A DNA stretch of 64,000 nucleotides from Candidatus Saccharicenans sp. (GCA_024653215.1 JANLFU010000002.1:147337-211336); one strand, 5' to 3'. Shown: positions 1 through 64,000, numbered from the stretch's first letter. Program-made: numbers and translations. Notes: generated by a model not told the origin, from the letters alone.

Positions 1-590
1 GCACCCTGGACAACTACGAAACCCACCATCCGACCCAGGGCGATGCCCTGAAGATTTCCAAGAAGTTCGTCAAGAATTATCCGGCCCAGGAAGTGGGCTT
101 GCTCTACATCGGTCCGTGCGGGGTGGGGAAGACCCACCTGGCAGTAGCGGTCATCAGGGAGCTCATCCTGAAGAAAGGGGCATACTGTATTTTTTATGAT
201 TTTAGGGAGCTAATCCGCGACATCCAGAACAGCTACACGCCGGACTCCGAGGTGAGCGAGACCGACATCCTGGCCCCGGTTTTTAACTGCGAGGTGCTGG
301 TGCTGGACGAGCTGGGGGCCAAGCGGCCGACGGCCTGGGTGGAAGAGACCATTTTTTACATCATAAACTACCGCTACAACCAGAAGCGGGTGACTATTTT
401 CACTTCAAATTACCTCGACATTGAGGAAGAGCCCGACCGGCGCGAGACCTACTACAAGAAGGGCGATGAAACCCTGGTGGACAGGATCGGGGTGAGGCTG
501 AGAAGCCGGCTATACGAGATGTGCAAGGTGGTAAATATAGCCGGCGAAGATTACCGCAAGGTTGCCCGCCAGGCCAGCTACCGCTTCTAA
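1..590 (+). CDS. DnaC/IstB-like AAA+ ATPase (5' end lies outside the window)
   Basis: The frame of ORF 93..590 stays open back to the window edge (TLDNYETHHPTQGDALKISKKF...). Walker A GPCGVGKTH, Walker B VLVLDELG, FTSN sensor-like motif. GC content matches the core genome. No IstA partner or terminal inverted repeats are visible. Confidence 0.7.
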   Translation, partial: TLDNYETHHPTQGDALKISKKFVKNYPAQEVGLLYIGPCGVGKTHLAVAVIRELILKKGAYCIFYDFRELIRDIQNSYTPDSEVSETDILAPVFNCEVLVLDELGAKRPTAWVEETIFYIINYRYNQKRVTIFTSNYLDIEEEPDRRETYYKKGDETLVDRIGVRLRSRLYEMCKVVNIAGEDYRKVARQASYRF

Positions 591-782
591 GGGCTGGCGG
601 CTGAATTTCCCCTGAGGCGCCGTGCTACTACCTCGGCTTGCCAATCCCCGCATATAATCTAAATCAGGTCTTTTGGTGTTACGTCCTTGGTAGCTTACTT
701 ATAAATTATTCTGGTTCTTTATAAACAATCTCTCGGCTTATATCTAAATGACATCCATTACAATATATTGCCGAAGTTGGTA

Positions 783-811
783 TTGCCAAAAGACTGAATT
801 TTTGCTATAAA
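783..811 (+). promoter_or_regulatory. Candidate sigma70-type promoter of the tRNA-Asn gene
   Basis: TTGCCA (783-788), 17-nt spacer, TATAAA (806-811). This puts a start about 7-12 nt upstream of tRNA position 1 (825). Confidence 0.4.
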
Positions 812-824
812 TCATTAAGCCTGC

Positions 825-1150
825 TCCTCGGTAGCTCAATCGGCAGAGCGGGTGGCTGTGGCTATCGCAGCTTCCACGGGAAACCGTGGTTGAAAAACCG
901 GGTGAATTCAGGGAAGCCTGCCCTTCGCAGGTTGCGGAGAATGGTAACCCTGAGCCAAGCCCTGGGCAGCGATGCTCGGGGAAGGTGCAGAGACTAGGGC
1001 TTAGCCCGTACTCCGGAACACTCCGGGGGAAGCGCCCGGCACCCTCCCGCCAGGTATCTGGCGCGGGTGATGAGATAGTCCAAGCCCAGGAGAAATTCTG
1101 GGGCACTTGTAACCACTAGGTTGCAGGTTCGAGTCCTGCCCGAGGAGCCA
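825..1150 (+). tRNA. tRNA-Asn(GUU), split by a group I intron; exons 825..859 and 1110..1150, encoded CCA
   Basis: Joined exons give UCCUCGG-UA-GCUC-AAUCGGCA-GAGC-G-GGUGG-CUGUUAA-CCACU-AGGUU-GCAGG-UUCGAGU-CCUGC-CCGAGGA-G-CCA. This is a canonical 76-nt cloverleaf with U8, a GG D-loop, a TPsiC loop, anticodon GUU and discriminator G73. The layout is almost the same as E. coli tRNA-Asn as I recall it. Confidence 0.85.
860..1109 (+). ncRNA. Group I intron (IC3-like), 250 nt, inserted between anticodon-loop positions 35 and 36
   Basis: P1 pairs the 5' exon end GCUGU (855-859) with the internal guide GCAGC (867-871), with a U.G wobble at the splice site. P2 is a GAAA-tetraloop hairpin, ccacgGGAAAccgtgg (874-889). 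Conserved cores are P-like gaattcagggaagcc (904-918), Q-like ccctgagccaagc (948-960), R-like gtgcagagactaggg (985-999) and S-like gatgagatagtcc (1069-1081). The terminal G (omega-G) is at 1109. It resembles the Azoarcus tRNA-Ile intron, which shares GAGCCAAGC and GGUGUAGAGACUAG. Confidence 0.85.
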
Positions 1151-1160
1151 TTCTTATTTT
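1119..1160 (+). repeat. att-like direct repeat, copy 1 (tRNA-Asn T-arm, acceptor 3' strand, CCA and 10 nt beyond)
   Basis: ggttgcaggttCgaGtcctgcccgaggagccattCttatttt. The same 42 nt recur at 2126..2167 with 3 mismatches. Confidence 0.85.
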
Positions 1161-1174
1161 AAACACCTTTGATC

Positions 1175-2059
1175 TTAAATGTTGTTAGCTTTTGTCAATT
1201 CAGTTTGGATTTCTTTCAAGGTTCTTCCCGAGGCATCCTTCCATTCGGTTCTTCCATTTGATTCATTTCCCAACACTATGCTTGCTGCCGCAGAGGGAGA
1301 ACTGAAAAGATAGTCTTGAGATAGCTGGTAATATTTTCCTTTATCTACAAAAACACCACTATCAATGAGCGCTTTTCTTATATATCTTGCATATCGGCTT
1401 AACGAAGGTACCTCTTCTTTAACAGCCATTGAATTAGCACAAACCACAAAGCCTTCAGCGCTCTCATATCCTTCTGCAGTTATTCCTTTAGATTTTATAA
1501 ACAGCTTTATGACATTCTTCACATGAGGTTTTGGCTTTTCGAAAAAGTTAATGCCAAGAACGGGCAGGCATGTCAACATTTCAGATAGAAAAGTTTCTAC
1601 ATCTACCGTATCTGCTTCTGATAAAGTTGGTAGCTGAGGAATATTACCATTATCAAGCACACATCTCTTGGCATCAGCGGCTAATGATATTAGTCTTGCC
1701 TCTAGGTACTGGACATGTGCCTTATTTAAATTGAGATCTTTGCTAATGTATACAATTGCATGTGTCCAGAAATCTTTATTTCGCATATGCTGATCGAGGC
1801 GGGGTAAAACCGGATCGCCTTCTCCAACATATATCCTTGGAAAGGAGTCTTTTTCTCCGGGGCCCATTAAAATATATACCCCTGTTTTTTTGAGTTCCTC
1901 TCTTTTACGGGCTTCAGCGAATAGTGCCCTTGGAAATGATATTCCTTGACCGGTCCAGTTTGATTTTTCGATTATTTTAATTCCGTCAGGTTCTCCTTGA
2001 GGCATAAATATTTTCAAGGAAAAACCTAATTTTGATTTATGCACTTCTTTCATTTTCAT
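1175..2059 (-). CDS. GIY-YIG-type nuclease family protein with DUF4357-like C-terminal domain
   Basis: 294 aa. It has a GVYILMG...RIYVGEGDPVLPRLDQH...FW motif block (GIY-YIG-like) and the C-terminal FSSPSAAASIVLGNESNGRTEWKD block typical of DUF4357. AT-rich, with a GGAGG Shine-Dalgarno upstream. Confidence 0.65.
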   Translation of the reverse strand: MKMKEVHKSKLGFSLKIFMPQGEPDGIKIIEKSNWTGQGISFPRALFAEARKREELKKTGVYILMGPGEKDSFPRIYVGEGDPVLPRLDQHMRNKDFWTHAIVYISKDLNLNKAHVQYLEARLISLAADAKRCVLDNGNIPQLPTLSEADTVDVETFLSEMLTCLPVLGINFFEKPKPHVKNVIKLFIKSKGITAEGYESAEGFVVCANSMAVKEEVPSLSRYARYIRKALIDSGVFVDKGKYYQLSQDYLFSSPSAAASIVLGNESNGRTEWKDASGRTLKEIQTELTKANNI

Positions 2060-2125
2060 CTAACCTCCAGTCTTTGATTTATTATAATAACTATCAAAAT
2101 AAATATCAAAATCGGAGAATCGATT

Positions 2126-2167
2126 GGTTGCAGGTTAGAATCCTGCCCGAGGAGCCATTTTTATTTT
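2126..2167 (+). repeat. att-like direct repeat, copy 2 (degenerate tRNA-Asn 3' end)
   Basis: ggttgcaggttAgaAtcctgcccgaggagccattTttatttt. The T-loop is changed to TTAGAAT, so it is a non-functional pseudo-3'-end. Confidence 0.85.
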
Positions 2168-2312
2168 GACCATTTTCATTTATTTTCCCTCTGTCGAATA
2201 AATTATATTCGCCTTATGGGCAAAAATTGAGTCTATTTTTAGCGTGAGAGATCTCTTCTGTCTTTTAAGTCTAATAAATACAATTGGGAAAGAAAAAAAT
2301 TGTAAAAAAAAC

Positions 2313-2343
2313 TTGACAAATATGATATCACATATGATATCAT
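2313..2343 (+). promoter_or_regulatory. Candidate hicA promoter/operator: TTGACA plus two tandem ATATGATATCA repeats
   Basis: TTGACA lies at 2313-2318. The 11-bp direct repeats are at 2320-2330 and 2332-2342. Each contains the palindrome TGATATCA, with centres 12 bp apart. They lie 15 nt upstream of the hicA ATG. The -10 assignment is ambiguous (TATGAT 2333-2338 or TATCAT 2338-2343). Confidence 0.4.
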
Positions 2344-2357
2344 TGTAATGCAATTTC

Positions 2358-2684
2358 ATGAGCGTTAAGAAGTTAATAGGACAACTTAAAGAAAAGAAAA
2401 AAAGAAATGAGAAGCTTCAAGAACTCAGGGCTGAAGAGGTTGAGAATATAATAGAGTTTTTTTTCGAGAAATATGAGCATAAGAGAGGTTCTCATATTAT
2501 TGTTCAGGACTCTCGATTAGAGAGATATGGGGAAATTAATCAATTGAGTGAGTATGGGCGGCTCGGGCAGTTAACTATACCCGTAAAGAGCGGGCAGAAA
2601 GTGAAATCTGTCTATGTAAGAAAATTAATCGAGGCTATAGAAATTTGTGAATTTATGGAGGGAAAAAGTGAAGAGGAAGATTGA
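2358..2684 (+). CDS. hicA: HicA-family toxin (mRNA interferase-like), N-terminally extended
   Basis: 108 aa. The pattern ...KRGSHIIVQD...LTIPVKSGQKVKSVYVRKLIEAI matches the HicA/YcfA signature (GSH ... IP ... basic patch). It lies directly upstream of, and overlaps, a HicB-like gene. Confidence 0.6.
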   Translation: MSVKKLIGQLKEKKKRNEKLQELRAEEVENIIEFFFEKYEHKRGSHIIVQDSRLERYGEINQLSEYGRLGQLTIPVKSGQKVKSVYVRKLIEAIEICEFMEGKSEEED

Positions 2685-3213
2685 AAAAAAAGATTTAGAA
2701 TATTACATGAAGCTGAAATATAAAATAGAAATTGTGCCGTTATCTGAAGAAGACGGGGGAGGATATGAAGCGAGGATCCCCCAGCTCGGGAAGGAAGCAT
2801 TTAGGGGATACGGTGAAACTGTCGAAGAGGCCCTGGGCCACCTAGAAGTTGTAAAAAAAGACCTATTTGAAAGGTACCTGAATAAGAGAGTTCCGATCCC
2901 AGAACCAGAGCTGAAAGAGGAAAAGTACAGTGGCCGGATTCTTCTGCGTATTCCGTTTTATTTGCATAGAGAATTGTCAGCGCTGGCGAAAAAAGAAGAT
3001 ATAAGCCTGAATCAGCTTCTTAATCATCTGATAGAGCGCGGCCTGGCTTCAGTTCGATATGATTTTCATGTTGAAGCTTTATCACAAATAAAGCCGGAAA
3101 TTATAGGTAAATGGGAAAAATGTATATTTGAGATAGATCAGAAAACTGTTCCGGAATCTTTATTTCATTATCATGGCGAATCTATAGATTTTGACAATAA
3201 ATCGGTTTGTTAG
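2668..3213 (+). CDS. hicB: HicB-family antitoxin (HicB N-domain + RHH DNA-binding domain) with a ~50-aa C-terminal extension
   Basis: MKLKYKIEIVPLSEEDGGGYEARIPQLG...GETVEEAL is HicB-like. YSGRILLRIPFYLHRELSALAKKEDISLNQLLNHLIERGL is RHH/CopG-like. The GTG at 2668 is preceded by GGAGGG (2657-2662). Alternative starts are GTG 2647 and ATG 2707. Confidence 0.65.
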   Translation: MKRKIEKKDLEYYMKLKYKIEIVPLSEEDGGGYEARIPQLGKEAFRGYGETVEEALGHLEVVKKDLFERYLNKRVPIPEPELKEEKYSGRILLRIPFYLHRELSALAKKEDISLNQLLNHLIERGLASVRYDFHVEALSQIKPEIIGKWEKCIFEIDQKTVPESLFHYHGESIDFDNKSVC

Positions 3214-3222
3214 GAGAAAAAA

Positions 3223-3669
3223 TTGAGAAATAAAAAAGAGATCAGCAAGAAAAAATATATTGAAAGTATTAGAAAAATTAGACTGAATGTATTTTACTTA
3301 AAAAGCGCAAGCGCTGATATTGATAGAGATGCTCTTTTCAAAGAAAAACCGATAAAACACGGCATAAGTATAAAGGATGAAGCTTCAATTGTCCTGAAAG
3401 ATAATGATTCAGTAGATATTCTGCACAGGTATTCTCTTGAAATATTGTCTAAAGATAAAGAGACAAAACCCATAGGCAGAATTGATTGCACTTTTTGCCT
3501 TAATTTTTCCCCAGCTGCCTGCTTCACTCCAGAATTTTTTGAAGAATTTAAGAAAGCCAATCTCCATATCAATACCAGGCCGTTTTTTAGAGAATTTGTT
3601 TTCAATATCACAGCCAGAATGAGTATTCCACCAATTTTATTACCGCTGTTGAAGGCAATGAAAAAATAA
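3223..3669 (+). CDS. SecB-like chaperone (candidate TAC chaperone)
   Basis: 148 aa, with a TTG start 6 nt after AGGAGA. The C-terminal block ANLHINTRPFFREFVFNITARMSIPPILLPLL parallels E. coli SecB [32 protein letters not shown]. The size is also SecB-like. It starts 9 nt downstream of hicB. Confidence 0.55.
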   Translation: MRNKKEISKKKYIESIRKIRLNVFYLKSASADIDRDALFKEKPIKHGISIKDEASIVLKDNDSVDILHRYSLEILSKDKETKPIGRIDCTFCLNFSPAACFTPEFFEEFKKANLHINTRPFFREFVFNITARMSIPPILLPLLKAMKK

Positions 3670-3914
3670 ATCAGATTATCAACTGATCTATATTGATAAA
3701 GATAAAAAAGGTCAGATTGCTTTTTTCAATATAGAATATGATTAGAAGCGGGGCAAAGGTTAAATGCTTAAAATCTCTGCTCTCAAGACTTATAGGGGCA
3801 ATTTATCTCAACCACAAGGAGAATTATTGCTCATGATTTTGCTCCTGGTGCTTGAACAAATTGAACATTTAACCATATACTGATTAGAAAAGATGGCGAT
3901 GTTTTTTTAAGGGA

Positions 3915-5951
3915 GTGTCCGCTATGGAAAATGGTCAGTTAACCTGGATTACCAATTTCATTTGGGGTATTGCCGATGACGTGCTGCGCGATCTATATGT
4001 GCGCGGCAAGTACCGCGATGTTATCCTCCCGATGACTGTGATACGCCGGCTCGATGCCGTGCTGGAACCCACCAAGCAAGCGGTCCTGGAGATGAAAGCT
4101 TCACTCGATAGAGCAGGTATAACTAATCAGGATCTTGCTCTCCGCCAGGCTGCCGGACAAGCGTTTTACAACACATCGAAATTCACTTTACGTGATCTAA
4201 AGGCGCGTGCCAGTCGCCAGCAATTGGAGACGGATTTCCGTGCCTACCTGGACGGCTTCTCGCCTAATGTTCAGGAGATAATCGAGAAATTTGAATTTCG
4301 CAATCAAATCCCCCGCCTTAGCAAAGCCGATGCTCTGGGCACACTCATCGAAAAGTTTCTCGACCCATCCATCAACTTAAGCCCATACCCAGTGCTCAAC
4401 AGCGATGGTTCTGTGCGACTCCCCGGACTTGATAATCACGCCATGGGCACCATTTTCGAAGAACTGGTGCGGCGATTCAACGAGGAAAACAACGAAGAGG
4501 CAGGTGAACACTGGACCCCCCGCGATGCCGTGAGGCTGATGGCCCGCCTAATCTTTGAACCCATCGCTGAGAAAATTACCGATGGCACATATTTGCTTTA
4601 CGATGGGGCCTGTGGCACAGGCGGAATGCTCACCGTGGCTGAAGAAACACTAATCAGACTGGCAAAAGAACGCGGGAAACAGGTCTCGGTACACCTTTTC
4701 GGTCAAGAAATCAATGCAGAGACCTATGCTATCTGCAAAGCCGATCTGCTCCTGAAAGGAGAGGGGGAGGCTGCTGACAACATTGTTGGTGGACCAGAAT
4801 ATTCAACACTTTCGAACGATGCCTTCCCTGGCAGAACCTTCGACTTCATGCTCTCGAATCCGCCTTATGGGAAGAGCTGGAAAAGTGACCTGGAACGCAT
4901 GGGGGGCAAAACCGGCATTAAAGACCCGCGCTTTGTTGTACAGCACCAGGGCGAAGAGCTGTCTCTAATTACTCGCTCCAGTGATGGACAGCTTCTCTTT
5001 TTAGTGAACATGCTTTCCAAGATGAAGCATGATACCCCGCTCGGAAGCAGGATTGCCGAGGTGCACAATGGGTCATCGCTGTTTACTGGAGATGCCGGCC
5101 AGGGCGAGAGTAACATCCGACGCTGGATTATCGAAAACGATTGGCTTGAAGCCATCGTGGCCCTTCCACTCAATATGTTTTATAACACCGGCATTGCCAC
5201 GTACGTTTGGGTGCTAACCAACCGCAAGCCCGAGCACCGCAAAGGCCGCATCCAGCTAATCGATGCCACGCAGTGGTACAAGCCGTTGCGAAAAAATCTG
5301 GGCAAGAAAAATTGTGAGCTGTCTGAAGAAGACATCCGTCGCATCGTGGATACTTTTCACAAATTCGAGCAAAACGAGCAGTCAAAAATCTTTCCCATCG
5401 CTGCCTTTGGGTACTGGAAGATAACGGTAGAACGCCCCTTGCGCTTGAAAGGCATCGACCCCGAGCGTGAATACAGTGCTAAGGAGATTAAAGCACTTCG
5501 CGAAACTGCAGAGCGAGCTGATGATGCCCCACCATTGATAAAAAAGATTCACAAGCCCGGCACTGCACCCGATCCACTTCGCGGGCTGTTCGAGGTGACC
5601 ATTCACGGCAAATCGCGCGTAGTAGAATACGAACCGGATACGGAGCTCCGCGATAGCGAGCAGATTCCCTTCCTGGAATGCTCTGCCTGTCATCAGCCTG
5701 GTTATCTGCCGAACCTGGAAGACCGCCGGGCAGCCATAGAAACTTTCTTGCGGCGGGAAGTCCTGCCTTATGCACCGGATGCCTGGTATGTTCCAGAAAG
5801 TATCAAGGTGGGTTACGAGATTAATTTCAACCGCTATTTTTATAAGCCAAAAGCTTTGCGCAGCCTTGAGGAAATCCGCGCCGACCTTTTAGCGGTTGAA
5901 AAAGAGGCGGAGGGGCTTCTTAATGAAATAATGAAGGTAGCCGCAAAATGA
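3915..5951 (+). CDS. hsdM: Type I R-M DNA methyltransferase subunit M (N6-adenine)
   Basis: AdoMet motif YDGACGTGGML and catalytic LSNPPYGKSW. The HsdM_N-like N-terminus reads WGIADDVLRDLYVRGKYRDVILPMTVIRRLD, and the C-terminus has VGYEINFNRYFY. The start could instead be ATG 3924. Confidence 0.9.
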   Translation: MSAMENGQLTWITNFIWGIADDVLRDLYVRGKYRDVILPMTVIRRLDAVLEPTKQAVLEMKASLDRAGITNQDLALRQAAGQAFYNTSKFTLRDLKARASRQQLETDFRAYLDGFSPNVQEIIEKFEFRNQIPRLSKADALGTLIEKFLDPSINLSPYPVLNSDGSVRLPGLDNHAMGTIFEELVRRFNEENNEEAGEHWTPRDAVRLMARLIFEPIAEKITDGTYLLYDGACGTGGMLTVAEETLIRLAKERGKQVSVHLFGQEINAETYAICKADLLLKGEGEAADNIVGGPEYSTLSNDAFPGRTFDFMLSNPPYGKSWKSDLERMGGKTGIKDPRFVVQHQGEELSLITRSSDGQLLFLVNMLSKMKHDTPLGSRIAEVHNGSSLFTGDAGQGESNIRRWIIENDWLEAIVALPLNMFYNTGIATYVWVLTNRKPEHRKGRIQLIDATQWYKPLRKNLGKKNCELSEEDIRRIVDTFHKFEQNEQSKIFPIAAFGYWKITVERPLRLKGIDPEREYSAKEIKALRETAERADDAPPLIKKIHKPGTAPDPLRGLFEVTIHGKSRVVEYEPDTELRDSEQIPFLECSACHQPGYLPNLEDRRAAIETFLRREVLPYAPDAWYVPESIKVGYEINFNRYFYKPKALRSLEEIRADLLAVEKEAEGLLNEIMKVAAK

Positions 5952-8900
5952 AGGCTAAAATAGATTTTCCTGTTCGCCACATTTCCATTCGCGTCCCTTG
6001 GCATGACTCAGGATGGACTGGTGTCGTTTGCCGTGCACCCCACCTGAATGGTGCCTGTGCCAGGCTCAAGCGGATTGCTGATAACAAGAAAGAAGATCAG
6101 GAGCGCCTTATCGCCGGAAAACGTTTGGATGAATTACCCAGGGAGCAGTGGCCGTGTTGCGTGGATGAGCGATCCACTTTTATGGCGGAGTTTGAGCTGG
6201 AGGTTCTTAAGAAGCATGCCCTGGCAGAAATTAACCCAGATCAATATGGCCATTTCAAGCCGACACCGCAACGTTATCCGGCATATTCTGCCGGAATAGT
6301 TCCTTTTCAATGGATGATGCGACCGAACATAAATCATTACGGTAACCTTTATGATCTGGATGTTGACGAGGGCCGAGAGCCCAAACTGGGCTATGAGAGC
6401 AACTGGATTCATGAATTCCGAAATCAAAGGGCACTTCTAGAAGGTTTTGCCGCTCATTTGCGTGAAGAGGAATCGCTCTGTCTGTTCTATGCCAAGCACG
6501 TTCCCTTTGCAGAGGGTACGGGCCGAGTATTAATAGCGGTTGGACGAATCAACAAAATCGGCGAACTGATTGAGTACAATCGTGAGGGCCATGGTCCACC
6601 CGGCATGGTGTGGGAACGCCCGATTCAGCATTCCATCCGCCCAAAAGGTAACGACGGCTTCCTGATGCCTTACTATGAAGTTCTGGACCGTGCTGCGCAA
6701 GATAGCTCTCTCGATATGGAACGGTATACTGCTCGCGTTCCTGAAGAGCACTGGGATGAGTTCTCTTACGCCAGTGAATTGGTCACCAATGACGGTGCCA
6801 TTGGTGCTCTACTCTCAATGGACGCGGTGCTTGCTCGAATTGAAAACGAATTAGGAGTCGCAACTGGAGGGCAGCGCAAGTGGCTTCACGATGAACTTGT
6901 GCGCCTGTGGAAAGTACGTGGCCCATTCCCTGGTTTGGGAGCTGTTCTAACATCATTTGGCATGTCGCGAGGCTTATTCGTGGCTCATGCCATCCAGCAG
7001 AAAGCCGGAAAGAATGCTGATCCATGGCCACTTGTGGACAGGGCATTTTGCGAGCCGTCTTCTGTGCTGCCAAAAGAATTGCAACGTGATCTCAAGGAAC
7101 TCTGCCCGACTTGGAAAGGTCTCTCTGAAGAACGTCGTGACTTCCTGCGTCTGATAAGCCGATTTGAGATAACCGTAGAACAGGCCGAGAATCTTTATGA
7201 TGAAGATTCAAGAAAGAGGGCTGGATGGGGTGGCACTGACCGCGAAATACTACAAAACCCCTATCGTATCTTTGAGCTCAGCCGTCATGACTTTGAGGGA
7301 GTAAAGCTGTTGACAGTAGATCGCGGTGTTTTTCCTGATGATACCGTTCGGTTGCTGCATCCACTGGAAGAGCCATCCCGGCTGTGCTCGGCTGTTGATT
7401 GGCGGCGTATTCGAGCCTTTGCCGTCGCGGCCTTAGAAGATGCTGCTCTAAATGGTCATACCTTATTACCCAGGGACAAAGTCGTTGAGGCGATACGCAG
7501 TTATCCGATTAAACCCGAATGCCCCGTTACAAGTGACATCCTCACTGCTAACTCCAAGAATATGACGCCGGAAATTGTTCCGGTTGAGCTGGATGGTGAA
7601 AGCGGTTTTCAACTCGAAAGATACAAAAAAATCGGCGATGAAGTGCGCCGCCAGGTTCTTGGACGCCTTGCAGGTGGGCGGCATGTCGTCAAAGGCGACT
7701 GGAAAGCTTTGCTTGATGAGAAATTTGGTATTGCGAAGGACGATGAGGAGAAACGCGCCCGTGAAGAGAAAGCAGCTGCGCTGGCTGAGTTAGCAGAGGC
7801 ACGCTTCGGTGTCCTTGTTGGATCAGCCGGTACAGGAAAAACCTCTCTCTTGGGAATTCTTTGTGCTCAGCCAGAGATCAAAAAAGACGGTGTGTTGCTT
7901 CTTGCACCAACAGGGAAAGCTCGCGTCAGAATGCAAGAGCTGGTGGGTGCTGGGGCAAAAGCAATGACGATTGCTCAGTTCCTAAACCAGTGGAGTCGCT
8001 ATGATGGACGAAACGGGCGATATCACGTTAGCGATGGACCTAAAGCGAGCGGCTATGGCACAGTCATTGTGGATGAGTCATCTATGCTGACTGAAGACAT
8101 GCTAGGCGCAATATTTGATGCATTGCAAGGCGTTAAACGGTTCATCTTCGTTGGCGATCCCTCGCAATTACCGCCCATAGGGGCAGGGAAACCCTTTGTT
8201 GATATCATCGCCAAGATCCGCCCTTCTGACTGTGAGAGGCGATTCCCTCGCGTAGGCCCTGGTTATGCTGAACTCACGATTGAACGACGCCAGGGGGGGC
8301 AAGACCGTCCAGACCTGAGACTGGCGCGCTGGTTTAGCCTCTCACCTCCATCAGCTGGCGATGACGATGTATTCTTTGATGATGCGAAAGAGCATCCGAC
8401 AATTCGGTTTATCGAATGGAAGAAACCTGAAGATTTTCAGACCAAATTGCTGGAAGTGCTGGTACAGGAGCTCAAACTTTCCGGGATAGAGGATATACGG
8501 GGATTTAACAAAGCGATGGGGGCAACGGTCACAGAGAAATATGATTACTTTAACCCAACCCGCAATGGCAAGGTCAGTGCGGTCCAGGCAGTTGACGCAT
8601 GGCAGATCCTCAGCCCTTTGCGGGGCATGCCATTTGGCGTGGGCGATATCAACCGCCAAATTCACGAACGTTTCCGGGCTGGATTTCTAGAACTCGCAAG
8701 CCGGCATAGGCGTCATATTCCAAAGCCATTTGGAGCAGAGCGAATCGTTTATGGCGATAAGGTCATCAATTTGAGCAACCATCGTAGAGATGGCAAAAAA
8801 GTGTATCCCCAGGAAGGCGCGATAGGTTATCTTGCCAACGGCGAGATTGGCATCGTTGTCGGTCTGTGGAAGACAAATGGAAATCCAAAAATTCTAAAAG

Positions 8901-9646
8901 TCGAGTTCTCATCACAGCCCGGCTTTACTTACGATTTTTATAGTAACGATTTCGAAGAGGAAGGAGACCCGGTGTTGGAACTTGCCTATGCGCTTACCGT
9001 TCATAAGGCGCAGGGCAGTCAGTTTCGTCTTGTAATACTCGTCCTGCCAGAAGGTCACCCGATCATGTCAAGGGAGCTCGTTTATACCGCGCTTACCCGT
9101 CACCAGGACAGGATCGTGGTGATGCACCAGGGCCCACTAACCATACTAAAAGAGTTATCTGCTCCCCATCGTTCCGAGACCGCCCGTCGCATGACAAACC
9201 TGATGCAGCCGTGCAAGATGCTAGAGTTCCCACAAGCCAGGGGTAGCCTGTTTCTCCAGGAAGGTTTGATCCATCGCACCCGCAAAGGACTGGCCGTGCG
9301 CTCCCGTGCCGAAGTCATCATCGCAGACGCCCTGACCGACGCCAATGTCTCATTTGAATACGAGAAACCGCTTATGCTTGGCGGTTCAACCCGATATCCA
9401 GATTTCACCATTGAGGATGAAATCTCAGGCCGGACCTACTACTGGGAACATCTTGGGCTGCTCCATCGCGCTGACTACAGACGCAGTTGGAATGAGAAAC
9501 TCAAATGGTATCGAGATCACGGTATAAAACCTCGTGAGGAAGGCGGCGGGGTGAACGGCACACTGATCATTACCCGGGACAATGCTGATGGAGGAATTGA
9601 TTCACAATCGATTGCCAAAATCATCAAGGAGGTCTTCGGTGGCTGA
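5948..9646 (+). CDS. 1232-aa protein: unknown Cys-rich N-domain + RecD2/AAA_30-type SF1 helicase + PD-(D/E)xK-like C-domain
   Basis: The ATG overlaps the hsdM stop (ATGA, 5948-5951). Motifs: RecD2-type NPYRIFEL region, Walker A GSAGTGKTS (~7821-7847), VIVDESSML, FVGDPSQLPPIG (~8146-8185), TVHKAQGSQF. The C-terminal AEVIIADAL...YPDFTIED...YYWEHLG (~9300-9460) is restriction-endonuclease-fold-like. I recognise no family for residues 1 to ~330 (ISIRVPWHDSGWTGVVC...C...CC). Confidence 0.75.
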   Translation: MKAKIDFPVRHISIRVPWHDSGWTGVVCRAPHLNGACARLKRIADNKKEDQERLIAGKRLDELPREQWPCCVDERSTFMAEFELEVLKKHALAEINPDQYGHFKPTPQRYPAYSAGIVPFQWMMRPNINHYGNLYDLDVDEGREPKLGYESNWIHEFRNQRALLEGFAAHLREEESLCLFYAKHVPFAEGTGRVLIAVGRINKIGELIEYNREGHGPPGMVWERPIQHSIRPKGNDGFLMPYYEVLDRAAQDSSLDMERYTARVPEEHWDEFSYASELVTNDGAIGALLSMDAVLARIENELGVATGGQRKWLHDELVRLWKVRGPFPGLGAVLTSFGMSRGLFVAHAIQQKAGKNADPWPLVDRAFCEPSSVLPKELQRDLKELCPTWKGLSEERRDFLRLISRFEITVEQAENLYDEDSRKRAGWGGTDREILQNPYRIFELSRHDFEGVKLLTVDRGVFPDDTVRLLHPLEEPSRLCSAVDWRRIRAFAVAALEDAALNGHTLLPRDKVVEAIRSYPIKPECPVTSDILTANSKNMTPEIVPVELDGESGFQLERYKKIGDEVRRQVLGRLAGGRHVVKGDWKALLDEKFGIAKDDEEKRAREEKAAALAELAEARFGVLVGSAGTGKTSLLGILCAQPEIKKDGVLLLAPTGKARVRMQELVGAGAKAMTIAQFLNQWSRYDGRNGRYHVSDGPKASGYGTVIVDESSMLTEDMLGAIFDALQGVKRFIFVGDPSQLPPIGAGKPFVDIIAKIRPSDCERRFPRVGPGYAELTIERRQGGQDRPDLRLARWFSLSPPSAGDDDVFFDDAKEHPTIRFIEWKKPEDFQTKLLEVLVQELKLSGIEDIRGFNKAMGATVTEKYDYFNPTRNGKVSAVQAVDAWQILSPLRGMPFGVGDINRQIHERFRAGFLELASRHRRHIPKPFGAERIVYGDKVINLSNHRRDGKKVYPQEGAIGYLANGEIGIVVGLWKTNGNPKILKVEFSSQPGFTYDFYSNDFEEEGDPVLELAYALTVHKAQGSQFRLVILVLPEGHPIMSRELVYTALTRHQDRIVVMHQGPLTILKELSAPHRSETARRMTNLMQPCKMLEFPQARGSLFLQEGLIHRTRKGLAVRSRAEVIIADALTDANVSFEYEKPLMLGGSTRYPDFTIEDEISGRTYYWEHLGLLHRADYRRSWNEKLKWYRDHGIKPREEGGGVNGTLIITRDNADGGIDSQSIAKIIKEVFGG

Positions 9647-11042
9647 TAAGCCTGACATCGGAAACCTCAAGCCCTATCCCGCTTACAAAGACTCCGGGGT
9701 GCCATGGCTGGGCCAGGTGCCTGCGCATTGGGCGGTGGTGCGCTTGGGGGCCCTTCTGCGAGAACGCATGGAGTTTAACGATGATCTCCGTATTACCGAA
9801 GTTCTCTCAGTAACAAAACATCGGGGAGTAATTCCTTATAAAGAAAAAGGAAACATTGGAAATAAAAAGTCGGATGATATAACACGTTACAAAATTGTAA
9901 GACCAAATGACATTGTCGTTAACTGCATGAACGTGATCATTGGGTCTGTAGGATTGTCCAGACAAACAGGGTGCTTGAGTCCTGTATATTACGTACTCAT
10001 GCAGAGAACCGAAAATGATAATATTCTTTATTTAAACGCATGCTTTCAAACAAAACCATTTCAAGAAAGCCTTATCCGAATTGGTAACGGCATTTTAGCC
10101 CATCGTATGCGTATTCCGATGGAACTCTTGAAATGTGAGCCGTTTCCAAGACCCGCTGCCGAGGAACAGACCGGCATCGTCCGCTTTCTCGATTACGTGG
10201 ACCGGCGGATACGACGAGTGATCCGGGCGCGGCAAAGAAGGGTCAAGCTCCTTGAGGAATACAAGCAGGCACTCATCCACCAGGCTGTTACTGGCCAGAT
10301 CGATGTCCGCACCGGCAAACCCTATCCTGCTTACAAAGACTCCGGCGTGGAGTGGCTGGGCCAGGTGCCTGCGCATTGGGAGGTTAGGCGATTAAAATGT
10401 ATATGCCGACTTATTTATGGTGATGCATTACCGGAAGCATCTCGAAAAGATGGGGGGGTACCAGTATATGGTTCGAATGGTAGAGTTGGGTTTCACGATG
10501 TATCCAATACGCATTCACCTTGTATTATCTTAGGAAGAAAAGGGTCTTTCGGAAAAATTCAGTATTCTGATGTACCTGTTTTCGCAATTGATACAACTTA
10601 CTTTGTCGATAGCATAAACACAACGGTTAATTTAAGATGGCTTTTCTTTGTTCTTAATTGTGTGCGTCTGGATGAGGTATCTAAAGACTCCGCTGTCCCT
10701 GGTTTAGATCGTGAAGATGCCTACAGATGTTTATTACCTTTACCTCCTAACCCCGAACAAAATGCTATCGTAGAATACCTCAATGTTCTTACAGCTAAGA
10801 TCGATACAGTCATTGCCGCCTCTCAACGAGAGATTGAGCTTCTGCGAGAGTATCGCGAGCGAATCATCGCCGATGTCGTTACAGGCAAGGTGGATGTGCG
10901 TGAGGTGGCGGCAAAGTTACCTGAGGAGCCACCAGAGGAGATTGAATTGATGGAAGAGGATGAATTAGCCGAGAGTAAGGAAGAAAATCGGGAGGAAGGC
11001 GATGGCTTTACAGAAGAAATATCTGAGGAGGATGACCGATGA
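9639..11042 (+). CDS. hsdS: Type I R-M specificity subunit S (two TRDs)
   Basis: The repeated conserved block KPYPAYKDSGV(P/E)WLGQVPAHW precedes each AT-rich target-recognition domain. The central and C-terminal coiled-coil conserved regions read EYKQALIHQAVTGQIDVR and EYRERIIADVVTGKVDVR. GTG 9639 overlaps the upstream stop (GTGGCTGA). The listed ATG 9582 would overlap by 65 nt. Confidence 0.9.
   Translation: MADKPDIGNLKPYPAYKDSGVPWLGQVPAHWAVVRLGALLRERMEFNDDLRITEVLSVTKHRGVIPYKEKGNIGNKKSDDITRYKIVRPNDIVVNCMNVIIGSVGLSRQTGCLSPVYYVLMQRTENDNILYLNACFQTKPFQESLIRIGNGILAHRMRIPMELLKCEPFPRPAAEEQTGIVRFLDYVDRRIRRVIRARQRRVKLLEEYKQALIHQAVTGQIDVRTGKPYPAYKDSGVEWLGQVPAHWEVRRLKCICRLIYGDALPEASRKDGGVPVYGSNGRVGFHDVSNTHSPCIILGRKGSFGKIQYSDVPVFAIDTTYFVDSINTTVNLRWLFFVLNCVRLDEVSKDSAVPGLDREDAYRCLLPLPPNPEQNAIVEYLNVLTAKIDTVIAASQREIELLREYRERIIADVVTGKVDVREVAAKLPEEPPEEIELMEEDELAESKEENREEGDGFTEEISEEDDR
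9669..9732 (+). repeat. hsdS internal direct repeat, copy 1 (64 bp)
   Basis: aagccctatcccgcttacaaagactccggggtgccatggctgggccaggtgcctgcgcattggg. About 58/64 nt are identical to 10317..10380. Confidence 0.9.
10317..10380 (+). repeat. hsdS internal direct repeat, copy 2 (64 bp)
   Basis: aaaccctatcctgcttacaaagactccggcgtggagtggctgggccaggtgcctgcgcattggg. Confidence 0.9.
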
Positions 11043-14000
11043 AACCAACCGACACCAGCGAAGCCGGGCTTGAGAGCCTGATCTGCCGGGCACTTACCGG
11101 CAGTGATTGCCTGCCCCGGCCCATCGGGACCTCATCAGCTGTTGGTGAAACACCGGCGCCCTCCAGCCATGCGGGCTGGATTCCTGGTGACCCTTCTGAT
11201 TACGATCGGGAGTACTGCGTTGACTTAGTTCAGCTTTCGGCCTTTCTCCGCTCAACTCAGCCTGAAGTCGCTGAAGCTCTCGACCTGAACAATGACAGCC
11301 CTACGCGGCGTAAGTTTCTGGCTCGGCTGCAGGGTGAAATTAGTAAGCGCGGCGTGGTGGATGTATTGCGCAAGGGAATTCAACACGGGCCATACAGCAT
11401 CGATCTTTTCTACGGTACACCTTCTCCTGGAAATGAGCAGGCCCGAGCGCGGTATGAACAAAACCGCTTCTCTGTTACGCGACAACTCCGATACAGCAGA
11501 GAAGAAACGCAGCGGGCGCTGGACATTGTGCTATTTATCAACGGTTTGCCGATTTTTACATTTGAGCTCAAAAATCGCCTCACAAAACAGACTGTATATG
11601 ATGCTATCGAGCAATACAGGCGTGACCGTGACCCGCACGAAAAATTATTTGAATTGGGGCGTTGTTTGGCGCACTTTGCGGTTGATGATAATGAGGTCTA
11701 TTTTTGCACACACCTTAAGGGTAAGGCGTCCTGGTTTCTGCCCTTCAACAAGGGATGGAATGACGGTGCCGGAAATCCACCAAATCCAAATGGCATAATG
11801 ACCGATTATCTCTGGCGGCAGGTTCTCAGCAGAGAAAGTCTGACCAACATCCTGGAAAACTATGTACAACTCATTGAGGAAAAGGACCAAACAACAGGCA
11901 AGAAGCGGAGGAGGCAGATCTTCCCCCGCTATCACCAGCTTGATGTAGTGAGAAAACTCTTAGCAGATGTGGCGGCGAATGGAGTCGGCCGAAGGTATCT
12001 CATTCAGCATTCTGCCGGGAGCGGTAAATCTAACTCCATTGCCTGGCTGGCCCACCAGATGATTGGCCTCGAAAGGGAAGGTAAGCCCATTTTTGATTCT
12101 ATTATCGTTGTAACCGACAGGCGGATCCTGGACCAGCAAATCAAGGACACGGTCAAACAATTCGCTCAGGTGAGTGCCACGGTTGGGCATGCCGAGCGTT
12201 CTGGCGACCTGCGGCAGTTTATCGAGAGCGGAAAAAAGATCATTATAACAACGCTTCAGAAGTTCCCGTTTATCCTTGATGATATTGGCAACGAACATCG
12301 CAACCGCAACTTTGCCATAATAATCGACGAAGCACACTCGAGCCAAGGTGGCCGCACCACAGCCAAAATGCACAAGGCCCTGTCCAAGGCAGGTCAAGAG
12401 GGCGATGATGAGACATTTGAAGATAAGATAAATAGATTAATAGAGGCTCGGAAGCTTTTACCTAATGCCAGCTACTTTGCCTTCACTGCTACGCCGAAGA
12501 ACAAGACACTGGAGATGTTTGGTAAACCCGACCCACAACCTGACGGCACGATCAAACACAGACCTTTTCATTGCTATACCATGAAGCAGGCGATCCAGGA
12601 AGGATTTATCCTGGATGTACTGGCTAACTACACGCCGATAAAGAGCTACTACAAACTTGTCAAAAAGATCGAGGACGACCCGGAATTTGATGTAAAAAAA
12701 GCGCAAAAGAAGCTACGCAGATTTGTGGAAAATCACGATTATGCTATCCGGCTCAAGGCCGAAATAATGGTTGACCACTTTCATGAACAGGTGATTGCGA
12801 AAGGCAAGATTGGTGGTCAGGCCAGGGCGATGGTTGTGACCGATGGAATAGAGAAAGCAATTCAGTATTTCCATGCCTTTCAGGCTTACCTGGCCGAAAG
12901 AAAAAGCCCCTATCGGGCCATAGTTGCTTTCTCCGGCGAGCATGATTTTGGCGGGCAAAAGGTTACCGAGGCCAGTCTTAATGGCTTCCCTTCGAACCAG
13001 ATTGCTGACAAGATTCGGGAAGAGCCTTATCGGTTTTTAATCTGTGCTGATAAATTTCAGACGGGCTATGATGAGCCCCTTATGCATACCATGTACGTGG
13101 ATAAAGTATTATCCGGTGTCAAGGCAGTACAGACACTTTCGCGTCTTAATCGTGCCCATCCCCAGAAACATGACACATTCATCCTGGATTTCATCAACGA
13201 CCCGGAGACGATCCGGATGGCTTTTGAACCGTACTACAGAAGCGCTATCCTCGCTGACGAGACCGATCCAAATAAGTTGCACGACCTCAAAGGTGAGCTT
13301 GACCGTTATGAGGTATATGCCTCTCAGCAGGTTGATGAACTGGTCAAGCTATACCTTGGCGGGGCAGACCGCGACAAGCTCGATCCCATCCTGGACGGTT
13401 GTGTGGCGAGATATGTCGAGCTCGATGAGGACGGTCAAGTTGATTTTAAGGCTAAAGCCAAAGTGTTTATTCGTACATATAGCTTCTTGTCCTCCATTCT
13501 CCCATACACTAATGCTGCTTGGGAGAAACTATCCATTTTTCTCAATTTCCTTGTACCCAAGCTGCCGGCACCGAAGGAAGAAGATTTATCCAAGGGCATT
13601 CTCGAAGCTATCGATATGGACAGCTACCGGATCGAGAAGCAGGCGAGCATGCGGATCATTCTTTCAGATGAAGATGGTGAGATAGAACCTGTACCCGGTA
13701 TGGGCGGAGCACGCAAGCCAGAACCTGTACTTGATCGTCTTTCGAATATCATCAAGGCTTTCAACGAACAATTTGGTAATATACCCTGGAGTGACGCCGA
13801 TCGGGTCCGGAAGCTGATCATTGAAGAGATTCCAGCTCTTGTGGCAGCGGACACTGCTTATCAAAATGCACGAAAGTATTCTGATAAACAGAATGCCAGA
13901 ATAGAGCACGATAAAGCACTTATTCGAGTAATAACGAACCTGTTCAAAGATGATGCCGAACTATTTAAGCAATTCAGCGACAATGAATCGTTCCGACGGT

Positions 14001-14053
14001 GGCTGACGGACACAGTATTTTCATTGACTTACAGCCAGGCTGGTAACCAGTGA
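11039..14053 (+). CDS. hsdR: Type I restriction endonuclease subunit R (SF2 translocase + N-terminal nuclease)
   Basis: The ATG overlaps the hsdS stop (ATGA, 11039-11042). Nuclease motif DIVLFINGLPIFTFELKN, Walker A HSAGSGKSNS, DEAH box IIIDEAHSSQ, then TATPKNKT and QTLSRLNR. Confidence 0.9.
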   Translation: MKPTDTSEAGLESLICRALTGSDCLPRPIGTSSAVGETPAPSSHAGWIPGDPSDYDREYCVDLVQLSAFLRSTQPEVAEALDLNNDSPTRRKFLARLQGEISKRGVVDVLRKGIQHGPYSIDLFYGTPSPGNEQARARYEQNRFSVTRQLRYSREETQRALDIVLFINGLPIFTFELKNRLTKQTVYDAIEQYRRDRDPHEKLFELGRCLAHFAVDDNEVYFCTHLKGKASWFLPFNKGWNDGAGNPPNPNGIMTDYLWRQVLSRESLTNILENYVQLIEEKDQTTGKKRRRQIFPRYHQLDVVRKLLADVAANGVGRRYLIQHSAGSGKSNSIAWLAHQMIGLEREGKPIFDSIIVVTDRRILDQQIKDTVKQFAQVSATVGHAERSGDLRQFIESGKKIIITTLQKFPFILDDIGNEHRNRNFAIIIDEAHSSQGGRTTAKMHKALSKAGQEGDDETFEDKINRLIEARKLLPNASYFAFTATPKNKTLEMFGKPDPQPDGTIKHRPFHCYTMKQAIQEGFILDVLANYTPIKSYYKLVKKIEDDPEFDVKKAQKKLRRFVENHDYAIRLKAEIMVDHFHEQVIAKGKIGGQARAMVVTDGIEKAIQYFHAFQAYLAERKSPYRAIVAFSGEHDFGGQKVTEASLNGFPSNQIADKIREEPYRFLICADKFQTGYDEPLMHTMYVDKVLSGVKAVQTLSRLNRAHPQKHDTFILDFINDPETIRMAFEPYYRSAILADETDPNKLHDLKGELDRYEVYASQQVDELVKLYLGGADRDKLDPILDGCVARYVELDEDGQVDFKAKAKVFIRTYSFLSSILPYTNAAWEKLSIFLNFLVPKLPAPKEEDLSKGILEAIDMDSYRIEKQASMRIILSDEDGEIEPVPGMGGARKPEPVLDRLSNIIKAFNEQFGNIPWSDADRVRKLIIEEIPALVAADTAYQNARKYSDKQNARIEHDKALIRVITNLFKDDAELFKQFSDNESFRRWLTDTVFSLTYSQAGNQ

Positions 14054-14150
14054 TAGGAATAAAGTCTAACGACAACTAAAGCTTGGAATTGAATGCAGAT
14101 GTTACCGGCTATTGTAAGATTATTCTTGTGTTATGTTTATTTAATATATT

Positions 14151-15299
14151 TTATATACTTAAGAACTGACTAAAGCTCATATTTAAATTGAGCTCTTTTA
14201 ATATAGACATTACGGTTCCTACAGGGATATCTTTTGTATGTTTTGGGATAGGTATTCTTTTGCCACTAGATGATTGCCAAATTACATGAGAGCCGTTGCC
14301 TTGTCTTTGAAGCTTTATGTTTTTAAGCTTTTTGAGCTTTTTTATGAGCTCTTTGTATCTTATTGATCTGATATGTTTAGGAACTATATTCCATATCATA
14401 GATTTACTATTTATCAGATAGCAAACCTGGTCGATTCGGATTAAAGGAGTAAGGGCATGGGTAAACATTGTCCATATTTCTTTTGACCTATAATTAGAGG
14501 AAATGGCATATTTCATTAAATTATCGATGAAAAGTAGCTGATATTCTTGTTCTTGTTGATTAGTGTAAATATCATATGCTTTCCTATAACCAGGAGGGTT
14601 TCCTTTTACATATAAAAGCAGAGCTTCTAAAAGATTATATTTTTCCGTTTTTTCAGAAACATTATTATTAATATAGTCAAAAGTTTTACTGATTAATTTT
14701 ACGTTTGCCAGTGCTTCTTCAAGACAATCGTCTTTATCAGCTGTTTTGGCATAATAATCATTAAAAGCAGTAACATAGATCTTTTTCATGTGGGTTAATT
14801 CTAATTTAGCTGCAAAGCTTTCAACAGCACTATGAAATGCCTCGTGATAAAATAACGCATGCATTGCTATTTTAGGGAAATATTTTATATCAGGTAAATT
14901 TTTAGTTGGGTAAAGCTTGATTAAGCGCTGAGCAAGTATAAATATTCCTTCCAATGATATGTATATGCCCCATTTATCCGGGTAGTACTCATGGAATGGA
15001 AGATAAAAAGCCAAGGCATCAGGGGGTGGAGTTACGTCTCCTTTTGGAAGGGGGACGGGGCTTCCTGGCTTCTTAATTTTAGCTCCAAAAACGCTTAAAT
15101 CAAATAGCGGCTCCGAAAAAGTTATGTTATTAATTGCAAAATATTGGCTTTCAAATAATTCTTGGAATAGTCCATCGAAATCCAAGTTATCGGGGGACAA
15201 GATAATCCAATTGGAATCTTCGCTTTGAGGGAAATTTTTCAGTGAAAATACCTCTGGTAAATCTTGGTAAAGGGCATCAATCTTCTTTTGGGTATCCAT
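14151..15299 (-). CDS. Fusion protein: ~310-aa HExxH domain (possibly ImmA/IrrE-like) + C-terminal HicA-like domain
   Basis: 382 aa, about 30% GC. HEAFH is encoded at 14832-14846, followed about 35 aa later by CLEEALAN (compare the ExxAN of M78 peptidases). The C-terminal ~65 aa, QGNGSHVIWQSSSGKRIPIPKHTKDIPVGTVMSILKELNL, match the HicA/YcfA signature. GGAGGAATTATTA precedes the ATG. No HicB-like ORF is adjacent. Confidence 0.55.
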   Translation of the reverse strand: MDTQKKIDALYQDLPEVFSLKNFPQSEDSNWIILSPDNLDFDGLFQELFESQYFAINNITFSEPLFDLSVFGAKIKKPGSPVPLPKGDVTPPPDALAFYLPFHEYYPDKWGIYISLEGIFILAQRLIKLYPTKNLPDIKYFPKIAMHALFYHEAFHSAVESFAAKLELTHMKKIYVTAFNDYYAKTADKDDCLEEALANVKLISKTFDYINNNVSEKTEKYNLLEALLLYVKGNPPGYRKAYDIYTNQQEQEYQLLFIDNLMKYAISSNYRSKEIWTMFTHALTPLIRIDQVCYLINSKSMIWNIVPKHIRSIRYKELIKKLKKLKNIKLQRQGNGSHVIWQSSSGKRIPIPKHTKDIPVGTVMSILKELNLNMSFSQFLSI

Positions 15300-16099
15300 T
15301 AATAATTCCTCCTAAAATAAGGCATTTTTAAGGATAAATTAATTAGTCAAAATCATTAATTTTGTCAATAAGATGAACTCTTACCGGTTGTGCCGGTTTA
15401 ATATTTAATTTGGTATTGTTGAAAATTGTTCAAAATATATCATCAGCATTCTATTGATTTTCAATATCATTTTGCTGAATGAGCCAGCGACCGTTATGAA
15501 ACCTTGATGAATGTTTCTGGCCTGATATAGGTACAACCTTTAGCCCACTATCATTAAATAAGAGGCGAGAAGCCTCTGGTGCGAGCACAGAAGGAAATAC
15601 TCCTACCAACAGGTTCCTTAGTTTATCTTGCTGATGCCCTTATAAATCATATTGGTGGAAGAGATACATCGTTTGCCGACCTTCATAAAGCTTATAGGGC
15701 CGAATAGAATCTCGCAGGCCTTTCCCCGGGCAGCTAATAGCTTTAAGAGGTTAGTATATTGGTTTAGCCAATCAAGTCGGCACCAAAGCTTGACTGAAAT
15801 ATTAAAGAATTTGAACAGTATAAATATAAAAATTAATCTGTAAATTATATAAATATCACCCTTAAAATCATCGGAGGGGGTGATGAAATCAATAATCAGC
15901 ATTATTTATCTTTTTTGTGATTTTATTTCGCTCTAATGGGCACAAATGGGCAGAGATTGCATACCTCAGCTATCTGGTGTGATTGATGTTATGTGCGGGA
16001 ATGTGAACGAGTTGGTTGATCAGACTGCTGAATGTTGTCCTTTCAATACCATTTCTTTGCATTAGCAATATCTGTAAAAAATGCTATTGGAGTTTGCTA

Positions 16100-19000
16100 A
16101 TGATTGATCTGGAAAGTCGCATTATCCAGGCACTTGAAGCCAGACCTGGACAGAAAGCTAGTCAACTTGCCGATTCCCTTGGCGTTGACAAGAGACGGGT
16201 GAATTCATTGCTATATAATTCACTGAAAAGTCTAGTACACCAGGATCAACACTATCGCTGGTATCTAAGAAAGTCATCTAAGAATGACAAACAGAGCGAT
16301 GAAAGCCCAAAACGCTTGGATACACCTCTCGCCAAGCTTTGCGCATACTATTTGGATTGTTTGAGTTACGATGACTTGGGTGGGATTAGCGAATTTGCTT
16401 CCTCATTATATGGCCAACCTGCTTATATTGAGTTGGCCTCATTGCCGATTTTAGATAAAGGCGGTACAGATCCTTTCGACTCGGAAAGCGGACGGAAACT
16501 TCTCAAAAGTGTTAGACGAGATAAAAATAGACAAATGATCTTGCTGGGATATCCAGTACTTCTAAATCTGATACGTTCTAATAAGTCGGACTGGGAAGGA
16601 TTTAAAGTAGAGCCAATCTTTCTCTTCTCATATCAAATGGATGCCGGCAAAGACTCGAAGCCCACGCTGAGCGATGACTTGCCGCAGATCAATTTTCGAG
16701 CATTACGCTCTCTGCTGGGCACAGGCGAAACGAACTTGATGGAGGAGGCTATTCAGCTTGCTAAAGAGCTTGGACTGGGAAATATAAATGGTGAACAGCC
16801 TGATCTGGATGAGTTGTTCGTACGACTACGAGAAATCCGTCCAGAATGGAGCTGGCAAGAGGAAATAGATCCCTATGTCCTTAGCAATGGCATTCCGCTG
16901 GCCGACTTGAAGGAGCCAGGTATTTACAATCGTGCAATTCTCGTTGCGGCCGAGCGCTCTCCATACACAAAAGGATTAGAATCAGAGCTCGCAATGTTAC
17001 AGTCAGTCGAAGAGAACAATTATCGCCAGACATCGCTTGGAAGTTGGCTTACGAGACAAAAAATTGAATCACCGCCCTCTGACCAACAGGTACTCTTAGA
17101 AGTTCTGCCGTTGAATAGTGAGCAGCGGCAAGCTGTAAGGCAGGCTCTCTCAAATCCTTTGACGGTCATTACTGGCCCACCTGGAACCGGTAAGTCGCAG
17201 GTTGTTACATCGATCCTCATTAATGCCGCATGGCAAGGAAAATCCGTTTTGTTCGCCAGTAAAAATAATAAGGCTGTTGATGTCGTGCATACCAGGGTCA
17301 ACTCGCTAGGGCCGCGCCCCGTGTTACTTCGACTTGGGGCGAACGATTACCAGGCGCAACTCTCAGATCACCTAACATCTTTACTCGCTTCTTCTGCAAC
17401 TGAGGAAGATCACGAGCGATACAACAAATACAAGGCTGATCATATAGAACTATTGAAGAAATCAGATGCTTTAGATAGGGCTTTTCAGGAATTGGTGCAG
17501 CTTCGAAATGAAGTTGATGCTCTTGAGCAGCGTGTCGAGCAGTCAAGGCGCGACATGGGAGAGGAAATCTTTGCGCGGACCAGGTTTATAGATAGGAAAG
17601 AGTTGGATATATTGTCAACACGCGTACTTGAAAATATAAATCAAGCAGACAGGGCTAAACAATCCTTTTTTGTAAAATTTCTCTGGCCCTTCGTCAGAAA
17701 AAAGCGATTCAAAAAATTGAATTTGGCCATTCTTTCTTTCCGCGAAATGGCATTAAGGCTGGGCCTGCCACTACCTGAGAGGGCTGTGGATTCAACCACG
17801 ATTAATGAGTGGATTGACTATGGTTCAAAATTAGTTAATAGAATTTCTCAAGTAGCAGAAGCCCAACAGTATTTCAATAAACTAGATTTGCTTAGCAATG
17901 GCCATACCATTGAGGAGCTAAGTCGGTTACGGAATCAGCTCACCAAGGATTTATCCGTCAACTCAAAGGAATTGTGGCAGGCATGGCTGCGAATTCAGCC
18001 GGCTCGCTTAAATCCCGAACAGCGCAAGCTAATTGGCGAATACAGTTCACTGCTTCAGATGATTGTATTTGCAAATGAACAGAACCGTCAGTTGGACCGG
18101 GATGTGCTACGGCGGTATAACCAGCTATTCCCACAGATAACATCAATCCTTCCATGTTGGGCCGTTACATCACTTTCCACTCATGGGCGCGTACCTTTCG
18201 AGCCGAACTACTTTGACCTCCTCGTGATTGACGAGGCCAGCCAGTGTGATATCGCCTCTGCAATTCCTCTTTTATACAGAGCCCGCCGAGTCGTCGTGAT
18301 CGGAGACCCGATGCAGCTCCGGCACATCAGCACCCTGTCCAAACAACAAGATCAGCAATTATTGAGCAAACACGAGTTAACTGATGGCTATCTGGGATGG
18401 GCTTACTCGACTCGATCATTATTTGATCTCGCCAGCAGCCTTTGCCGGAGTGAGGACATAGTCGACCTGCGCGACCATCATCGTTCACATGCGGATATTA
18501 TTAATTTCTCAAATGAGATATTTTATGAGGGCCGACTTCGGGTGGCGACACGTTATGACAACTTGCGCCGCCCTAGACCTGATGAGCCAGCAGTGCGGTG
18601 GATTCACGTTGAAGGAAAAACCATACGTCCAAAAACAGGTGGAGCCGTTAATCAAGAGGAAGCCCGCCGGGTTGTTGATGAGCTCCAACGCCTGTTAAAC
18701 CAAGGGTATAGGGGTAGTGTAGGTGTAGTCAGTCCATTTAGGGCACAAGCTAATTTAATCCGGGATTTGGTATTTCAAAATGAAAATCTAAGCTCAAGGC
18801 TGTCCAATCTAGACTTTCTAGTAGACACTGTCCACAAATTTCAGGGAGACGAAAGAGACGTGATGATATTTTCCCCTGTGGTGTCGATAGGAGTTCCCGA
18901 CACAGCTTTGGGCTTCCTTAGAAGTAATCCGAATCTTTTCAATGTTGCCATTACCAGGGCGCGAGCTGCTCTTGTGGTTGTCGGGGACCACATGGCAGCA

Positions 19001-19444
19001 ATGAACAGTGGAGTGGATTATCTAGCTCGTTTTGCATCCTACGTAGATAGGGTTAATAGAAGTGCTAAAGCTAATATGGGGGAAACTTACGTTGATCTCG
19101 GCCCCGAGTATCCGGATATGGCAAGGCCGGAACTTGTGTCCGATTGGGAACGTCTATTCTATAGAGTCGCCTATAAAGCAGGCCTAAGGCCCATACCGCA
19201 GTATCAAGTAGAAAAATATCTGCTTGATTTTGCTATTATAATTGGTGAAAGGCGTCTCAACATTGAGATTGATGGGGAGCAGTACCACCGTAATTGGAAT
19301 GGCGAGTTGTGTCGCAGGGATCAGATCAGAAACCAGCGCCTTATGGAGCTTGGTTGGGATGTTATGCGGTTCTGGGTCTATCAGATAAGGGACGATATTG
19401 AAAAATGCGTCGCCCGGGTCATTCAATGGACAGAACGCAATTAA
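16100..19444 (+). CDS. wHTH + Upf1/DNA2-like SF1B helicase (AAA_11/AAA_12) + DUF559/Vsr-like endonuclease domain
   Basis: ATG 16100 is preceded by GGAG; the listed TTG 16016 is less likely. The N-terminal IIQALEARPGQKASQLADSLGVDKRRVNSLLY is wHTH-like. Helicase motifs are ITGPPGTGKSQ (~17174-17197), LLVIDEASQ, VVIGDPMQL, HKFQGDERDVMIFS and NVAITRAR. The C-terminal YLLDFAIIIGERRLNIEIDGEQYH...RDQIRNQRLMELGWDVMRFW is DUF559-like. Confidence 0.8.
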   Translation: MIDLESRIIQALEARPGQKASQLADSLGVDKRRVNSLLYNSLKSLVHQDQHYRWYLRKSSKNDKQSDESPKRLDTPLAKLCAYYLDCLSYDDLGGISEFASSLYGQPAYIELASLPILDKGGTDPFDSESGRKLLKSVRRDKNRQMILLGYPVLLNLIRSNKSDWEGFKVEPIFLFSYQMDAGKDSKPTLSDDLPQINFRALRSLLGTGETNLMEEAIQLAKELGLGNINGEQPDLDELFVRLREIRPEWSWQEEIDPYVLSNGIPLADLKEPGIYNRAILVAAERSPYTKGLESELAMLQSVEENNYRQTSLGSWLTRQKIESPPSDQQVLLEVLPLNSEQRQAVRQALSNPLTVITGPPGTGKSQVVTSILINAAWQGKSVLFASKNNKAVDVVHTRVNSLGPRPVLLRLGANDYQAQLSDHLTSLLASSATEEDHERYNKYKADHIELLKKSDALDRAFQELVQLRNEVDALEQRVEQSRRDMGEEIFARTRFIDRKELDILSTRVLENINQADRAKQSFFVKFLWPFVRKKRFKKLNLAILSFREMALRLGLPLPERAVDSTTINEWIDYGSKLVNRISQVAEAQQYFNKLDLLSNGHTIEELSRLRNQLTKDLSVNSKELWQAWLRIQPARLNPEQRKLIGEYSSLLQMIVFANEQNRQLDRDVLRRYNQLFPQITSILPCWAVTSLSTHGRVPFEPNYFDLLVIDEASQCDIASAIPLLYRARRVVVIGDPMQLRHISTLSKQQDQQLLSKHELTDGYLGWAYSTRSLFDLASSLCRSEDIVDLRDHHRSHADIINFSNEIFYEGRLRVATRYDNLRRPRPDEPAVRWIHVEGKTIRPKTGGAVNQEEARRVVDELQRLLNQGYRGSVGVVSPFRAQANLIRDLVFQNENLSSRLSNLDFLVDTVHKFQGDERDVMIFSPVVSIGVPDTALGFLRSNPNLFNVAITRARAALVVVGDHMAAMNSGVDYLARFASYVDRVNRSAKANMGETYVDLGPEYPDMARPELVSDWERLFYRVAYKAGLRPIPQYQVEKYLLDFAIIIGERRLNIEIDGEQYHRNWNGELCRRDQIRNQRLMELGWDVMRFWVYQIRDDIEKCVARVIQWTERN

Positions 19445-19853
19445 AGCATTACCTCATCACATATGGCAACGATAGATGATCTTGATAATCTCATATCGCT
19501 AAATAAGGATCACAAGTATTTGAGAAAGAAGAGAAGATATGCCTCAAGATGAATCAGAGAATTGTTAGAAGCTGTAATTTGGAGTTTTATATGGTGTGGC
19601 ATACCTGCTGACATTACAGATAAAAATTCTGATAAAGTTAAAAGAATTCAATGAAATATAAAAATAGATATTTCTGGGTTTTTCCGTGATTTACCATAGT
19701 ACGCCCTCCCTTTAACACCTCTTTTCATAGACTTCGCCTTCATAAGTAAAAAACTTCTCTCTTAAGGTTGAAGCCTCAAAAACAAGATATTGACATGAAG
19801 CTCTTTTATATCGATTTGCGAACTATTTTGTAAACTAGCGTTTCCCCTAAAGT

Positions 19854-20414
19854 TCATTTTTTTATTTTTTTATTGTATCTGTTCTTCTTTTTATTGATTA
19901 ACATACATGACGCAAATATGGCAAAGAACAGCATAAAAAAGCTTCCGTAAAATGACCAACACGCATACTTCGATTTGGGGTATAAAATAATAATTAAACA
20001 GAGTACATCAACTATCGAAATAATCACCAGGGAAAATAGAAATAGGAAGGTAAGAGTTTTTCCGATTGGCTCAGCAACTGCCTGCATGTACCACGTTCTA
20101 ATAGGTACTTCATAAATATTTCCGGGTTTATATTCTTCTTTTCGTATTTGGCTATATTTTTCCCCAATCTTAAGAAGTCTTTCACTCTCAGCCGCTAGGT
20201 GCCATGCTCCGATTAATGAAATGATAAAGCCTATGAGTGGAAAAATGAAAATTGCTTGATTGAGTACTTTAAGTTCTTTTTTCAAGAAAGGCATAATAAA
20301 AATTGTTACAGCAGCTCCACCCCACAAGTAAAAGGATTTCCAAAACATCATGTGTCTATATTTGTATTCATCCCACAATAACTCGGCCCATTTCATATCA
20401 TCAGAAGTGTTCAT
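19854..20414 (-). CDS. Hypothetical multi-pass membrane protein (about 4 TM segments)
   Basis: 186 aa and very AT-rich. It has hydrophobic segments and a lysine-rich C-terminal tail, with AGGAGA before the ATG. No family recognised. Confidence 0.5.
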   Translation of the reverse strand: MNTSDDMKWAELLWDEYKYRHMMFWKSFYLWGGAAVTIFIMPFLKKELKVLNQAIFIFPLIGFIISLIGAWHLAAESERLLKIGEKYSQIRKEEYKPGNIYEVPIRTWYMQAVAEPIGKTLTFLFLFSLVIISIVDVLCLIIILYPKSKYACWSFYGSFFMLFFAIFASCMLINKKKNRYNKKIKK

Positions 20415-21271
20415 TATAAATCTCCTAAAAGTATGTTTCGATGGATGCTTATGTACATAATAAAATCACTATATTTTCTTCTAATTATCGTGTCTAGTTA
20501 TATTAAGTGAGTTTGTTTTATCTATTTATTAAGTTTAAATTTATAATAAGAATTCACTAAATAGAAGTCAAATATGAATATTTTTGTATTATAATATTAT
20601 TTCAGGTTACGTAGAGCGATGTAGAGTAAAAAGCTAGTTAATAAGATGTGCCCATATATTATTGTCAGCTAATGCCTAAAGTAATAGTTCAGAAATTGGA
20701 TTAGTGCCCAGTTTAAAAGATCCATGTTATTTTGGTCACATTTATAATTAAAAGCGAGATTCATTCGATAACTATTGTTTAAAAAAATCTTGAAAGAACG
20801 ATATATATGTCATCAATAATTAAGGGCTCCTATTGAAACAGAAGGGGTAAGCTGAAGTTTAAAACCTTGCTTTCAATTACAAGCATTTAGTAGGGAGATT
20901 GGTTAGCCCTTGATATATACTCCTGTTATGAGTGATACCCATAATCATTATAGCAGAGGGTGCATATTCTTATGTCACGTTATTAAAAAAATAATAATCT
21001 TAGATCAAGAGCCTTAACATAATCGTCCAGAATATCATAGAGTGTGTAGATATTAGATAAAGTTTGGTGATACTCTCGAAAAAGGATATCAAAAAACTTT
21101 CTCGCAAGATAAGCGATTTTAATTGCTTTTATAAATGCGTATACAAAGCAAAACAAAAATATAGTAAGATCTGCGAAACTTCAAAATTATAATATTTGTA
21201 GTCAAGTTTTTTGATAATTGCCCGATTTTTGATATATATATTTTAATCATTTTAAAAAAGGAGGGATATAA

Positions 21272-22009
21272 ATGGAAAAAGATAAGATTGAATTACAAAA
21301 GGCATCGATCCTTACGACTTTAATACCCGAAATATCTTTTGATGTTATTGGGAGGATATCACCATCATTGCTATTGATACTTACAATATTGGTAGATCTC
21401 GGTTATTTCAAAAATGGGCAGCCGTTCTCAATATCCAATCTTATTAACATTTCGGGAGGTACCTTGTTAGGAATTATATTTGCTTTATCTGTTATCGCCT
21501 ATATAATAGGCTTATTCCTTTCAAATCTAAGTTATATATTTTTTGGAACGTTCGCTACTCAGGTGTGGAAAAAGTCAGTGGGGGAAAATAGAGTTAAATC
21601 TATATGTAATCTATTGGCAAGCATTTATTCAGGAGAATATGCTCATGAGTATGAATTGATATATAAAAAGAAATGGGAGGAATATAACTTATATGATTTT
21701 GATAGAATATATACCGATACCCATGAGATGCTTAAGAACCACAACATGTATGCGAATCAGCTATTACAAAAATTGAGTGGAGAATTTATTTATTTCCAAA
21801 CGCTGGCATTATCAGTGTTAATTTGGTTTATTTTTCATTTATTTCTAAAAGGAATATCATTAAATAGCATTATTATTGCATTGGCTACATTATTTATGTT
21901 TTTGATATGCAGAGATAGAGCAAAACGAAGATATGGTAGGCTTGTGCTACGGCAAATATCATTGTTTTTTGCAAATTATAATGAAATATTAACATCTCGA
22001 AAAATATAA
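21272..22009 (+). CDS. Hypothetical multi-pass membrane protein
   Basis: 245 aa, with AAGGAGGG 7 nt upstream of the ATG. N-terminal and C-terminal TM pairs flank a ~90-aa soluble segment. No family recognised. Confidence 0.5.
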   Translation: MEKDKIELQKASILTTLIPEISFDVIGRISPSLLLILTILVDLGYFKNGQPFSISNLINISGGTLLGIIFALSVIAYIIGLFLSNLSYIFFGTFATQVWKKSVGENRVKSICNLLASIYSGEYAHEYELIYKKKWEEYNLYDFDRIYTDTHEMLKNHNMYANQLLQKLSGEFIYFQTLALSVLIWFIFHLFLKGISLNSIIIALATLFMFLICRDRAKRRYGRLVLRQISLFFANYNEILTSRKI

Positions 22010-22105
22010 TAAAAACAAAATCTACATGATAATTAAATCGATAATATATATAACCTACATTATAATAGAAACAGTTTTTTCGAGATACTTAATATATTAA
22101 ATTTC

Positions 22106-24529
22106 TTATCTTTTCTTTACAGGAACATGACGACAATTTGGAATTCTACATAAAGAATCGAGCAAAGAAGATATTGAAGGAGAAATAATCTGGTTCTTAA
22201 TGAAAGATACCATCTCCCCATATTTGTCGCCCTGAGCTCTTTTAATATATTTACCCTTCTCCTCTTCTATTAAAAATCCAAAATCAATTGCCGCTTGTAA
22301 GAAATCCTCTGGTGATTCGGCTCCTTTTTCTTTTTTACCCCTTAAAACGCCTCTTCTATCAAGCATGTTTCTACGTGCTTGTCCGTCTGGGTATATATAT
22401 TTTCTAAAAAGGACCATAAGTTGCCTTGCAGAAGGACAAATACCTTCTGTTTTAGGTTCTCGACCGGTATACTTTGAAATGATATCTATAAACTCATCAT
22501 AATCATCTATTAATTTATCATTTAACTTAGCAGATTGAAAATGTTCACAATCACCGAATTTTGCGTCCTTAAGAAAATCCTTTGAACTATTCTTGAATAC
22601 AGTTCCTCTTATTATTGCACCTTCAAATCTAGCATTTTGGAGAATACAATTATCGAAAATCGTATTAGAAAGATCTGAAGCCCGGAAAGAAATATCTCGG
22701 AGATCTTTATTTCTAAATATCAGGTCCTTTAGATTTTTCCCTTCTAGAGAAATCAGCCCCTCTCTAATTGGTATAAAACCGTTATTTGAATTTAATAGTA
22801 TTTGAATAATATTTCTAATGCCGTCAGATGAGAAATTTTCATGGCAAGGCAGTTCCGCAAGTTCATTAAGTTTATTTGCTAATCCATTAACTAAAACAGA
22901 AAGAATGACTGAATCTGGAGGAAATGACTTTAAGGATATTAAGTGAGCAAAAGATGTGGTGTTATTGTTGTATAAATATTTGATGAGTCTTTGTCCAACT
23001 AAATATTCTGATATTAATTCATGGGTAAATTCGATTTTTCCAGAAGCATCGCTCTTCTTAAAAAATGGTGCCATTAATAGGCTCGAGATTAAGTCATTTG
23101 TTTCGGTATCATTTAAAGGCCTAGAGGCTAAACATAACGAAAGATTAGCAAGATCTTTAAGCTCCTTTAGATAGATACCCTTTGATTTATAATTTTCTAA
23201 AGCTATTTCTTCTAGCCATTCTCGGTATGAACTTGGAGGGAAAACGTCTTTATTTATCAGTCTTTTTTCATTTTCCCTGTTATACATTCCCTCAATAATA
23301 AGATTAATAAGATAGTGCTCAGTTATTTCATCGCTCGATGTAAAAGTTAATTTATCATCCTTAAATAACTTAATTAGTAAATCTGCATAAAATGGTGTCG
23401 ATGATAATTTTTGGAGAATTGGACTCGAATTAATTGTTTTCATGTATCTTTGGACAATGGGAGTGTTTTTATCATCTAATTTTGGGAATCTATCTTCTAG
23501 GTTGATCCACGCATGTGCTCTTTTTTCTTTTTCTTCCCAACGTTTTAAAATAAAAACATCAATATATTCCTTATAATCATCTATGAAGTCTTTTAAATCA
23601 TCGCAAGTCTCAAATAAAGAATCCCTCATAGATATTATAATTGCCGGAGTTGCGTAAGGAGCTGTTATCCGGTCTTCTAAATATTCTATAAAATTAGAAT
23701 CTCTTGTAATAACCTCATCAAGGCCATCAAGCATTAAGATTCCAAATCTTTTGTCTATAAGCCAATTAAAGTATTCTCTTCGCAAATTTGCTGAAAATTC
23801 AGTTCTTATAAAAGCGTCAATTAGACCCTTCACAGTAGGCCCAGCGGCTTCCTTCAAGTGACTAGATAAAAGAGGAAGAGGGCGAGGAAAAAGTTCAAGA
23901 TGTTTTTTCGAATGTTGAAAGCGATCATATATCTTATAAAATATCGATTCAAAGCAAAACGATTTTCCTTGGCCGGCAGGTGCGATTATGAACCAAATAA
24001 AGGGTTTTTCATTATCAATACAGTTTTCTAGTTCGTGCATCATGTCAGAAGCTAGATCAAGACCGCCATCTTCTGGATTCGATTTTTTCATATATGGCTG
24101 TTGCACTCGTTTATTTTCGTTTTTCCTGGCGGATTCGCTCAATTCTTTAGTGGCGGAGGCTGCGTTTTCAGCGACCTCCCAGCTAAATGGGGTATCAAAA
24201 AATTGAATAGGAACTTGAATTTTAACATTACACTCGTTATAAGCCCTGGATTTAAATTCTTGAGTAAGTCCTTCTGTAGTATCTACAAGAAGTCTTAATT
24301 TGGCACGGGGATATTTTTTAAACATGCCACGAAATCTGGAAAGATATTCTTCTTCCAATAAAATGATATTCTTATCTTTCCTAAGCTCTGATGTAAGTAA
24401 CCATACACACACTTCATCTATTTCATCTCCATATAATCTATTTTCTGCGATAATAAATGTTGGGTCTTTTATGGTGACTTGAAATCCTTGCGATTCATAA
24501 AAACCTTTTACAATTTCTATAAGATTCAT
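22106..24529 (-). CDS. NACHT/STAND P-loop NTPase with C-terminal pentapeptide repeats and a small N-terminal domain
   Basis: 807 aa. Walker A IIAPAGQGKS (~23961-23985) and Walker B ILMLDGLDEV (~23713-23742). The pentapeptide-repeat run is LIFRNKDLRDISFRASDLSNTIFDNCILQNARFEGAIIRGTVFKNS (~22590-22800). The first ~110 residues (GFQV...FIIAE...DEIDEVCVWLL) could be an REase-like effector, but that is uncertain. Confidence 0.75.
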   Translation of the reverse strand: MNLIEIVKGFYESQGFQVTIKDPTFIIAENRLYGDEIDEVCVWLLTSELRKDKNIILLEEEYLSRFRGMFKKYPRAKLRLLVDTTEGLTQEFKSRAYNECNVKIQVPIQFFDTPFSWEVAENAASATKELSESARKNENKRVQQPYMKKSNPEDGGLDLASDMMHELENCIDNEKPFIWFIIAPAGQGKSFCFESIFYKIYDRFQHSKKHLELFPRPLPLLSSHLKEAAGPTVKGLIDAFIRTEFSANLRREYFNWLIDKRFGILMLDGLDEVITRDSNFIEYLEDRITAPYATPAIIISMRDSLFETCDDLKDFIDDYKEYIDVFILKRWEEKEKRAHAWINLEDRFPKLDDKNTPIVQRYMKTINSSPILQKLSSTPFYADLLIKLFKDDKLTFTSSDEITEHYLINLIIEGMYNRENEKRLINKDVFPPSSYREWLEEIALENYKSKGIYLKELKDLANLSLCLASRPLNDTETNDLISSLLMAPFFKKSDASGKIEFTHELISEYLVGQRLIKYLYNNNTTSFAHLISLKSFPPDSVILSVLVNGLANKLNELAELPCHENFSSDGIRNIIQILLNSNNGFIPIREGLISLEGKNLKDLIFRNKDLRDISFRASDLSNTIFDNCILQNARFEGAIIRGTVFKNSSKDFLKDAKFGDCEHFQSAKLNDKLIDDYDEFIDIISKYTGREPKTEGICPSARQLMVLFRKYIYPDGQARRNMLDRRGVLRGKKEKGAESPEDFLQAAIDFGFLIEEEKGKYIKRAQGDKYGEMVSFIKNQIISPSISSLLDSLCRIPNCRHVPVKKR

Positions 24530-24738
24530 ATCGCCTCCTCTAAATATTCAGAAAATATCTTTGAATTAATTAAAATAATTTAATCGATCTTGTCAAGACT
24601 ATTAGGTATATAGGCTAAACATAGAATAAAAGCTGAGAGGCGGAGCGGTTACTGGAAGAATTCTTGTTTGTAAATGAGGACTATTATATTGATAAAAGTT
24701 ATGATTATGTTATAAAAAGAGAGACTGGGAGGAATAGG

Positions 24739-26322
24739 ATGAGTGGCAGGCATAGGCACGATGAAAATAGCGGGCAGGGGTGGTGCTGTCCGGCAGGTGA
24801 GATGAACCGGGGAGCCGGCGGGGTGCTGTCGAGACGGAGTTTTCTGAAGGGGGTTGGGGTTACCACGCTGGGAACGCTCGGGTTGAAAAATATATCGTGG
24901 GCGAATCTTGCGGAGAAGGGTGGAACATCAGGGGAGCTTGTGGCCGACCCGCGGGTTGCCCTCAAAGTGAAGCCGGTCCTGGTTTTCAGCACGCCGGAAC
25001 GAGCCCACCAGACGAGCTGGCGGTCCTGGGGCGGAATTCAGACAATGAGGGAAGCCGAGGAGGAGATAGCCCGCATCCAGGGGGAGCTGTCCGCGCTGAA
25101 GAAAATGGCGGATTTCCCGGTTGAATTCCTGCCGGTTTCCGGGGTGCGTGCGGCCTCGGACCTTTCCCAGGCGAAGGCCGACCTCGACCAGGCCGACGCC
25201 ATCATCGTCTATGCCGCCGGCGGCTGGCTGGACATATTCCGCAAGCTGGAGGAAACGGGCAAGGACCTCGTCTTCTTCTGCCGTCATCGCTCCGGCCCGG
25301 TCTATCTCTGGTATGAAATCATCAGCCCGCGCTACCTCAGGCAGCACACCGACCGCCAGGCCCTGGAGCGCGTTGACGATAGCGACGTGGTCATCGACAG
25401 CCAGGATGAGCTGCTGTGGCGGTTGCGCTCGCTCTGCGGCCTCCGCAACACGGTGGGCTCGGGAATAATCGCGGTTGGCGGACCCGACGCCTGGGCCCAG
25501 CCTCCCGGAGTTGTCCCGAAGCTGGTTGAGCAGAAGTGGAAATTCGACATAAAGACCGTATCCTACGACGAGCTGGGCCCGATCATCGCCGAGGCCCGCC
25601 GGGATTCCGCGGCCGTGAAGAGGGCAGAGCGGCGGGCCAGCGATTACCTGAAGCTACCCGGGACCAGGCTCGAAACCGGCCTTGACTTCGTGCGCAATGC
25701 CTTCCTCCTGGAAGAGGTGTTCGTGGCCCTGATGAAGCGGGCCGGCTGCCGGGCCATCACCATCAACGCCTGCATGGGGACCATCATGCCCATCGCCGAG
25801 ACCACGGCCTGCCTGACCCTGAGCCTGCTGAACGATGCCGGCTACCTGGCCTTCTGCGAATCGGATTTCGTGGTGATTCCATCGGGCGTGCTGCTGGCCA
25901 ATATTTCCGGGAAGCCCGTTTTCCTGAACGACCCGACCTACCCGCACGAGGGAATAATCACCCTGGCCCACTGCACGGCGCCGAGAAAGATGGATGGAAA
26001 GAGCCTGGAACCGGCCAGGATTCTGACCCACTTTGAGTCGGACTACGGGGCAGCCCCAAAGGTGGAAATGAGGCGCGGCCAGGTGGTCACCAACATCATC
26101 CCTGATTTTGAGGCCAAGAGGTGGGTGGGGCTGCTTGGAAAAATTGAAGAAGCTCCGTTCCTTCCCATCTGCCGGTCGCAGATTGAGGTCAGCTTCACCA
26201 GGGACAGCGAGCTCCTGGCCGGGCGCATGCCAGGCTTCCACTGGATGACCGGCTACGGCGATTACATGCGCGAGGTCGGGTACGCGTTGCGCCGCGTCGG
26301 TATCGCCTGGGATACGTTATGA
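24739..26322 (+). CDS. Tat-signal protein of unknown function
   Basis: ATG 24739 follows GGGAGGAATAGG. The twin-arginine signal is SRRSFLKGVGVTTLG. GC returns to the core-genome level here. No family confidently recognised. Confidence 0.55.
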   Translation: MSGRHRHDENSGQGWCCPAGEMNRGAGGVLSRRSFLKGVGVTTLGTLGLKNISWANLAEKGGTSGELVADPRVALKVKPVLVFSTPERAHQTSWRSWGGIQTMREAEEEIARIQGELSALKKMADFPVEFLPVSGVRAASDLSQAKADLDQADAIIVYAAGGWLDIFRKLEETGKDLVFFCRHRSGPVYLWYEIISPRYLRQHTDRQALERVDDSDVVIDSQDELLWRLRSLCGLRNTVGSGIIAVGGPDAWAQPPGVVPKLVEQKWKFDIKTVSYDELGPIIAEARRDSAAVKRAERRASDYLKLPGTRLETGLDFVRNAFLLEEVFVALMKRAGCRAITINACMGTIMPIAETTACLTLSLLNDAGYLAFCESDFVVIPSGVLLANISGKPVFLNDPTYPHEGIITLAHCTAPRKMDGKSLEPARILTHFESDYGAAPKVEMRRGQVVTNIIPDFEAKRWVGLLGKIEEAPFLPICRSQIEVSFTRDSELLAGRMPGFHWMTGYGDYMREVGYALRRVGIAWDTL

Positions 26323-26329
26323 TGATAAT

Positions 26330-26353
26330 GGGGGACACCAGAGTGTGTCCCCC
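26330..26353. terminator. Single GGGGACAC/GTGTCCCC hairpin between convergent genes (probable bidirectional terminator)
   Basis: GGGGGACAC-CAGAGT-GTGTCCCCC lies 8 nt after the stop at 26322 and 26 nt from the convergent stop at 26379. Confidence 0.5.
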
Positions 26354-26378
26354 TTTATGTGGGTATTAAGTTTGTTTC

Positions 26379-28364
26379 CTATTTTTTCCAGAGCCGAACC
26401 AGGGCCACGCCGTGCGGGGGAACTTCGGTTTCGAACCCGCCGCTGAAAACGCCCAGGTCCTTCTGCCGCCAGAGGTCCCGCACCCGGTACGAGCCCGCAC
26501 CAAGCCCCATCGCCGCGAAATCAATCCTGACCTTCCTGAACTCATAGGCATCCAGGTTGAAGAGCCCGACAGCCCTGGAGCCATCTTCAAGCTGCCTGGC
26601 CCAGACCTGGTAGTCATCGCCGTCAAAGACCCGGTCAGCCTGCCTGCCGAGGGGGTCCTGGTCAACTTCCAGGACTTCCGTGTTGGTCAGAAGGCCAAGC
26701 GTAAAATCGTCCAACTGCTCGATCGGGCAGCCGATAAGAAGCGGCGCCGCCAGCAGGCACCACAGGCTGATGTGGGTGTACTGCTCATCCGGGGTCAGAC
26801 GGCTCGGCCGTAGCTCGGGCCCCCAGCCAACCTTGCCGACGACCAGCATATCGGGGTCATTCCAGTGGCCTGGCCCGGCATACTTAGCCAGCCCCGCCTG
26901 GCCGAAACCGATTCCGGCCATGCTGGCCCAGGTGTCGGTGATGTCGCCGGTTGTTCGCCACAGGTTCCCGCCAACGCTTTCGCCCCATTCCCAGGGCTTT
27001 TCCACGCCCCAGTTGCAGATGCTGAAGACGATATCGCGGGGAGCCCGGCTGATGGCCTCCCCGAACTTCTTGTAGGCAACCCTCGGGTCCTTGCCCTCGC
27101 AGTAACACCAGTCAATCTTGACGTAATCGAAGCCCCATTTGGCGTAGGTCATGATGTCCTGTTCCTCGTGGCCCTCGCTGCCTTCGTAGCCGGCGCAGGT
27201 TTTGGGCCCGCAGTCGGTGTAGAGCCCGATCTTGAGCCCCAGCCCGTGAACATAATCGGCCAGCGCCTTCATATCCGGAAATTTTTCGTTCGATCTTATC
27301 TCACCGGTTTTGGGGTCGCGCTGGCCGTGCCAGCAGTCGTCGATGTTGATATAGGTCCAGCCGTAGTTAATCAGCCCTTTCTCCACCATGGCCCGGGCGC
27401 TCTGTCGGACATTTTCATCGGTTACCGAGCAGGCCCAGCAATTCCAGCTATTCCAGCCCATCGGGGGAGTAAGGCAGATCTTATCGCCGACTTCGATTCG
27501 GAGTTCTCGTTCGGCCGTGCCCAGGCTGTTTCGAGCGATAAGCTTGACGTTATACGTGCCAGGTTTATCAATGGCTCCGGTGATATGGCCGGTGTTGGTG
27601 TCTAGCCGGAGTCCGCTCGGAAGACCCTCGGCTGCGAAGGTCATCGGTCTTTGGCCGGTGGCCGGTATGGTAAAGAGGAATGGAGAGCCGGGCCGCACCC
27701 CGAAAACCCTGGGACCGTTTATCCTTGGCTCGGGCCCTGTCGCGGGAGTCAGGATGTAGGGGGCGGCAGCGTAAGGCTTCACCGGTTCAGGTCTTTTGCC
27801 CGCATATTCTATCCTGGCCTGGCACCAGTCGGCATGGTCATAACCGATGCCGTCGCCGGCGTCGGTAACCACCAGGTCGAGCGATACGAAGCCCTTTAAG
27901 CTGACCTTGACTTCCCGGGCCGGTTCACCGGCCTTCATCAGGCCGCTTTTCCAGAGGACCTTCTTATTGTTGTTCTTGTCTCTGGCCGACACGATGAATT
28001 CTACCGAGGCTCGCTCGGCCCCGCGCTGGGTTTTCTTCACCTCGTCATCAACGCCGACCAGGGCCTGGAAATTCAAAGCCCGCCCATCAAGGTTCAGGCG
28101 GTACTGGCTTTCGGCGTGGGTGCCCAGGCCACGCTCATAAAGCTGGCCGGCTACAGTCAGGGGATTGCCGTCTATTGATTTATTGGCCTTGGATTCGCTC
28201 CAGCCGGCAGTGACTTGCTGCGCTCCTAGTTCATCCAGGTAAACGAGGCCGGCCGGCTTCTGTGAACAGCCGTAAGTTAGAAGGAGGAAAGAAAATCCAA
28301 ATAACAAGAATAATATTCCAATAAGAATCCTGCTCTGGTTGCGGTGATCAAGCAATTGATTCAT
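26379..28364 (-). CDS. Secreted lipoprotein: NPCBM domain + Ig-like domain + GH27 alpha-galactosidase/alpha-N-acetylgalactosaminidase
   Basis: Lipobox LLLTYGC. The NPCBM-like region reads AGWSESKANKSIDGNPLTVAGQLYERGLGTHA, and LPSGLRLDTNTGHITG is Ig-like. The GH27 core is PPMGWNSWNCW...YINIDDCW...DYVKIDWC. ATG 28364 follows GGAGAA. Confidence 0.8.
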   Translation of the reverse strand: MNQLLDHRNQSRILIGILFLLFGFSFLLLTYGCSQKPAGLVYLDELGAQQVTAGWSESKANKSIDGNPLTVAGQLYERGLGTHAESQYRLNLDGRALNFQALVGVDDEVKKTQRGAERASVEFIVSARDKNNNKKVLWKSGLMKAGEPAREVKVSLKGFVSLDLVVTDAGDGIGYDHADWCQARIEYAGKRPEPVKPYAAAPYILTPATGPEPRINGPRVFGVRPGSPFLFTIPATGQRPMTFAAEGLPSGLRLDTNTGHITGAIDKPGTYNVKLIARNSLGTAERELRIEVGDKICLTPPMGWNSWNCWACSVTDENVRQSARAMVEKGLINYGWTYINIDDCWHGQRDPKTGEIRSNEKFPDMKALADYVHGLGLKIGLYTDCGPKTCAGYEGSEGHEEQDIMTYAKWGFDYVKIDWCYCEGKDPRVAYKKFGEAISRAPRDIVFSICNWGVEKPWEWGESVGGNLWRTTGDITDTWASMAGIGFGQAGLAKYAGPGHWNDPDMLVVGKVGWGPELRPSRLTPDEQYTHISLWCLLAAPLLIGCPIEQLDDFTLGLLTNTEVLEVDQDPLGRQADRVFDGDDYQVWARQLEDGSRAVGLFNLDAYEFRKVRIDFAAMGLGAGSYRVRDLWRQKDLGVFSGGFETEVPPHGVALVRLWKK

Positions 28365-28633
28365 ACTCGTTCTCCTTTTTTTCAATTTTAACAAAAAGGG
28401 AGCTACAATTCATATCGCTTAACTTATTTGACCGTCGTCCAGGCAGGGAGGTGACGCCCTATCAAATAAAGGGAATACTAAATGTACATATCCAGGTTTC
28501 TTATGAACAATTGACAGATTAATTCTATCGGCCAGCAGACAGTTTTTACCCGGAGTGTAAAGCTGTAAGAGTGGCCACGGAAACCTTCCTTTACGCTGGC
28601 CAGGAAAAATAAAGTATGTAGCCTGTTCTCTTT

Positions 28634-31132
28634 TTACGGGCGGATGGAGAGCTGGATCTTGAAGACACCGCGCTCCTGGAGCGGCAGGAAACGGCTCATC
28701 GGGTCCCAGCTCTTCTCCCAGTTCTTGTTGTAAACCAGGTAGATGACGTTCCCCGGGCTGAGCTCCCAGCGAAAGCGGACGTTGATGGCCAGTTCCCTGG
28801 AAACATCGTCATATTGAATGTAGTTCATCAAGCCGAGCCGGGGCGAGAGGAAAAAGTCGGCCTTGACCTGGAAGACGTTCTCGCTGAACCGGCCCTGGGG
28901 GAGGTTGCCGCGGACCAGGTCGGCGTTGATGGCCAGCGTGGCGTAGCCCTTGAGCCGCAGGTTCAACTCGAGCTGGGTTTCGTGCAGCCGGCCCGAGTAG
29001 AACTGGCCAAACTGGTGTTCCAGGTCTATGCTCACCGGGCGGTGAGAAGCCGACCTGAACTCCAGGTTGAACTGGGTAAAATTGTAGCCGCCCGCCGGGA
29101 TGATGACCCCGTCAGCCACTTCAAAATCGTAGGGCAGCACGTCCCGCTTTGGGCTGATTGAAAACTCAAAATGCTCGCCGCTTTCGGTCTGGAAATCAAA
29201 TGGATTTACCTGGATTGTTCTGGTCTCCAGCCTACCAGCCAGGTCCCAGTAGAAATTAAACCGCAGCTCGTGGAAGAACTGCCGGACCGTTCGGCCGATA
29301 AATCCTTTTTCCGGCCGGGGCATGTAGGCCATTCCGAAGGAATAGGTCTGAACATTTTGCCTGGGCAGGAAGCCCAGCCCCGGGACGACCGAATCGCCGT
29401 AGTATGAGTATGATGTGACGATATCCCAGAGGTCGTTGGGATAATCTATCTTAAAGCCAAAGGCCCCGTGGCGCCCGACCTCAATGGTGTTCCAGTTATA
29501 GACATACCAGCCGCCGATGCTCAGGTTCCGGTTGCCCCGGAAACGCGAGGTCTGGTAAATCAGGTCGACCCCGGCCAGGAGGTTCCTTTCACCGGTCGGG
29601 CTGCCCGAGGTGAAGATGAGCCCGACCTTGCTCTCGGCCAGAATGTTCTGGTAGATGCGCCCGGCAAAGAAATTCTGCCGGCTCAGTCCGAGGTCCTGGA
29701 AACGGTCGGTCATGACGTCGATGAAGGCCAGGTTGGTATTGCCAAGTCGGCCGAAAGCCTTGGCCCCGAAGAGAAGCGGAACCTGCTGGCCCTGGTAAAG
29801 CCCGATCCGCCGGCTGAAAAATGGGGAAAAGCTCTCGGTGGAGGTGGTGCCGAACCTGTAGATTTCCGAGCCTTCGAGGAAGAAGGTTCTTTTTTCCGGG
29901 AAGTAAAGCGGGAAGCGGGTGAGGTTGATGCGCCGTTCGTCCACCTCGGTTTCGGCAAAGTCGGTGTTGTAGCTAAGGGCGCCGACAAAGTTGGGCGTGA
30001 AATTCTTGTAGAGGTCAAAGCCGCCATCCCACTGGTAGTCGGTGCTGGCGGGGTCGGTATGAGTTTTAAGCACCCTTGAGGTCCCGTAAGGGCGGAAGGT
30101 TATGCCCAGCCCGAGCTTGAGGTCGCGAATGCCCTCAAGGTGGGCAGCCTCGGCCGCGTTGTTGAAGAAGTTATCCTGCCTGACCGCAGCCAGCCGGATG
30201 GTCTCCTGCTTTCGCGGGATGTACCTTTCCACGTTGAGGCCCCAGTGGGGGAGGTTGGGCTTGAAAGAAATTGTTTTGAAAGGGATCTTGATTTCGGTGC
30301 TCCAGCCGTCCGGGCGGACCCGGCTGCGGGCGTCCCAGATGCCGTCCCAGTCGAGGCTGGAATGCTCGCCAAAGGCCAGTCCTTCGCTCCGGGCCCCGCA
30401 GGCGTTAACTATGAAGATGAAGGCGTTGCGCTTATCGAGGAAGGGGTCAAGCAGGATCTTGATTATGTCATCGCCACTTTCTTCGTCTTCGAAGGCGTCG
30501 TGGGCCATGGTGTTGGCGCAGACCCTGGCCGGCTGGCTGTCGGAGCAGAAGATGCCGAGGTAGAGGTTGGAGTCATCGTAGACGATGCGAAGCTCGGTGG
30601 CCTCGGTCGGCTCGCCTTCTCGCGGAAAGACCATGCGGAAGGCTGTAAAGGGAACAGCCTGTTTCCAGGCTTCATCGTCCAGGTTGCCGTCAAGGGTGGG
30701 CCCGCGGTCGACCCTGACTGCCTGGAGGGTGGGGACTGATGGCTGCGACTGGGGCTGGTCCTGGGCCTGGGCTTGAGGCTGAGTCTGACTTGGAGACTGG
30801 GATTCAGGTTGAATTAGACCTGCGATGAGGGCCTGTGGGCTGGGGTTGGGCTGAGACGAGCGGGAGTCCTGGGGTTGAGACTGGGCCTGAAGTTGTGAGC
30901 CAGGCTGAGGCAGTCGAAGGTCCTGGAGCTGAAACTGGGTCCAGAGCGGAGGGCGAACGCTGGATTCAGAGCGAGATTCCCGGGCCATGGTTGGTTCGGA
31001 AAATAGAATTAAAGCAAAGAGCAACGGGAGTATCGATAAAGCAGGGAGAACAAAAAATGTGGGTAGGCTCGAGAGCGGTCTGTTTAAGGATCTGGGCTTT
31101 AGGAAATTTGCTGGAGTTTTTAGGGTTTTCAT
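28634..31132 (-). CDS. DUF5916/CBM9-like outer-membrane protein, paralog 1
   Basis: A signal peptide is followed by a Q/S/P-rich low-complexity linker. The CBM9/DOMON-like module reads DGNLDDEAWKQAVPFTAF...YDDSNLYLGIFC. A long beta-rich C-terminal region ends with an aromatic-rich tail. Confidence 0.6.
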   Translation of the reverse strand: MKTLKTPANFLKPRSLNRPLSSLPTFFVLPALSILPLLFALILFSEPTMARESRSESSVRPPLWTQFQLQDLRLPQPGSQLQAQSQPQDSRSSQPNPSPQALIAGLIQPESQSPSQTQPQAQAQDQPQSQPSVPTLQAVRVDRGPTLDGNLDDEAWKQAVPFTAFRMVFPREGEPTEATELRIVYDDSNLYLGIFCSDSQPARVCANTMAHDAFEDEESGDDIIKILLDPFLDKRNAFIFIVNACGARSEGLAFGEHSSLDWDGIWDARSRVRPDGWSTEIKIPFKTISFKPNLPHWGLNVERYIPRKQETIRLAAVRQDNFFNNAAEAAHLEGIRDLKLGLGITFRPYGTSRVLKTHTDPASTDYQWDGGFDLYKNFTPNFVGALSYNTDFAETEVDERRINLTRFPLYFPEKRTFFLEGSEIYRFGTTSTESFSPFFSRRIGLYQGQQVPLLFGAKAFGRLGNTNLAFIDVMTDRFQDLGLSRQNFFAGRIYQNILAESKVGLIFTSGSPTGERNLLAGVDLIYQTSRFRGNRNLSIGGWYVYNWNTIEVGRHGAFGFKIDYPNDLWDIVTSYSYYGDSVVPGLGFLPRQNVQTYSFGMAYMPRPEKGFIGRTVRQFFHELRFNFYWDLAGRLETRTIQVNPFDFQTESGEHFEFSISPKRDVLPYDFEVADGVIIPAGGYNFTQFNLEFRSASHRPVSIDLEHQFGQFYSGRLHETQLELNLRLKGYATLAINADLVRGNLPQGRFSENVFQVKADFFLSPRLGLMNYIQYDDVSRELAINVRFRWELSPGNVIYLVYNKNWEKSWDPMSRFLPLQERGVFKIQLSIRP

Positions 31133-31392
31133 GTCTCTAACCTCAAGTCACTTCAGGCAAACTGGTTTCGCATGGTCCTTTAAGGAGCTTTTTCTGGGAA
31201 TATACCGAAGCTAATGGAGGCAGCGGCCTGGACAAAAATCGATGGGGCAATTGGCTGGTAAGCTTGGATACTTCAAGTCTAACAGGTCTGATCTGAATCA
31301 TGTTAACCCGAGCAATATAAATCACCCTTGGAAATTATGTCAAGGATGAGGAAATAACCTGGTATATACGCGGACCAAAAGAAGGGAAAAAA

Positions 31393-31417
31393 GGGGGGAT
31401 ACACTCTCGTGTCCCCC
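31393..31417. repeat. Single-hairpin repeat (CTCTC-loop sub-family)
   Basis: GGGGGGATACACTCTCGTGTCCCCC lies 7 nt beyond the stop of the minus-strand gene ending at 31424. Confidence 0.6.
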
Positions 31418-31423
31418 TTATTG

Positions 31424-31930
31424 TTATTTCTTAAAGAAATTGTCCCAGGTTTCGGTGAATCGCGACCTCTGATTTGATTCTGTGTTGACCAGCTCTATCT
31501 GGATGCCATCCCTGGTCATTATAAGGTTTATTTCCAGGTCTGGCGTTCCAATTGGCGTAGAAAGCTCTTTGTAGTCGAAACCATTAATGAAAGTGCTAAC
31601 CGGAACCTCGTAAGCCTCGGCTATCGCCATTATAAGGGTAGATATGAACACCTGGGTCGTAATGGCCACAAAATTATCTCTGCTTATGACACCGGTGGCC
31701 GGGGCCTCGCTCTTGAGCTTGAGCTGGAACTGTGCCGATTCATGGTCTGGAACCTCAATCTTAACCAACCCCACTTCCTCATATACCATCTTTCCGCCCT
31801 TTATGGCCACCGCATCTCTGACCAGCAAATCGCGCCATTCCTGAGCAGGTAATCGAATGGCTATAAGAAGCAAGAGGGCTATTCCAGCAAAGCATAGCTT
31901 CATTTTAATTTTTCCCTGGGAATACACCAT
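31424..31930 (-). CDS. Small secreted hypothetical protein
   Basis: An AGGGAGGTG Shine-Dalgarno precedes ATG 31930. The signal peptide is KLCFAGIALLLLIAIRLPAQ. Confidence 0.45.
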   Translation of the reverse strand: MVYSQGKIKMKLCFAGIALLLLIAIRLPAQEWRDLLVRDAVAIKGGKMVYEEVGLVKIEVPDHESAQFQLKLKSEAPATGVISRDNFVAITTQVFISTLIMAIAEAYEVPVSTFINGFDYKELSTPIGTPDLEINLIMTRDGIQIELVNTESNQRSRFTETWDNFFKK

Positions 31931-32250
31931 AGACACCTCCCTTTGCAAAAATTATTTATTAGTCCCTCTTCCGCCGATATGAATAAATTATTGGTGTTAA
32001 TTTGTCAAGGTATTAACGAGAAGGGGGATAGGCCGTTGTGTCCGCTTTATCTTGACATTGTAATTTTTTGGTCTATTCTGAAACTTCGAGGAAAATAGAG
32101 CGTTTATTTAAGATAAAAAGTTCTCTGAATTGATAAATCAATTACAAAAGCGCTGCCACTGAGAAAGAGAAGTTCCAGAGAGAATCCATTTACTGGCAAA
32201 ACAACCGAGGGAAACTTCGGGTAGTAGGTGGCAGGGCCATCCAATCGAAA

Positions 32251-33525
32251 ATGAGAATAAATCTAAAAGCGATGAGGCGCGTCATGCTGATTAGAAGAAA
32301 GGAAATGGCAATCCTCTTAGCTCTTGCCGTCGGGCTTGCGGGTGTCGGCCAGATGCCGGCTCAGGGCCTGCACAGGGGATCGGAAGGAGCAAAGGGTTCA
32401 GCCGTGGCCAGGATTGGGATGGAGATGAATGCGGTCCCTGAACTATTGGAAACAGCAGACCCAATCGTTTCAGGAAATTTAATTCCGGTCCATCGGTCCA
32501 GGCCATCTTCCCTGTATATGCAGGCTCAGTTCTGTCCCCTTTATATGGAAGAATCAAACCTGGAGATGGTTGCTGGCGACGTCCAGATGGATAACGTTCA
32601 AGTCATAGAACAGCAGGGAATTCAGGTGGAATTAATAGAGCTGAAAAGAGGAGAATCCGCGGCCCAAAAGCTGGTAGACATGTCTCCAGGAATACAGGAA
32701 GATACAGAACAATACTCGCCCTCAGCCGATAAGAAAAAGAACTTCATCGACTGGCTTGACCCCTGGAAGAAAACCCTGGAATTGAGCTACGTGGTCACCG
32801 GCGGAAACACGCTCTCATCGTCGTTTAGCTTCGGAGCCAACCTGACCCGTTCACCCAACGAAAAAGATACCTATACCATGAAGACTTTCCTGCTGCGGAG
32901 CCATTCCACGACCATAAGCAGGCGGGCAGTTGGCACGGAGGAAAATTTCACCGTGGAGGAGGAAAGAACACGCCGCCTGTCAGCCGAGAATTACCTGCTC
33001 TCCGGGCAGTATGACCACCGGGTGAGCGGGCGCCTGACCACCAACCTGGCCTTAGTCTGGGACAGGAACAAGTTTTCTGGCGTGCTCAGCCGGGCGCTGT
33101 GGACGGCCGGCGCCGGGTTGGTGATGGCCGATTCGGCCCGGACCAAGATGCGGACCCAGGCCGGGTTGAGCTTCACCATCAGGAAGTACAGCCAGCAACC
33201 GGTGAATACCTTTCTCGGGTTCAGGTACAGCCTGAGCTGGGAGCAGAAGCTATTTGATAACGCCTCCTTTGCCACGGCCTTTATTTTTGACGACAACCTG
33301 GCTCACCTCAGTGACTGGCGGTACGAGTGGAATTTCAACGTGGCCGCCCCGCTCAACAAGAAGCTGTCGCTGAAGACCGGGGTGAGAATCCTGAGGAATA
33401 ACCGGCCGCCGGACCTGAGCGTTCCGCTATTCACTACGGAAGGGACGGAGACCGGCACCACCGTGCTGATACCACGGGGCAAGGTCGATACTTTCTTTAC
33501 CACCTCCCTTGTCCTCAATTTTTAA
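32251..33525 (+). CDS. Outer-membrane beta-barrel protein, DUF481-like
   Basis: Signal peptide present. It has an alternating beta-strand pattern, LSYVVTGGNTLSSSFSFGANL (the GNT motif typical of DUF481) and a C-terminal ...SLVLNF. Confidence 0.4.
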   Translation: MRINLKAMRRVMLIRRKEMAILLALAVGLAGVGQMPAQGLHRGSEGAKGSAVARIGMEMNAVPELLETADPIVSGNLIPVHRSRPSSLYMQAQFCPLYMEESNLEMVAGDVQMDNVQVIEQQGIQVELIELKRGESAAQKLVDMSPGIQEDTEQYSPSADKKKNFIDWLDPWKKTLELSYVVTGGNTLSSSFSFGANLTRSPNEKDTYTMKTFLLRSHSTTISRRAVGTEENFTVEEERTRRLSAENYLLSGQYDHRVSGRLTTNLALVWDRNKFSGVLSRALWTAGAGLVMADSARTKMRTQAGLSFTIRKYSQQPVNTFLGFRYSLSWEQKLFDNASFATAFIFDDNLAHLSDWRYEWNFNVAAPLNKKLSLKTGVRILRNNRPPDLSVPLFTTEGTETGTTVLIPRGKVDTFFTTSLVLNF

Positions 33526-33743
33526 ATATGGGGACAGATCAGATCAGTTAAAAAAAGGGGGACATGATACTCGTTTACCATTTTCTTGCCATGCTTAAAC
33601 CAGGCAGAAGTTCCCGACCCATTCCTCTATTTTGTTAAGGGCATAAAGAGTTTGGGATGGGATTTTAATTTCCTTTTTTCATTATGGTGTTATGTGTCAT
33701 AATTGACGTACCTGTTGCACCAGGTAAGTCAAGATATTTACGG

Positions 33744-34115
33744 ATGATTGCAGTCATGAAAGAATATCGGGCAGTTGTCATCAAGGACCATCGGCCAGAA
33801 TTTTCAGAGTTTATTGAAGCCATTGCCGGAGACGAGATAGAGGTGGGAAGAGAGTACGACAAGAATCCAGATTGGAAGAACTGGGTATGGGGCAGGCACC
33901 TTCGGACGGGCGTTTCCAGCTGGATTCCCAGGCAGCTGCTTACCTTATGTTCGAGTAAGAAGGCAGTCTTTAATTCGGCCTATTCTTCTAAGGAACTCAG
34001 GGCCGATAAAAAGGAGGAAGTTAAGGTTATAAGGGAGTTAAATGGGTGGGCCTGGTGCGTGAACAAAGACAAGGAGGAAGGCTGGATACCCCTGGAAAAC
34101 CTTGAAAGATTATAA
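33744..34115 (+). CDS. SH3-domain protein (two SH3-like modules)
   Basis: GDEIEVGREYDKNPDWKNWVWGR...WIPRQLL and EEVKVIRELNGWAWCVNKDKEEGWIPLENL. The start is uncertain (33684, 33744 or 33756). Confidence 0.45.
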   Translation: MIAVMKEYRAVVIKDHRPEFSEFIEAIAGDEIEVGREYDKNPDWKNWVWGRHLRTGVSSWIPRQLLTLCSSKKAVFNSAYSSKELRADKKEEVKVIRELNGWAWCVNKDKEEGWIPLENLERL

Positions 34116-34204
34116 ATAAACCCGGGCCGAAAGATAGAAATTTGGAGGTCATAGATCACCTTCAATTTATTTATTAGTGGGCTCAAGCAGGTATTGAGTA
34201 AAAA

Positions 34205-34228
34205 GGGGACGTGAGAGCGTGTCCCCCC
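34205..34228. repeat. Single-hairpin repeat (CTCTC/GAGAG-loop sub-family)
   Basis: GGGGACGTGAGAGCGTGTCCCCCC. Confidence 0.6.
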
Positions 34229-34274
34229 TTTGTTTCGTTCTTCACCACCTCGTTTGTCATCAACTTTTAATAAA

Positions 34275-34297
34275 GGGGGAAGCTCTCTCGTGTCCCC
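34275..34297. repeat. Single-hairpin repeat, degenerate
   Basis: GGGGGAAGCTCTCTCGTGTCCCC. A further half-site, GTGTCCCCC, lies at 34321-34329. Confidence 0.5.
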
Positions 34298-34397
34298 ACT
34301 TTCTTTGGAGAATGTGTATTGTGTCCCCCGTTTCTGGTAACATTTTATGAATAATTGGAGTTTATGCAGGTAGATCAAAAATGGAGAGGAGTGCAAA

Positions 34398-35630
34398 ATG
34401 AAGAGCAGTCATTTAAGCAAGATTGGCAGGATTATAATTCTCACGACTATTGCGGTGGCAGGGCTGCTGAGCGCGGCGAGGGAGCTTCCGGCCCAGAAGG
34501 TCGAGGTGGTGGACGGCGTGCGCCTGGTCCATAACAAAGGGAAGGGTGCCTGGGGCAAGAAGCCGGCCATCACCCTCGAGCCGGTCAGAAAGCTCGGCGA
34601 CATAGATTCGACCGACCCCAACACCGCCTTTTACATGCCGGCGGCAGTGGCCCTGGATTCAGCCGGGAACATCTACGTCCTTGATACCGGAAATAACCGC
34701 ATCCAGAAGTTCACCCGGGACGGCAAGTACCTGGCCACCATTGGTCGTTTCGGCCAGGGCCCGGGCGAGTTCAACTACCCGGCCTGGCTCGACCTCGACA
34801 AGACCGGCAATCTTTATGTGACTGACCCGTTTAACGAACGTGTCCAGGTCCTTAAACCGGACGGCTCGGACCTCCGGACCATAAAATTCAGCGACGGCCG
34901 GATCGGAAATGTCTTCGTCAGGAACGATGGCAAGCTGCTCATGGGCCAGGCCACGATTTCCTTCCGTTTCCTTACCCCTGACGAAAAGAAGCCGGCCGGC
35001 CTGCCGAAACTGGTCAAAGTGCTTGATGCCGAAGGCAAGCTCCTCAGCGAGTTCGGTGATATGCTGGACATGAAGGAAGAGCTTCTCACCAATACCATCA
35101 ACCAGTTCGTGCTCACCGTTGATGAAAAAGACAACGTCTACCTGGCCTTTCCTTACCAGAACCGCATTGAAAAATATTCGCCCGACGGAAAACTGCTCTG
35201 GCGGGCTGACCGCGAGCTGCCTTACAGCCTGGAGGTGATTGACCGGGGAAGCATCGACCGCCGTGAAGGGGGCGTCAGCATCCGCTCGCCCAGGATAAAC
35301 CGCTCGTCCGAGGCCATCGCCGTTGATGGCAAGGGGCGGGTCTGGGTGGTGACGCTGGCGCGCCAGCTTAAGAAAGAAGAACAGGTAGGAATCGGGGTAA
35401 CCATCAGCCAGTCGCCGAGCGGCCGGCAGGTCGGGTTCAAGCCCCAGGGAGACACCGAGCTCAGGGAGACCGACGCCTACAAGCTGGAGGTGTTCGATCC
35501 GGAAGGTGTGCTCCTGGGTGAAATCTCGCTTAAACAATTCGTGGACGGGATTTTCATCTACGGCGACCGCCTCTTCCTGGTGGACCGGCTGCGCGGGGCT
35601 TCCATCCAGGAATTCCGCATAAAAGAATAA
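34398..35630 (+). CDS. NHL-repeat beta-propeller protein (secreted)
   Basis: Signal peptide present. Repeated NHL units include GNIYVLDTGNNRIQKFTRDGKY and GNLYVTDPFNERVQVLKPDG. Confidence 0.75.
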   Translation: MKSSHLSKIGRIIILTTIAVAGLLSAARELPAQKVEVVDGVRLVHNKGKGAWGKKPAITLEPVRKLGDIDSTDPNTAFYMPAAVALDSAGNIYVLDTGNNRIQKFTRDGKYLATIGRFGQGPGEFNYPAWLDLDKTGNLYVTDPFNERVQVLKPDGSDLRTIKFSDGRIGNVFVRNDGKLLMGQATISFRFLTPDEKKPAGLPKLVKVLDAEGKLLSEFGDMLDMKEELLTNTINQFVLTVDEKDNVYLAFPYQNRIEKYSPDGKLLWRADRELPYSLEVIDRGSIDRREGGVSIRSPRINRSSEAIAVDGKGRVWVVTLARQLKKEEQVGIGVTISQSPSGRQVGFKPQGDTELRETDAYKLEVFDPEGVLLGEISLKQFVDGIFIYGDRLFLVDRLRGASIQEFRIKE

Positions 35631-35633
35631 AAT

Positions 35634-35667
35634 GGGGGACACACTCTCGTGTCCCCGCTTTTTATTT
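35634..35667 (+). terminator. Intrinsic terminator built from a single-hairpin repeat
   Basis: GGGGGACAC-ACTCTC-GTGTCCCC is followed by GCTTTTTATTT, starting 4 nt after the stop at 35630. Confidence 0.65.
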
Positions 35668-35840
35668 ACATTTTTTTATTGCCGGGTCAAAGATTGCCGC
35701 TCACGTCCTTTCGGTTAGAAATAATTTATGGCGAGATGGTGACGAGGAATTAACCGAAGAATTCTGAAGAGCCGGTCGTAGAAGTTATCTCCGGGCAAGC
35801 ATGCAGGCCGCGGTCTTATTAGCCCGGATTCTATTGATAT

Positions 35841-36425
35841 CTATGAGGGCATAGGCGGGGTGTCTTCCTGTTTTACCCAGCGGAAGAGCAGGCCTGAGAT
35901 AGCCCAGAGCATGGCAAAAAAGCCGTTTATACCAATTATTTCAGTGAGTGAGCTTTCAGCCAGGTGCTGCCATCCGGCCAGCAGGGCGATGACAATGGTC
36001 AGGACCTGGACTCCGGCCGTAACCCACATGGCCACGGCCAGGCCCCGCGGCTGAAACCGGCTGATGACGGACCCGATGAAAGCCACGGCCAGCACCCCGA
36101 AGTACATCAGGTTGGCCGGCTCGTCCTCGCTACCGATGAGGCCCACGGCCAGGTTGGTCCAGAAAAGGAGAAGGCCCGTGGCCGCAGCCAGGGCCACGGC
36201 CAGGCGGTAAAGAGCTTCCTGCCTCTTGTGGGTTATCAACACGTAGGCCAGGCCGGTGCCGAAGAACATGATGGCCACCATGGCAAAATCCAGGGCCGTC
36301 CATTCCGGGCTGCCGATAAGGCTCTTGAGCACGAAAGCCAGAAGCAACAGGGCCGCGGTCACCCCGGCTACGACCAGGATTTTCCTCCACAATCTGCCTT
36401 CCGCTTTTTTTACATCATCAGTCAT
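35841..36425 (-). CDS. Hypothetical integral membrane protein (about 6 TM)
   Basis: 194 aa, hydrophobic throughout. No family recognised. Confidence 0.5.
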   Translation of the reverse strand: MTDDVKKAEGRLWRKILVVAGVTAALLLLAFVLKSLIGSPEWTALDFAMVAIMFFGTGLAYVLITHKRQEALYRLAVALAAATGLLLFWTNLAVGLIGSEDEPANLMYFGVLAVAFIGSVISRFQPRGLAVAMWVTAGVQVLTIVIALLAGWQHLAESSLTEIIGINGFFAMLWAISGLLFRWVKQEDTPPMPS

Positions 36426-36996
36426 CTCGTCTGCTCCTTAATCTGGCGGGCTCGTCGTTTTGAGTCGCCCAACCTGCTTACTTGATATTAAATATTAAAT
36501 ATGCAGTGAACCGGTCATGTCAATTCTGGGAGGCAGTGAAAAATTCGGGATAGGCAAGGTCCTCATGTTGATTTTGCTGAAAGATATCAACCACGTTAGC
36601 GTAATTTTTGCACGGTCATTTCGCGGAACCGATCCCGGTTAAGACGGCCATGGATAGAGTGGAGGTCCTAACTTACCCGGTAAGACCGCTGGGAATTAGG
36701 TATCAATAAGTGCCCTTAGATAATGTAGGAATTATAAAAAATGATGATTGGTTAACGGCCTTCTTTGATTAAGATGAATTTCTTTTTTTATTTTATGGCC
36801 TGATTCCTTTAATAATGAAAAGAATGACGAGGGTTTTAGTCAGGAAAATAAGTTCTGGCAGGAGAAAAATGAGGAGACACTCTATCGGTTATCTTTATTC
36901 TATTTTATTCTTGCGCCAGAATTATTATAATGTCCGGTAACCTGGTGATAGAAAGCCTTAAGGCATAAATGACAGAGGCAAATCTAATTCGAAACC

Positions 36997-38598
36997 ATGG
37001 GTTGGAGGGCTGGGTTGGCTGAGAGGCGTTCTATTGTTCTCGTGTCACTTATCCTGCTTGCTTTAAGCCTTGGCTTGTTTACGTCCGGTCGCTTCGCTTT
37101 TGGCTCGGCCCCATCCCCGGCTTCCGCCCCTCTCAAAAATGTACTGATTCTTTATGATTCCGCCGGCGACTCGGGCTGGCGGGGAAAGCTCTACGGCATC
37201 TGCCTGCAGAATCTGCTCGGTCATTTCCAGGTGGCCGTCGAGTCCAAACCGGTCGAAACCTATCTTGAGGGCGAGGCGGAAAAGTTCGATGTCATTTTTT
37301 ATATCGGTGCAGTCTACGAGAATAAATTGCCCGAGCCCTTCAGGAAAGATGTGCTTAAAACCGATAAAACAGTCTGCTGGCTCGGCCATAACCTCTGGCA
37401 GATTGCCTGGGGCGAAGACAAAAAGCCGTCAGGAAAATTCGAGAATAGGTTTGGCTTCAGATTCGGCGGCAATTCCAGTTCGGCCTTCAGCCTGGTTCTC
37501 TACAGGGGATATGCCTTTACCAGGCGCAGTGTCAATCCCGGCCTGGGCCTGGTTACCCTGACCGATACCAACCTGGCCAGGGAGCTGGCTACCTGCCTCT
37601 GTCCCGAACCCCATTCTGAGACGCCTTACGTTGTCCGGGGACGCAAATTCTGGTACGTGGCCGATGTTCCCTTTGCCTACGTGACCATGTCCGACCGCTA
37701 CCTGGTATTCGCCGACCTTCTTCACGATGTCCTGGGGATTGACCACGAGAGAAAGCTGCGGGCCCTGGTCCGGATTGAGGACGTCCACGGCCTGGCTTCA
37801 CCGGAAAAGCTGGTGGAAATAGCCGACCTGTTGCAGGCCGAGGGAGTTCCATTTTCCGTGGCCGTCATCCCGGTTTTTCAAGACCCCAGGGGTGTCTATA
37901 ACTACAGGCAGCCACAGACACTTCCGTTGAGCAAGAACAAGAAGCTGGTCTCGGCCCTGAAATACATGGTCGAAAGGGGCGGCGAAATCGTTCTTCACGG
38001 TTATACCCATCAGTGGCGCGACCAGCCCAACCCGAAATCCGGGGTCAGCGCCGAGGATTATGAGTTCTTCCGGGTCAGGCTTGACGCCGGGGGACGCCAG
38101 ATCCTGGAAGGCCCGGTGCCCGAGGATTCGCTGGAGTGGGTGGGCGAGAGAGTTGGGAAAGCCTTACTGGAGTTAAAGGCAGCGGGCTTTAACCCGGTGG
38201 CCTGGGAGACCCCGCACTACCTGGCTTCCGAGCTGGATAACCGCTATTTTGGCCGCTATTTTAAGCTCATGGTTCACCGGGGGATATATTTTGTTGATGA
38301 TGGGGGAACATTGCGTTTCAGCAATCAATTTTTCCCTTACCTGATTGAAAATGATTACTACGGGCAGAGAATTGCCCCGGAGAATCTCTATTGCTACGCT
38401 TCGTCCGCCTACATGGGCGAGCCGCCCTCGACCGTGCCGGCCATGCTCTACCAGGCCCGGCTCAACCAGGCGGTCAGGGACGGCTGGGCCAGTTTCTTTT
38501 TCCACTGGTACCAGGATACCCGGGTTCTCAAGGAGCTGGTGCAGGGCCTGAAGAACATGGGCTATGAATTCGTCAGCCTGAGCAGCCTGGCGAAATAA
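36997..38598 (+). CDS. DUF2334/polysaccharide-deacetylase-like protein
   Basis: VRIEDVHGLASPEKLVEIADLLQAEGVPFSVAVIPVFQDP...LHGYTHQ is typical of DUF2334. An N-terminal membrane anchor is present. Confidence 0.55.
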   Translation: MGWRAGLAERRSIVLVSLILLALSLGLFTSGRFAFGSAPSPASAPLKNVLILYDSAGDSGWRGKLYGICLQNLLGHFQVAVESKPVETYLEGEAEKFDVIFYIGAVYENKLPEPFRKDVLKTDKTVCWLGHNLWQIAWGEDKKPSGKFENRFGFRFGGNSSSAFSLVLYRGYAFTRRSVNPGLGLVTLTDTNLARELATCLCPEPHSETPYVVRGRKFWYVADVPFAYVTMSDRYLVFADLLHDVLGIDHERKLRALVRIEDVHGLASPEKLVEIADLLQAEGVPFSVAVIPVFQDPRGVYNYRQPQTLPLSKNKKLVSALKYMVERGGEIVLHGYTHQWRDQPNPKSGVSAEDYEFFRVRLDAGGRQILEGPVPEDSLEWVGERVGKALLELKAAGFNPVAWETPHYLASELDNRYFGRYFKLMVHRGIYFVDDGGTLRFSNQFFPYLIENDYYGQRIAPENLYCYASSAYMGEPPSTVPAMLYQARLNQAVRDGWASFFFHWYQDTRVLKELVQGLKNMGYEFVSLSSLAK

Positions 38599-38832
38599 TA
38601 AAAGCACACTGCAGGGTCACGGTTTTCTTTATTTGAGCAGCTTGATTTTCAAAAACCTCGTCGCCCTTTAATCAGTCGCGACGGCTTCAAGCAGAGAAAG
38701 TATGTTAATCAGGGCAGCCTATCGATAAACAGGGCTGAATCCCGGGCTTCATAATTTGGACTTTCTCATATTCATTTTTCATAGATTTCTTGTTAGCCCC
38801 GTTAAAAATCAGGAAACATTCAGCATGCCTGC

Positions 38833-41337
38833 TTACAGCTGCCAGGCATAGCCGATCTTCAGGAAAAAGGTGCGCGTCATCCTGGTCAGGCTGATATTTT
38901 CCAGCCCGAGCGAGTTATCGGTATAGCCCAGGAAAAGCACCGTCCTCGGGTTCAGCTTGTATGAGAACAGGAACTGGGTGAACAGGCCGCGGGTCACCGG
39001 TTCCACCGGGAAGCCGTAGGCAGCCGGGTTGCGGCTTATATCGCGATACTGGATTATCGCCCGGAGAAAGGCCCGGACATTTAAGTTATAAATTATCTTG
39101 CCCTGGAGCAGGTCGGCCGTGTAAATCTCCAGCCCTTCGGCCTTGAGCTTCTCGTAGTTGTAAGAGGTGGTAAGGTTGAGGTGACGGGTCAGGTTAAGCG
39201 AAAAGCCAGGCTCGAGCGATACGATGTCGGCCGGCCTGACATTATCGAAATCAATCCAGCGACCGGCGGCCGCCTGAAGGGTGAACTCGCTGCCGCTGAA
39301 GGGCTTGATCCCGAATTCGCCGTCAAACAGGGCGTAGTTGATCCGCTGGTCGATGTAAAGGGTCTGGCCGAGGTTTCCGCTTAATACCGCCGAGGTCTGC
39401 AGCGGCCCCTGGTACATTGTCCTCAGGGTCAATCCCTTGTCCAGGGCATTGCCGTCGTGGTCATAGAAGACCTGGCCCATGGCTCCAATCCGGATGACGT
39501 TGAACCAGCTTTTTGGCGACCCCCAGATCTGGCGCATGACCACGGCCCCGGCGCTCCTGGTGTCAACCCGTGGCAGGTAGCCGTAATCGGCCCGGAAATT
39601 TCGTCCCAGGTCTTCCAGGACGGCCTGGACGATCCAGTAACGGGACTGGTGCACCAGGCCGATGTTGATGGCGTTTCCGCCAAAGTTCCCGAGAGGCTGC
39701 CCGTACCAGTCGGAGACGACCCCAGGATAGTTCGTTTCTGAATGAAGGAACTGAACCGTCATGAAGGTGGTCTGGTTGAAACGGAAGAAGCTGTCGGCCC
39801 CGACCACGTGGTTGTGGTATTCGCTGCCGGCCCGGCCGGTGTAGAGCAGGCCGATGGTTGAGCCCTTCCCGATATCCTGGCGCAGCCGGAACACTCCGCC
39901 ATAGACCCTGTCATCGAGGGACAGGCTCATCGAACCCTGGCTTCCGGGAAGAAGCAGGTTGTTTATTTCGTCCTGGGCCGAGAAGAAGCCCAGCGCGGTC
40001 CGGCCCATCTTTCCGGTCATCTTGACCCCCCAGGCCGGGTCGGCCACCGTCCGGGTAAAAACGGCGTTGATGGGCGTCAGGAAGAAATCCGCGCCTTCCA
40101 GGAAAAACGGCCGTTTCTCCGGGTAATAGAGGGCAAAGCGGCGGTTGATTTCGAGCTGGGCCACGTCGGCCTCCACCTGGCTGAAATCGGGGTTGGCCGT
40201 GGCATTGAGGATGAGGTTTGGCGTAACGCCCCACTTCAGGGTCAGTCCGGGGTCGACTTTCTGGTTGAGTTTCTCGAGCGAACCTTCGGGGAAGGTGTCC
40301 ATATCCATGGCGTCGGTGCGGACGGCGGTCAGCGTGGGATTGATTTCAATGTTGCGGCCGGGCGAGATACCGGCAAAACCCACCAGCTTGTTGAACTGGC
40401 AGAGGATGCAGGAGACGCTGCGGGAGCGCTTGTGGGAAGTTATGCGGTGGCGGACACCGCGAGGCCAGCTCCTCTCGGCGCTGAAACCCCAGGTCTGTGC
40501 TGACTCGCTGGCCCGGAAGCGAAGCTGGTTGAAGGGAATGGCCACCTCGACGGCGTAGCCCCAGTCTTCGATGCGACCGGCGGCGTTCCAGATGGCATCC
40601 CAGGAAAAATCCTCGTAGCCCTCGAGCTCGGAGAAATTGGCATCGGCCTGGACGCCCAGCGGGTTAACCCGGAACTGGAAACCACGGCGTTCGTCGTTGA
40701 ACGAGTCCACCATGAAACTTATGTGGTCATCCAGGATCAGCCTGTCGGTGTCGTCTCGGTCCATCAGGTGGGCCCGGATCTTGCGGGGCTCGGGGTCGTA
40801 ACAGCGGAAGGAGACGTAGAGGTTGTTATGGTCGTAGGTGATAAGGCAATCTGTCTTGACCGGCGGCTCGATGTTATCGCCGGGTGTCCATTCGTAGATT
40901 AAGGGAATGACGGTGGCGGTTTGCCAGGCCTCCTCGTTGAGCAGGCCGTCAATCTTGATTTTAGAGCTGGCGGTAGAGACCTGGAAGATGGTGGCCCCGG
41001 AGGCGGTGGTGCCGGCGGGGGACTGGTTGCTGGCCTGGCGGGCTGAAGAGGAGGCGGGAGAGGAGGGGGTTCTAACGGCCGAGGCAGTTTGGCCGGGCGG
41101 GTTGAGCAGGGTAACTGGCTCAGGGAGCATCTCATCTTGGGCAGGTGGCAGGCTCCCGTGTCCCGGGGAGTTTTTGTCGACAGGGCCCGGGACGGCAACC
41201 TGGCGACCTGAATCGCGTCCTGCGGCTAGCAGATCATGGGGCGAGAGGTTAATGAGGAGCACAGACAGAGCCAACACGATAATAGGGGTCAACCAGCATC
41301 TTAAAAAATATCTTAGCCATCCATTTGCCATGGGCAT
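38833..41337 (-). CDS. DUF5916/CBM9-like outer-membrane protein, paralog 2
   Basis: ATG 41337 follows AAGGAGA. A signal peptide is followed by an S/A/P-rich linker. The CBM9-like module DGLLNEEAWQTATVIPL...YDHNNLYVSFRCYD is clearly paralogous to 28634..31132. Confidence 0.6.
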   Translation of the reverse strand: MPMANGWLRYFLRCWLTPIIVLALSVLLINLSPHDLLAAGRDSGRQVAVPGPVDKNSPGHGSLPPAQDEMLPEPVTLLNPPGQTASAVRTPSSPASSSARQASNQSPAGTTASGATIFQVSTASSKIKIDGLLNEEAWQTATVIPLIYEWTPGDNIEPPVKTDCLITYDHNNLYVSFRCYDPEPRKIRAHLMDRDDTDRLILDDHISFMVDSFNDERRGFQFRVNPLGVQADANFSELEGYEDFSWDAIWNAAGRIEDWGYAVEVAIPFNQLRFRASESAQTWGFSAERSWPRGVRHRITSHKRSRSVSCILCQFNKLVGFAGISPGRNIEINPTLTAVRTDAMDMDTFPEGSLEKLNQKVDPGLTLKWGVTPNLILNATANPDFSQVEADVAQLEINRRFALYYPEKRPFFLEGADFFLTPINAVFTRTVADPAWGVKMTGKMGRTALGFFSAQDEINNLLLPGSQGSMSLSLDDRVYGGVFRLRQDIGKGSTIGLLYTGRAGSEYHNHVVGADSFFRFNQTTFMTVQFLHSETNYPGVVSDWYGQPLGNFGGNAINIGLVHQSRYWIVQAVLEDLGRNFRADYGYLPRVDTRSAGAVVMRQIWGSPKSWFNVIRIGAMGQVFYDHDGNALDKGLTLRTMYQGPLQTSAVLSGNLGQTLYIDQRINYALFDGEFGIKPFSGSEFTLQAAAGRWIDFDNVRPADIVSLEPGFSLNLTRHLNLTTSYNYEKLKAEGLEIYTADLLQGKIIYNLNVRAFLRAIIQYRDISRNPAAYGFPVEPVTRGLFTQFLFSYKLNPRTVLFLGYTDNSLGLENISLTRMTRTFFLKIGYAWQL

Positions 41338-41388
41338 TCTTGTCTCCTTGTCTCGAGTAGAATTGCCGTGAACCAGATGCCTCCGGCT

Positions 41389-41414
41389 AATATATGAATA
41401 TCCGTTCATATATT
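41389..41414. promoter_or_regulatory. Palindrome AATATATGAA-N6-TTCATATATT upstream of DUF5916 paralog 2
   Basis: It has 10-nt arms and lies about 52-77 nt upstream of ATG 41337 on the minus strand. A related perfect palindrome is at 58982..59005. Confidence 0.35.
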
Positions 41415-41883
41415 CTGGACCCTGCCCGGTCCTGAAGACCCGGCTCTGCTCGGCCAGCGGACAATATGAATCATCATAAGGTTATACGAACTCGAAAGCA
41501 ACAGGGTTCTCCCTTCCGGCCAAGACCTGATATCCAGGTAATCGGGAGCATAGGAAGAGGCGGGCAGCAGTCCGGCGACAGCGATTGGGCGTGAGAAAGC
41601 GGAGAGATTGGCTCTCCCCCCGGTTCCGGGCCAGTCTATGGCCGCCGTTCATGCCGAGAACTTAAGCCGGGTCAACATAAGAGGGGAAATGATGCCTGTC
41701 CTATGGCCGTGCTTATAGTGGCTTGAGATTCATCTTGTTAAGCCTTGACGGCCTGTATTTTTAGGCTTGCTCTCGCCTCTTGGCCGGGTGGTCCGTGCCT
41801 GGATCGCCGGAAAGATGCGGGTTAGGCCGGAAAAGAATTGGATAAAAAACAAGGCAGGGTCTCTTTTCTCCGGCTCAAGAGTT

Positions 41884-42744
41884 TCAGGGAACTGGCGGCG
41901 AGGTTTTCTTGGTGCGGAATAGCAGCGAATCGAAGGGAAAGAAGTATAGAAACAGGATAGGGTAGAGGAACAGCTTCTGCAGGCCGGCCGAAGACATAAA
42001 GGCGATTATAAAAATCAGGATATGCATCCTGACCACGTTGGCATAAGCAAAGCCCACCGACGGGCCCATTTCGGTCTTTTGAAAGGCAGTTTTGTAAGCC
42101 TGGAGCCGGGAGAAGGCGCTGGCCAGGATGAAAATCCAGTAGTTCCTGACAGTGGTGGCCACCAGATTCTTAAACAGGGAGAATTCACCCGGGGCTCCCA
42201 TTTCAGATCCGGACGGAAAGAGCGGAAAAAACAGGCTCAGGAACAGGCTGTGAACAAAATGAAAGCCCAGGAAATGAACAGTAAAGAAGCCGACCATGAA
42301 CAGGGCACCCGGAAGGAGCAGGAAAAAAATGGCAGTTTTACTTTTCTGGCCAGAGGGGGAAGTTCCCGCAGCGCGGTTGCGCTTCCAGTCGTTAATTCCG
42401 ATAAAAAAGCTTATGGCGATCAGGACAAAAAATGTGACGGTGTATATCGAGAAAAATCCAGTAAAAGCCCCGATGATCAGCAACAATATCAGGGAGGTGG
42501 CAACGCTGCCGATTTCGAAGGCCGGTAGCGGCTCATTTCTCTGGGGAGAGGAAAACTTTTTGAATTGGCTGGCAAACATGCCGGCGATGGAGACCAGGAG
42601 GTAAGAGTAGCCGAGGGTCAGGCTGGAAATCCACAGCGACCAGACCAGGTCGGTGGCCGACCAGTGCTCGAGCCAGGCCAGAAATACTGTGCCCAGGAAA
42701 AGTCCCAGGTCCAGCAACCAGTCCTTTTTAGGCCTTGGCCCCAT
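41884..42744 (-). CDS. Hypothetical integral membrane protein
   Basis: 286 aa with at least 7 hydrophobic segments. No confident family. Confidence 0.5.
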   Translation of the reverse strand: MGPRPKKDWLLDLGLFLGTVFLAWLEHWSATDLVWSLWISSLTLGYSYLLVSIAGMFASQFKKFSSPQRNEPLPAFEIGSVATSLILLLIIGAFTGFFSIYTVTFFVLIAISFFIGINDWKRNRAAGTSPSGQKSKTAIFFLLLPGALFMVGFFTVHFLGFHFVHSLFLSLFFPLFPSGSEMGAPGEFSLFKNLVATTVRNYWIFILASAFSRLQAYKTAFQKTEMGPSVGFAYANVVRMHILIFIIAFMSSAGLQKLFLYPILFLYFFPFDSLLFRTKKTSPPVP

Positions 42745-42882
42745 GAGGCTATTATATTTACTGCCAGGCCGGCCACAAAGGAAAAAATTAGGGAATGAGT
42801 ATCATGTCCCCCGTTTCTTAAGCCCTGTTTTCTTGACATTAGGGCAATAAAGGGAAGAAAATAAAAACAGAGGGGCAGAAAC

Positions 42883-45027
42883 ATGAAAAAGGGCCTTTGT
42901 CTTGCTTTTATCGGAGTCATTGTCATATCAGGATTGGCGCTTCTGGGCGTGACCTTCCTGGCTCAAACGGGGCAGGCCGGCCAGCAGGAACAGCAGGTGC
43001 CGAAAGAGCTCCAGGTCAGGCCGAAGCATGAGGTCACCGTAGCCGTCAAGCTGGTCCAGGTCTATGTGACCGATAAGGGTGGCAACCCGGCCGGCGACCT
43101 GACCGCCGACGATTTTGAAATCTACGACAACAACAAGCCGGTCCCGGTTCTTCATTTTGAGAAGCATTTTGCCGAAGAGCTGGCCGCGGCCGGTACCGAG
43201 GGGCCCAGGCCGGCGCTCAACCGCAAGTTTTTCCTGTTCTTCGACCTGGCCTTCACCGACGCCCGGGGCCTGATGCGGGCCAAGAATGCCGCCCTGAAAT
43301 TCATGGAGAAATCGCTCCTGCCCACGGATGAAATTTCGCTGGTGACCTACACCGCCCTGCGCGGGTTGACCCTTCATGAATACATGACCAGGGACCATGC
43401 CCGGGTCCGCAACATCATTGAAAACTTCGGGCTGAAGAGCGTCACCGGGCGGGCCGAGAACCTGGCCAATTTCTTCTATTCCGACACGCTGATGACTCTG
43501 CAGGGCGACGAGGTGGAGACGACACCCGAGGACAGTTTCTTTACCGACCAGGCCCGGCTGCAGACCGGCCAGATGCTGGACACCGCCCGTCGCCAGGGCT
43601 ACGTGGACCAGGCCCGTTTCTACCTGGATGCCTGGAATAATTTAGCCAAGGTGCTGCGGACAGTTCCGGGCTACAAGAATATCGTCCTGTTTTCGGCCGG
43701 CCTGGCCAAGCAGCTCCTGTTCGGCAAGACGGGAGGAGCGGTGGTTGGCGACTGGAGCACTCCCGAGCAGCTGGCCGCCCAGATGGCCGAGTACGATGCG
43801 GCCCAGGCCGATACGGGTTTGCGCAGCGATTTCAGCCGGCTATTGAAGGAATTGAAGAATTCAAACTGCGCGGTTTTCACCGTTGACATTTCGCGGGTGC
43901 ACAAGGAGATGGACGTGGAGGGGGCGGGAGGGGCCATGCCCGGGGCCCGGGAGCTCGACGGGGCCGATTCGCTCAAGCAGCTGGCCTCTGAGACCGGCGG
44001 CAGGTTTTACGCCAACACCGTCAACCCGGAAAACGCCATGGAGGAGATCGTCAACACCACCAAGAACTTCTATATTCTCGGCTTTAAGGTGGACGAGAGC
44101 TGGGACGGGAAGTACCACAAGGTCAAGGTTAAAGTTAAGAAAAAAGGCTATAACGTCTACTCCCAGGCCGGGTATTTTAATCCCAAGCCCTTCAGGGAGT
44201 ACAACAATTTTGAGAGGCTGTTGCACCTGATCGAGGTGGCCCTGACCGAGGAGCCCTGGCCCTACGTGCCGGTGGAAATCCCGGTGGCCAGCCTGAACCT
44301 GGTGGAAAAGGGCTGGCCGATGGCCCTGACCTTTGCCCGGGCCTCGGCGGAGGAGCTGGGGGAGGTGTTCGGGGCGAAGACAGAAGCCTACCTGCTGATT
44401 TTTAACGAAAAGGGAGAACTGGCCCTGATTAAAAAATTCAGGGCGGTGGTGTCCGAGAAGGACAAGAAGGAAAATGATGCTTTCCTGCCGTCATTTCTGC
44501 TACCAATCAAGCCCGGCAAATACGAATGCGCCCTGGTGATGAGAAACCTGGACACGGGCCGGGCGGCCAGGGGACGGGCTGCGGTTGAAGTGCCGGGGCA
44601 ACTTCCGGTGATGCCCTACCTGGACCCGCCGCTTTTGCTGAGGCTGGACGACCGGGCGAAAGAGATTAGCGCTGGAGGCGAGCCCACGCTGGCTTCCATC
44701 TATGGATATAACCCGGGAACCTATTCGGCCGTGGCCGGAAGAGTGCCACCTGAAACCAGGAAGCTGTACGCGGCTTTAAGGCTGGCCTGCCCGGCCGGCT
44801 GGGAAGAAGGCCTGGCGGTGGGGGTAGAGCTTACTGGAGAAGGCGGAGAGCCGGGCCGGAGCCTGCCGGTGGCCGTGCTGGAAAAAAAGCGCGAGGGCCA
44901 GTTGTTGAAAGTGCTGCTGGAGCTGGAAACGGGGGAGCTGGGTGCGGGCGAATACGCGGTGACTTTTACGGTCGGCGGCCCGAATTTCGCCCAGCCCCTG
45001 CGGGCCACCACCCGCTTTTCCCTATGA
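42883..45027 (+). CDS. VWA-domain protein with TIGR03436-type (VWFA-related Acidobacterial) N-terminal domain
   Basis: A signal anchor is followed by VKLVQVYVTDKGGNPAGDLTADDFEIYDNNKPVPVLHFE and a VWA-like core (FFLFFDLAF...SLVTY...VLFSAG). Confidence 0.65.
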   Translation: MKKGLCLAFIGVIVISGLALLGVTFLAQTGQAGQQEQQVPKELQVRPKHEVTVAVKLVQVYVTDKGGNPAGDLTADDFEIYDNNKPVPVLHFEKHFAEELAAAGTEGPRPALNRKFFLFFDLAFTDARGLMRAKNAALKFMEKSLLPTDEISLVTYTALRGLTLHEYMTRDHARVRNIIENFGLKSVTGRAENLANFFYSDTLMTLQGDEVETTPEDSFFTDQARLQTGQMLDTARRQGYVDQARFYLDAWNNLAKVLRTVPGYKNIVLFSAGLAKQLLFGKTGGAVVGDWSTPEQLAAQMAEYDAAQADTGLRSDFSRLLKELKNSNCAVFTVDISRVHKEMDVEGAGGAMPGARELDGADSLKQLASETGGRFYANTVNPENAMEEIVNTTKNFYILGFKVDESWDGKYHKVKVKVKKKGYNVYSQAGYFNPKPFREYNNFERLLHLIEVALTEEPWPYVPVEIPVASLNLVEKGWPMALTFARASAEELGEVFGAKTEAYLLIFNEKGELALIKKFRAVVSEKDKKENDAFLPSFLLPIKPGKYECALVMRNLDTGRAARGRAAVEVPGQLPVMPYLDPPLLLRLDDRAKEISAGGEPTLASIYGYNPGTYSAVAGRVPPETRKLYAALRLACPAGWEEGLAVGVELTGEGGEPGRSLPVAVLEKKREGQLLKVLLELETGELGAGEYAVTFTVGGPNFAQPLRATTRFSL

Positions 45028-45031
45028 AACA

Positions 45032-45127
45032 GGGGACACCTGCAGGTGTCCCTTTTTTCCGGGCTGGCTAACGGAAATAACAGGCGAAGCTTAAAGGCCA
45101 AAATCGGGGACACCTTAAGGTGTCCCC
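45032..45127. repeat. Doublet palindromic repeat, copy 1
   Basis: Hairpin 1 is GGGGACACCTGCAGGTGTCCC (45032-45052) followed by TTTTTT. Hairpin 2 is GGGGACACCTTAAGGTGTCCCC (45106-45127). The spacer contains ATAACAGGCG. It fills the gap between convergent genes. Confidence 0.9.
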
Positions 45128-45140
45128 ATTTCTTCATTTT

Positions 45141-46241
45141 TTATTTTCTGGTCAGCTCGGCCATTTCTGCTTCGGATGGCTTGTTGGGTATAACCGCCAC
45201 CGTTTTGCCCCTGAACTCAAAGACTTCACGGTCGTCGTTGTTGATTTCGGCTATGACCTCGGCCTTAACCCCGTGAGCCCTGACCACGGCCAGGACTTCG
45301 TCAACATCTTTAGGTTCGACCTGAACCGCCATCCGGCCCTGGGTTTCGCAGATCATGATTTCTTCCGGCGTGAGGTCCGGCACCTTGAGCGGAACGCGGT
45401 CGAGATTGACCCGGGCTCCAAAGCCGCCGTACCTGGCCGATTCGCAGACAGCGGCTCCGATTCCGGCCGCTCCCAGGTCGGAACAGGCCTTAATCTTGTT
45501 GGTGCGAAAGGCAGCCAGGGTGGCCTCCATCACCCTGCGCTCTTCCTCGAAAAGGGCTATGGCCGGCCTCATTTCCTTGACCAGCCCGGCCCGGTACAGG
45601 GTGTCATTGCCGTCGTTTCCGGTTTCGCCGATCAGGATGACCCGGTCGCCGGCGGACTTGGCCGGCTTGGTCAGCGGCTTGTTTGAAACCATCTTGCCGA
45701 TAACTGAAACCACCACTGCCGGCACTATGTCTGAGAAGGAGGTGGAAAAGCCCCCGCCGACGATGAAGACATCCATGGCCCGGCACATGTCCTTCAGTCC
45801 CTGGACCATTAAGTTCAGCCTCTCTCCGCTGGTCATCTCCACGCACTTTCCGCAGGTACATTTGCCGTCAAAGCCGCAGGGGCCAACGATGACCTTTTCG
45901 TGAAGCGGGCGGGTGCCGATAAAGTCCAGCAGGAAAATCGGCCTGGCTCCCATGGCCACCACGTCACGCATGGCCCCGCCGGCTCCGGTGGCCGCGGCAT
46001 CGTAGGGACGCGGCACGCAGGGCGAGCAATGGCTCTCCATCTTGGCCACGAACATGCAGTCAGTTTCCGGAAACTTGACCACCGCCGCGTCGTCTCCGGG
46101 ACCGACGACCAGCGCCCCGGGGAAAAGGCGGCCGACCTGCTGGTTGAGGGCCTCGATGGCCTTAAAATCTATGGCCTTGTCGATATTATGATGGAGATGG
46201 ACAAAAAGGGCATGCATCAAAGCTTTTTCGATGGTATTCAT
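45141..46241 (-). CDS. AIR-synthase-related (PurM/HypE/ThiL-fold) protein
   Basis: GDDAAV...AATGAGGAMRDVVAMGARP and a C-terminal GDRVILIGETG... pattern, both typical of the PurM superfamily. Confidence 0.55.
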   Translation of the reverse strand: MNTIEKALMHALFVHLHHNIDKAIDFKAIEALNQQVGRLFPGALVVGPGDDAAVVKFPETDCMFVAKMESHCSPCVPRPYDAAATGAGGAMRDVVAMGARPIFLLDFIGTRPLHEKVIVGPCGFDGKCTCGKCVEMTSGERLNLMVQGLKDMCRAMDVFIVGGGFSTSFSDIVPAVVVSVIGKMVSNKPLTKPAKSAGDRVILIGETGNDGNDTLYRAGLVKEMRPAIALFEEERRVMEATLAAFRTNKIKACSDLGAAGIGAAVCESARYGGFGARVNLDRVPLKVPDLTPEEIMICETQGRMAVQVEPKDVDEVLAVVRAHGVKAEVIAEINNDDREVFEFRGKTVAVIPNKPSEAEMAELTRK

Positions 46242-46330
46242 AACAGACTCCCTCCTTGTGGATAAATGGATTTGTTATCAGAATAAATAATTTGGCCGCA
46301 ACAAGCAATAGATTTTAGAGGGGTTTAAAA

Positions 46331-46426
46331 GGGGACAGTGCAAGGTGTCCCCTTTCCAGGGTTGTTTTATCCAGGCTAACAGGCGTAAAATAACGGCGAA
46401 AGTCGGGGACACCTTACAGTGTCCCC
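46331..46426. repeat. Doublet palindromic repeat, copy 2 (in a divergent intergenic region)
   Basis: GGGGACAGTGCAAGGTGTCCCC (46331-46352) and GGGGACACCTTACAGTGTCCCC (46405-46426). The spacer contains GCTAACAGGCG. Confidence 0.9.
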
Positions 46427-46528
46427 AATTCCTTACCTATCCCTCCTGCTGCCGCTTGATTTTAGCCTACTGGAATAAGAGAATTAGCGAGTGGAAAAGT
46501 ATTAGCCGGTTATCTACAAGGAGGTATC

Positions 46529-47221
46529 ATGAAGACCATTGGCCTGATTGGCGGCATGAGCTGGGAATCATCGCTTGAATACTACCGCATAATAAATGAG
46601 GAAGTGAAAAAGCATCTGGGTGGGTTTCACTCGGCTCGGTGCCTGATGTATTCGGTTGATTTTTCGGAGATTGAAGTGCTGCAGCATCGGGGGGAATGGG
46701 AAAAGCTGGCCTGGATACTCAGCCAGGCTGCCGTTCGGCTAGAAGCGGGCGGGGCTGACTTCCTGGTGCTGTGCACCAACACCATGCACAAGGTGGCGCC
46801 GCAGATTGAGTCCGCAGTTAATATCCCGCTGTTGCACATCGCCGACCCGACGGCCGAGAGAATAAAGGCCCGCGGTTTCAGGAAGGTTGGCCTGTTGGGT
46901 ACCCGTTTCACCATGGAGGAGGATTTTTACCGTGGCCGGCTGGAAAAGAAGCACGGCCTGGAAGTCCTGGTGCCGGAGCCGGCTGACCGCGAGATGGTTC
47001 ATCATGTAATTTATTATGAGCTGTGCGACGGCCGCCTTCAGGAAGAATCGCGGCGGAAGTTTGCGGGGGTTATTGAAAAGCTGGCCGCGGCCGGGGCCCA
47101 GGGCGTTATCCTGGGTTGCACTGAAATCGGCCTGCTGGTCAAGGAGAAAGACAGCCTGCTGCCGATATTTGATACCACCATCATTCACGCCGAAGCGGCC
47201 GTGGAATATGCTCTAAAATGA
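46529..47221 (+). CDS. Aspartate/glutamate racemase family protein
   Basis: MKTIGLIGGMSWESSLEYY, LCTNTMH and GCTEI, which carry the two catalytic Cys motifs. Confidence 0.8.
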   Translation: MKTIGLIGGMSWESSLEYYRIINEEVKKHLGGFHSARCLMYSVDFSEIEVLQHRGEWEKLAWILSQAAVRLEAGGADFLVLCTNTMHKVAPQIESAVNIPLLHIADPTAERIKARGFRKVGLLGTRFTMEEDFYRGRLEKKHGLEVLVPEPADREMVHHVIYYELCDGRLQEESRRKFAGVIEKLAAAGAQGVILGCTEIGLLVKEKDSLLPIFDTTIIHAEAAVEYALK

Positions 47222-47229
47222 AAGGTAAA

Positions 47230-47326
47230 GGGGACACTTAAAGGTGTCCCCATCTCAAGGATCTAAAATAACGGGGAAACTTTATTTTGAAAATCCCTCA
47301 AAAAGGGGACAGTGTAAGGTGTCCCC
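47230..47326. repeat. Doublet palindromic repeat, copy 3
   Basis: GGGGACACTTAAAGGTGTCCCC (47230-47251) and GGGGACAGTGTAAGGTGTCCCC (47305-47326). It occupies almost the whole 111-nt convergent intergenic region. Confidence 0.9.
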
Positions 47327-47332
47327 TGTTTC

Positions 47333-47611
47333 TTACTGGCCGTATCGCGACAGGATGCCAATCCCGCCCAGAATCAGGACCACCACGAAAAAGTAAAATG
47401 CCCCAATGATCAGCAACCAGATCAGGGTGGCCTTGGCCCAGTTGGCCTTACTCAGCTTGGTGTTTTCGCTAAAGGCCCAGATGAGCAGCATCACGATATT
47501 GACCAGGGGGATGGAGGCTATAAGCAGCGTTACCAGCCATTCACCGACGCTGACCACGGCCTCCAGGGCCGGGGGTTTCGGGGTAGAAACGGTTTGCGCT
47601 TGTTGTTCCAT
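47333..47611 (-). CDS. Small membrane protein (2 TM)
   Basis: 92 aa with two hydrophobic helices. Confidence 0.4.
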   Translation of the reverse strand: MEQQAQTVSTPKPPALEAVVSVGEWLVTLLIASIPLVNIVMLLIWAFSENTKLSKANWAKATLIWLLIIGAFYFFVVVLILGGIGILSRYGQ

Positions 47612-48113
47612 TTACCTTGCCCTCCTTCTTTTTTGATTTTATCTGGCCTGATTATCGTGGACTTTTAATTTCCTATCTCCACCGGCCAGAATCATTTTTA
47701 TCTGGCTGTTGCCCTTTGCTATTGATTTTATTAAGGAAGTTCCTTCTTTTCAAGCAAAAATCTTGTCCGGTAAAGGGTTATCCTGGTGTGAGCTGGGATA
47801 AATATTTTGATAAATTATTTAACCAGATTTTTCAGGTCGCGAGAATTGCTAAGATACTTGCATTACCGCTCCAGGCTGAAACCTTCTTTGAGAAGCCATT
47901 ATGAGACCTGCTTTCTGGCCAATCTTTGCCTTAGAACTGGTCCCCTGGTATCAGAAAAACTCCTGGCTTTCGTGCGGATTTCTAATGAGGTGTTAAGCTC
48001 AATTTTATTTGATACAAAATGAGGATATTCATTGATTTGAAAAGGCTGTGATATTTATTTAAAATCAAAAATCATTTTACTTCCGGCGTTCCTCATGCCT
48101 TCGCCGGCCGGGA

Positions 48114-49079
48114 TTGAACATGGACGTATATTTTTATGAGGTTTTCGAGGAAGAAGCCAGGTTGATTAAGAGCCTGATCGGTCGCCGGCTGGAGTTCGGA
48201 TTGACCGACAGGACCATCCAGGAGAGTGGGCACCGGGAGCCGCCGGCCCGGCTGATCAGCGTCCGCACCCAGTCGGTAATTCCCGTGGAATGGCAGGACC
48301 GGCTGAGTGGCGTGCTGAGCCGGACCACCGGTTTCGACAATCTTAAAGCCTTCAGGCGCGCCATCAACCTGCCGGTGGCCCTGGGTTACCTGGAAGAATA
48401 CGCCACCAGGGCTGTGGCGGAGCAGGCCATCCTGATGATGCTGGCGCTCCTCAGAAAATTGCCGCGGCAGATGGAGCAGTTCAGGCGCTTTGACCGCGAT
48501 GGGTTGACTGGAGCAGAAGCTCGGGGTCGGCGCCTGCTGGTGGTGGGTGTGGGACGAATCGGCGGCGAGATCGTGAAAATAGGCCAGGGCCTTGGCCTGC
48601 AGGTCAGGGGAGTGGACATCGTCCGGCGGCATGATTTCGTGGAATATGTTGAGCGCGATTCTGGTCTGGCCTGGGCCGACATAGTCATCTGCGCCATGAA
48701 CCTGACCGATGAAAATTATCACTATTTCAGCTATGACCTTCTGAAGAAGTGCCGGCCCGGCGTTATTTTCATCAATGTTGCCCGTGGCGAACATGCCCCG
48801 CTGGCTGATATGTTGAGGTTATTGAAGGAAGAGCACCTGGGCGGGCTCGGGCTGGATGTTTTTGAGGACGAGCCCGAGGTGGGCACAGCCCTGCGCAGCG
48901 GGCAGGTTGAGGAATCGGAAGGGGCGGTTATTGTCGCCGAGCTACTTGGATGCCCGAACGTAATCTTAACCCCGCACAATGCCTTCAACACCGAAGAAGC
49001 CCTGGAGCGGAAGGCGCGGTTCAGCGTGGAGGAAATTTTTTATTTCCTGGAGCACGGTAACTTTCGCAATTCCGTCTGA
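48114..49079 (+). CDS. D-isomer-specific 2-hydroxyacid dehydrogenase family protein
   Basis: NAD-binding motif VVGVGRIGGEI, then INVARGE, LDVFEDEP and ILTPHNAF. Confidence 0.8.
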   Translation: MNMDVYFYEVFEEEARLIKSLIGRRLEFGLTDRTIQESGHREPPARLISVRTQSVIPVEWQDRLSGVLSRTTGFDNLKAFRRAINLPVALGYLEEYATRAVAEQAILMMLALLRKLPRQMEQFRRFDRDGLTGAEARGRRLLVVGVGRIGGEIVKIGQGLGLQVRGVDIVRRHDFVEYVERDSGLAWADIVICAMNLTDENYHYFSYDLLKKCRPGVIFINVARGEHAPLADMLRLLKEEHLGGLGLDVFEDEPEVGTALRSGQVEESEGAVIVAELLGCPNVILTPHNAFNTEEALERKARFSVEEIFYFLEHGNFRNSV

Positions 49080-49082
49080 AAA

Positions 49083-49179
49083 GGGGACACCTTAAGGTGT
49101 CCCCAGTTATGAGATCCAAAATAACAGGGTAACCTTAAAGCAGAAAATTGCCAAAAAGGGGACAGTTAAAGGTGTCCCC
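49083..49179. repeat. Doublet palindromic repeat, copy 4
   Basis: GGGGACACCTTAAGGTGTCCCC (49083-49104) and GGGGACAGTTAAAGGTGTCCCC (49158-49179). The spacer contains AATAACAGGG. Confidence 0.9.
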
Positions 49180-49182
49180 AGT

Positions 49183-49800
49183 TCAGTTGTCGGCGCAACT
49201 GATGCGGATCCAGCGCAGGCTGGAAAGTTGTTCAGAAGTAAGCTGGATGATCTGAACCGAGCCGGTCCCGGTTTCTCCCTCTGGTGCGCGCTTGAGAATT
49301 ATATTGATCGCCCCGGGCTCCAAGATGGGGTCGGTTTTTCTGGCCATGATTATTACACCAGGAACCGCTCCCAGGACCGCCCCTCCTATCACGAACGAAG
49401 TATACTTGTGGTCACTGTTTGTTTGGTATGGAGACACCAGGTAACCAACCACGAGCCCGACGAACATCCCGGCTATGGTTATCGGCAACCCGGCCATGAA
49501 CCTTTCGGCAGTTGAAGCTCCTGCTTTCGTTCCGGGCTGAACCTGGATCAAGGCCGGCTCGTACCCGTCCTTTTCAATTTTTATGGTATGGTTTCTGTCT
49601 CTGGGTAAGCTCAGCGTCAGCGGAGTATAGCCAATTTCCTGGCCATCAACCAGAATCCTGGCCTGGATTGGATTGCTGGTGACAGGGATCTTTTGTAGCC
49701 CGGTTGACTGGGTGGCACATCCTGCCTGGAAGATTAAGGTTATAATCAGGACGTAACTGAAAAGCCTTAGAGGGCTTCCCATACGAAGGAAACTAACCAT
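49183..49800 (-). CDS. PEGA-domain lipoprotein
   Basis: Lipobox IFQAGC. The PEGA module reads VTSNPIQARILVDGQEIGYTPLTLSLPRDRNHTIKIEKDGYEP. Confidence 0.6.
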   Translation of the reverse strand: MVSFLRMGSPLRLFSYVLIITLIFQAGCATQSTGLQKIPVTSNPIQARILVDGQEIGYTPLTLSLPRDRNHTIKIEKDGYEPALIQVQPGTKAGASTAERFMAGLPITIAGMFVGLVVGYLVSPYQTNSDHKYTSFVIGGAVLGAVPGVIIMARKTDPILEPGAINIILKRAPEGETGTGSVQIIQLTSEQLSSLRWIRISCADN

Positions 49801-49991
49801 GACAACCCTCCTGGATGAATTAATTCTCTTTATGAAATATTTTAAGAAGAATAAAAGCAGAAATCAAATCAAGGAATTCCAAAAAAAATTCTTTTATTTT
49901 TTTCATCCCATATTTGGATCAATAATAAGACATGTGGAGCTGTGTATAGAACTGGTCCTGGAGTATGGTTATTTGCCAATTTCGCGAAAAC

Positions 49992-50088
49992 GGGGACACC
50001 TTAAGGTGTCCCCGATTGTGGAACGGCATATAACAGGGTAGCCTTAATCAGAAAAACGGCCAAAAAGGGGACAGTTAAAGGTGTCCCC
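49992..50088. repeat. Doublet palindromic repeat, copy 5
   Basis: GGGGACACCTTAAGGTGTCCCC (49992-50013) and GGGGACAGTTAAAGGTGTCCCC (50067-50088). The spacer contains ATATAACAGGG. Confidence 0.9.
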
Positions 50089-50091
50089 TGT

Positions 50092-51999
50092 TTAGAGGCG
50101 GCTGATGATGGTGCGGTTCTGCGGATTGAGGATGTTCTTGCCCTCGGGCGTGAACATGTACTCCAGCCGGCCCTGGTAAAACTCGGTGATGCGCGGCCTG
50201 ACCATCTTTAAGGTCGAGTTCAGGAACCTGTTTTGCTCGGTGAAGCCCTCACCCAGTACGGCAATGGCCGCCGGCAGCCAGCGCTCCGGGAACTGACCGG
50301 CCCTCGGTCCGCCCGGCCTGAACTGGTTGACCTCGGCCTCCAGCAATTTCAGGGCGGCTTCCTGGCCTTCCGGCGTCCTGTGATCCAGCTTTTTTTCCTT
50401 CAACCAGCGCAGCAGGTTTTCCTTGTTGGGAACCAGCAGGGCCACGGTGTAAGGCGACTGGTTATTGTAGAGCATGATCTGCTCGATGTACGGCGAGGCC
50501 TCGGTGATGGCCTCCTCGATTTCCTCCGGGCTGTACTTTTCGCCGTCGTTGGCGATGAGCAGGCTCTTGAACCGACCCAGCACGTGCAGGTAGCCGTCGG
50601 CATCCAGAAAGCCCAGGTCGCCGGTATAGAGCCAGCCGTCGCGGATGGTCTCCCGGGTGGCCTTCTCGTTTTTCCAGTAGCCGGCCATGACGTTCTCCCC
50701 GCGGATGACAATTTCGCCCTTGGCTCCGACCGGCAGGTCCTTTCCCTGGTCGTCGCAGATTCTGACCTCGATGGCCCGGGCCGGCTTGCCCGAGGAGCCC
50801 AGCTTGTGCTCTTTCTTGTTATTGGCCGAGATGACCGGCGAGGCCTCGGTCAGGCCGTAGCCCTGGAACATCGGCATGCCGATGGCATAAAAGAATCTCT
50901 GCAGTTCGATATCCAGCAGGGCCCCGCCGCCGACAAACATTTCCAGCCGGCCGCCGAAGTTCTTCCTGATCTTGCTGAAGATCAGCTTGTCGACCAGGAG
51001 GTACATGGGCTTCTTGAATTTTCTTTTGCCCTGGCCGCGGTTCCAGCCCTCGCCGTTGTATTCGTAGGCGGCCTTTAACCCCTTCTGAAAAAGGGCCTCT
51101 ATCTTCGGACCTTTTTCCCTGATGGCGTTTTCTATGTTCCGCCTGAAGCTCTTGGCCAGCGAGGGGACACTCAGCAGCACATGCGGCCGGACTTCCTTTA
51201 TGTTTTTCGGAATGTTCTTGATTGTTTCCAGGGCATTGCGCCCGGTTTCGATGGCGGCGATGGCCGCCCCGTTCTTCATCATGCTGTACAGGCCACAGGT
51301 GTGGGCAAAGGAATGGTCCCAGGGCAGGATGAGCAGGGTGACATAGTATTCAGGACACTCCACCAGCGACAGCGAATGCTCCACGTTGGCCGTGTAATTG
51401 CGGTGGGTGAGCATGATGCCCTTGGGGTCGGCCGTGGTTCCGGAGGTGTAGCAGATATTGGCCAGGTCCGATTCTCTGACCGAGCGCCAGGTCTCTTCAA
51501 ATTCCCGGCTGTGCTTGGTGAGATAGATTTTGCCCTCGCGGCTGACCTCGGCCGCCAGGAATTCGTCGGTTTCCAGGCCGTCGACCGGGTCCAGGACGAT
51601 TATCCTTTCCAGCTCGGGCAGGTCGTTCTTGATGGCCCGGATCTTGGGCAGCTGCCCGCGGGAGACGATGGCCATCCGGCTTCCGGAATGGGACAGCCGG
51701 AACTTGAGCTCGTTTGGTTCATCGATCTTGACCGAGATGGGGACGTTAATGGCTCCGGTATAAAGAATGGCGAGCTCGCTCATCAGCCAGTCGGCCCGGC
51801 CCTCGGCGAGTAACGTTACCCGGTCACCCTTCTTCAGGCCGAGGCTCAGCAACCCGGCGGCGAAGTCGTGAACGCGGGCGCGCATTTCCTTGTAGGTTAT
51901 ACCCTGGTACTTCCCGTCCCTTTTCTCCCACATGAGGACGTTGTTCGGAAATTTCTGGACGCTGTCTTCAAAGAGTTGACACAGGGTTCTTTCGGCCAT
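50092..51999 (-). CDS. Long-chain fatty-acid--CoA ligase (AMP-binding family)
   Basis: AMP-binding motif ICYTSGTTADPKGIMLTH, then GYGLTE and YTGDLG. ATG 51999 follows GGAAGGAGAG. Confidence 0.85.
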   Translation of the reverse strand: MAERTLCQLFEDSVQKFPNNVLMWEKRDGKYQGITYKEMRARVHDFAAGLLSLGLKKGDRVTLLAEGRADWLMSELAILYTGAINVPISVKIDEPNELKFRLSHSGSRMAIVSRGQLPKIRAIKNDLPELERIIVLDPVDGLETDEFLAAEVSREGKIYLTKHSREFEETWRSVRESDLANICYTSGTTADPKGIMLTHRNYTANVEHSLSLVECPEYYVTLLILPWDHSFAHTCGLYSMMKNGAAIAAIETGRNALETIKNIPKNIKEVRPHVLLSVPSLAKSFRRNIENAIREKGPKIEALFQKGLKAAYEYNGEGWNRGQGKRKFKKPMYLLVDKLIFSKIRKNFGGRLEMFVGGGALLDIELQRFFYAIGMPMFQGYGLTEASPVISANNKKEHKLGSSGKPARAIEVRICDDQGKDLPVGAKGEIVIRGENVMAGYWKNEKATRETIRDGWLYTGDLGFLDADGYLHVLGRFKSLLIANDGEKYSPEEIEEAITEASPYIEQIMLYNNQSPYTVALLVPNKENLLRWLKEKKLDHRTPEGQEAALKLLEAEVNQFRPGGPRAGQFPERWLPAAIAVLGEGFTEQNRFLNSTLKMVRPRITEFYQGRLEYMFTPEGKNILNPQNRTIISRL

Positions 52000-52018
52000 T
52001 TTCTCTCCTTCCTGAAAA

Positions 52019-52042
52019 GGGGGTACACACTCTCGTGTCCCC
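52019..52042. repeat. Single-hairpin repeat (CTCTC-loop sub-family)
   Basis: GGGGGTACACACTCTCGTGTCCCC lies in the 5' leader of the acyl-CoA ligase gene. Confidence 0.6.
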
Positions 52043-52215
52043 GCTTTTCTGTGGGGTGCAGTTTGCAAGTAAAATCATATTTATTTAAGCCTCACTTTGT
52101 AAAGAAAAAATTCTAGCCCACCCGGCAATTAGTTGGAAATTCTAAGGCCGCTTGGACTGCAGGACCAGGGCTGAATCAGCCGGGTATCCCGGCAGCTGCG
52201 TTAGCTTGATTTTCC

Positions 52216-52974
52216 TTAAAAGAAATAGGTGACGGCGACATGAAAAACGTAGTTGTACATCTTCAGGCTATAAACGATGTCCTGGGTAATAGGAATCCCG
52301 ATCATCTGGAAATAGGCAGCCGGGATAACCGTCTGGTAATCATTGGTTTTAAGCCCGAAGGAAAAGCGCTGGTCGATGGCCAGCTTGCCCCGTCCCAGCT
52401 TGAAATCAAGCCCGCCGCCAATCACGTAGCTTAAATCGATGGTGTTTAGCTGGCCGGTTATGTCCTCGGTGCGGAAGTAGGGGATGTTGTACCCGGAAAT
52501 GCTGATGTTAACATTGTTCTCAAGCTGGCCGCGAAGCTTAAGGCCGGCGGAAATCCCGGTCAGAAAGGTCGGGACAACACGCCATTTTACCGGCCAGTAG
52601 ACTTTAAGCAGCAGTGGGATTTCCAGGTATTCCAGCAACCGGTTATCGACGACGTTGACCCCAAAGCCGGGGATGGAAACGGGTATCTCGACCTGGACGT
52701 CGTATTTGCCGCCTTTCTGAAAATAGAGGAACTCCGGCTGGAAATACAGCCAGCTGGTGATCTTGATGTTGCCGACCAGGCCCAGGGCCACGCCGTTGGT
52801 GGCAATTTTGGTGACCTCGACGTTAGCCGGCGTTTCTTTGCCCCGGAGCTGGTTGTGGGTGTAACCGATCTTAAAGCCAATGGTTCCCGGAGTCAGGGCC
52901 ATCAAACTGGTAGAAACGAGAGAAAGAAAGACCAGGGTTAAGACAACAATAAGAATACGGTATTTTCTCGCCAT
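52216..52974 (-). CDS. Outer-membrane beta-barrel (porin-family/OmpW-like) protein
   Basis: ATG 52974 follows AGGGAGGGAAGA. It has a signal peptide, alternating beta strands and a C-terminal ...VAVTYFF. Confidence 0.5.
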   Translation of the reverse strand: MARKYRILIVVLTLVFLSLVSTSLMALTPGTIGFKIGYTHNQLRGKETPANVEVTKIATNGVALGLVGNIKITSWLYFQPEFLYFQKGGKYDVQVEIPVSIPGFGVNVVDNRLLEYLEIPLLLKVYWPVKWRVVPTFLTGISAGLKLRGQLENNVNISISGYNIPYFRTEDITGQLNTIDLSYVIGGGLDFKLGRGKLAIDQRFSFGLKTNDYQTVIPAAYFQMIGIPITQDIVYSLKMYNYVFHVAVTYFF

Positions 52975-53152
52975 TCTTCCCTCCCTTCGTTTCCTATTAT
53001 AATCTGAAAATGAATTATCAGGAAATAAAAAGTTTTGATTCTTGTACTGGCCCTGAGTGCTTTTTGGGGCTGCAGTTCTTGAAAGGCCTGGGATTGGGCG
53101 CAATCAAGTCGGCTATGAGTCCAGCCAGTCGCATTACGCCTGGCCAGGTGTA

Positions 53153-53965
53153 TCAGGCCGGGTGGCCAACGGTCATGGCGAACAGGACCTTCTGCTCGGG
53201 TCGGAGCTTGAATTCGGCCGGCGTGTTCTCGCGGTCGCAGTTATGGAACCAGGCGGCCAGGCCGGCCGAAGCTGCGTACAGGTAAATGTTCTGGGCGATC
53301 AGCCCGGTGGCCACGTAATAATATGATTTCTGGACTTCCGGGTCCTTGATCCGCGGGTCGGGCTGGCCCTCAAGCACGTAGCGGCTGAGGTCGACCACGA
53401 AGAAAATTCTGAGCGGCGCGTTTACTCCGGATTGGCGGCGGCTGCCGCGGTGCCGGAAGTCCCCGGCCACCACAGGCAGGAGAGCATGTTTGGATGGCTC
53501 GTAGATATAGACCGCTTCGGGCCGGGCTACGTACAGGTCCATTTCCTGGGAATTGCTGGCCGAGGCTGCCGTCCTGCCGGGCTTACCACGGATGAGGCTG
53601 CCTTCGCCGCGGTTAATTCCGAAGGCAGCCCACAGCAGGTTGGAAAGCTGCTGCGGGGAGAGCGGGTCGGGCTTGATGTTGCGGTTGGTCCGCCTGAGCC
53701 ACAGGGCTTCCAGCACTGTTTTACCCCCGGTTTTTTCCGGTGGGGGCAATTCAATCGGTTTTGGTTCCGGAGCTGATTGCTGAGCAAAAGCCGGCGGTTC
53801 TTCTGGCTTGACAAAGTTCCTTTGTCCCGTGGTTTCAGAGGAAGAATTATTAGCAGTCTTCATTTCTGGCATCGCAGCGGTCCTTGAGCGACCGGCAAGG
53901 TTTAATCCGGTTACGACCGGAAAAGCCGCGGTCAGGGCGCCCGTAATGAAATTTCTTCTCTTCAT
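53153..53965 (-). CDS. Nitroreductase-family protein with Tat signal
   Basis: MKRRNFITGALTAA is a twin-arginine signal. LEALWLRRTNRNI...LSNLLWAAFGINR is typical of the nitroreductase fold. Confidence 0.6.
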   Translation of the reverse strand: MKRRNFITGALTAAFPVVTGLNLAGRSRTAAMPEMKTANNSSSETTGQRNFVKPEEPPAFAQQSAPEPKPIELPPPEKTGGKTVLEALWLRRTNRNIKPDPLSPQQLSNLLWAAFGINRGEGSLIRGKPGRTAASASNSQEMDLYVARPEAVYIYEPSKHALLPVVAGDFRHRGSRRQSGVNAPLRIFFVVDLSRYVLEGQPDPRIKDPEVQKSYYYVATGLIAQNIYLYAASAGLAAWFHNCDRENTPAEFKLRPEQKVLFAMTVGHPA

Positions 53966-54090
53966 GACACCCTCCTCAAGAGTTGATCTATGCTTTTATA
54001 TAAACATACGATTTTTTCCTTCGCATATCAAATTATAAGAATGCGTTATAAAGGAGGCAGCTAATCACGCCTCGGCTCACATCAAAAAAA

Positions 54091-54186
54091 GGGGACACCT
54101 TTAAGTGTCCCCATTTTGGCGTTGGCGCTAACAGGCGGGGCTCTAATCGGATTTAAGCAAAAAAGGGGACACCGTAAGGTGTCCCC
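54091..54186. repeat. Doublet palindromic repeat, copy 6 (in a divergent intergenic region)
   Basis: GGGGACACCTTTAAGTGTCCCC (54091-54112) and GGGGACACCGTAAGGTGTCCCC (54165-54186). The spacer contains GCTAACAGGCGG. TATAAT at 54211-54216 follows it. Confidence 0.9.
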
Positions 54187-54232
54187 TGTTTATTATTGCT
54201 CTTCTCAGGATATAATAAACACGCGGGCGGAA

Positions 54233-55579
54233 ATGAGAAAGCTTGTCCTTTACCTCGTGGTCATCAGCCTGGTCCTTATCCTTGGCTTTAGCTGTTGCAC
54301 CACTTCTGAGAAAAGCCATCAGAACTCGCTGCCCGGAGAGCAAACTCCGTCCTTCAGGATCGAACTGCCCTCAAGGCTCAGGGATTTTCCCGAGCCCTTG
54401 CCCCCGCAGGAGAAAGCCCCGGGCTTTAAGATCAGGGGAATTAAAGGCTGGGGCTGGACGCCGGAGCAATACCTGTCAGAGATACCTTACCTGGTCCTGG
54501 GCAGGATGAATTTCCTGATGAACTGCTACCTTTCCATGTTTACCGACCCGGAAAAGTTTATCAATCGCTGGTGGGAACCGATTCCAGAAGAAAAGAAAGC
54601 TGCCTTTGAAAGAGTGGTGCGGGCCTGCCAGGAAAACGGCCTCCAGTTCTGCTTTTGCCTCAACCCCCAGCTCTTTGCCGAACGTCCCTTCCGCTATGAA
54701 AGCCAGGAGGATTTTGAGCTTCTTTTCCAGCACTATGCCTGGATGCAGAGGCTGGGTGTTCGCTGGTTCAGCTTATGTTTTGATGACATTCCGGTCGAAG
54801 GGCTTGACAAAGCGGGCCTCGGCCAGTGGCAGGCCCTGGTAGCCAACAGGCTCCTTAGAAAATTACGGGAGAGAGACCCTGGAGCCAGCCTGATAATCTG
54901 CCCGGTTTATTACTGGGGCTGCGGTGAAGCGGATGAGGCCCGGCTCTACTTAAACAGCCTGGGCCAGGCTCTTGATTCCGACATCTATGTTTTCTGGACC
55001 GGAGATGCGGTTGTCACCACCAGGATTACTTACGATTGCGCCGCGGCTTACAAAAAGATAATCAATCACCGGCTATTCATCTGGGATAACTATCCGGTTA
55101 ACGATAGGCACCCGGTTCTCCATCTGGGCCCGGTTTCAGGACGGGAACCGCGACTGGGCGAAGTGGCCGACGGCTACATCAGCAACCCGATGGCTTACCA
55201 GAACGAAATAAACCGTCTGCCGCTCCTGACCTGTGCTGATTACGCTTATAATCCCTGGAGATATGATCCGCAGCGCTCCATCGGCCAGGCTATTCTTCAC
55301 CTGGCTGAATCAAAAGCCGGGCGGCAGGTTCTTAAAGACCTGGTTGAACTTTATCCCGGAAATATTAACCTCGGGCAAAACTACACAAGCTATAACAGCG
55401 TGCTGGCCAGGTTCGAATACCTGATAAAACAACCGGAGGGAAAAGACCTGGCGTCCGGATTTATCCGCCGGGTGGAAAATGTGCTGGAGCGACTGAACAG
55501 GGAATTTCCCGATAATTACCCGGCCACCAAAAAGACAATTGAGTCTGACCTGGCCAAAATGAAGGCCGCCCTGAAATAA
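54233..55579 (+). CDS. GH84-like beta-N-acetylglucosaminidase (O-GlcNAcase/NagJ family) lipoprotein
   Basis: Lipobox LGFSCC. The catalytic-pair context is WFSLCFDDI, and FIWDNYPVND is also present. Confidence 0.6.
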   Translation: MRKLVLYLVVISLVLILGFSCCTTSEKSHQNSLPGEQTPSFRIELPSRLRDFPEPLPPQEKAPGFKIRGIKGWGWTPEQYLSEIPYLVLGRMNFLMNCYLSMFTDPEKFINRWWEPIPEEKKAAFERVVRACQENGLQFCFCLNPQLFAERPFRYESQEDFELLFQHYAWMQRLGVRWFSLCFDDIPVEGLDKAGLGQWQALVANRLLRKLRERDPGASLIICPVYYWGCGEADEARLYLNSLGQALDSDIYVFWTGDAVVTTRITYDCAAAYKKIINHRLFIWDNYPVNDRHPVLHLGPVSGREPRLGEVADGYISNPMAYQNEINRLPLLTCADYAYNPWRYDPQRSIGQAILHLAESKAGRQVLKDLVELYPGNINLGQNYTSYNSVLARFEYLIKQPEGKDLASGFIRRVENVLERLNREFPDNYPATKKTIESDLAKMKAALK

Positions 55580-55621
55580 TCGCCCTTCAACTGAAGGTGA
55601 TTTGAATATACTTTTCCCTTC

Positions 55622-56479
55622 TTATTTCATGGTCAGCAGGAGAATTCCGGATAGGCCAAGGACCATTCCCAGGTAAGCCAGGGGCCTGATTTTTTCTTTG
55701 AATAGATAAAGCGATAAAAGAACGGCCGCAATTATCGGGCCGGCCTGGATGACCGGGAAGACCACCGGCTCGCTCAGCCGGGTCAGGGCTTTCATGGTGA
55801 AGAAATTGCCGGCCACGCTGCCGGCCGCGGCCAGGGAACCGAAGTAAAAAACCTGCCCCGGGATCCTGACCCTTTTCAGGAAAAAATAAACCATGAAAAC
55901 AGCCGCCCCGGAGAAGAAAGTCAGGACAAGGTAGAACCAGATGTTGAGGGCAGTGAGCCTGACCGCGGCCGCCTGGGAAATCTGGGGAATTCCGGTCAGG
56001 AAAAAGCTGGCCCCCAGAAAAATTATCCACTTAAGATACAGCCCGGTTTTCCTGGTTTCAGTCGTGGAGCCAGCCGCCGAGATCAGGATGATGCCTAAAA
56101 TGATGCCCATTATTCCGGCGGCGATCGGGGTGGTGATGGGGCTTTGCCAGAAGATGATTGAAAAAACCACGGGGTTTAAGAAGGTCATGGTGTAGATGGA
56201 AATGGTCAGGGCATAGTTGCCTATCCTCAGGGCGTTTAGAAAGAAAAAGTAAGCCAGGGCTCCACCGATTCCACCGCCAACCGCCAGCAGCACCACGGCG
56301 GCTGATAGGTTAAGAGGTTGCCCGCTGAAAATTAAAAAGAGCAGGCAATAGAGCGAAGCCAGGACAAAGAGAGAAGTCGTCAGCAGGGGAGAAGAATATC
56401 CCTTCAGGCTTCCCAGCTTCATCACTAGGTTCATGGCCACGAAGCCGGCAATGGCTAATCCCAGGAATATCCAGCCCAT
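55622..56479 (-). CDS. DMT/EamA-like transporter
   Basis: About 10 TM segments in two homologous halves. ATG 56479 follows TGGAGAAAAA. Confidence 0.55.
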   Translation of the reverse strand: MGWIFLGLAIAGFVAMNLVMKLGSLKGYSSPLLTTSLFVLASLYCLLFLIFSGQPLNLSAAVVLLAVGGGIGGALAYFFFLNALRIGNYALTISIYTMTFLNPVVFSIIFWQSPITTPIAAGIMGIILGIILISAAGSTTETRKTGLYLKWIIFLGASFFLTGIPQISQAAAVRLTALNIWFYLVLTFFSGAAVFMVYFFLKRVRIPGQVFYFGSLAAAGSVAGNFFTMKALTRLSEPVVFPVIQAGPIIAAVLLSLYLFKEKIRPLAYLGMVLGLSGILLLTMK

Positions 56480-56641
56480 TTTTTCTCCAGTATCAACATT
56501 AAATAAAATAAACGGGGCCGATTTCAAACATAATTTTTTGAAGGCTGGCCGGGTTGGTTGGGATTTATCCTGTTTTTATGTTAATAAATAAATTACCTGA
56601 CTGCCCTGGCCGCGCCCCGGGCCGGTGGAAGGAGGCTTACC

Positions 56642-58900
56642 ATGAGAAAAGTTCCCGCCCTGGTACTGGTTCTTACCGGATTGATCATTTTTTTGGCCGG
56701 CTTCACTCTGAAACCGGATAAAGCTTCAGCCGAAGCTATCTCTCCAGGACTGGATGTAAAAATTCCGGCCCTGCGTTTTAAGCCCGGCGACAGGGTTTCG
56801 GTTGAGGTTGTCCTGCCCGGCGGCCGGCTGACCGGAGAGGTTCCTCTGGAAGTCTGGTTGCTTCGCCCGTCAGGAAGGCCGCTTAAACTTAACCTTAACC
56901 CGGAAGGAAAGAAGCTTGCCTCGCCGGCCAAAACGGGCTTCCGGACAGAAATTGAACTTGAGCCGGATTCTCCCGAGGGACTTTATGTCATAACCGCTTA
57001 CGCTCAAATCGGGCGGAAAAAAGTTGCGGCCAAAGCCAGCTTCCTTGTGGGAAGCCTGGTCGGCGACTTTATGATAGTCAACTACCTGGACGGCGAAAGC
57101 CCGGACGCCCTGGAACAGGACCTCAGGAGTTATTTCCGTAAATTCAAGGGAATCGGTGGCAACCTGGTCATCGTCCACAGCCTGATCACCCCCGAAAAGG
57201 CATTTTATCCTTCAGCCATCTGCGGGAAAGCGGCTGCGAAAGGAAGCGCCGACGACCGGGTTGGCCTGGCCCTCCGCCTGGCCGCCGAGTACGGTCTGGC
57301 CTGCTTTCTGAGCGTCAGCTGGGATATGACCAGGGAAATGCCCCAGTCGGAATTCCTGGAAAGCACCAGAAAAATCATGGCCGAACTCTGGTCTCTCTAT
57401 GGCTTCGAACCTTCGCTGGCTGGATTTTACAGCTACCAGGAAGGAAGCGGTACCTACCTGGCCTGGCAGATGAGGGAATTTGCGGCCGCGGCCAAGGCCC
57501 TGAACCGGGGCCTGCTGGTTTCCTGCTCTCCCTATATCGACGACCCCCTTCTGGCCGGTTACCTGGCGGCCATTGACGACCTGGACATTGTCATCTACCA
57601 GGGCGCGGTCATGGCTTCCTACCGCCCTGACAATCGCCGCTGTTTCCCGCTCCGCCGGGTGAAGGATTTTGCCAGCCTGAGCGCCGGGGCCACCCGGGTC
57701 AGGAATAAAATCACCCTGTCTCACGTCGAACTTTTCGGTTACCTGGAAAAGAAATATGCCGGCGAGTACCTGGCCAGTCCGAAAGATATTGAAGGACAGA
57801 TTTTAAGCGCGGCCGCCTGCCACGGGCCAGAAGGAATAGTCTTTTTTACCTGGCATTACAACATTCACCACATGGGCAAAAAGCTCCCGGCGGTGGCCGA
57901 TTGTGAGATGGCAGTCAGAGAGGGCCTGGCCGCCTTCAGGCAGGTCGCCGGCAAGGCGGCGGCCGCTTCCAGCCACGTCGGACTTTACCTTCCATACAGC
58001 GACTGGTGGTGCGACCGCTGGGTTAACAACCTGGTGCCGGCCCTGGAGGCCTTCAGGATTCTGGGAATAAGCCCGGATATCATTCCTTTTGTGCCGCCGC
58101 GTGGGGAAGAAATTCTGCCTTACTATCCATACAAAATGAACAAAGAACAGCTGGATTTCCTTTTAGCCAACCGCTATGTGCTGGTCTTGCCGGATATTGC
58201 CGGGCTGCAGGATACTGATAGCCGGTTGATCAAAGAATTCGTCAGCCAGGGAGGAGTGGTCGTCCTGTTTGGTCCGCATATTCCCTATGGTGATGGGTGG
58301 GAGCGACAGGAACTATACGGAGCCAGCGAAGAACAACCGAGGATTCAGGGTTCCCTGGTTATAAAAAAAGAGATGGGGCCGAGGCTCAGGCCCGGCGACC
58401 GGCTGGTATTACCGGCCGATGAAGTAAGCTCCTGGAAGGCCACGAGGGCAGCTGTCCTGGCCACCTTTGGGGATGGTAGGGGAGCGGTGCTGGCCAGCGA
58501 GTACGGCCGGGGGCTGGTAGTAATAGTCCCTTTCAGCCTGTCTCCAAAGACCGCATCCTGGCTATCGCTCAGGGCCCTAATTCTTGATATCCTGGACCTG
58601 GCCCTGGACAGACTGGAAATCAGGAGGCATTTTGAGGTCACCTGCACCCCGGCCATCCGTCTTGATGATATAGCCGAGGCCGAGGTGGGCGGGGTAAGCT
58701 ACCTGGCCGTGATGCGCTATGAAGGATTCGGCGTTTCCTTCATCCTGAAATTGTTGAATCTAAGGCCCGGGGTCAATTACCTCCTGAAAGACGAGCTAAG
58801 CGGAGAGACTATTGCTGAGTTCAGCGGGCAAAACCCTCTGGATAAATACCTGGAATTTGCTGACCGGAGGTTTGTCCTTCTATCCCTGGCCGAGAAATAA
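56642..58900 (+). CDS. Secreted hypothetical protein (possible glycoside-hydrolase-like TIM domain + GATase1-like domain)
   Basis: AGGAGG Shine-Dalgarno and a signal peptide. VLVLPDIAGLQDTDSRLIKEFVSQGGVVVLFGP resembles beta-galactosidase trimerisation/ThuA-type modules. The assignment is weak. Confidence 0.4.
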   Translation: MRKVPALVLVLTGLIIFLAGFTLKPDKASAEAISPGLDVKIPALRFKPGDRVSVEVVLPGGRLTGEVPLEVWLLRPSGRPLKLNLNPEGKKLASPAKTGFRTEIELEPDSPEGLYVITAYAQIGRKKVAAKASFLVGSLVGDFMIVNYLDGESPDALEQDLRSYFRKFKGIGGNLVIVHSLITPEKAFYPSAICGKAAAKGSADDRVGLALRLAAEYGLACFLSVSWDMTREMPQSEFLESTRKIMAELWSLYGFEPSLAGFYSYQEGSGTYLAWQMREFAAAAKALNRGLLVSCSPYIDDPLLAGYLAAIDDLDIVIYQGAVMASYRPDNRRCFPLRRVKDFASLSAGATRVRNKITLSHVELFGYLEKKYAGEYLASPKDIEGQILSAAACHGPEGIVFFTWHYNIHHMGKKLPAVADCEMAVREGLAAFRQVAGKAAAASSHVGLYLPYSDWWCDRWVNNLVPALEAFRILGISPDIIPFVPPRGEEILPYYPYKMNKEQLDFLLANRYVLVLPDIAGLQDTDSRLIKEFVSQGGVVVLFGPHIPYGDGWERQELYGASEEQPRIQGSLVIKKEMGPRLRPGDRLVLPADEVSSWKATRAAVLATFGDGRGAVLASEYGRGLVVIVPFSLSPKTASWLSLRALILDILDLALDRLEIRRHFEVTCTPAIRLDDIAEAEVGGVSYLAVMRYEGFGVSFILKLLNLRPGVNYLLKDELSGETIAEFSGQNPLDKYLEFADRRFVLLSLAEK

Positions 58901-58981
58901 AAAACCGGGAGATGGTCCGGTCAGCTGGAATAAATAATAGAGATAAAAAAATGGGCTGAATTTGACCTGTCGGCTAACCGG

Positions 58982-59005
58982 ATATATGAATGGCCATTCA
59001 TATAT
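58982..59005. repeat. Perfect 24-nt palindrome ATATATGAATGG|CCATTCATATAT
   Basis: It lies between convergent genes and shares the ATATATGAA/TTCATATAT arms with 41389..41414. Confidence 0.7.
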
Positions 59006-59161
59006 TATTCAGGTCTTATCCTGACTTTCCGGTCGATTTGGCCGCAGGCGAGCTGGAATGTGGCGTGGCTGGAATCTCCATCTGTTTAAGATTTTGCAGT
59101 TATATGTAGTCCGGTTCTGGGCAGATTTTCGGCCCTTCCTTGAGCGGCCGAGCCTGGATAT

Positions 59162-60484
59162 CTATTTTTCTTCCAGTGCCTTGAGCAGACGACGGCCGGT
59201 CCGGAGGAGAACAGTCTCCACTTCCGGCGCAAAATTAAAGCTTCCGTAGAACTTGGGAGCGCAGTAGCAGGCATAATCATTCCTGGTCTTGTAGGCTTCC
59301 CTGGTAGGAAGGTAACCGATATCACCGTTGGCATAGCCGACGGTCATCAGCTCCGGGAAGCTAGCCCTCAGCTTGAGGCCCAGGCCGCAGAAGGCTTCTC
59401 CCGGAAAACCGATAATTTTGAGCCCACCCACGGCCAGGGCCTGGATCGGGACATTTTCCAGCCAGGGGGAGCGGAGGCAGCGGTCATGAATTTTTTGCAC
59501 CTTTTTCTTCCAGATCTGGATGACCCGGCCCGCGTTGGGAAACTGCCGGTTGGCCTCTCTGGCCGCGGCCACTTCCTTTTCGAGATCTCTTTTCGGGAAA
59601 ACCGATAGGGGCAACCTGATTCTTTCTTCGACCGCTTCCAGGTTGATATCAGGAGAGAAAGAAGCATATTTCAGAGACTTCATGGCCCGGGAGGCAATTA
59701 TCTGGCCGCAGAGTTCGTAGTCTTCCCTGGTGTGGCCGAGGCGCCGGTTGAGATAGCTCACCGGGTCTATGTCGCCACAGAATCCCTGAAGGACCAGGGC
59801 CCGGTGGCCGGATTTTTCTAGGGCCCTGGCCGCAGCCCCGGGCCAGTCGGAAGAGATTTCCCGGCCGGGTCCCAGGGTTACCGGGTGGCAGGCATAATTC
59901 AAAAGAAAGATAGAGTGGTCCTTGAGTTTGAAAATTCCAGTCCTAAGCCAGGGGTCAATTTCGGAAAAATCATTCAGCCGGCGGTTGTAACCGATGGGCT
60001 CAACTGCCTCAAGGTGATGGCCGAACGAGGCTTTTTCGGCCGAGGAATAAGCTTTAAGGCTGGCTTCGAGGATGGCTTCGGGTAGAGAACGGACATAGGC
60101 GTGGTTGATCTGGCCCAGGCCGGGGAGGGGCTGGACAGCCGGTCCGGAATGAGTGTGGGTGCAGGCCAGAAGCACCTGGCTTGAAGATAGCTTCAGGGCG
60201 AAGGCCAGTTGTTGCCTGACTCGGTCGGAGAAGTCCACGCTTAAGCCCAGGAGGTCCAGGCTGACCAGGAGCAGAGCTGCTTTTCGGTTTTCAAGGTAGA
60301 GGGCCCGGGCTTTAAGCTGGTCTTTGACCGCGGTGGCCAGACGGTCCAGGTAAAAACCGAAGCCGGCCAGGTCGGTGCCGAGGGGAGGCGTGATGGTTTC
60401 TTCTCCGTAGCCGGCCAGCAGGTAATCTCTTTTGGCGGGTGATTTTTGTGTCTTCATCTCTGGTTCATTTGAGGTTAAATTCAT
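59162..60484 (-). CDS. Neutral/alkaline ceramidase-like hydrolase
   Basis: GYGEETITPPLGTDLAGFG...ARALYLE...LLVSLDLLGL...THTHSGP is characteristic of the neutral ceramidase N-domain. Confidence 0.55.
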   Translation of the reverse strand: MNLTSNEPEMKTQKSPAKRDYLLAGYGEETITPPLGTDLAGFGFYLDRLATAVKDQLKARALYLENRKAALLLVSLDLLGLSVDFSDRVRQQLAFALKLSSSQVLLACTHTHSGPAVQPLPGLGQINHAYVRSLPEAILEASLKAYSSAEKASFGHHLEAVEPIGYNRRLNDFSEIDPWLRTGIFKLKDHSIFLLNYACHPVTLGPGREISSDWPGAAARALEKSGHRALVLQGFCGDIDPVSYLNRRLGHTREDYELCGQIIASRAMKSLKYASFSPDINLEAVEERIRLPLSVFPKRDLEKEVAAAREANRQFPNAGRVIQIWKKKVQKIHDRCLRSPWLENVPIQALAVGGLKIIGFPGEAFCGLGLKLRASFPELMTVGYANGDIGYLPTREAYKTRNDYACYCAPKFYGSFNFAPEVETVLLRTGRRLLKALEEK

Positions 60485-60740
60485 TAAATTAATAAAATAA
60501 AATGAATCGAATTATAATGCCAAGTTGAATTTATACCAGTTTTGTAATTTATTCCAGCCTGTGCGGGCTGATTTGACAATAGGGAGATGGGGGAGCCTTG
60601 GCCGCTCTGGTTAAAATCGGCCGAACGGGTTTCAGAATTTGCCTTGGCCCCGGTCGGGCGGTCTAAAAGCAAATTAAAAAGGGCAGGTCTGGGACTTGGT
60701 TTCCAGAATATGTTGGCGGCTAGCTTGATTCTTAAATTTT

Positions 60741-61523
60741 TTAGGGCAAGACCAGGGCCAGGGTTCGCTGCCAGAACTCGTCGTACTTATCCCAGAAGAC
60801 GAAGTTACAACCCCAGTGGGGAGCCGGGTCCGAGGTAAAGGCCACCACCCGGCCGCGGCCGAAATTCAGGACGGCCAGGAGCGGGTCGCCGGTTTCTTTA
60901 ATCTTCAGGAGAAGGTCGGCTTCCTGTCGCGGAAGCGTTTTGTTATAGCCGAGAAGGGGCGGGAGCAGGTTGAAATCTATTCCGGGATAGGCCTTAAGGC
61001 CGCTATCGGTGGCTTCGGCCCTGAAACCTTCGGTCGTCTCCACCAGGTCCTCGAAGTCCAGGCAGCGCACCGGGAGCAGCTCGGCCAGGCGCGAACGGCC
61101 CCAGCCGCCCTTACCCTGTTCACCGGTGAACGAATACCAGCCGCCGAGGAACATGGCCCCTTTGCCGGCCCGGACCGCTTCCAGGGTCAGGCGTATCCTA
61201 TCGGGGAAAGTCAGGACCTTCTGGCCGAACTTTTCGCGGTCAAAAAAACTGGGGGCCAGTTGAAACAGCCGGGCATCGATATCGCTGAAGATCAGCACAT
61301 CGTAAGTTTCCAGTATTCGTTCATAGTCGCCGGGTCCCAGCTTGTTGTAGAAATCCCAGGCCGGGACAGATTCCACCTGGTGGCCTCCTCTTTCCAGTGC
61401 GCTCTTAAGCCAGTGCCCGTAGTTGTAAATATCCAGGCCTTTTGGTGAATGGTAAAAAGGAGTTTCCGCAAAAACCGGTCCGGTCAGGATGGCCCAATCG
61501 CCCACGTAGTATATTCTGGCCAA
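60741..61523 (-). CDS. GATase1-like (ThuA/DUF1355-like) cytoplasmic protein
   Basis: TTG start follows GGAGGAGGTGG. The assignment rests on MARIYYVGDWAILTGPVF...DVLIFSDI and is weak. Confidence 0.35.
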   Translation of the reverse strand: MARIYYVGDWAILTGPVFAETPFYHSPKGLDIYNYGHWLKSALERGGHQVESVPAWDFYNKLGPGDYERILETYDVLIFSDIDARLFQLAPSFFDREKFGQKVLTFPDRIRLTLEAVRAGKGAMFLGGWYSFTGEQGKGGWGRSRLAELLPVRCLDFEDLVETTEGFRAEATDSGLKAYPGIDFNLLPPLLGYNKTLPRQEADLLLKIKETGDPLLAVLNFGRGRVVAFTSDPAPHWGCNFVFWDKYDEFWQRTLALVLP

Positions 61524-61588
61524 GGTTCCACCTCCTCCGGCCTATTCTATGTCAGGCTCGGCGGTTGAAGCAACAGGAAGGTGGTAGC

Positions 61589-61684
61589 GGGGACACCTTT
61601 AAGTGTCCCCGTTTTGGGGCTTGTGCCAACAGGCAGGACTCTATTCGGATTAAGGCAAAAAAGGGGACACCTTTAAGTGTCCCC
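61589..61684. repeat. Doublet palindromic repeat, copy 7
   Basis: GGGGACACCTTTAAGTGTCCCC occurs at both 61589-61610 and 61663-61684. The spacer contains GCCAACAGGCAGG. Confidence 0.9.
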
Positions 61685-61687
61685 TGT

Positions 61688-63208
61688 TTATTTGGAGATG
61701 GTTTTGAGCAGGGTGCCGGCCGGGACCTTGTCGGCGAGTTCCATGGAGTTCATGATCGCTAACTGTTTCTGGCGGGCTTCATCGTACCCGTATCCCTTTA
61801 AGATATTGGCCAGGGTGTCGGTCCGGGCCACCTTTACTATTTTAATTTTTTCCGGAGTGACGTTGATCCGGGCCGGGTCGGTCAGGGGCTTGAAGCTACC
61901 GAGCGTGCCCGAAAAAACCTGGGCGTAGCTATTAAAGCGGCTGCTTTCGGTGTAACCCAGGAACATCAGAACCCGGTCGCCCTTCTGGATGAAGTGGGCC
62001 AGCCCGGTCAGGTTACCTTCCTCGGTCTGAAGCGTGAACTGCAGTCGCCTGGTCAGAAAGCCGTTGATGGTCTGGCTGTCGGAACCAACCACGTTGACCT
62101 TGTTCTGGCTGACAAATTGTTGGGCGGCCTCGTCCGGGGTCTTGCCTTGGGCAAAGGTTAAGACCATGGCCGCGTCTTGCTTGTCGGAAATTATCTGCAC
62201 CTGGGAGGCAGTGTTATTAACTTTCCAGTTGGCCGGAACCGGGAATTGAAAGGTCATCTGGGGATGGTAGAAAACGTTGTCCTTGACGTAACCCTGCCTG
62301 GGGTCTTCTCCGAAAATCAGCCCGTCGAGCCTGGCCAGGTATTCGTTGCGGTTAACAGATAGTTTGGCTCCGGGATTGGCTGCTTGCCACTCGGCCGCGG
62401 CTTTCTTGATGGCTTCAATCCGGTCGGGCGGGTCGGGATGGGTGGAGAGCCAGGTGGGCAGGCCATCTCTTCCGGACTGGGGATTGAGCTTCTGCAGGGT
62501 GATGAACATGTTGGACATCCGGGTGGCCTCGTAGCCGGCTTTCGAGGAGTACAGCACTCCGAGGTCATCGGCCTGTCTTTCGTGGTCCCGGCTGAAGCTG
62601 AGGAAAAGAACTGTTAACCCGGCCTGGGCCAGCCCGGCAAACTGGCGGAAGGTCTTGCTCAGGGCCGCCCCCAGAACCAGGCCGACCTGGGCCACCTGGG
62701 CCTGGCTGTACATCTTGGCACTGTGGCGGGCGGTGACGTGACCGATTTCATGGCCCATAACCCCGGCCAGCTCGGCTTCGTCGTTAAGGTAGGCCAGGAT
62801 TCCCCGCGTCATGTAGACAAAACCGCCCGGGACGGCAAAGGCATTGACCACCGGGCTGTCCAGAACCTGGAAGTGGAATTCCAGGTCCGGCTGGTGGCTG
62901 ACCGCGGCCAGCTTCTTGCCCACGCCCGAGATGTACTGGTTAAGGTTGGCGTCAGGGTAAACCCCATAGGTGCTGGTGACTTCAGCATCGGTCTGCTGGC
63001 CCAGGGCTATTTCGTCCGAGCGGCTGAGCAGCATCAGTTCCCGCTTCTGGGTAACCGGGTTGACGGCGCAGGAAAACCCGGTAATGGTCAGGAAAGCAAT
63101 CAACAGCCAGCAGGTGATTCTGAGAAATTGCGGCTGACGGCCTGAATCTTTTTTGGACAAACCCTTTTTATTAGAAAAGAATTCGGTAGTTGGTTTATTT
63201 ACTTTCAT
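61688..63208 (-). CDS. M48-family zinc metalloprotease (BepA/YfgC-like)
   Basis: HExxH context GVMGHEIGHVTARH and a signal anchor. ATG 63208 follows AGGAGGGG. Confidence 0.85.
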   Translation of the reverse strand: MKVNKPTTEFFSNKKGLSKKDSGRQPQFLRITCWLLIAFLTITGFSCAVNPVTQKRELMLLSRSDEIALGQQTDAEVTSTYGVYPDANLNQYISGVGKKLAAVSHQPDLEFHFQVLDSPVVNAFAVPGGFVYMTRGILAYLNDEAELAGVMGHEIGHVTARHSAKMYSQAQVAQVGLVLGAALSKTFRQFAGLAQAGLTVLFLSFSRDHERQADDLGVLYSSKAGYEATRMSNMFITLQKLNPQSGRDGLPTWLSTHPDPPDRIEAIKKAAAEWQAANPGAKLSVNRNEYLARLDGLIFGEDPRQGYVKDNVFYHPQMTFQFPVPANWKVNNTASQVQIISDKQDAAMVLTFAQGKTPDEAAQQFVSQNKVNVVGSDSQTINGFLTRRLQFTLQTEEGNLTGLAHFIQKGDRVLMFLGYTESSRFNSYAQVFSGTLGSFKPLTDPARINVTPEKIKIVKVARTDTLANILKGYGYDEARQKQLAIMNSMELADKVPAGTLLKTISK

Positions 63209-63352
63209 GGCCCCTCCTGATTGTTGCTTCAATTTAAATTATAACAATCCTGGCCGTCATGTCCATAAGAATCTTATGTGAACATAATATGCATCTGGGC
63301 GTTGGTAGCTCCGGCTGGCAGGTTGGTCAGTCCGGCTCGGGTGCGGCCAAGA

Positions 63353-63448
63353 GGGGACACCTTAAGGTGTCCCCGATTTTGGACTGGCTATAACAGGCGG
63401 GAGCTAAAATCAATTCAACCAAAAAAGGGGACACTTAAAGGTGTCCCC
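63353..63448. repeat. Doublet palindromic repeat, copy 8 (in a divergent intergenic region)
   Basis: GGGGACACCTTAAGGTGTCCCC (63353-63374) and GGGGACACTTAAAGGTGTCCCC (63427-63448). The spacer contains GCTATAACAGGCGGG. Confidence 0.9.
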
Positions 63449-63524
63449 TGTTGATTCGGGTCGGAAAAAATTGGTTGAAATGTAGCCGGGATTGAGGAAA
63501 AATTGGCTGGCAAAGGTGAAGACC

Positions 63525-64000
63525 ATGAGTGAAAAGAATCGGCTGAGCCCGGCCGGAACCAGAACTTACACGCGGATTTTTAATTTTATCTTTTTTCTGG
63601 CTCTTGTTTTCGTTTTCCTTTTTGAGCTGGCCTGTTCATCTGCCCCGTCCGGAGAAACCGAACTTAAGGTCATGACCTTCAACGTGCGTTTTGACAATCC
63701 GGCTGACGGCCAGCACAACTGGAAATTCCGCCGGGAGGCGGCGACTCGCCTGATACAAACTCTCCGGGTAGACCTGCTGGGAACGCAGGAGGTGCTAAAC
63801 AATCAACTTGAAGATTTCCTGGAAAAACTGCCCGGGTATGGATATATCGGTGTCGGAAGGGAAGACGGCCGCACGGCCGGCGAGTACAGCGCCGTCTTTT
63901 ATCTCAAGGAGAGGTTCCTGCCGGTCAAATCAGGAAATTTCTGGTTGAGCCAGACCCCGGAAATACCCGGCTCCAGGGGCTGGGATGCAGCCTGCGAGAG
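63525..64000 (+). CDS. Endonuclease/exonuclease/phosphatase (EEP) family protein, 3' end outside the window
   Basis: My own translation: MSEKNRLS...lipobox LACSS...LKVMTFNVRFDNPADGQHNWKFRREAA...DLLGTQEV. It is open to the window end, which is why it is missing from the ORF table. Confidence 0.6.
   Translation, partial: MSEKNRLSPAGTRTYTRIFNFIFFLALVFVFLFELACSSAPSGETELKVMTFNVRFDNPADGQHNWKFRREAATRLIQTLRVDLLGTQEVLNNQLEDFLEKLPGYGYIGVGREDGRTAGEYSAVFYLKERFLPVKSGNFWLSQTPEIPGSRGWDAACE

Follow-up and report, generated by a model that had tools for sequence, protein, structure and literature searches.

The gene at positions 5948 to 9646 (+ strand) of the window, i.e., of the whole 64,000-nucleotide stretch analysed here, encodes a protein of 1232 residues that joins three parts in one chain: an N-terminal module, an SF1B helicase and a nuclease with a PD-(D/E)xK fold. 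Judged from its profile match, the protein is a member of the already catalogued defence candidate PDC-S68 and does not represent a new family. Its gene lies inside a type I restriction-modification (R-M) operon, between hsdM and hsdS. On balance, we lean towards the reading that it is an autonomous, single-polypeptide defence enzyme against mobile elements, in which the N-module would provide recognition, the helicase the motor and the nuclease the cleavage, and which would add a second restriction layer to the operon.

The gene (ATG start, stop codon at 9644-9646) is supported by the ORF list, by its translation and by a PADLOC match. It is the longest ORF at this place in the ORF listing of the window, and JGI made the identical call on the source metagenome contig. 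The initial annotation had described a three-part protein of this length here, which is borne out, and all the motifs that it quoted are found in the translation: HISIRVPWHD (residues 11-20), PCC (69-71), LFYAKH (179-184), VLIAVGRI (194-201), NPYRIF (437-442), GSAGTGKTS (625-633), DESSM (709-713), GDPSQLPPIG (736-745), HKAQGSQF (1019-1026), YPDFT (1150-1154) and YWEHLG (1165-1170). The three parts are conserved together: no complete copy among 80 loci departs from this architecture, nor do the full-length proteins, of ~1200-1300 residues, among the best 150 of the 1612 representatives (clusters at 50% identity) that match the N-module profile. Short matches are fragments or frameshifted copies, the latter on long contigs, and decay is frequent. 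One relative carries an additional Schlafen AlbA_2 domain, a module known from other defence-related proteins. Conservation was assessed in 30 homologues and in a second set of 68 full-length cluster representatives, 33-55% identical to the window protein (counts below are out of 69 sequences).

The assignment to PDC-S68 covers almost the entire protein. The PADLOC model PDLC05065 matches residues 8-1230 over positions 4-1219 of its 1221 (E=0, 1521.4 bits), and two more PDC-S68 models also match (2.4e-149 and 2.1e-119). PDC-S68 was proposed as a phage defence candidate by "guilt-by-embedding", and the PDC families are described as collected from genes that lie within BREX, DISARM or type I R-M loci (Payne, Hughes, Fineran and Jackson 2024, bioRxiv 10.1101/2024.01.29.577857). 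Our search of the literature on PDC-S68 found no description, domain analysis or report of anti-phage activity for any member, and full-length relatives were seen under the database names 'AAA family ATPase' and 'hypothetical protein'. The full-length match and the defence-island context both support the single-protein defence logic that had been put forward from the sequence, in an annotation that mentioned neither the operon embedding nor the prior cataloguing.

The operon has the gene order hsdM-X-hsdS-hsdR, X being the PDC-S68 gene, with all genes on the + strand. The methyltransferase gene hsdM (3915..5951; Pfam N6_Mtase 1.2e-52, HsdM_N 4.3e-23; PADLOC MTase_I 3.5e-243) ends in an ATGA overlap with the start of the PDC-S68 gene. 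The specificity subunit gene hsdS is called at 9582..11042 (Pfam Methylase_S; PADLOC Specificity_I 5.6e-88), and its true start is likely the GTG at 9639, which lies 6 nt after an AAGGAGG site and gives an 8-nt overlap with the PDC-S68 stop. The restriction subunit gene hsdR (11039..14053; Pfam HSDR_N, ResIII, SWI2_SNF2, T1R_D3-like; TIGR00348 2.2e-64) starts in another ATGA overlap with the end of hsdS. The junctions overlap by 4, 8 and 4 nt and the GC content of the PDC-S68 gene equals that of its flanks, which shows that the gene is integrated in the operon; as predicted from these starts and stops, its translation is coupled to that of hsdM on one side and of hsdS on the other. The island is flanked by an IS21 IstB fragment.

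The middle of the protein is identified by its motifs and profile matches as an SF1B RecD-like helicase in which every ATPase motif is intact (core at residues 601-1060, positions 7748..9127). Pfam finds AAA_30 (7.7e-25; 88.2 bits for a gathering cut-off of 27) and AAA_19 (2.8e-21; 76.5 for 25.1) at residues 608-756, and UvrD_C_2 (1.6e-11; 44.3 for 27.4) at 1012-1057. The motifs lie at 7820-7846 (Walker A), 8072-8086 (Walker B), 8153-8182 (motif III), 9002-9025 (motif V) and 9083-9100 (motif VI), and their residues are conserved in 68-69 of the 69 sequences. Among PDB sequences, the motor is closest to RecD2 (3e1s, 2.4e-25) and RecD (1w36_D). The RecD2/AAA_30-type SF1 helicase recognised initially thus agrees with Pfam, TIGR01448 and the PDB matches; its proposed range, residues ~430-1080, is reasonable, if generous for the Pfam core. 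The protein is not a RecD2, scoring 186.3 bits against the equivalog cut-off of 500 (TIGR01448), and it is also below threshold for recD (TIGR01447, 149 bits against 310). The core is preceded by a helical linker and a helicase N-terminal accessory region (residues 286-600, positions 6803..7747), delimited with the AF2 model and profile alignments. Residues 281 to 435 are all-helical in the model, NPYRIF belongs to the accessory region, and the alignments to phrog_4412 and TIGR01448 begin at residues 404 and 484, respectively. The segment GPFPGLGAVL (residues 325-334) resembles a helix-hairpin-helix motif when read from sequence, and the HhH families of Pfam gave no match.

The C-terminal domain (residues ~1100-1232, positions 9245..9643; AF2 core pLDDT 87-96) is modelled with the elements H71-82, E93-95, E98-100, E104-108, E113-120, H126-141 and E155-161, which correspond in the model to the alpha-beta-beta-beta-alpha-beta core of the PD-(D/E)xK superfamily. 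In PDB, Foldseek matches it to Bax1 (6p4w_B, E=5.1e-4, prob 0.99), Card1/Cdn1 (Card1 6xl1, prob 1.00), XisH (2inb, prob 0.99) and the R2 RLE (8gh6, prob 0.98); Cas4-family nucleases are also among the best matches, and others include Hjc and cap-snatching endonucleases; no PDB nuclease was matched at the sequence level. Residues E1122, E1139, D1152, E1167, H1168, K1184 and Y1188 are invariant, with E1122, D1152, E1167, H1168 and K1184 kept in 68-69 of the 69 sequences. E1122 is placed on helix 1, D1152 on strand 2, E1167 on strand 3 and K1184 on the helix after it. Strand 3 lacks the Lys that canonically completes the (D/E)xK triad and has L1169 in its place (E1167-H1168-L1169); K1184, whose role is only presumed, and H1168 may substitute for the displaced residue. 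Position 1120, an Arg in the window protein, is a Lys in 66 of the 69 sequences. The restriction-endonuclease-like fold proposed in the initial annotation is supported: conserved acidic and Lys residues (E1122, D1152, E1167, K1184), candidates for the catalytic ones whose lack it had named as evidence against its reading, are present and invariant. Its likeness to TnsA or Vsr finds no support, since residues 1060-1232 have no TnsA, Vsr or DUF559 match in Pfam at E<=10, neither structure is among the top 50 Foldseek matches, and the best folds are those listed above.

The N-terminal alpha/beta module (residues 1-285, positions 5948..6802) is confidently modelled (AF2 pLDDT ~90), yet without relatives in the databases searched; the initial annotation could not place it either. 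It has no match in Pfam (even at E<=10), NCBIfam or PHROG; none of 22 N-core members has a Pfam match to EVE, ASCH, YTH or SRA at E<=10; Foldseek returns no fold match at E<=1e-3 in PDB or BFVD; and an hmmsearch of its profile against PDB sequences gives only coiled-coil noise. The initial annotation had also proposed asking whether the module is conserved outside helicase contexts; no such case was seen among the best 150 of the 1612 profile matches, which all have the standard architecture, are fragments, or carry extra terminal extensions. H11, C28, C37, C71 and H228 vary little or not at all in the 30 homologues and are kept in 65-69 of the 69 sequences, a Cys/His pattern that, by the alignments, is not due to chance. 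Their near-invariance suggests a metal site, for which these five residues are the candidate ligands. Of the CC pair highlighted in the initial annotation, the first residue, C70, is not conserved and is mostly Pro in relatives. Five Trp of the module are near-invariant (W18, W23, W122, W153, W222), and it has further aromatic residues (Y181, F238, Y242) and many invariant polar residues (H11, R15, D20, N34, E52, E74, E144, N159, K183, R193, E223, H228, R231). Because of the latter, it could itself be an enzyme.

The family is large and widely dispersed, with at least 1612 clusters at 50% identity and relatives in at least 581 of 185,579 species genomes, in many bacterial phyla and one archaeon. 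Its distribution is patchy, with identities of 66-79% across phyla and domains, the pattern that defence genes spread by horizontal transfer would be expected to show. R-M or defence genes occur no more than 3 ORFs away at 41 or more of the 74 loci and almost invariably share the strand of the gene, and ~45% of loci have no recognised defence neighbour (by a cluster-level annotation of recurring neighbour clusters only). The gene is inside type I operons in the window and at four other loci, and inside SNF2-DUF4391-X-mod-res clusters at six loci; elsewhere it directly follows DRT1a, TmtA-like, type ISP or mod-res genes, and DrmD-like SNF2 neighbours occur. The four-gene order of the window is also found in Lentisphaerae, Thermoanaerobaculia and the archaeal Methanoregula, with HsdM 73-74% and HsdR 64-67% identical. 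An identification of the SNF2-DUF4391-mod-res host cluster as MANTIS/Gao_RL was discarded, as this is a different system. The association with type I R-M is not obligatory (only ~6 of 80 loci), nor is there an obligate partner gene: among 117 immediate neighbours, each PADLOC family is represented at most 4 times, in keeping with a system that works by itself. At 3 loci, serine recombinases are found no more than 2 ORFs away.

In the reading that we favour, the N-module, stabilised or switched on by a metal site of the Cys3-His type, would recognise invader DNA or an infection-specific DNA feature; the sensor role is our conjecture. A helical, possibly helix-hairpin-helix, DNA-binding region would follow, the motor would then move along single-stranded DNA in the 5'->3' direction known from RecD-family helicases, and degradation of the DNA would fall to the nuclease. 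The window copy is co-transcribed and translationally coupled within the hsdM-X-hsdS-hsdR operon, where it probably forms a second, independent restriction layer and does not belong to the type I enzyme as a subunit. The triad Lys missing from strand 3, R1120 and the ~45% of loci with no recognised defence neighbour weigh against this reading, as do the invariant polar residues of the N-module and the literature search, which found no report of anti-phage activity. A specific version of this model, already raised in the initial annotation, is modification-dependent (type IV-like) restriction, in which a PUA-superfamily N-module (EVE/YTH/ASCH-like) binds a modified phage base in an aromatic cage, loads the motor and triggers cleavage. 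The co-location of PDC-S68 with methyltransferase-based R-M systems recalls E. coli, where type IV enzymes are found next to type I systems, and speaks for this version, as do the aromatic residues of the N-module and its strand pattern 'LCLFYAK...RVLIAVGRI', which in sequence resembles the strands of EVE. The top Foldseek PDB match of the N-model is also a YTH-like aromatic-cage protein, MJECL36 (2p5d), but this match is non-significant (E=0.3, prob 0.18, TM 0.13/0.32, rmsd 11 A), and none of the 22 members matches the PUA clan of Pfam at E<=10. The hhalign probability against an EVE profile was 0.13%, the same as the negative control (0.11%), a negative that is not strong because the profile is shallow (vertebrate THYN1 only). 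The guess of a PUA/EVE-like reader is thus unsupported, and we consider this version improbable.

The position of the gene, which overlaps hsdM at its start codon and hsdS at its stop codon, would also suit an accessory or guard of the host R-M system that associates with it and becomes active once a phage has disabled it, or that extends the processing of R-M-cut DNA. PrrC, whose gene is almost exclusively inside type I R-M, provides a precedent, and both the conservation of the four-gene order in three other lineages and the embedding of close relatives in a second R-M type, SNF2-DUF4391-X-mod-res, speak for such a role. Most homologues, however, are neither inside nor beside an R-M system, and the embedding systems differ (type I and III-like) with no recurring partner, a difference that makes a specific protein-protein partnership unlikely; we give this explanation a similarly low probability. 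A function for the mobile elements themselves, be it a helicase-nuclease for conjugation or replication or a factor in competition between elements on islands, seems very unlikely. It would account for the patchy, horizontally transferred distribution, the IstB fragment at the island flank and the serine recombinases, but the weak matches to TraA/TraI helicase domains cover only the P-loop helicase core (73 bits against a cut-off of 590), there is no relaxase domain, and most of the immediate neighbours serve restriction and defence, not transfer. We find it harder still to credit a housekeeping role in DNA repair or recombination, like that of Dna2, AddAB or RecD2. Dna2, an SF1B helicase with a PD-(D/E)xK nuclease and a Cys cluster, has a similar domain logic, and RecD2 and RecD are the best sequence relatives of the motor. 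Yet at 186 bits the protein falls far short of the 500 set for RecD2 equivalogs, occurs in only some hundreds of the 185,579 species genomes, scattered across phyla, and is found in defence islands and R-M operons, with frequent decayed copies.

A bolder form of the defence reading, which we advance tentatively and regard as unlikely, holds that the N-module is a new fold with a Cys3-His metal centre and detects a DNA feature that is specific to infection and that no described reader domain recognises, for example a modification of a given kind, an end or structure of the DNA, or a product of R-M evasion. PDC-S68 would then represent a new class of restriction enzymes that translocate at the expense of ATP, repeatedly inserted by bacteria and archaea in type I and III-like R-M operons as a back-up. 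If the N-module were such a sensor of DNA or infection, it would reveal a new recognition principle for single-protein restriction and could explain the repeated insertion inside R-M operons. The family is apparently uncharacterised, and its constant architecture, near-invariant residues and compact single-gene form make it a practical experimental target. What the present result offers is a useful annotation and a candidate well worth testing; it does not uncover a new type of system.

Several known systems share part of this architecture. RecD2 and RecD (D. radiodurans 3e1s, E. coli 1w36_D) have the superfamily, the motif set, a RecD2-like 1A/2A core and UvrD_C_2 in common with the window protein, whereas RecD2 lacks the ~285-residue N-module and the C-terminal nuclease. 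Nhi and AbiO likewise combine an SF1 helicase and a nuclease in one polypeptide for phage defence, a likeness in outline only: Nhi has another domain order and nuclease family and no N-module, and the window protein is not a member, its matches to Nhi (8.5e-05, 19.4 bits) and AbiO (0.0023, 14.7 bits) being at the level of the P-loop and confined to residues 618-740. The C-terminal domain is structurally closest to the XPB-associated Bax1 and the Card1/Can2-type nucleases (Foldseek prob 0.93-1.00), which are only 11-18% identical to it, with a low TM of 0.34-0.39 on the query, and the triad Lys of the window protein is apparently displaced; Bax1 too works with a helicase partner. SauUSI-type ATP-dependent type IV restriction enzymes consist of a nuclease, a helicase and a modified-base reader, and offer a possible functional analogy, with a sensor, a motor and a nuclease in one chain at restriction loci. 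Their helicase is SF2 and their nuclease PLD, where the window protein has SF1B and PD-(D/E)xK, and unlike for the SauUSI reader, neither the Pfam scan of 22 members nor hhalign supports the reading of modified bases by the N-module. From PDC-S68 itself the window protein does not differ, and its embedding in type I R-M is the very criterion that defines the PDC families.

The open reading frame at window positions 5948-9646 (+) is a real gene: it starts with ATG, runs for 1232 codons, is the longest across this stretch, and was called identically by JGI on contig Ga0417229_000017 (328 kb) of the source metagenome. Its product matches the PADLOC profile PDC-S68 over residues 8-1230 (E = 0, 1521 bits; profile positions 4-1219 of 1221) and, judged by its sequence, shows every feature of membership in this family that could be tested here. 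The PDC catalogue comprises 145 candidate families, put forward because members lie within loci for BREX, DISARM or type I restriction-modification (R-M) (Payne et al. 2024, bioRxiv 10.1101/2024.01.29.577857). We found no literature naming, describing or testing PDC-S68, which is also absent from the papers reporting tests on other PDCs. The three-part architecture proposed in the initial annotation is borne out (an N-terminal module, an SF1B helicase and a C-terminus of PD-(D/E)xK fold), and all the motifs quoted there are found where they had been placed.

When one genome per species was scanned, relatives turned up at no fewer than 581 loci. Among the matches listed, they come from Verrucomicrobiota, Lentisphaerae, Chloroflexota, Acidobacteriota, Proteobacteria, Planctomycetota, Cyanobacteria, Actinomycetota, Bacillota and the archaeal Methanoregula, with 66-79% identity across phylum and domain boundaries. 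This distribution is horizontally mobile and of the defence-island type. The architecture is constant in the 80 loci we retrieved, where complete ORFs encode about 1220-1300 aa and copies that look shorter are truncated or frameshifted; the three modules occur together and are jointly conserved, both in these loci and in 69 sequences (the window protein and 68 full-length representatives that are 33-55% identical to it). Searching with a profile of the N-module core gave 1612 representatives (clustered at 50% identity), 368 of them with E<=1e-30, and among the best 150 of these 1612 the module is nearly always N-terminal in a protein of about 1250 aa. Some relatives carry added domains after the nuclease, e.g., a C-terminal Schlafen AlbA_2 domain in one representative (P0248, residues 1255-1390; 1.7e-20). 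Three others (P0263, P0308, P0365) have C-terminal extensions of about 230-330 aa without a Pfam match, and one (P0268) has an extra N-terminal 538 aa (residues 1-538) without an assigned domain.

The middle of the protein is, as previously claimed, a RecD2/AAA_30-type SF1 helicase: Pfam AAA_30 (7.7e-25), AAA_19 and UvrD_C_2 match it, each above the gathering threshold. The Walker A (GSAGTGKTS, residues 625-633) and Walker B (DESSM, residues 709-713) motifs are intact, as are motifs III (GDPSQLPPIG), V (HKAQGSQF) and VI (YTALTR), and the key motif residues are kept in 68-69 of the 69 sequences. The closest solved structures are RecD2 of D. radiodurans (3e1s, 2.4e-25) and E. coli RecD. Since the RecD2 equivalog model scores 186 bits, well under its cut-off of 500, the motor is classified, from its sequence, as SF1B RecD-like and not as a RecD2 orthologue. 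RecD-family helicases translocate 5'->3' on ssDNA.

The C-terminus is not recognised by Pfam or PDB sequence searches. An AlphaFold model that drew on 27 homologues gives the nuclease core a pLDDT of 87-96, and Foldseek matches it to Bax1 (E = 5.1e-4, probability 0.99) and Card1 (probability 1.00), together with Cdn1, XisH, the R2 restriction-like endonuclease, Cas4-family proteins, Hjc and viral cap-snatching endonucleases. The invariant residues lie on the expected elements of the fold: E1122 is in helix 1 and D1152 in strand 2 (PDF), while strand 3 (WEH) carries E1167-H1168. These matches and acidic residues uphold the restriction-endonuclease fold suggested earlier; the proposed likeness to TnsA or Vsr is not supported, neither structure being among the best 50 Foldseek matches. 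The modelled fold thus places the domain in the PD-(D/E)xK superfamily, with an atypical lysine position. The residue two past the strand-3 acid, canonically Lys, is Leu, and the catalytic lysine is therefore presumably K1184, which is also invariant and sits with Y1188 on the helix after strand 3. Residue 1120 (window 9302-9304), in the helix-1 motif, is Arg (VRSRAE) in the window protein; 66 of the 69 aligned sequences have Lys (VRSKSE).

PDC-S68 is already catalogued and is not a new category; its unexplained part is the orphan N-module. AlphaFold models residues 1-435 confidently (mean pLDDT 89.9, pTM 0.83), as an alpha/beta module (residues ~1-280) followed by an all-helical region (281-435). 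In the latter, GPFPGLGAVL resembles a helix-hairpin-helix by its sequence. The module is as unrecognised as first described: it has no Pfam match at E<=10, whether the query was residues 1-594 or each of 22 family members in turn, no match in NCBIfam, PHROGs or a profile search of PDB sequences, and no Foldseek match at E<=1e-3 among PDB and BFVD structures. C28, C37 and C71 are each kept in 66-68 of 69 sequences; C70, the first Cys of the "CC" noted initially, is usually Pro. H11 is found in 65/69 sequences and H228 in all 69. This conservation of three Cys plus a His suggests a Cys3-His zinc site, an Fe-S site being less likely. Many polar residues (R15, D20, N34, E52, E74, E144, N159, K183, R193, E223, R231) and five tryptophans are near-invariant, so the module may have an enzymatic role.

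The window copy is flanked upstream by hsdM (3915-5951) and downstream by hsdS, with hsdR (11039-14053) coming next. ATGA overlaps join the hsdM stop to the PDC-S68 start and hsdS to hsdR. An hsdS start at ATG 9582 would give a 65-nt overlap with PDC-S68; GTG 9639 has a strong AAGGAGG site 6 nt ahead of it, overlaps the PDC-S68 stop by 8 nt (GTGGCTGA), and is therefore probably the true start. These overlaps, and a GC content equal to that of the flanks, show the gene to be integrated into the operon and translationally coupled within it. Around it extends a defence island of ~20 kb, outside which the window holds ordinary metabolism genes. A 294-aa protein with a C-terminal DUF4357 (1175-2059, -) matches PDC-S14 (9.5e-104), another "guilt-by-embedding" candidate. 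The sole HicB-like gene (2647-3213, +) is about 11 kb from a HicA-domain gene (14151-15299, -; 382 aa), across the R-M operon. HicA occupies only residues 315-372 of the latter, after a long N-terminal region without an assigned domain; the fusion is unusual and the HicA/HicB arrangement unpaired. A second helicase-nuclease (16016-19444, +; 1142 aa) has an SF1 helicase part (AAA_11/AAA_12) and ends in a Vsr-like nuclease (MTES_1575/DUF559). Its PADLOC matches (MkoC/MkoA, PDC-S37, Hhe) are only partial, the NCBIfam models ProA, PLuB and Hhe score far under their cut-offs, and its first ~345 residues lack an assigned domain.

The order hsdM-PDC-S68-hsdS(-hsdR) recurs in four loci from other genomes (L003, L013, L016, L020), whose products are 73-74% (HsdM), 64-67% (HsdR) and only ~30% (HsdS) identical to those of the window. 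One of them, from a Methanoregula sp. MAG (L016, 7668-19047), is a complete four-gene operon in an archaeon. Its HsdM (73%), PDC-S68 (62-69% over the three parts) and HsdR (67%) are close to those of the window and its HsdS is not (29%), which points to inter-domain transfer of the unit with specificity swapping. Equally close relatives sit in a cluster of SNF2 helicase, DUF4391, PDC-S68, type III methyltransferase, one further gene and type III restriction enzyme (L006, 4812-19637; L007, L015, L018, L019, L027). PADLOC labels this SNF2 helicase "HKD+Snf2" (C3a139/DrmD-like); no name for the cluster was found, including in a search of the DUF4391 literature. Other relatives immediately follow mod-res, hsdMSR, DRT1a, TmtA-like or type ISP genes. 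R-M or defence genes lie within three ORFs of the family gene in no fewer than 41 of 74 loci, nearly always in the same orientation (a lower bound, as annotation covered recurring neighbour clusters only). No PADLOC family is found in more than 4 of 117 immediate neighbours, and the gene therefore has no obligate partner.

We lean towards PDC-S68 being a stand-alone defence enzyme, in which the N-module and helical region would select the target, the motor would translocate 5'->3' on ssDNA and the nuclease would degrade DNA. A modification-dependent, type IV-like restriction enzyme with a PUA-like reader in the N-module is unlikely. The best Foldseek match of the N-terminal model in the PDB, 2p5d (MJECL36), which a review (PMC6112328) classes as YTH-like in fold and as having an aromatic cage, is the sole hint of the EVE/PUA domain guessed at initially; the match falls short of significance (E = 0.3, probability 0.18, rmsd 11 A). 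Against an EVE profile built from PF01878-carrying proteins, hhalign gave the N-core a probability of 0.13%, the level of an unrelated nuclease alignment used as negative control (0.11%). This profile is shallow (vertebrate THYN1 only) and so leaves room for a remote PUA-like barrel, though none of the analyses supports one.

A guard dependent on the R-M system, in the manner of PrrC, seems just as unlikely. Service to a mobile element is quite improbable; a 3' fragment of an IstB helper ATPase gene of IS21 type (93-590, +), at the left window edge just upstream of where the island starts, may mark the island boundary or a mobility vehicle. We give least credence to a housekeeping repair enzyme.

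To the bolder view that the N-module is a new fold with a new sensing principle, making PDC-S68 a translocating restriction enzyme of a new class, we allow a small chance. PDC-S68 is in any case a well-defined, widespread candidate with an orphan domain, worth experiment. In outline, it would work like Nhi and AbiO, which are likewise single-chain helicase-nuclease defence proteins. However, it is a member of neither, the matches (19 and 15 bits) covering only residues 618-740 around the P-loop, and its score under the equivalog cut-off sets it apart from RecD2.
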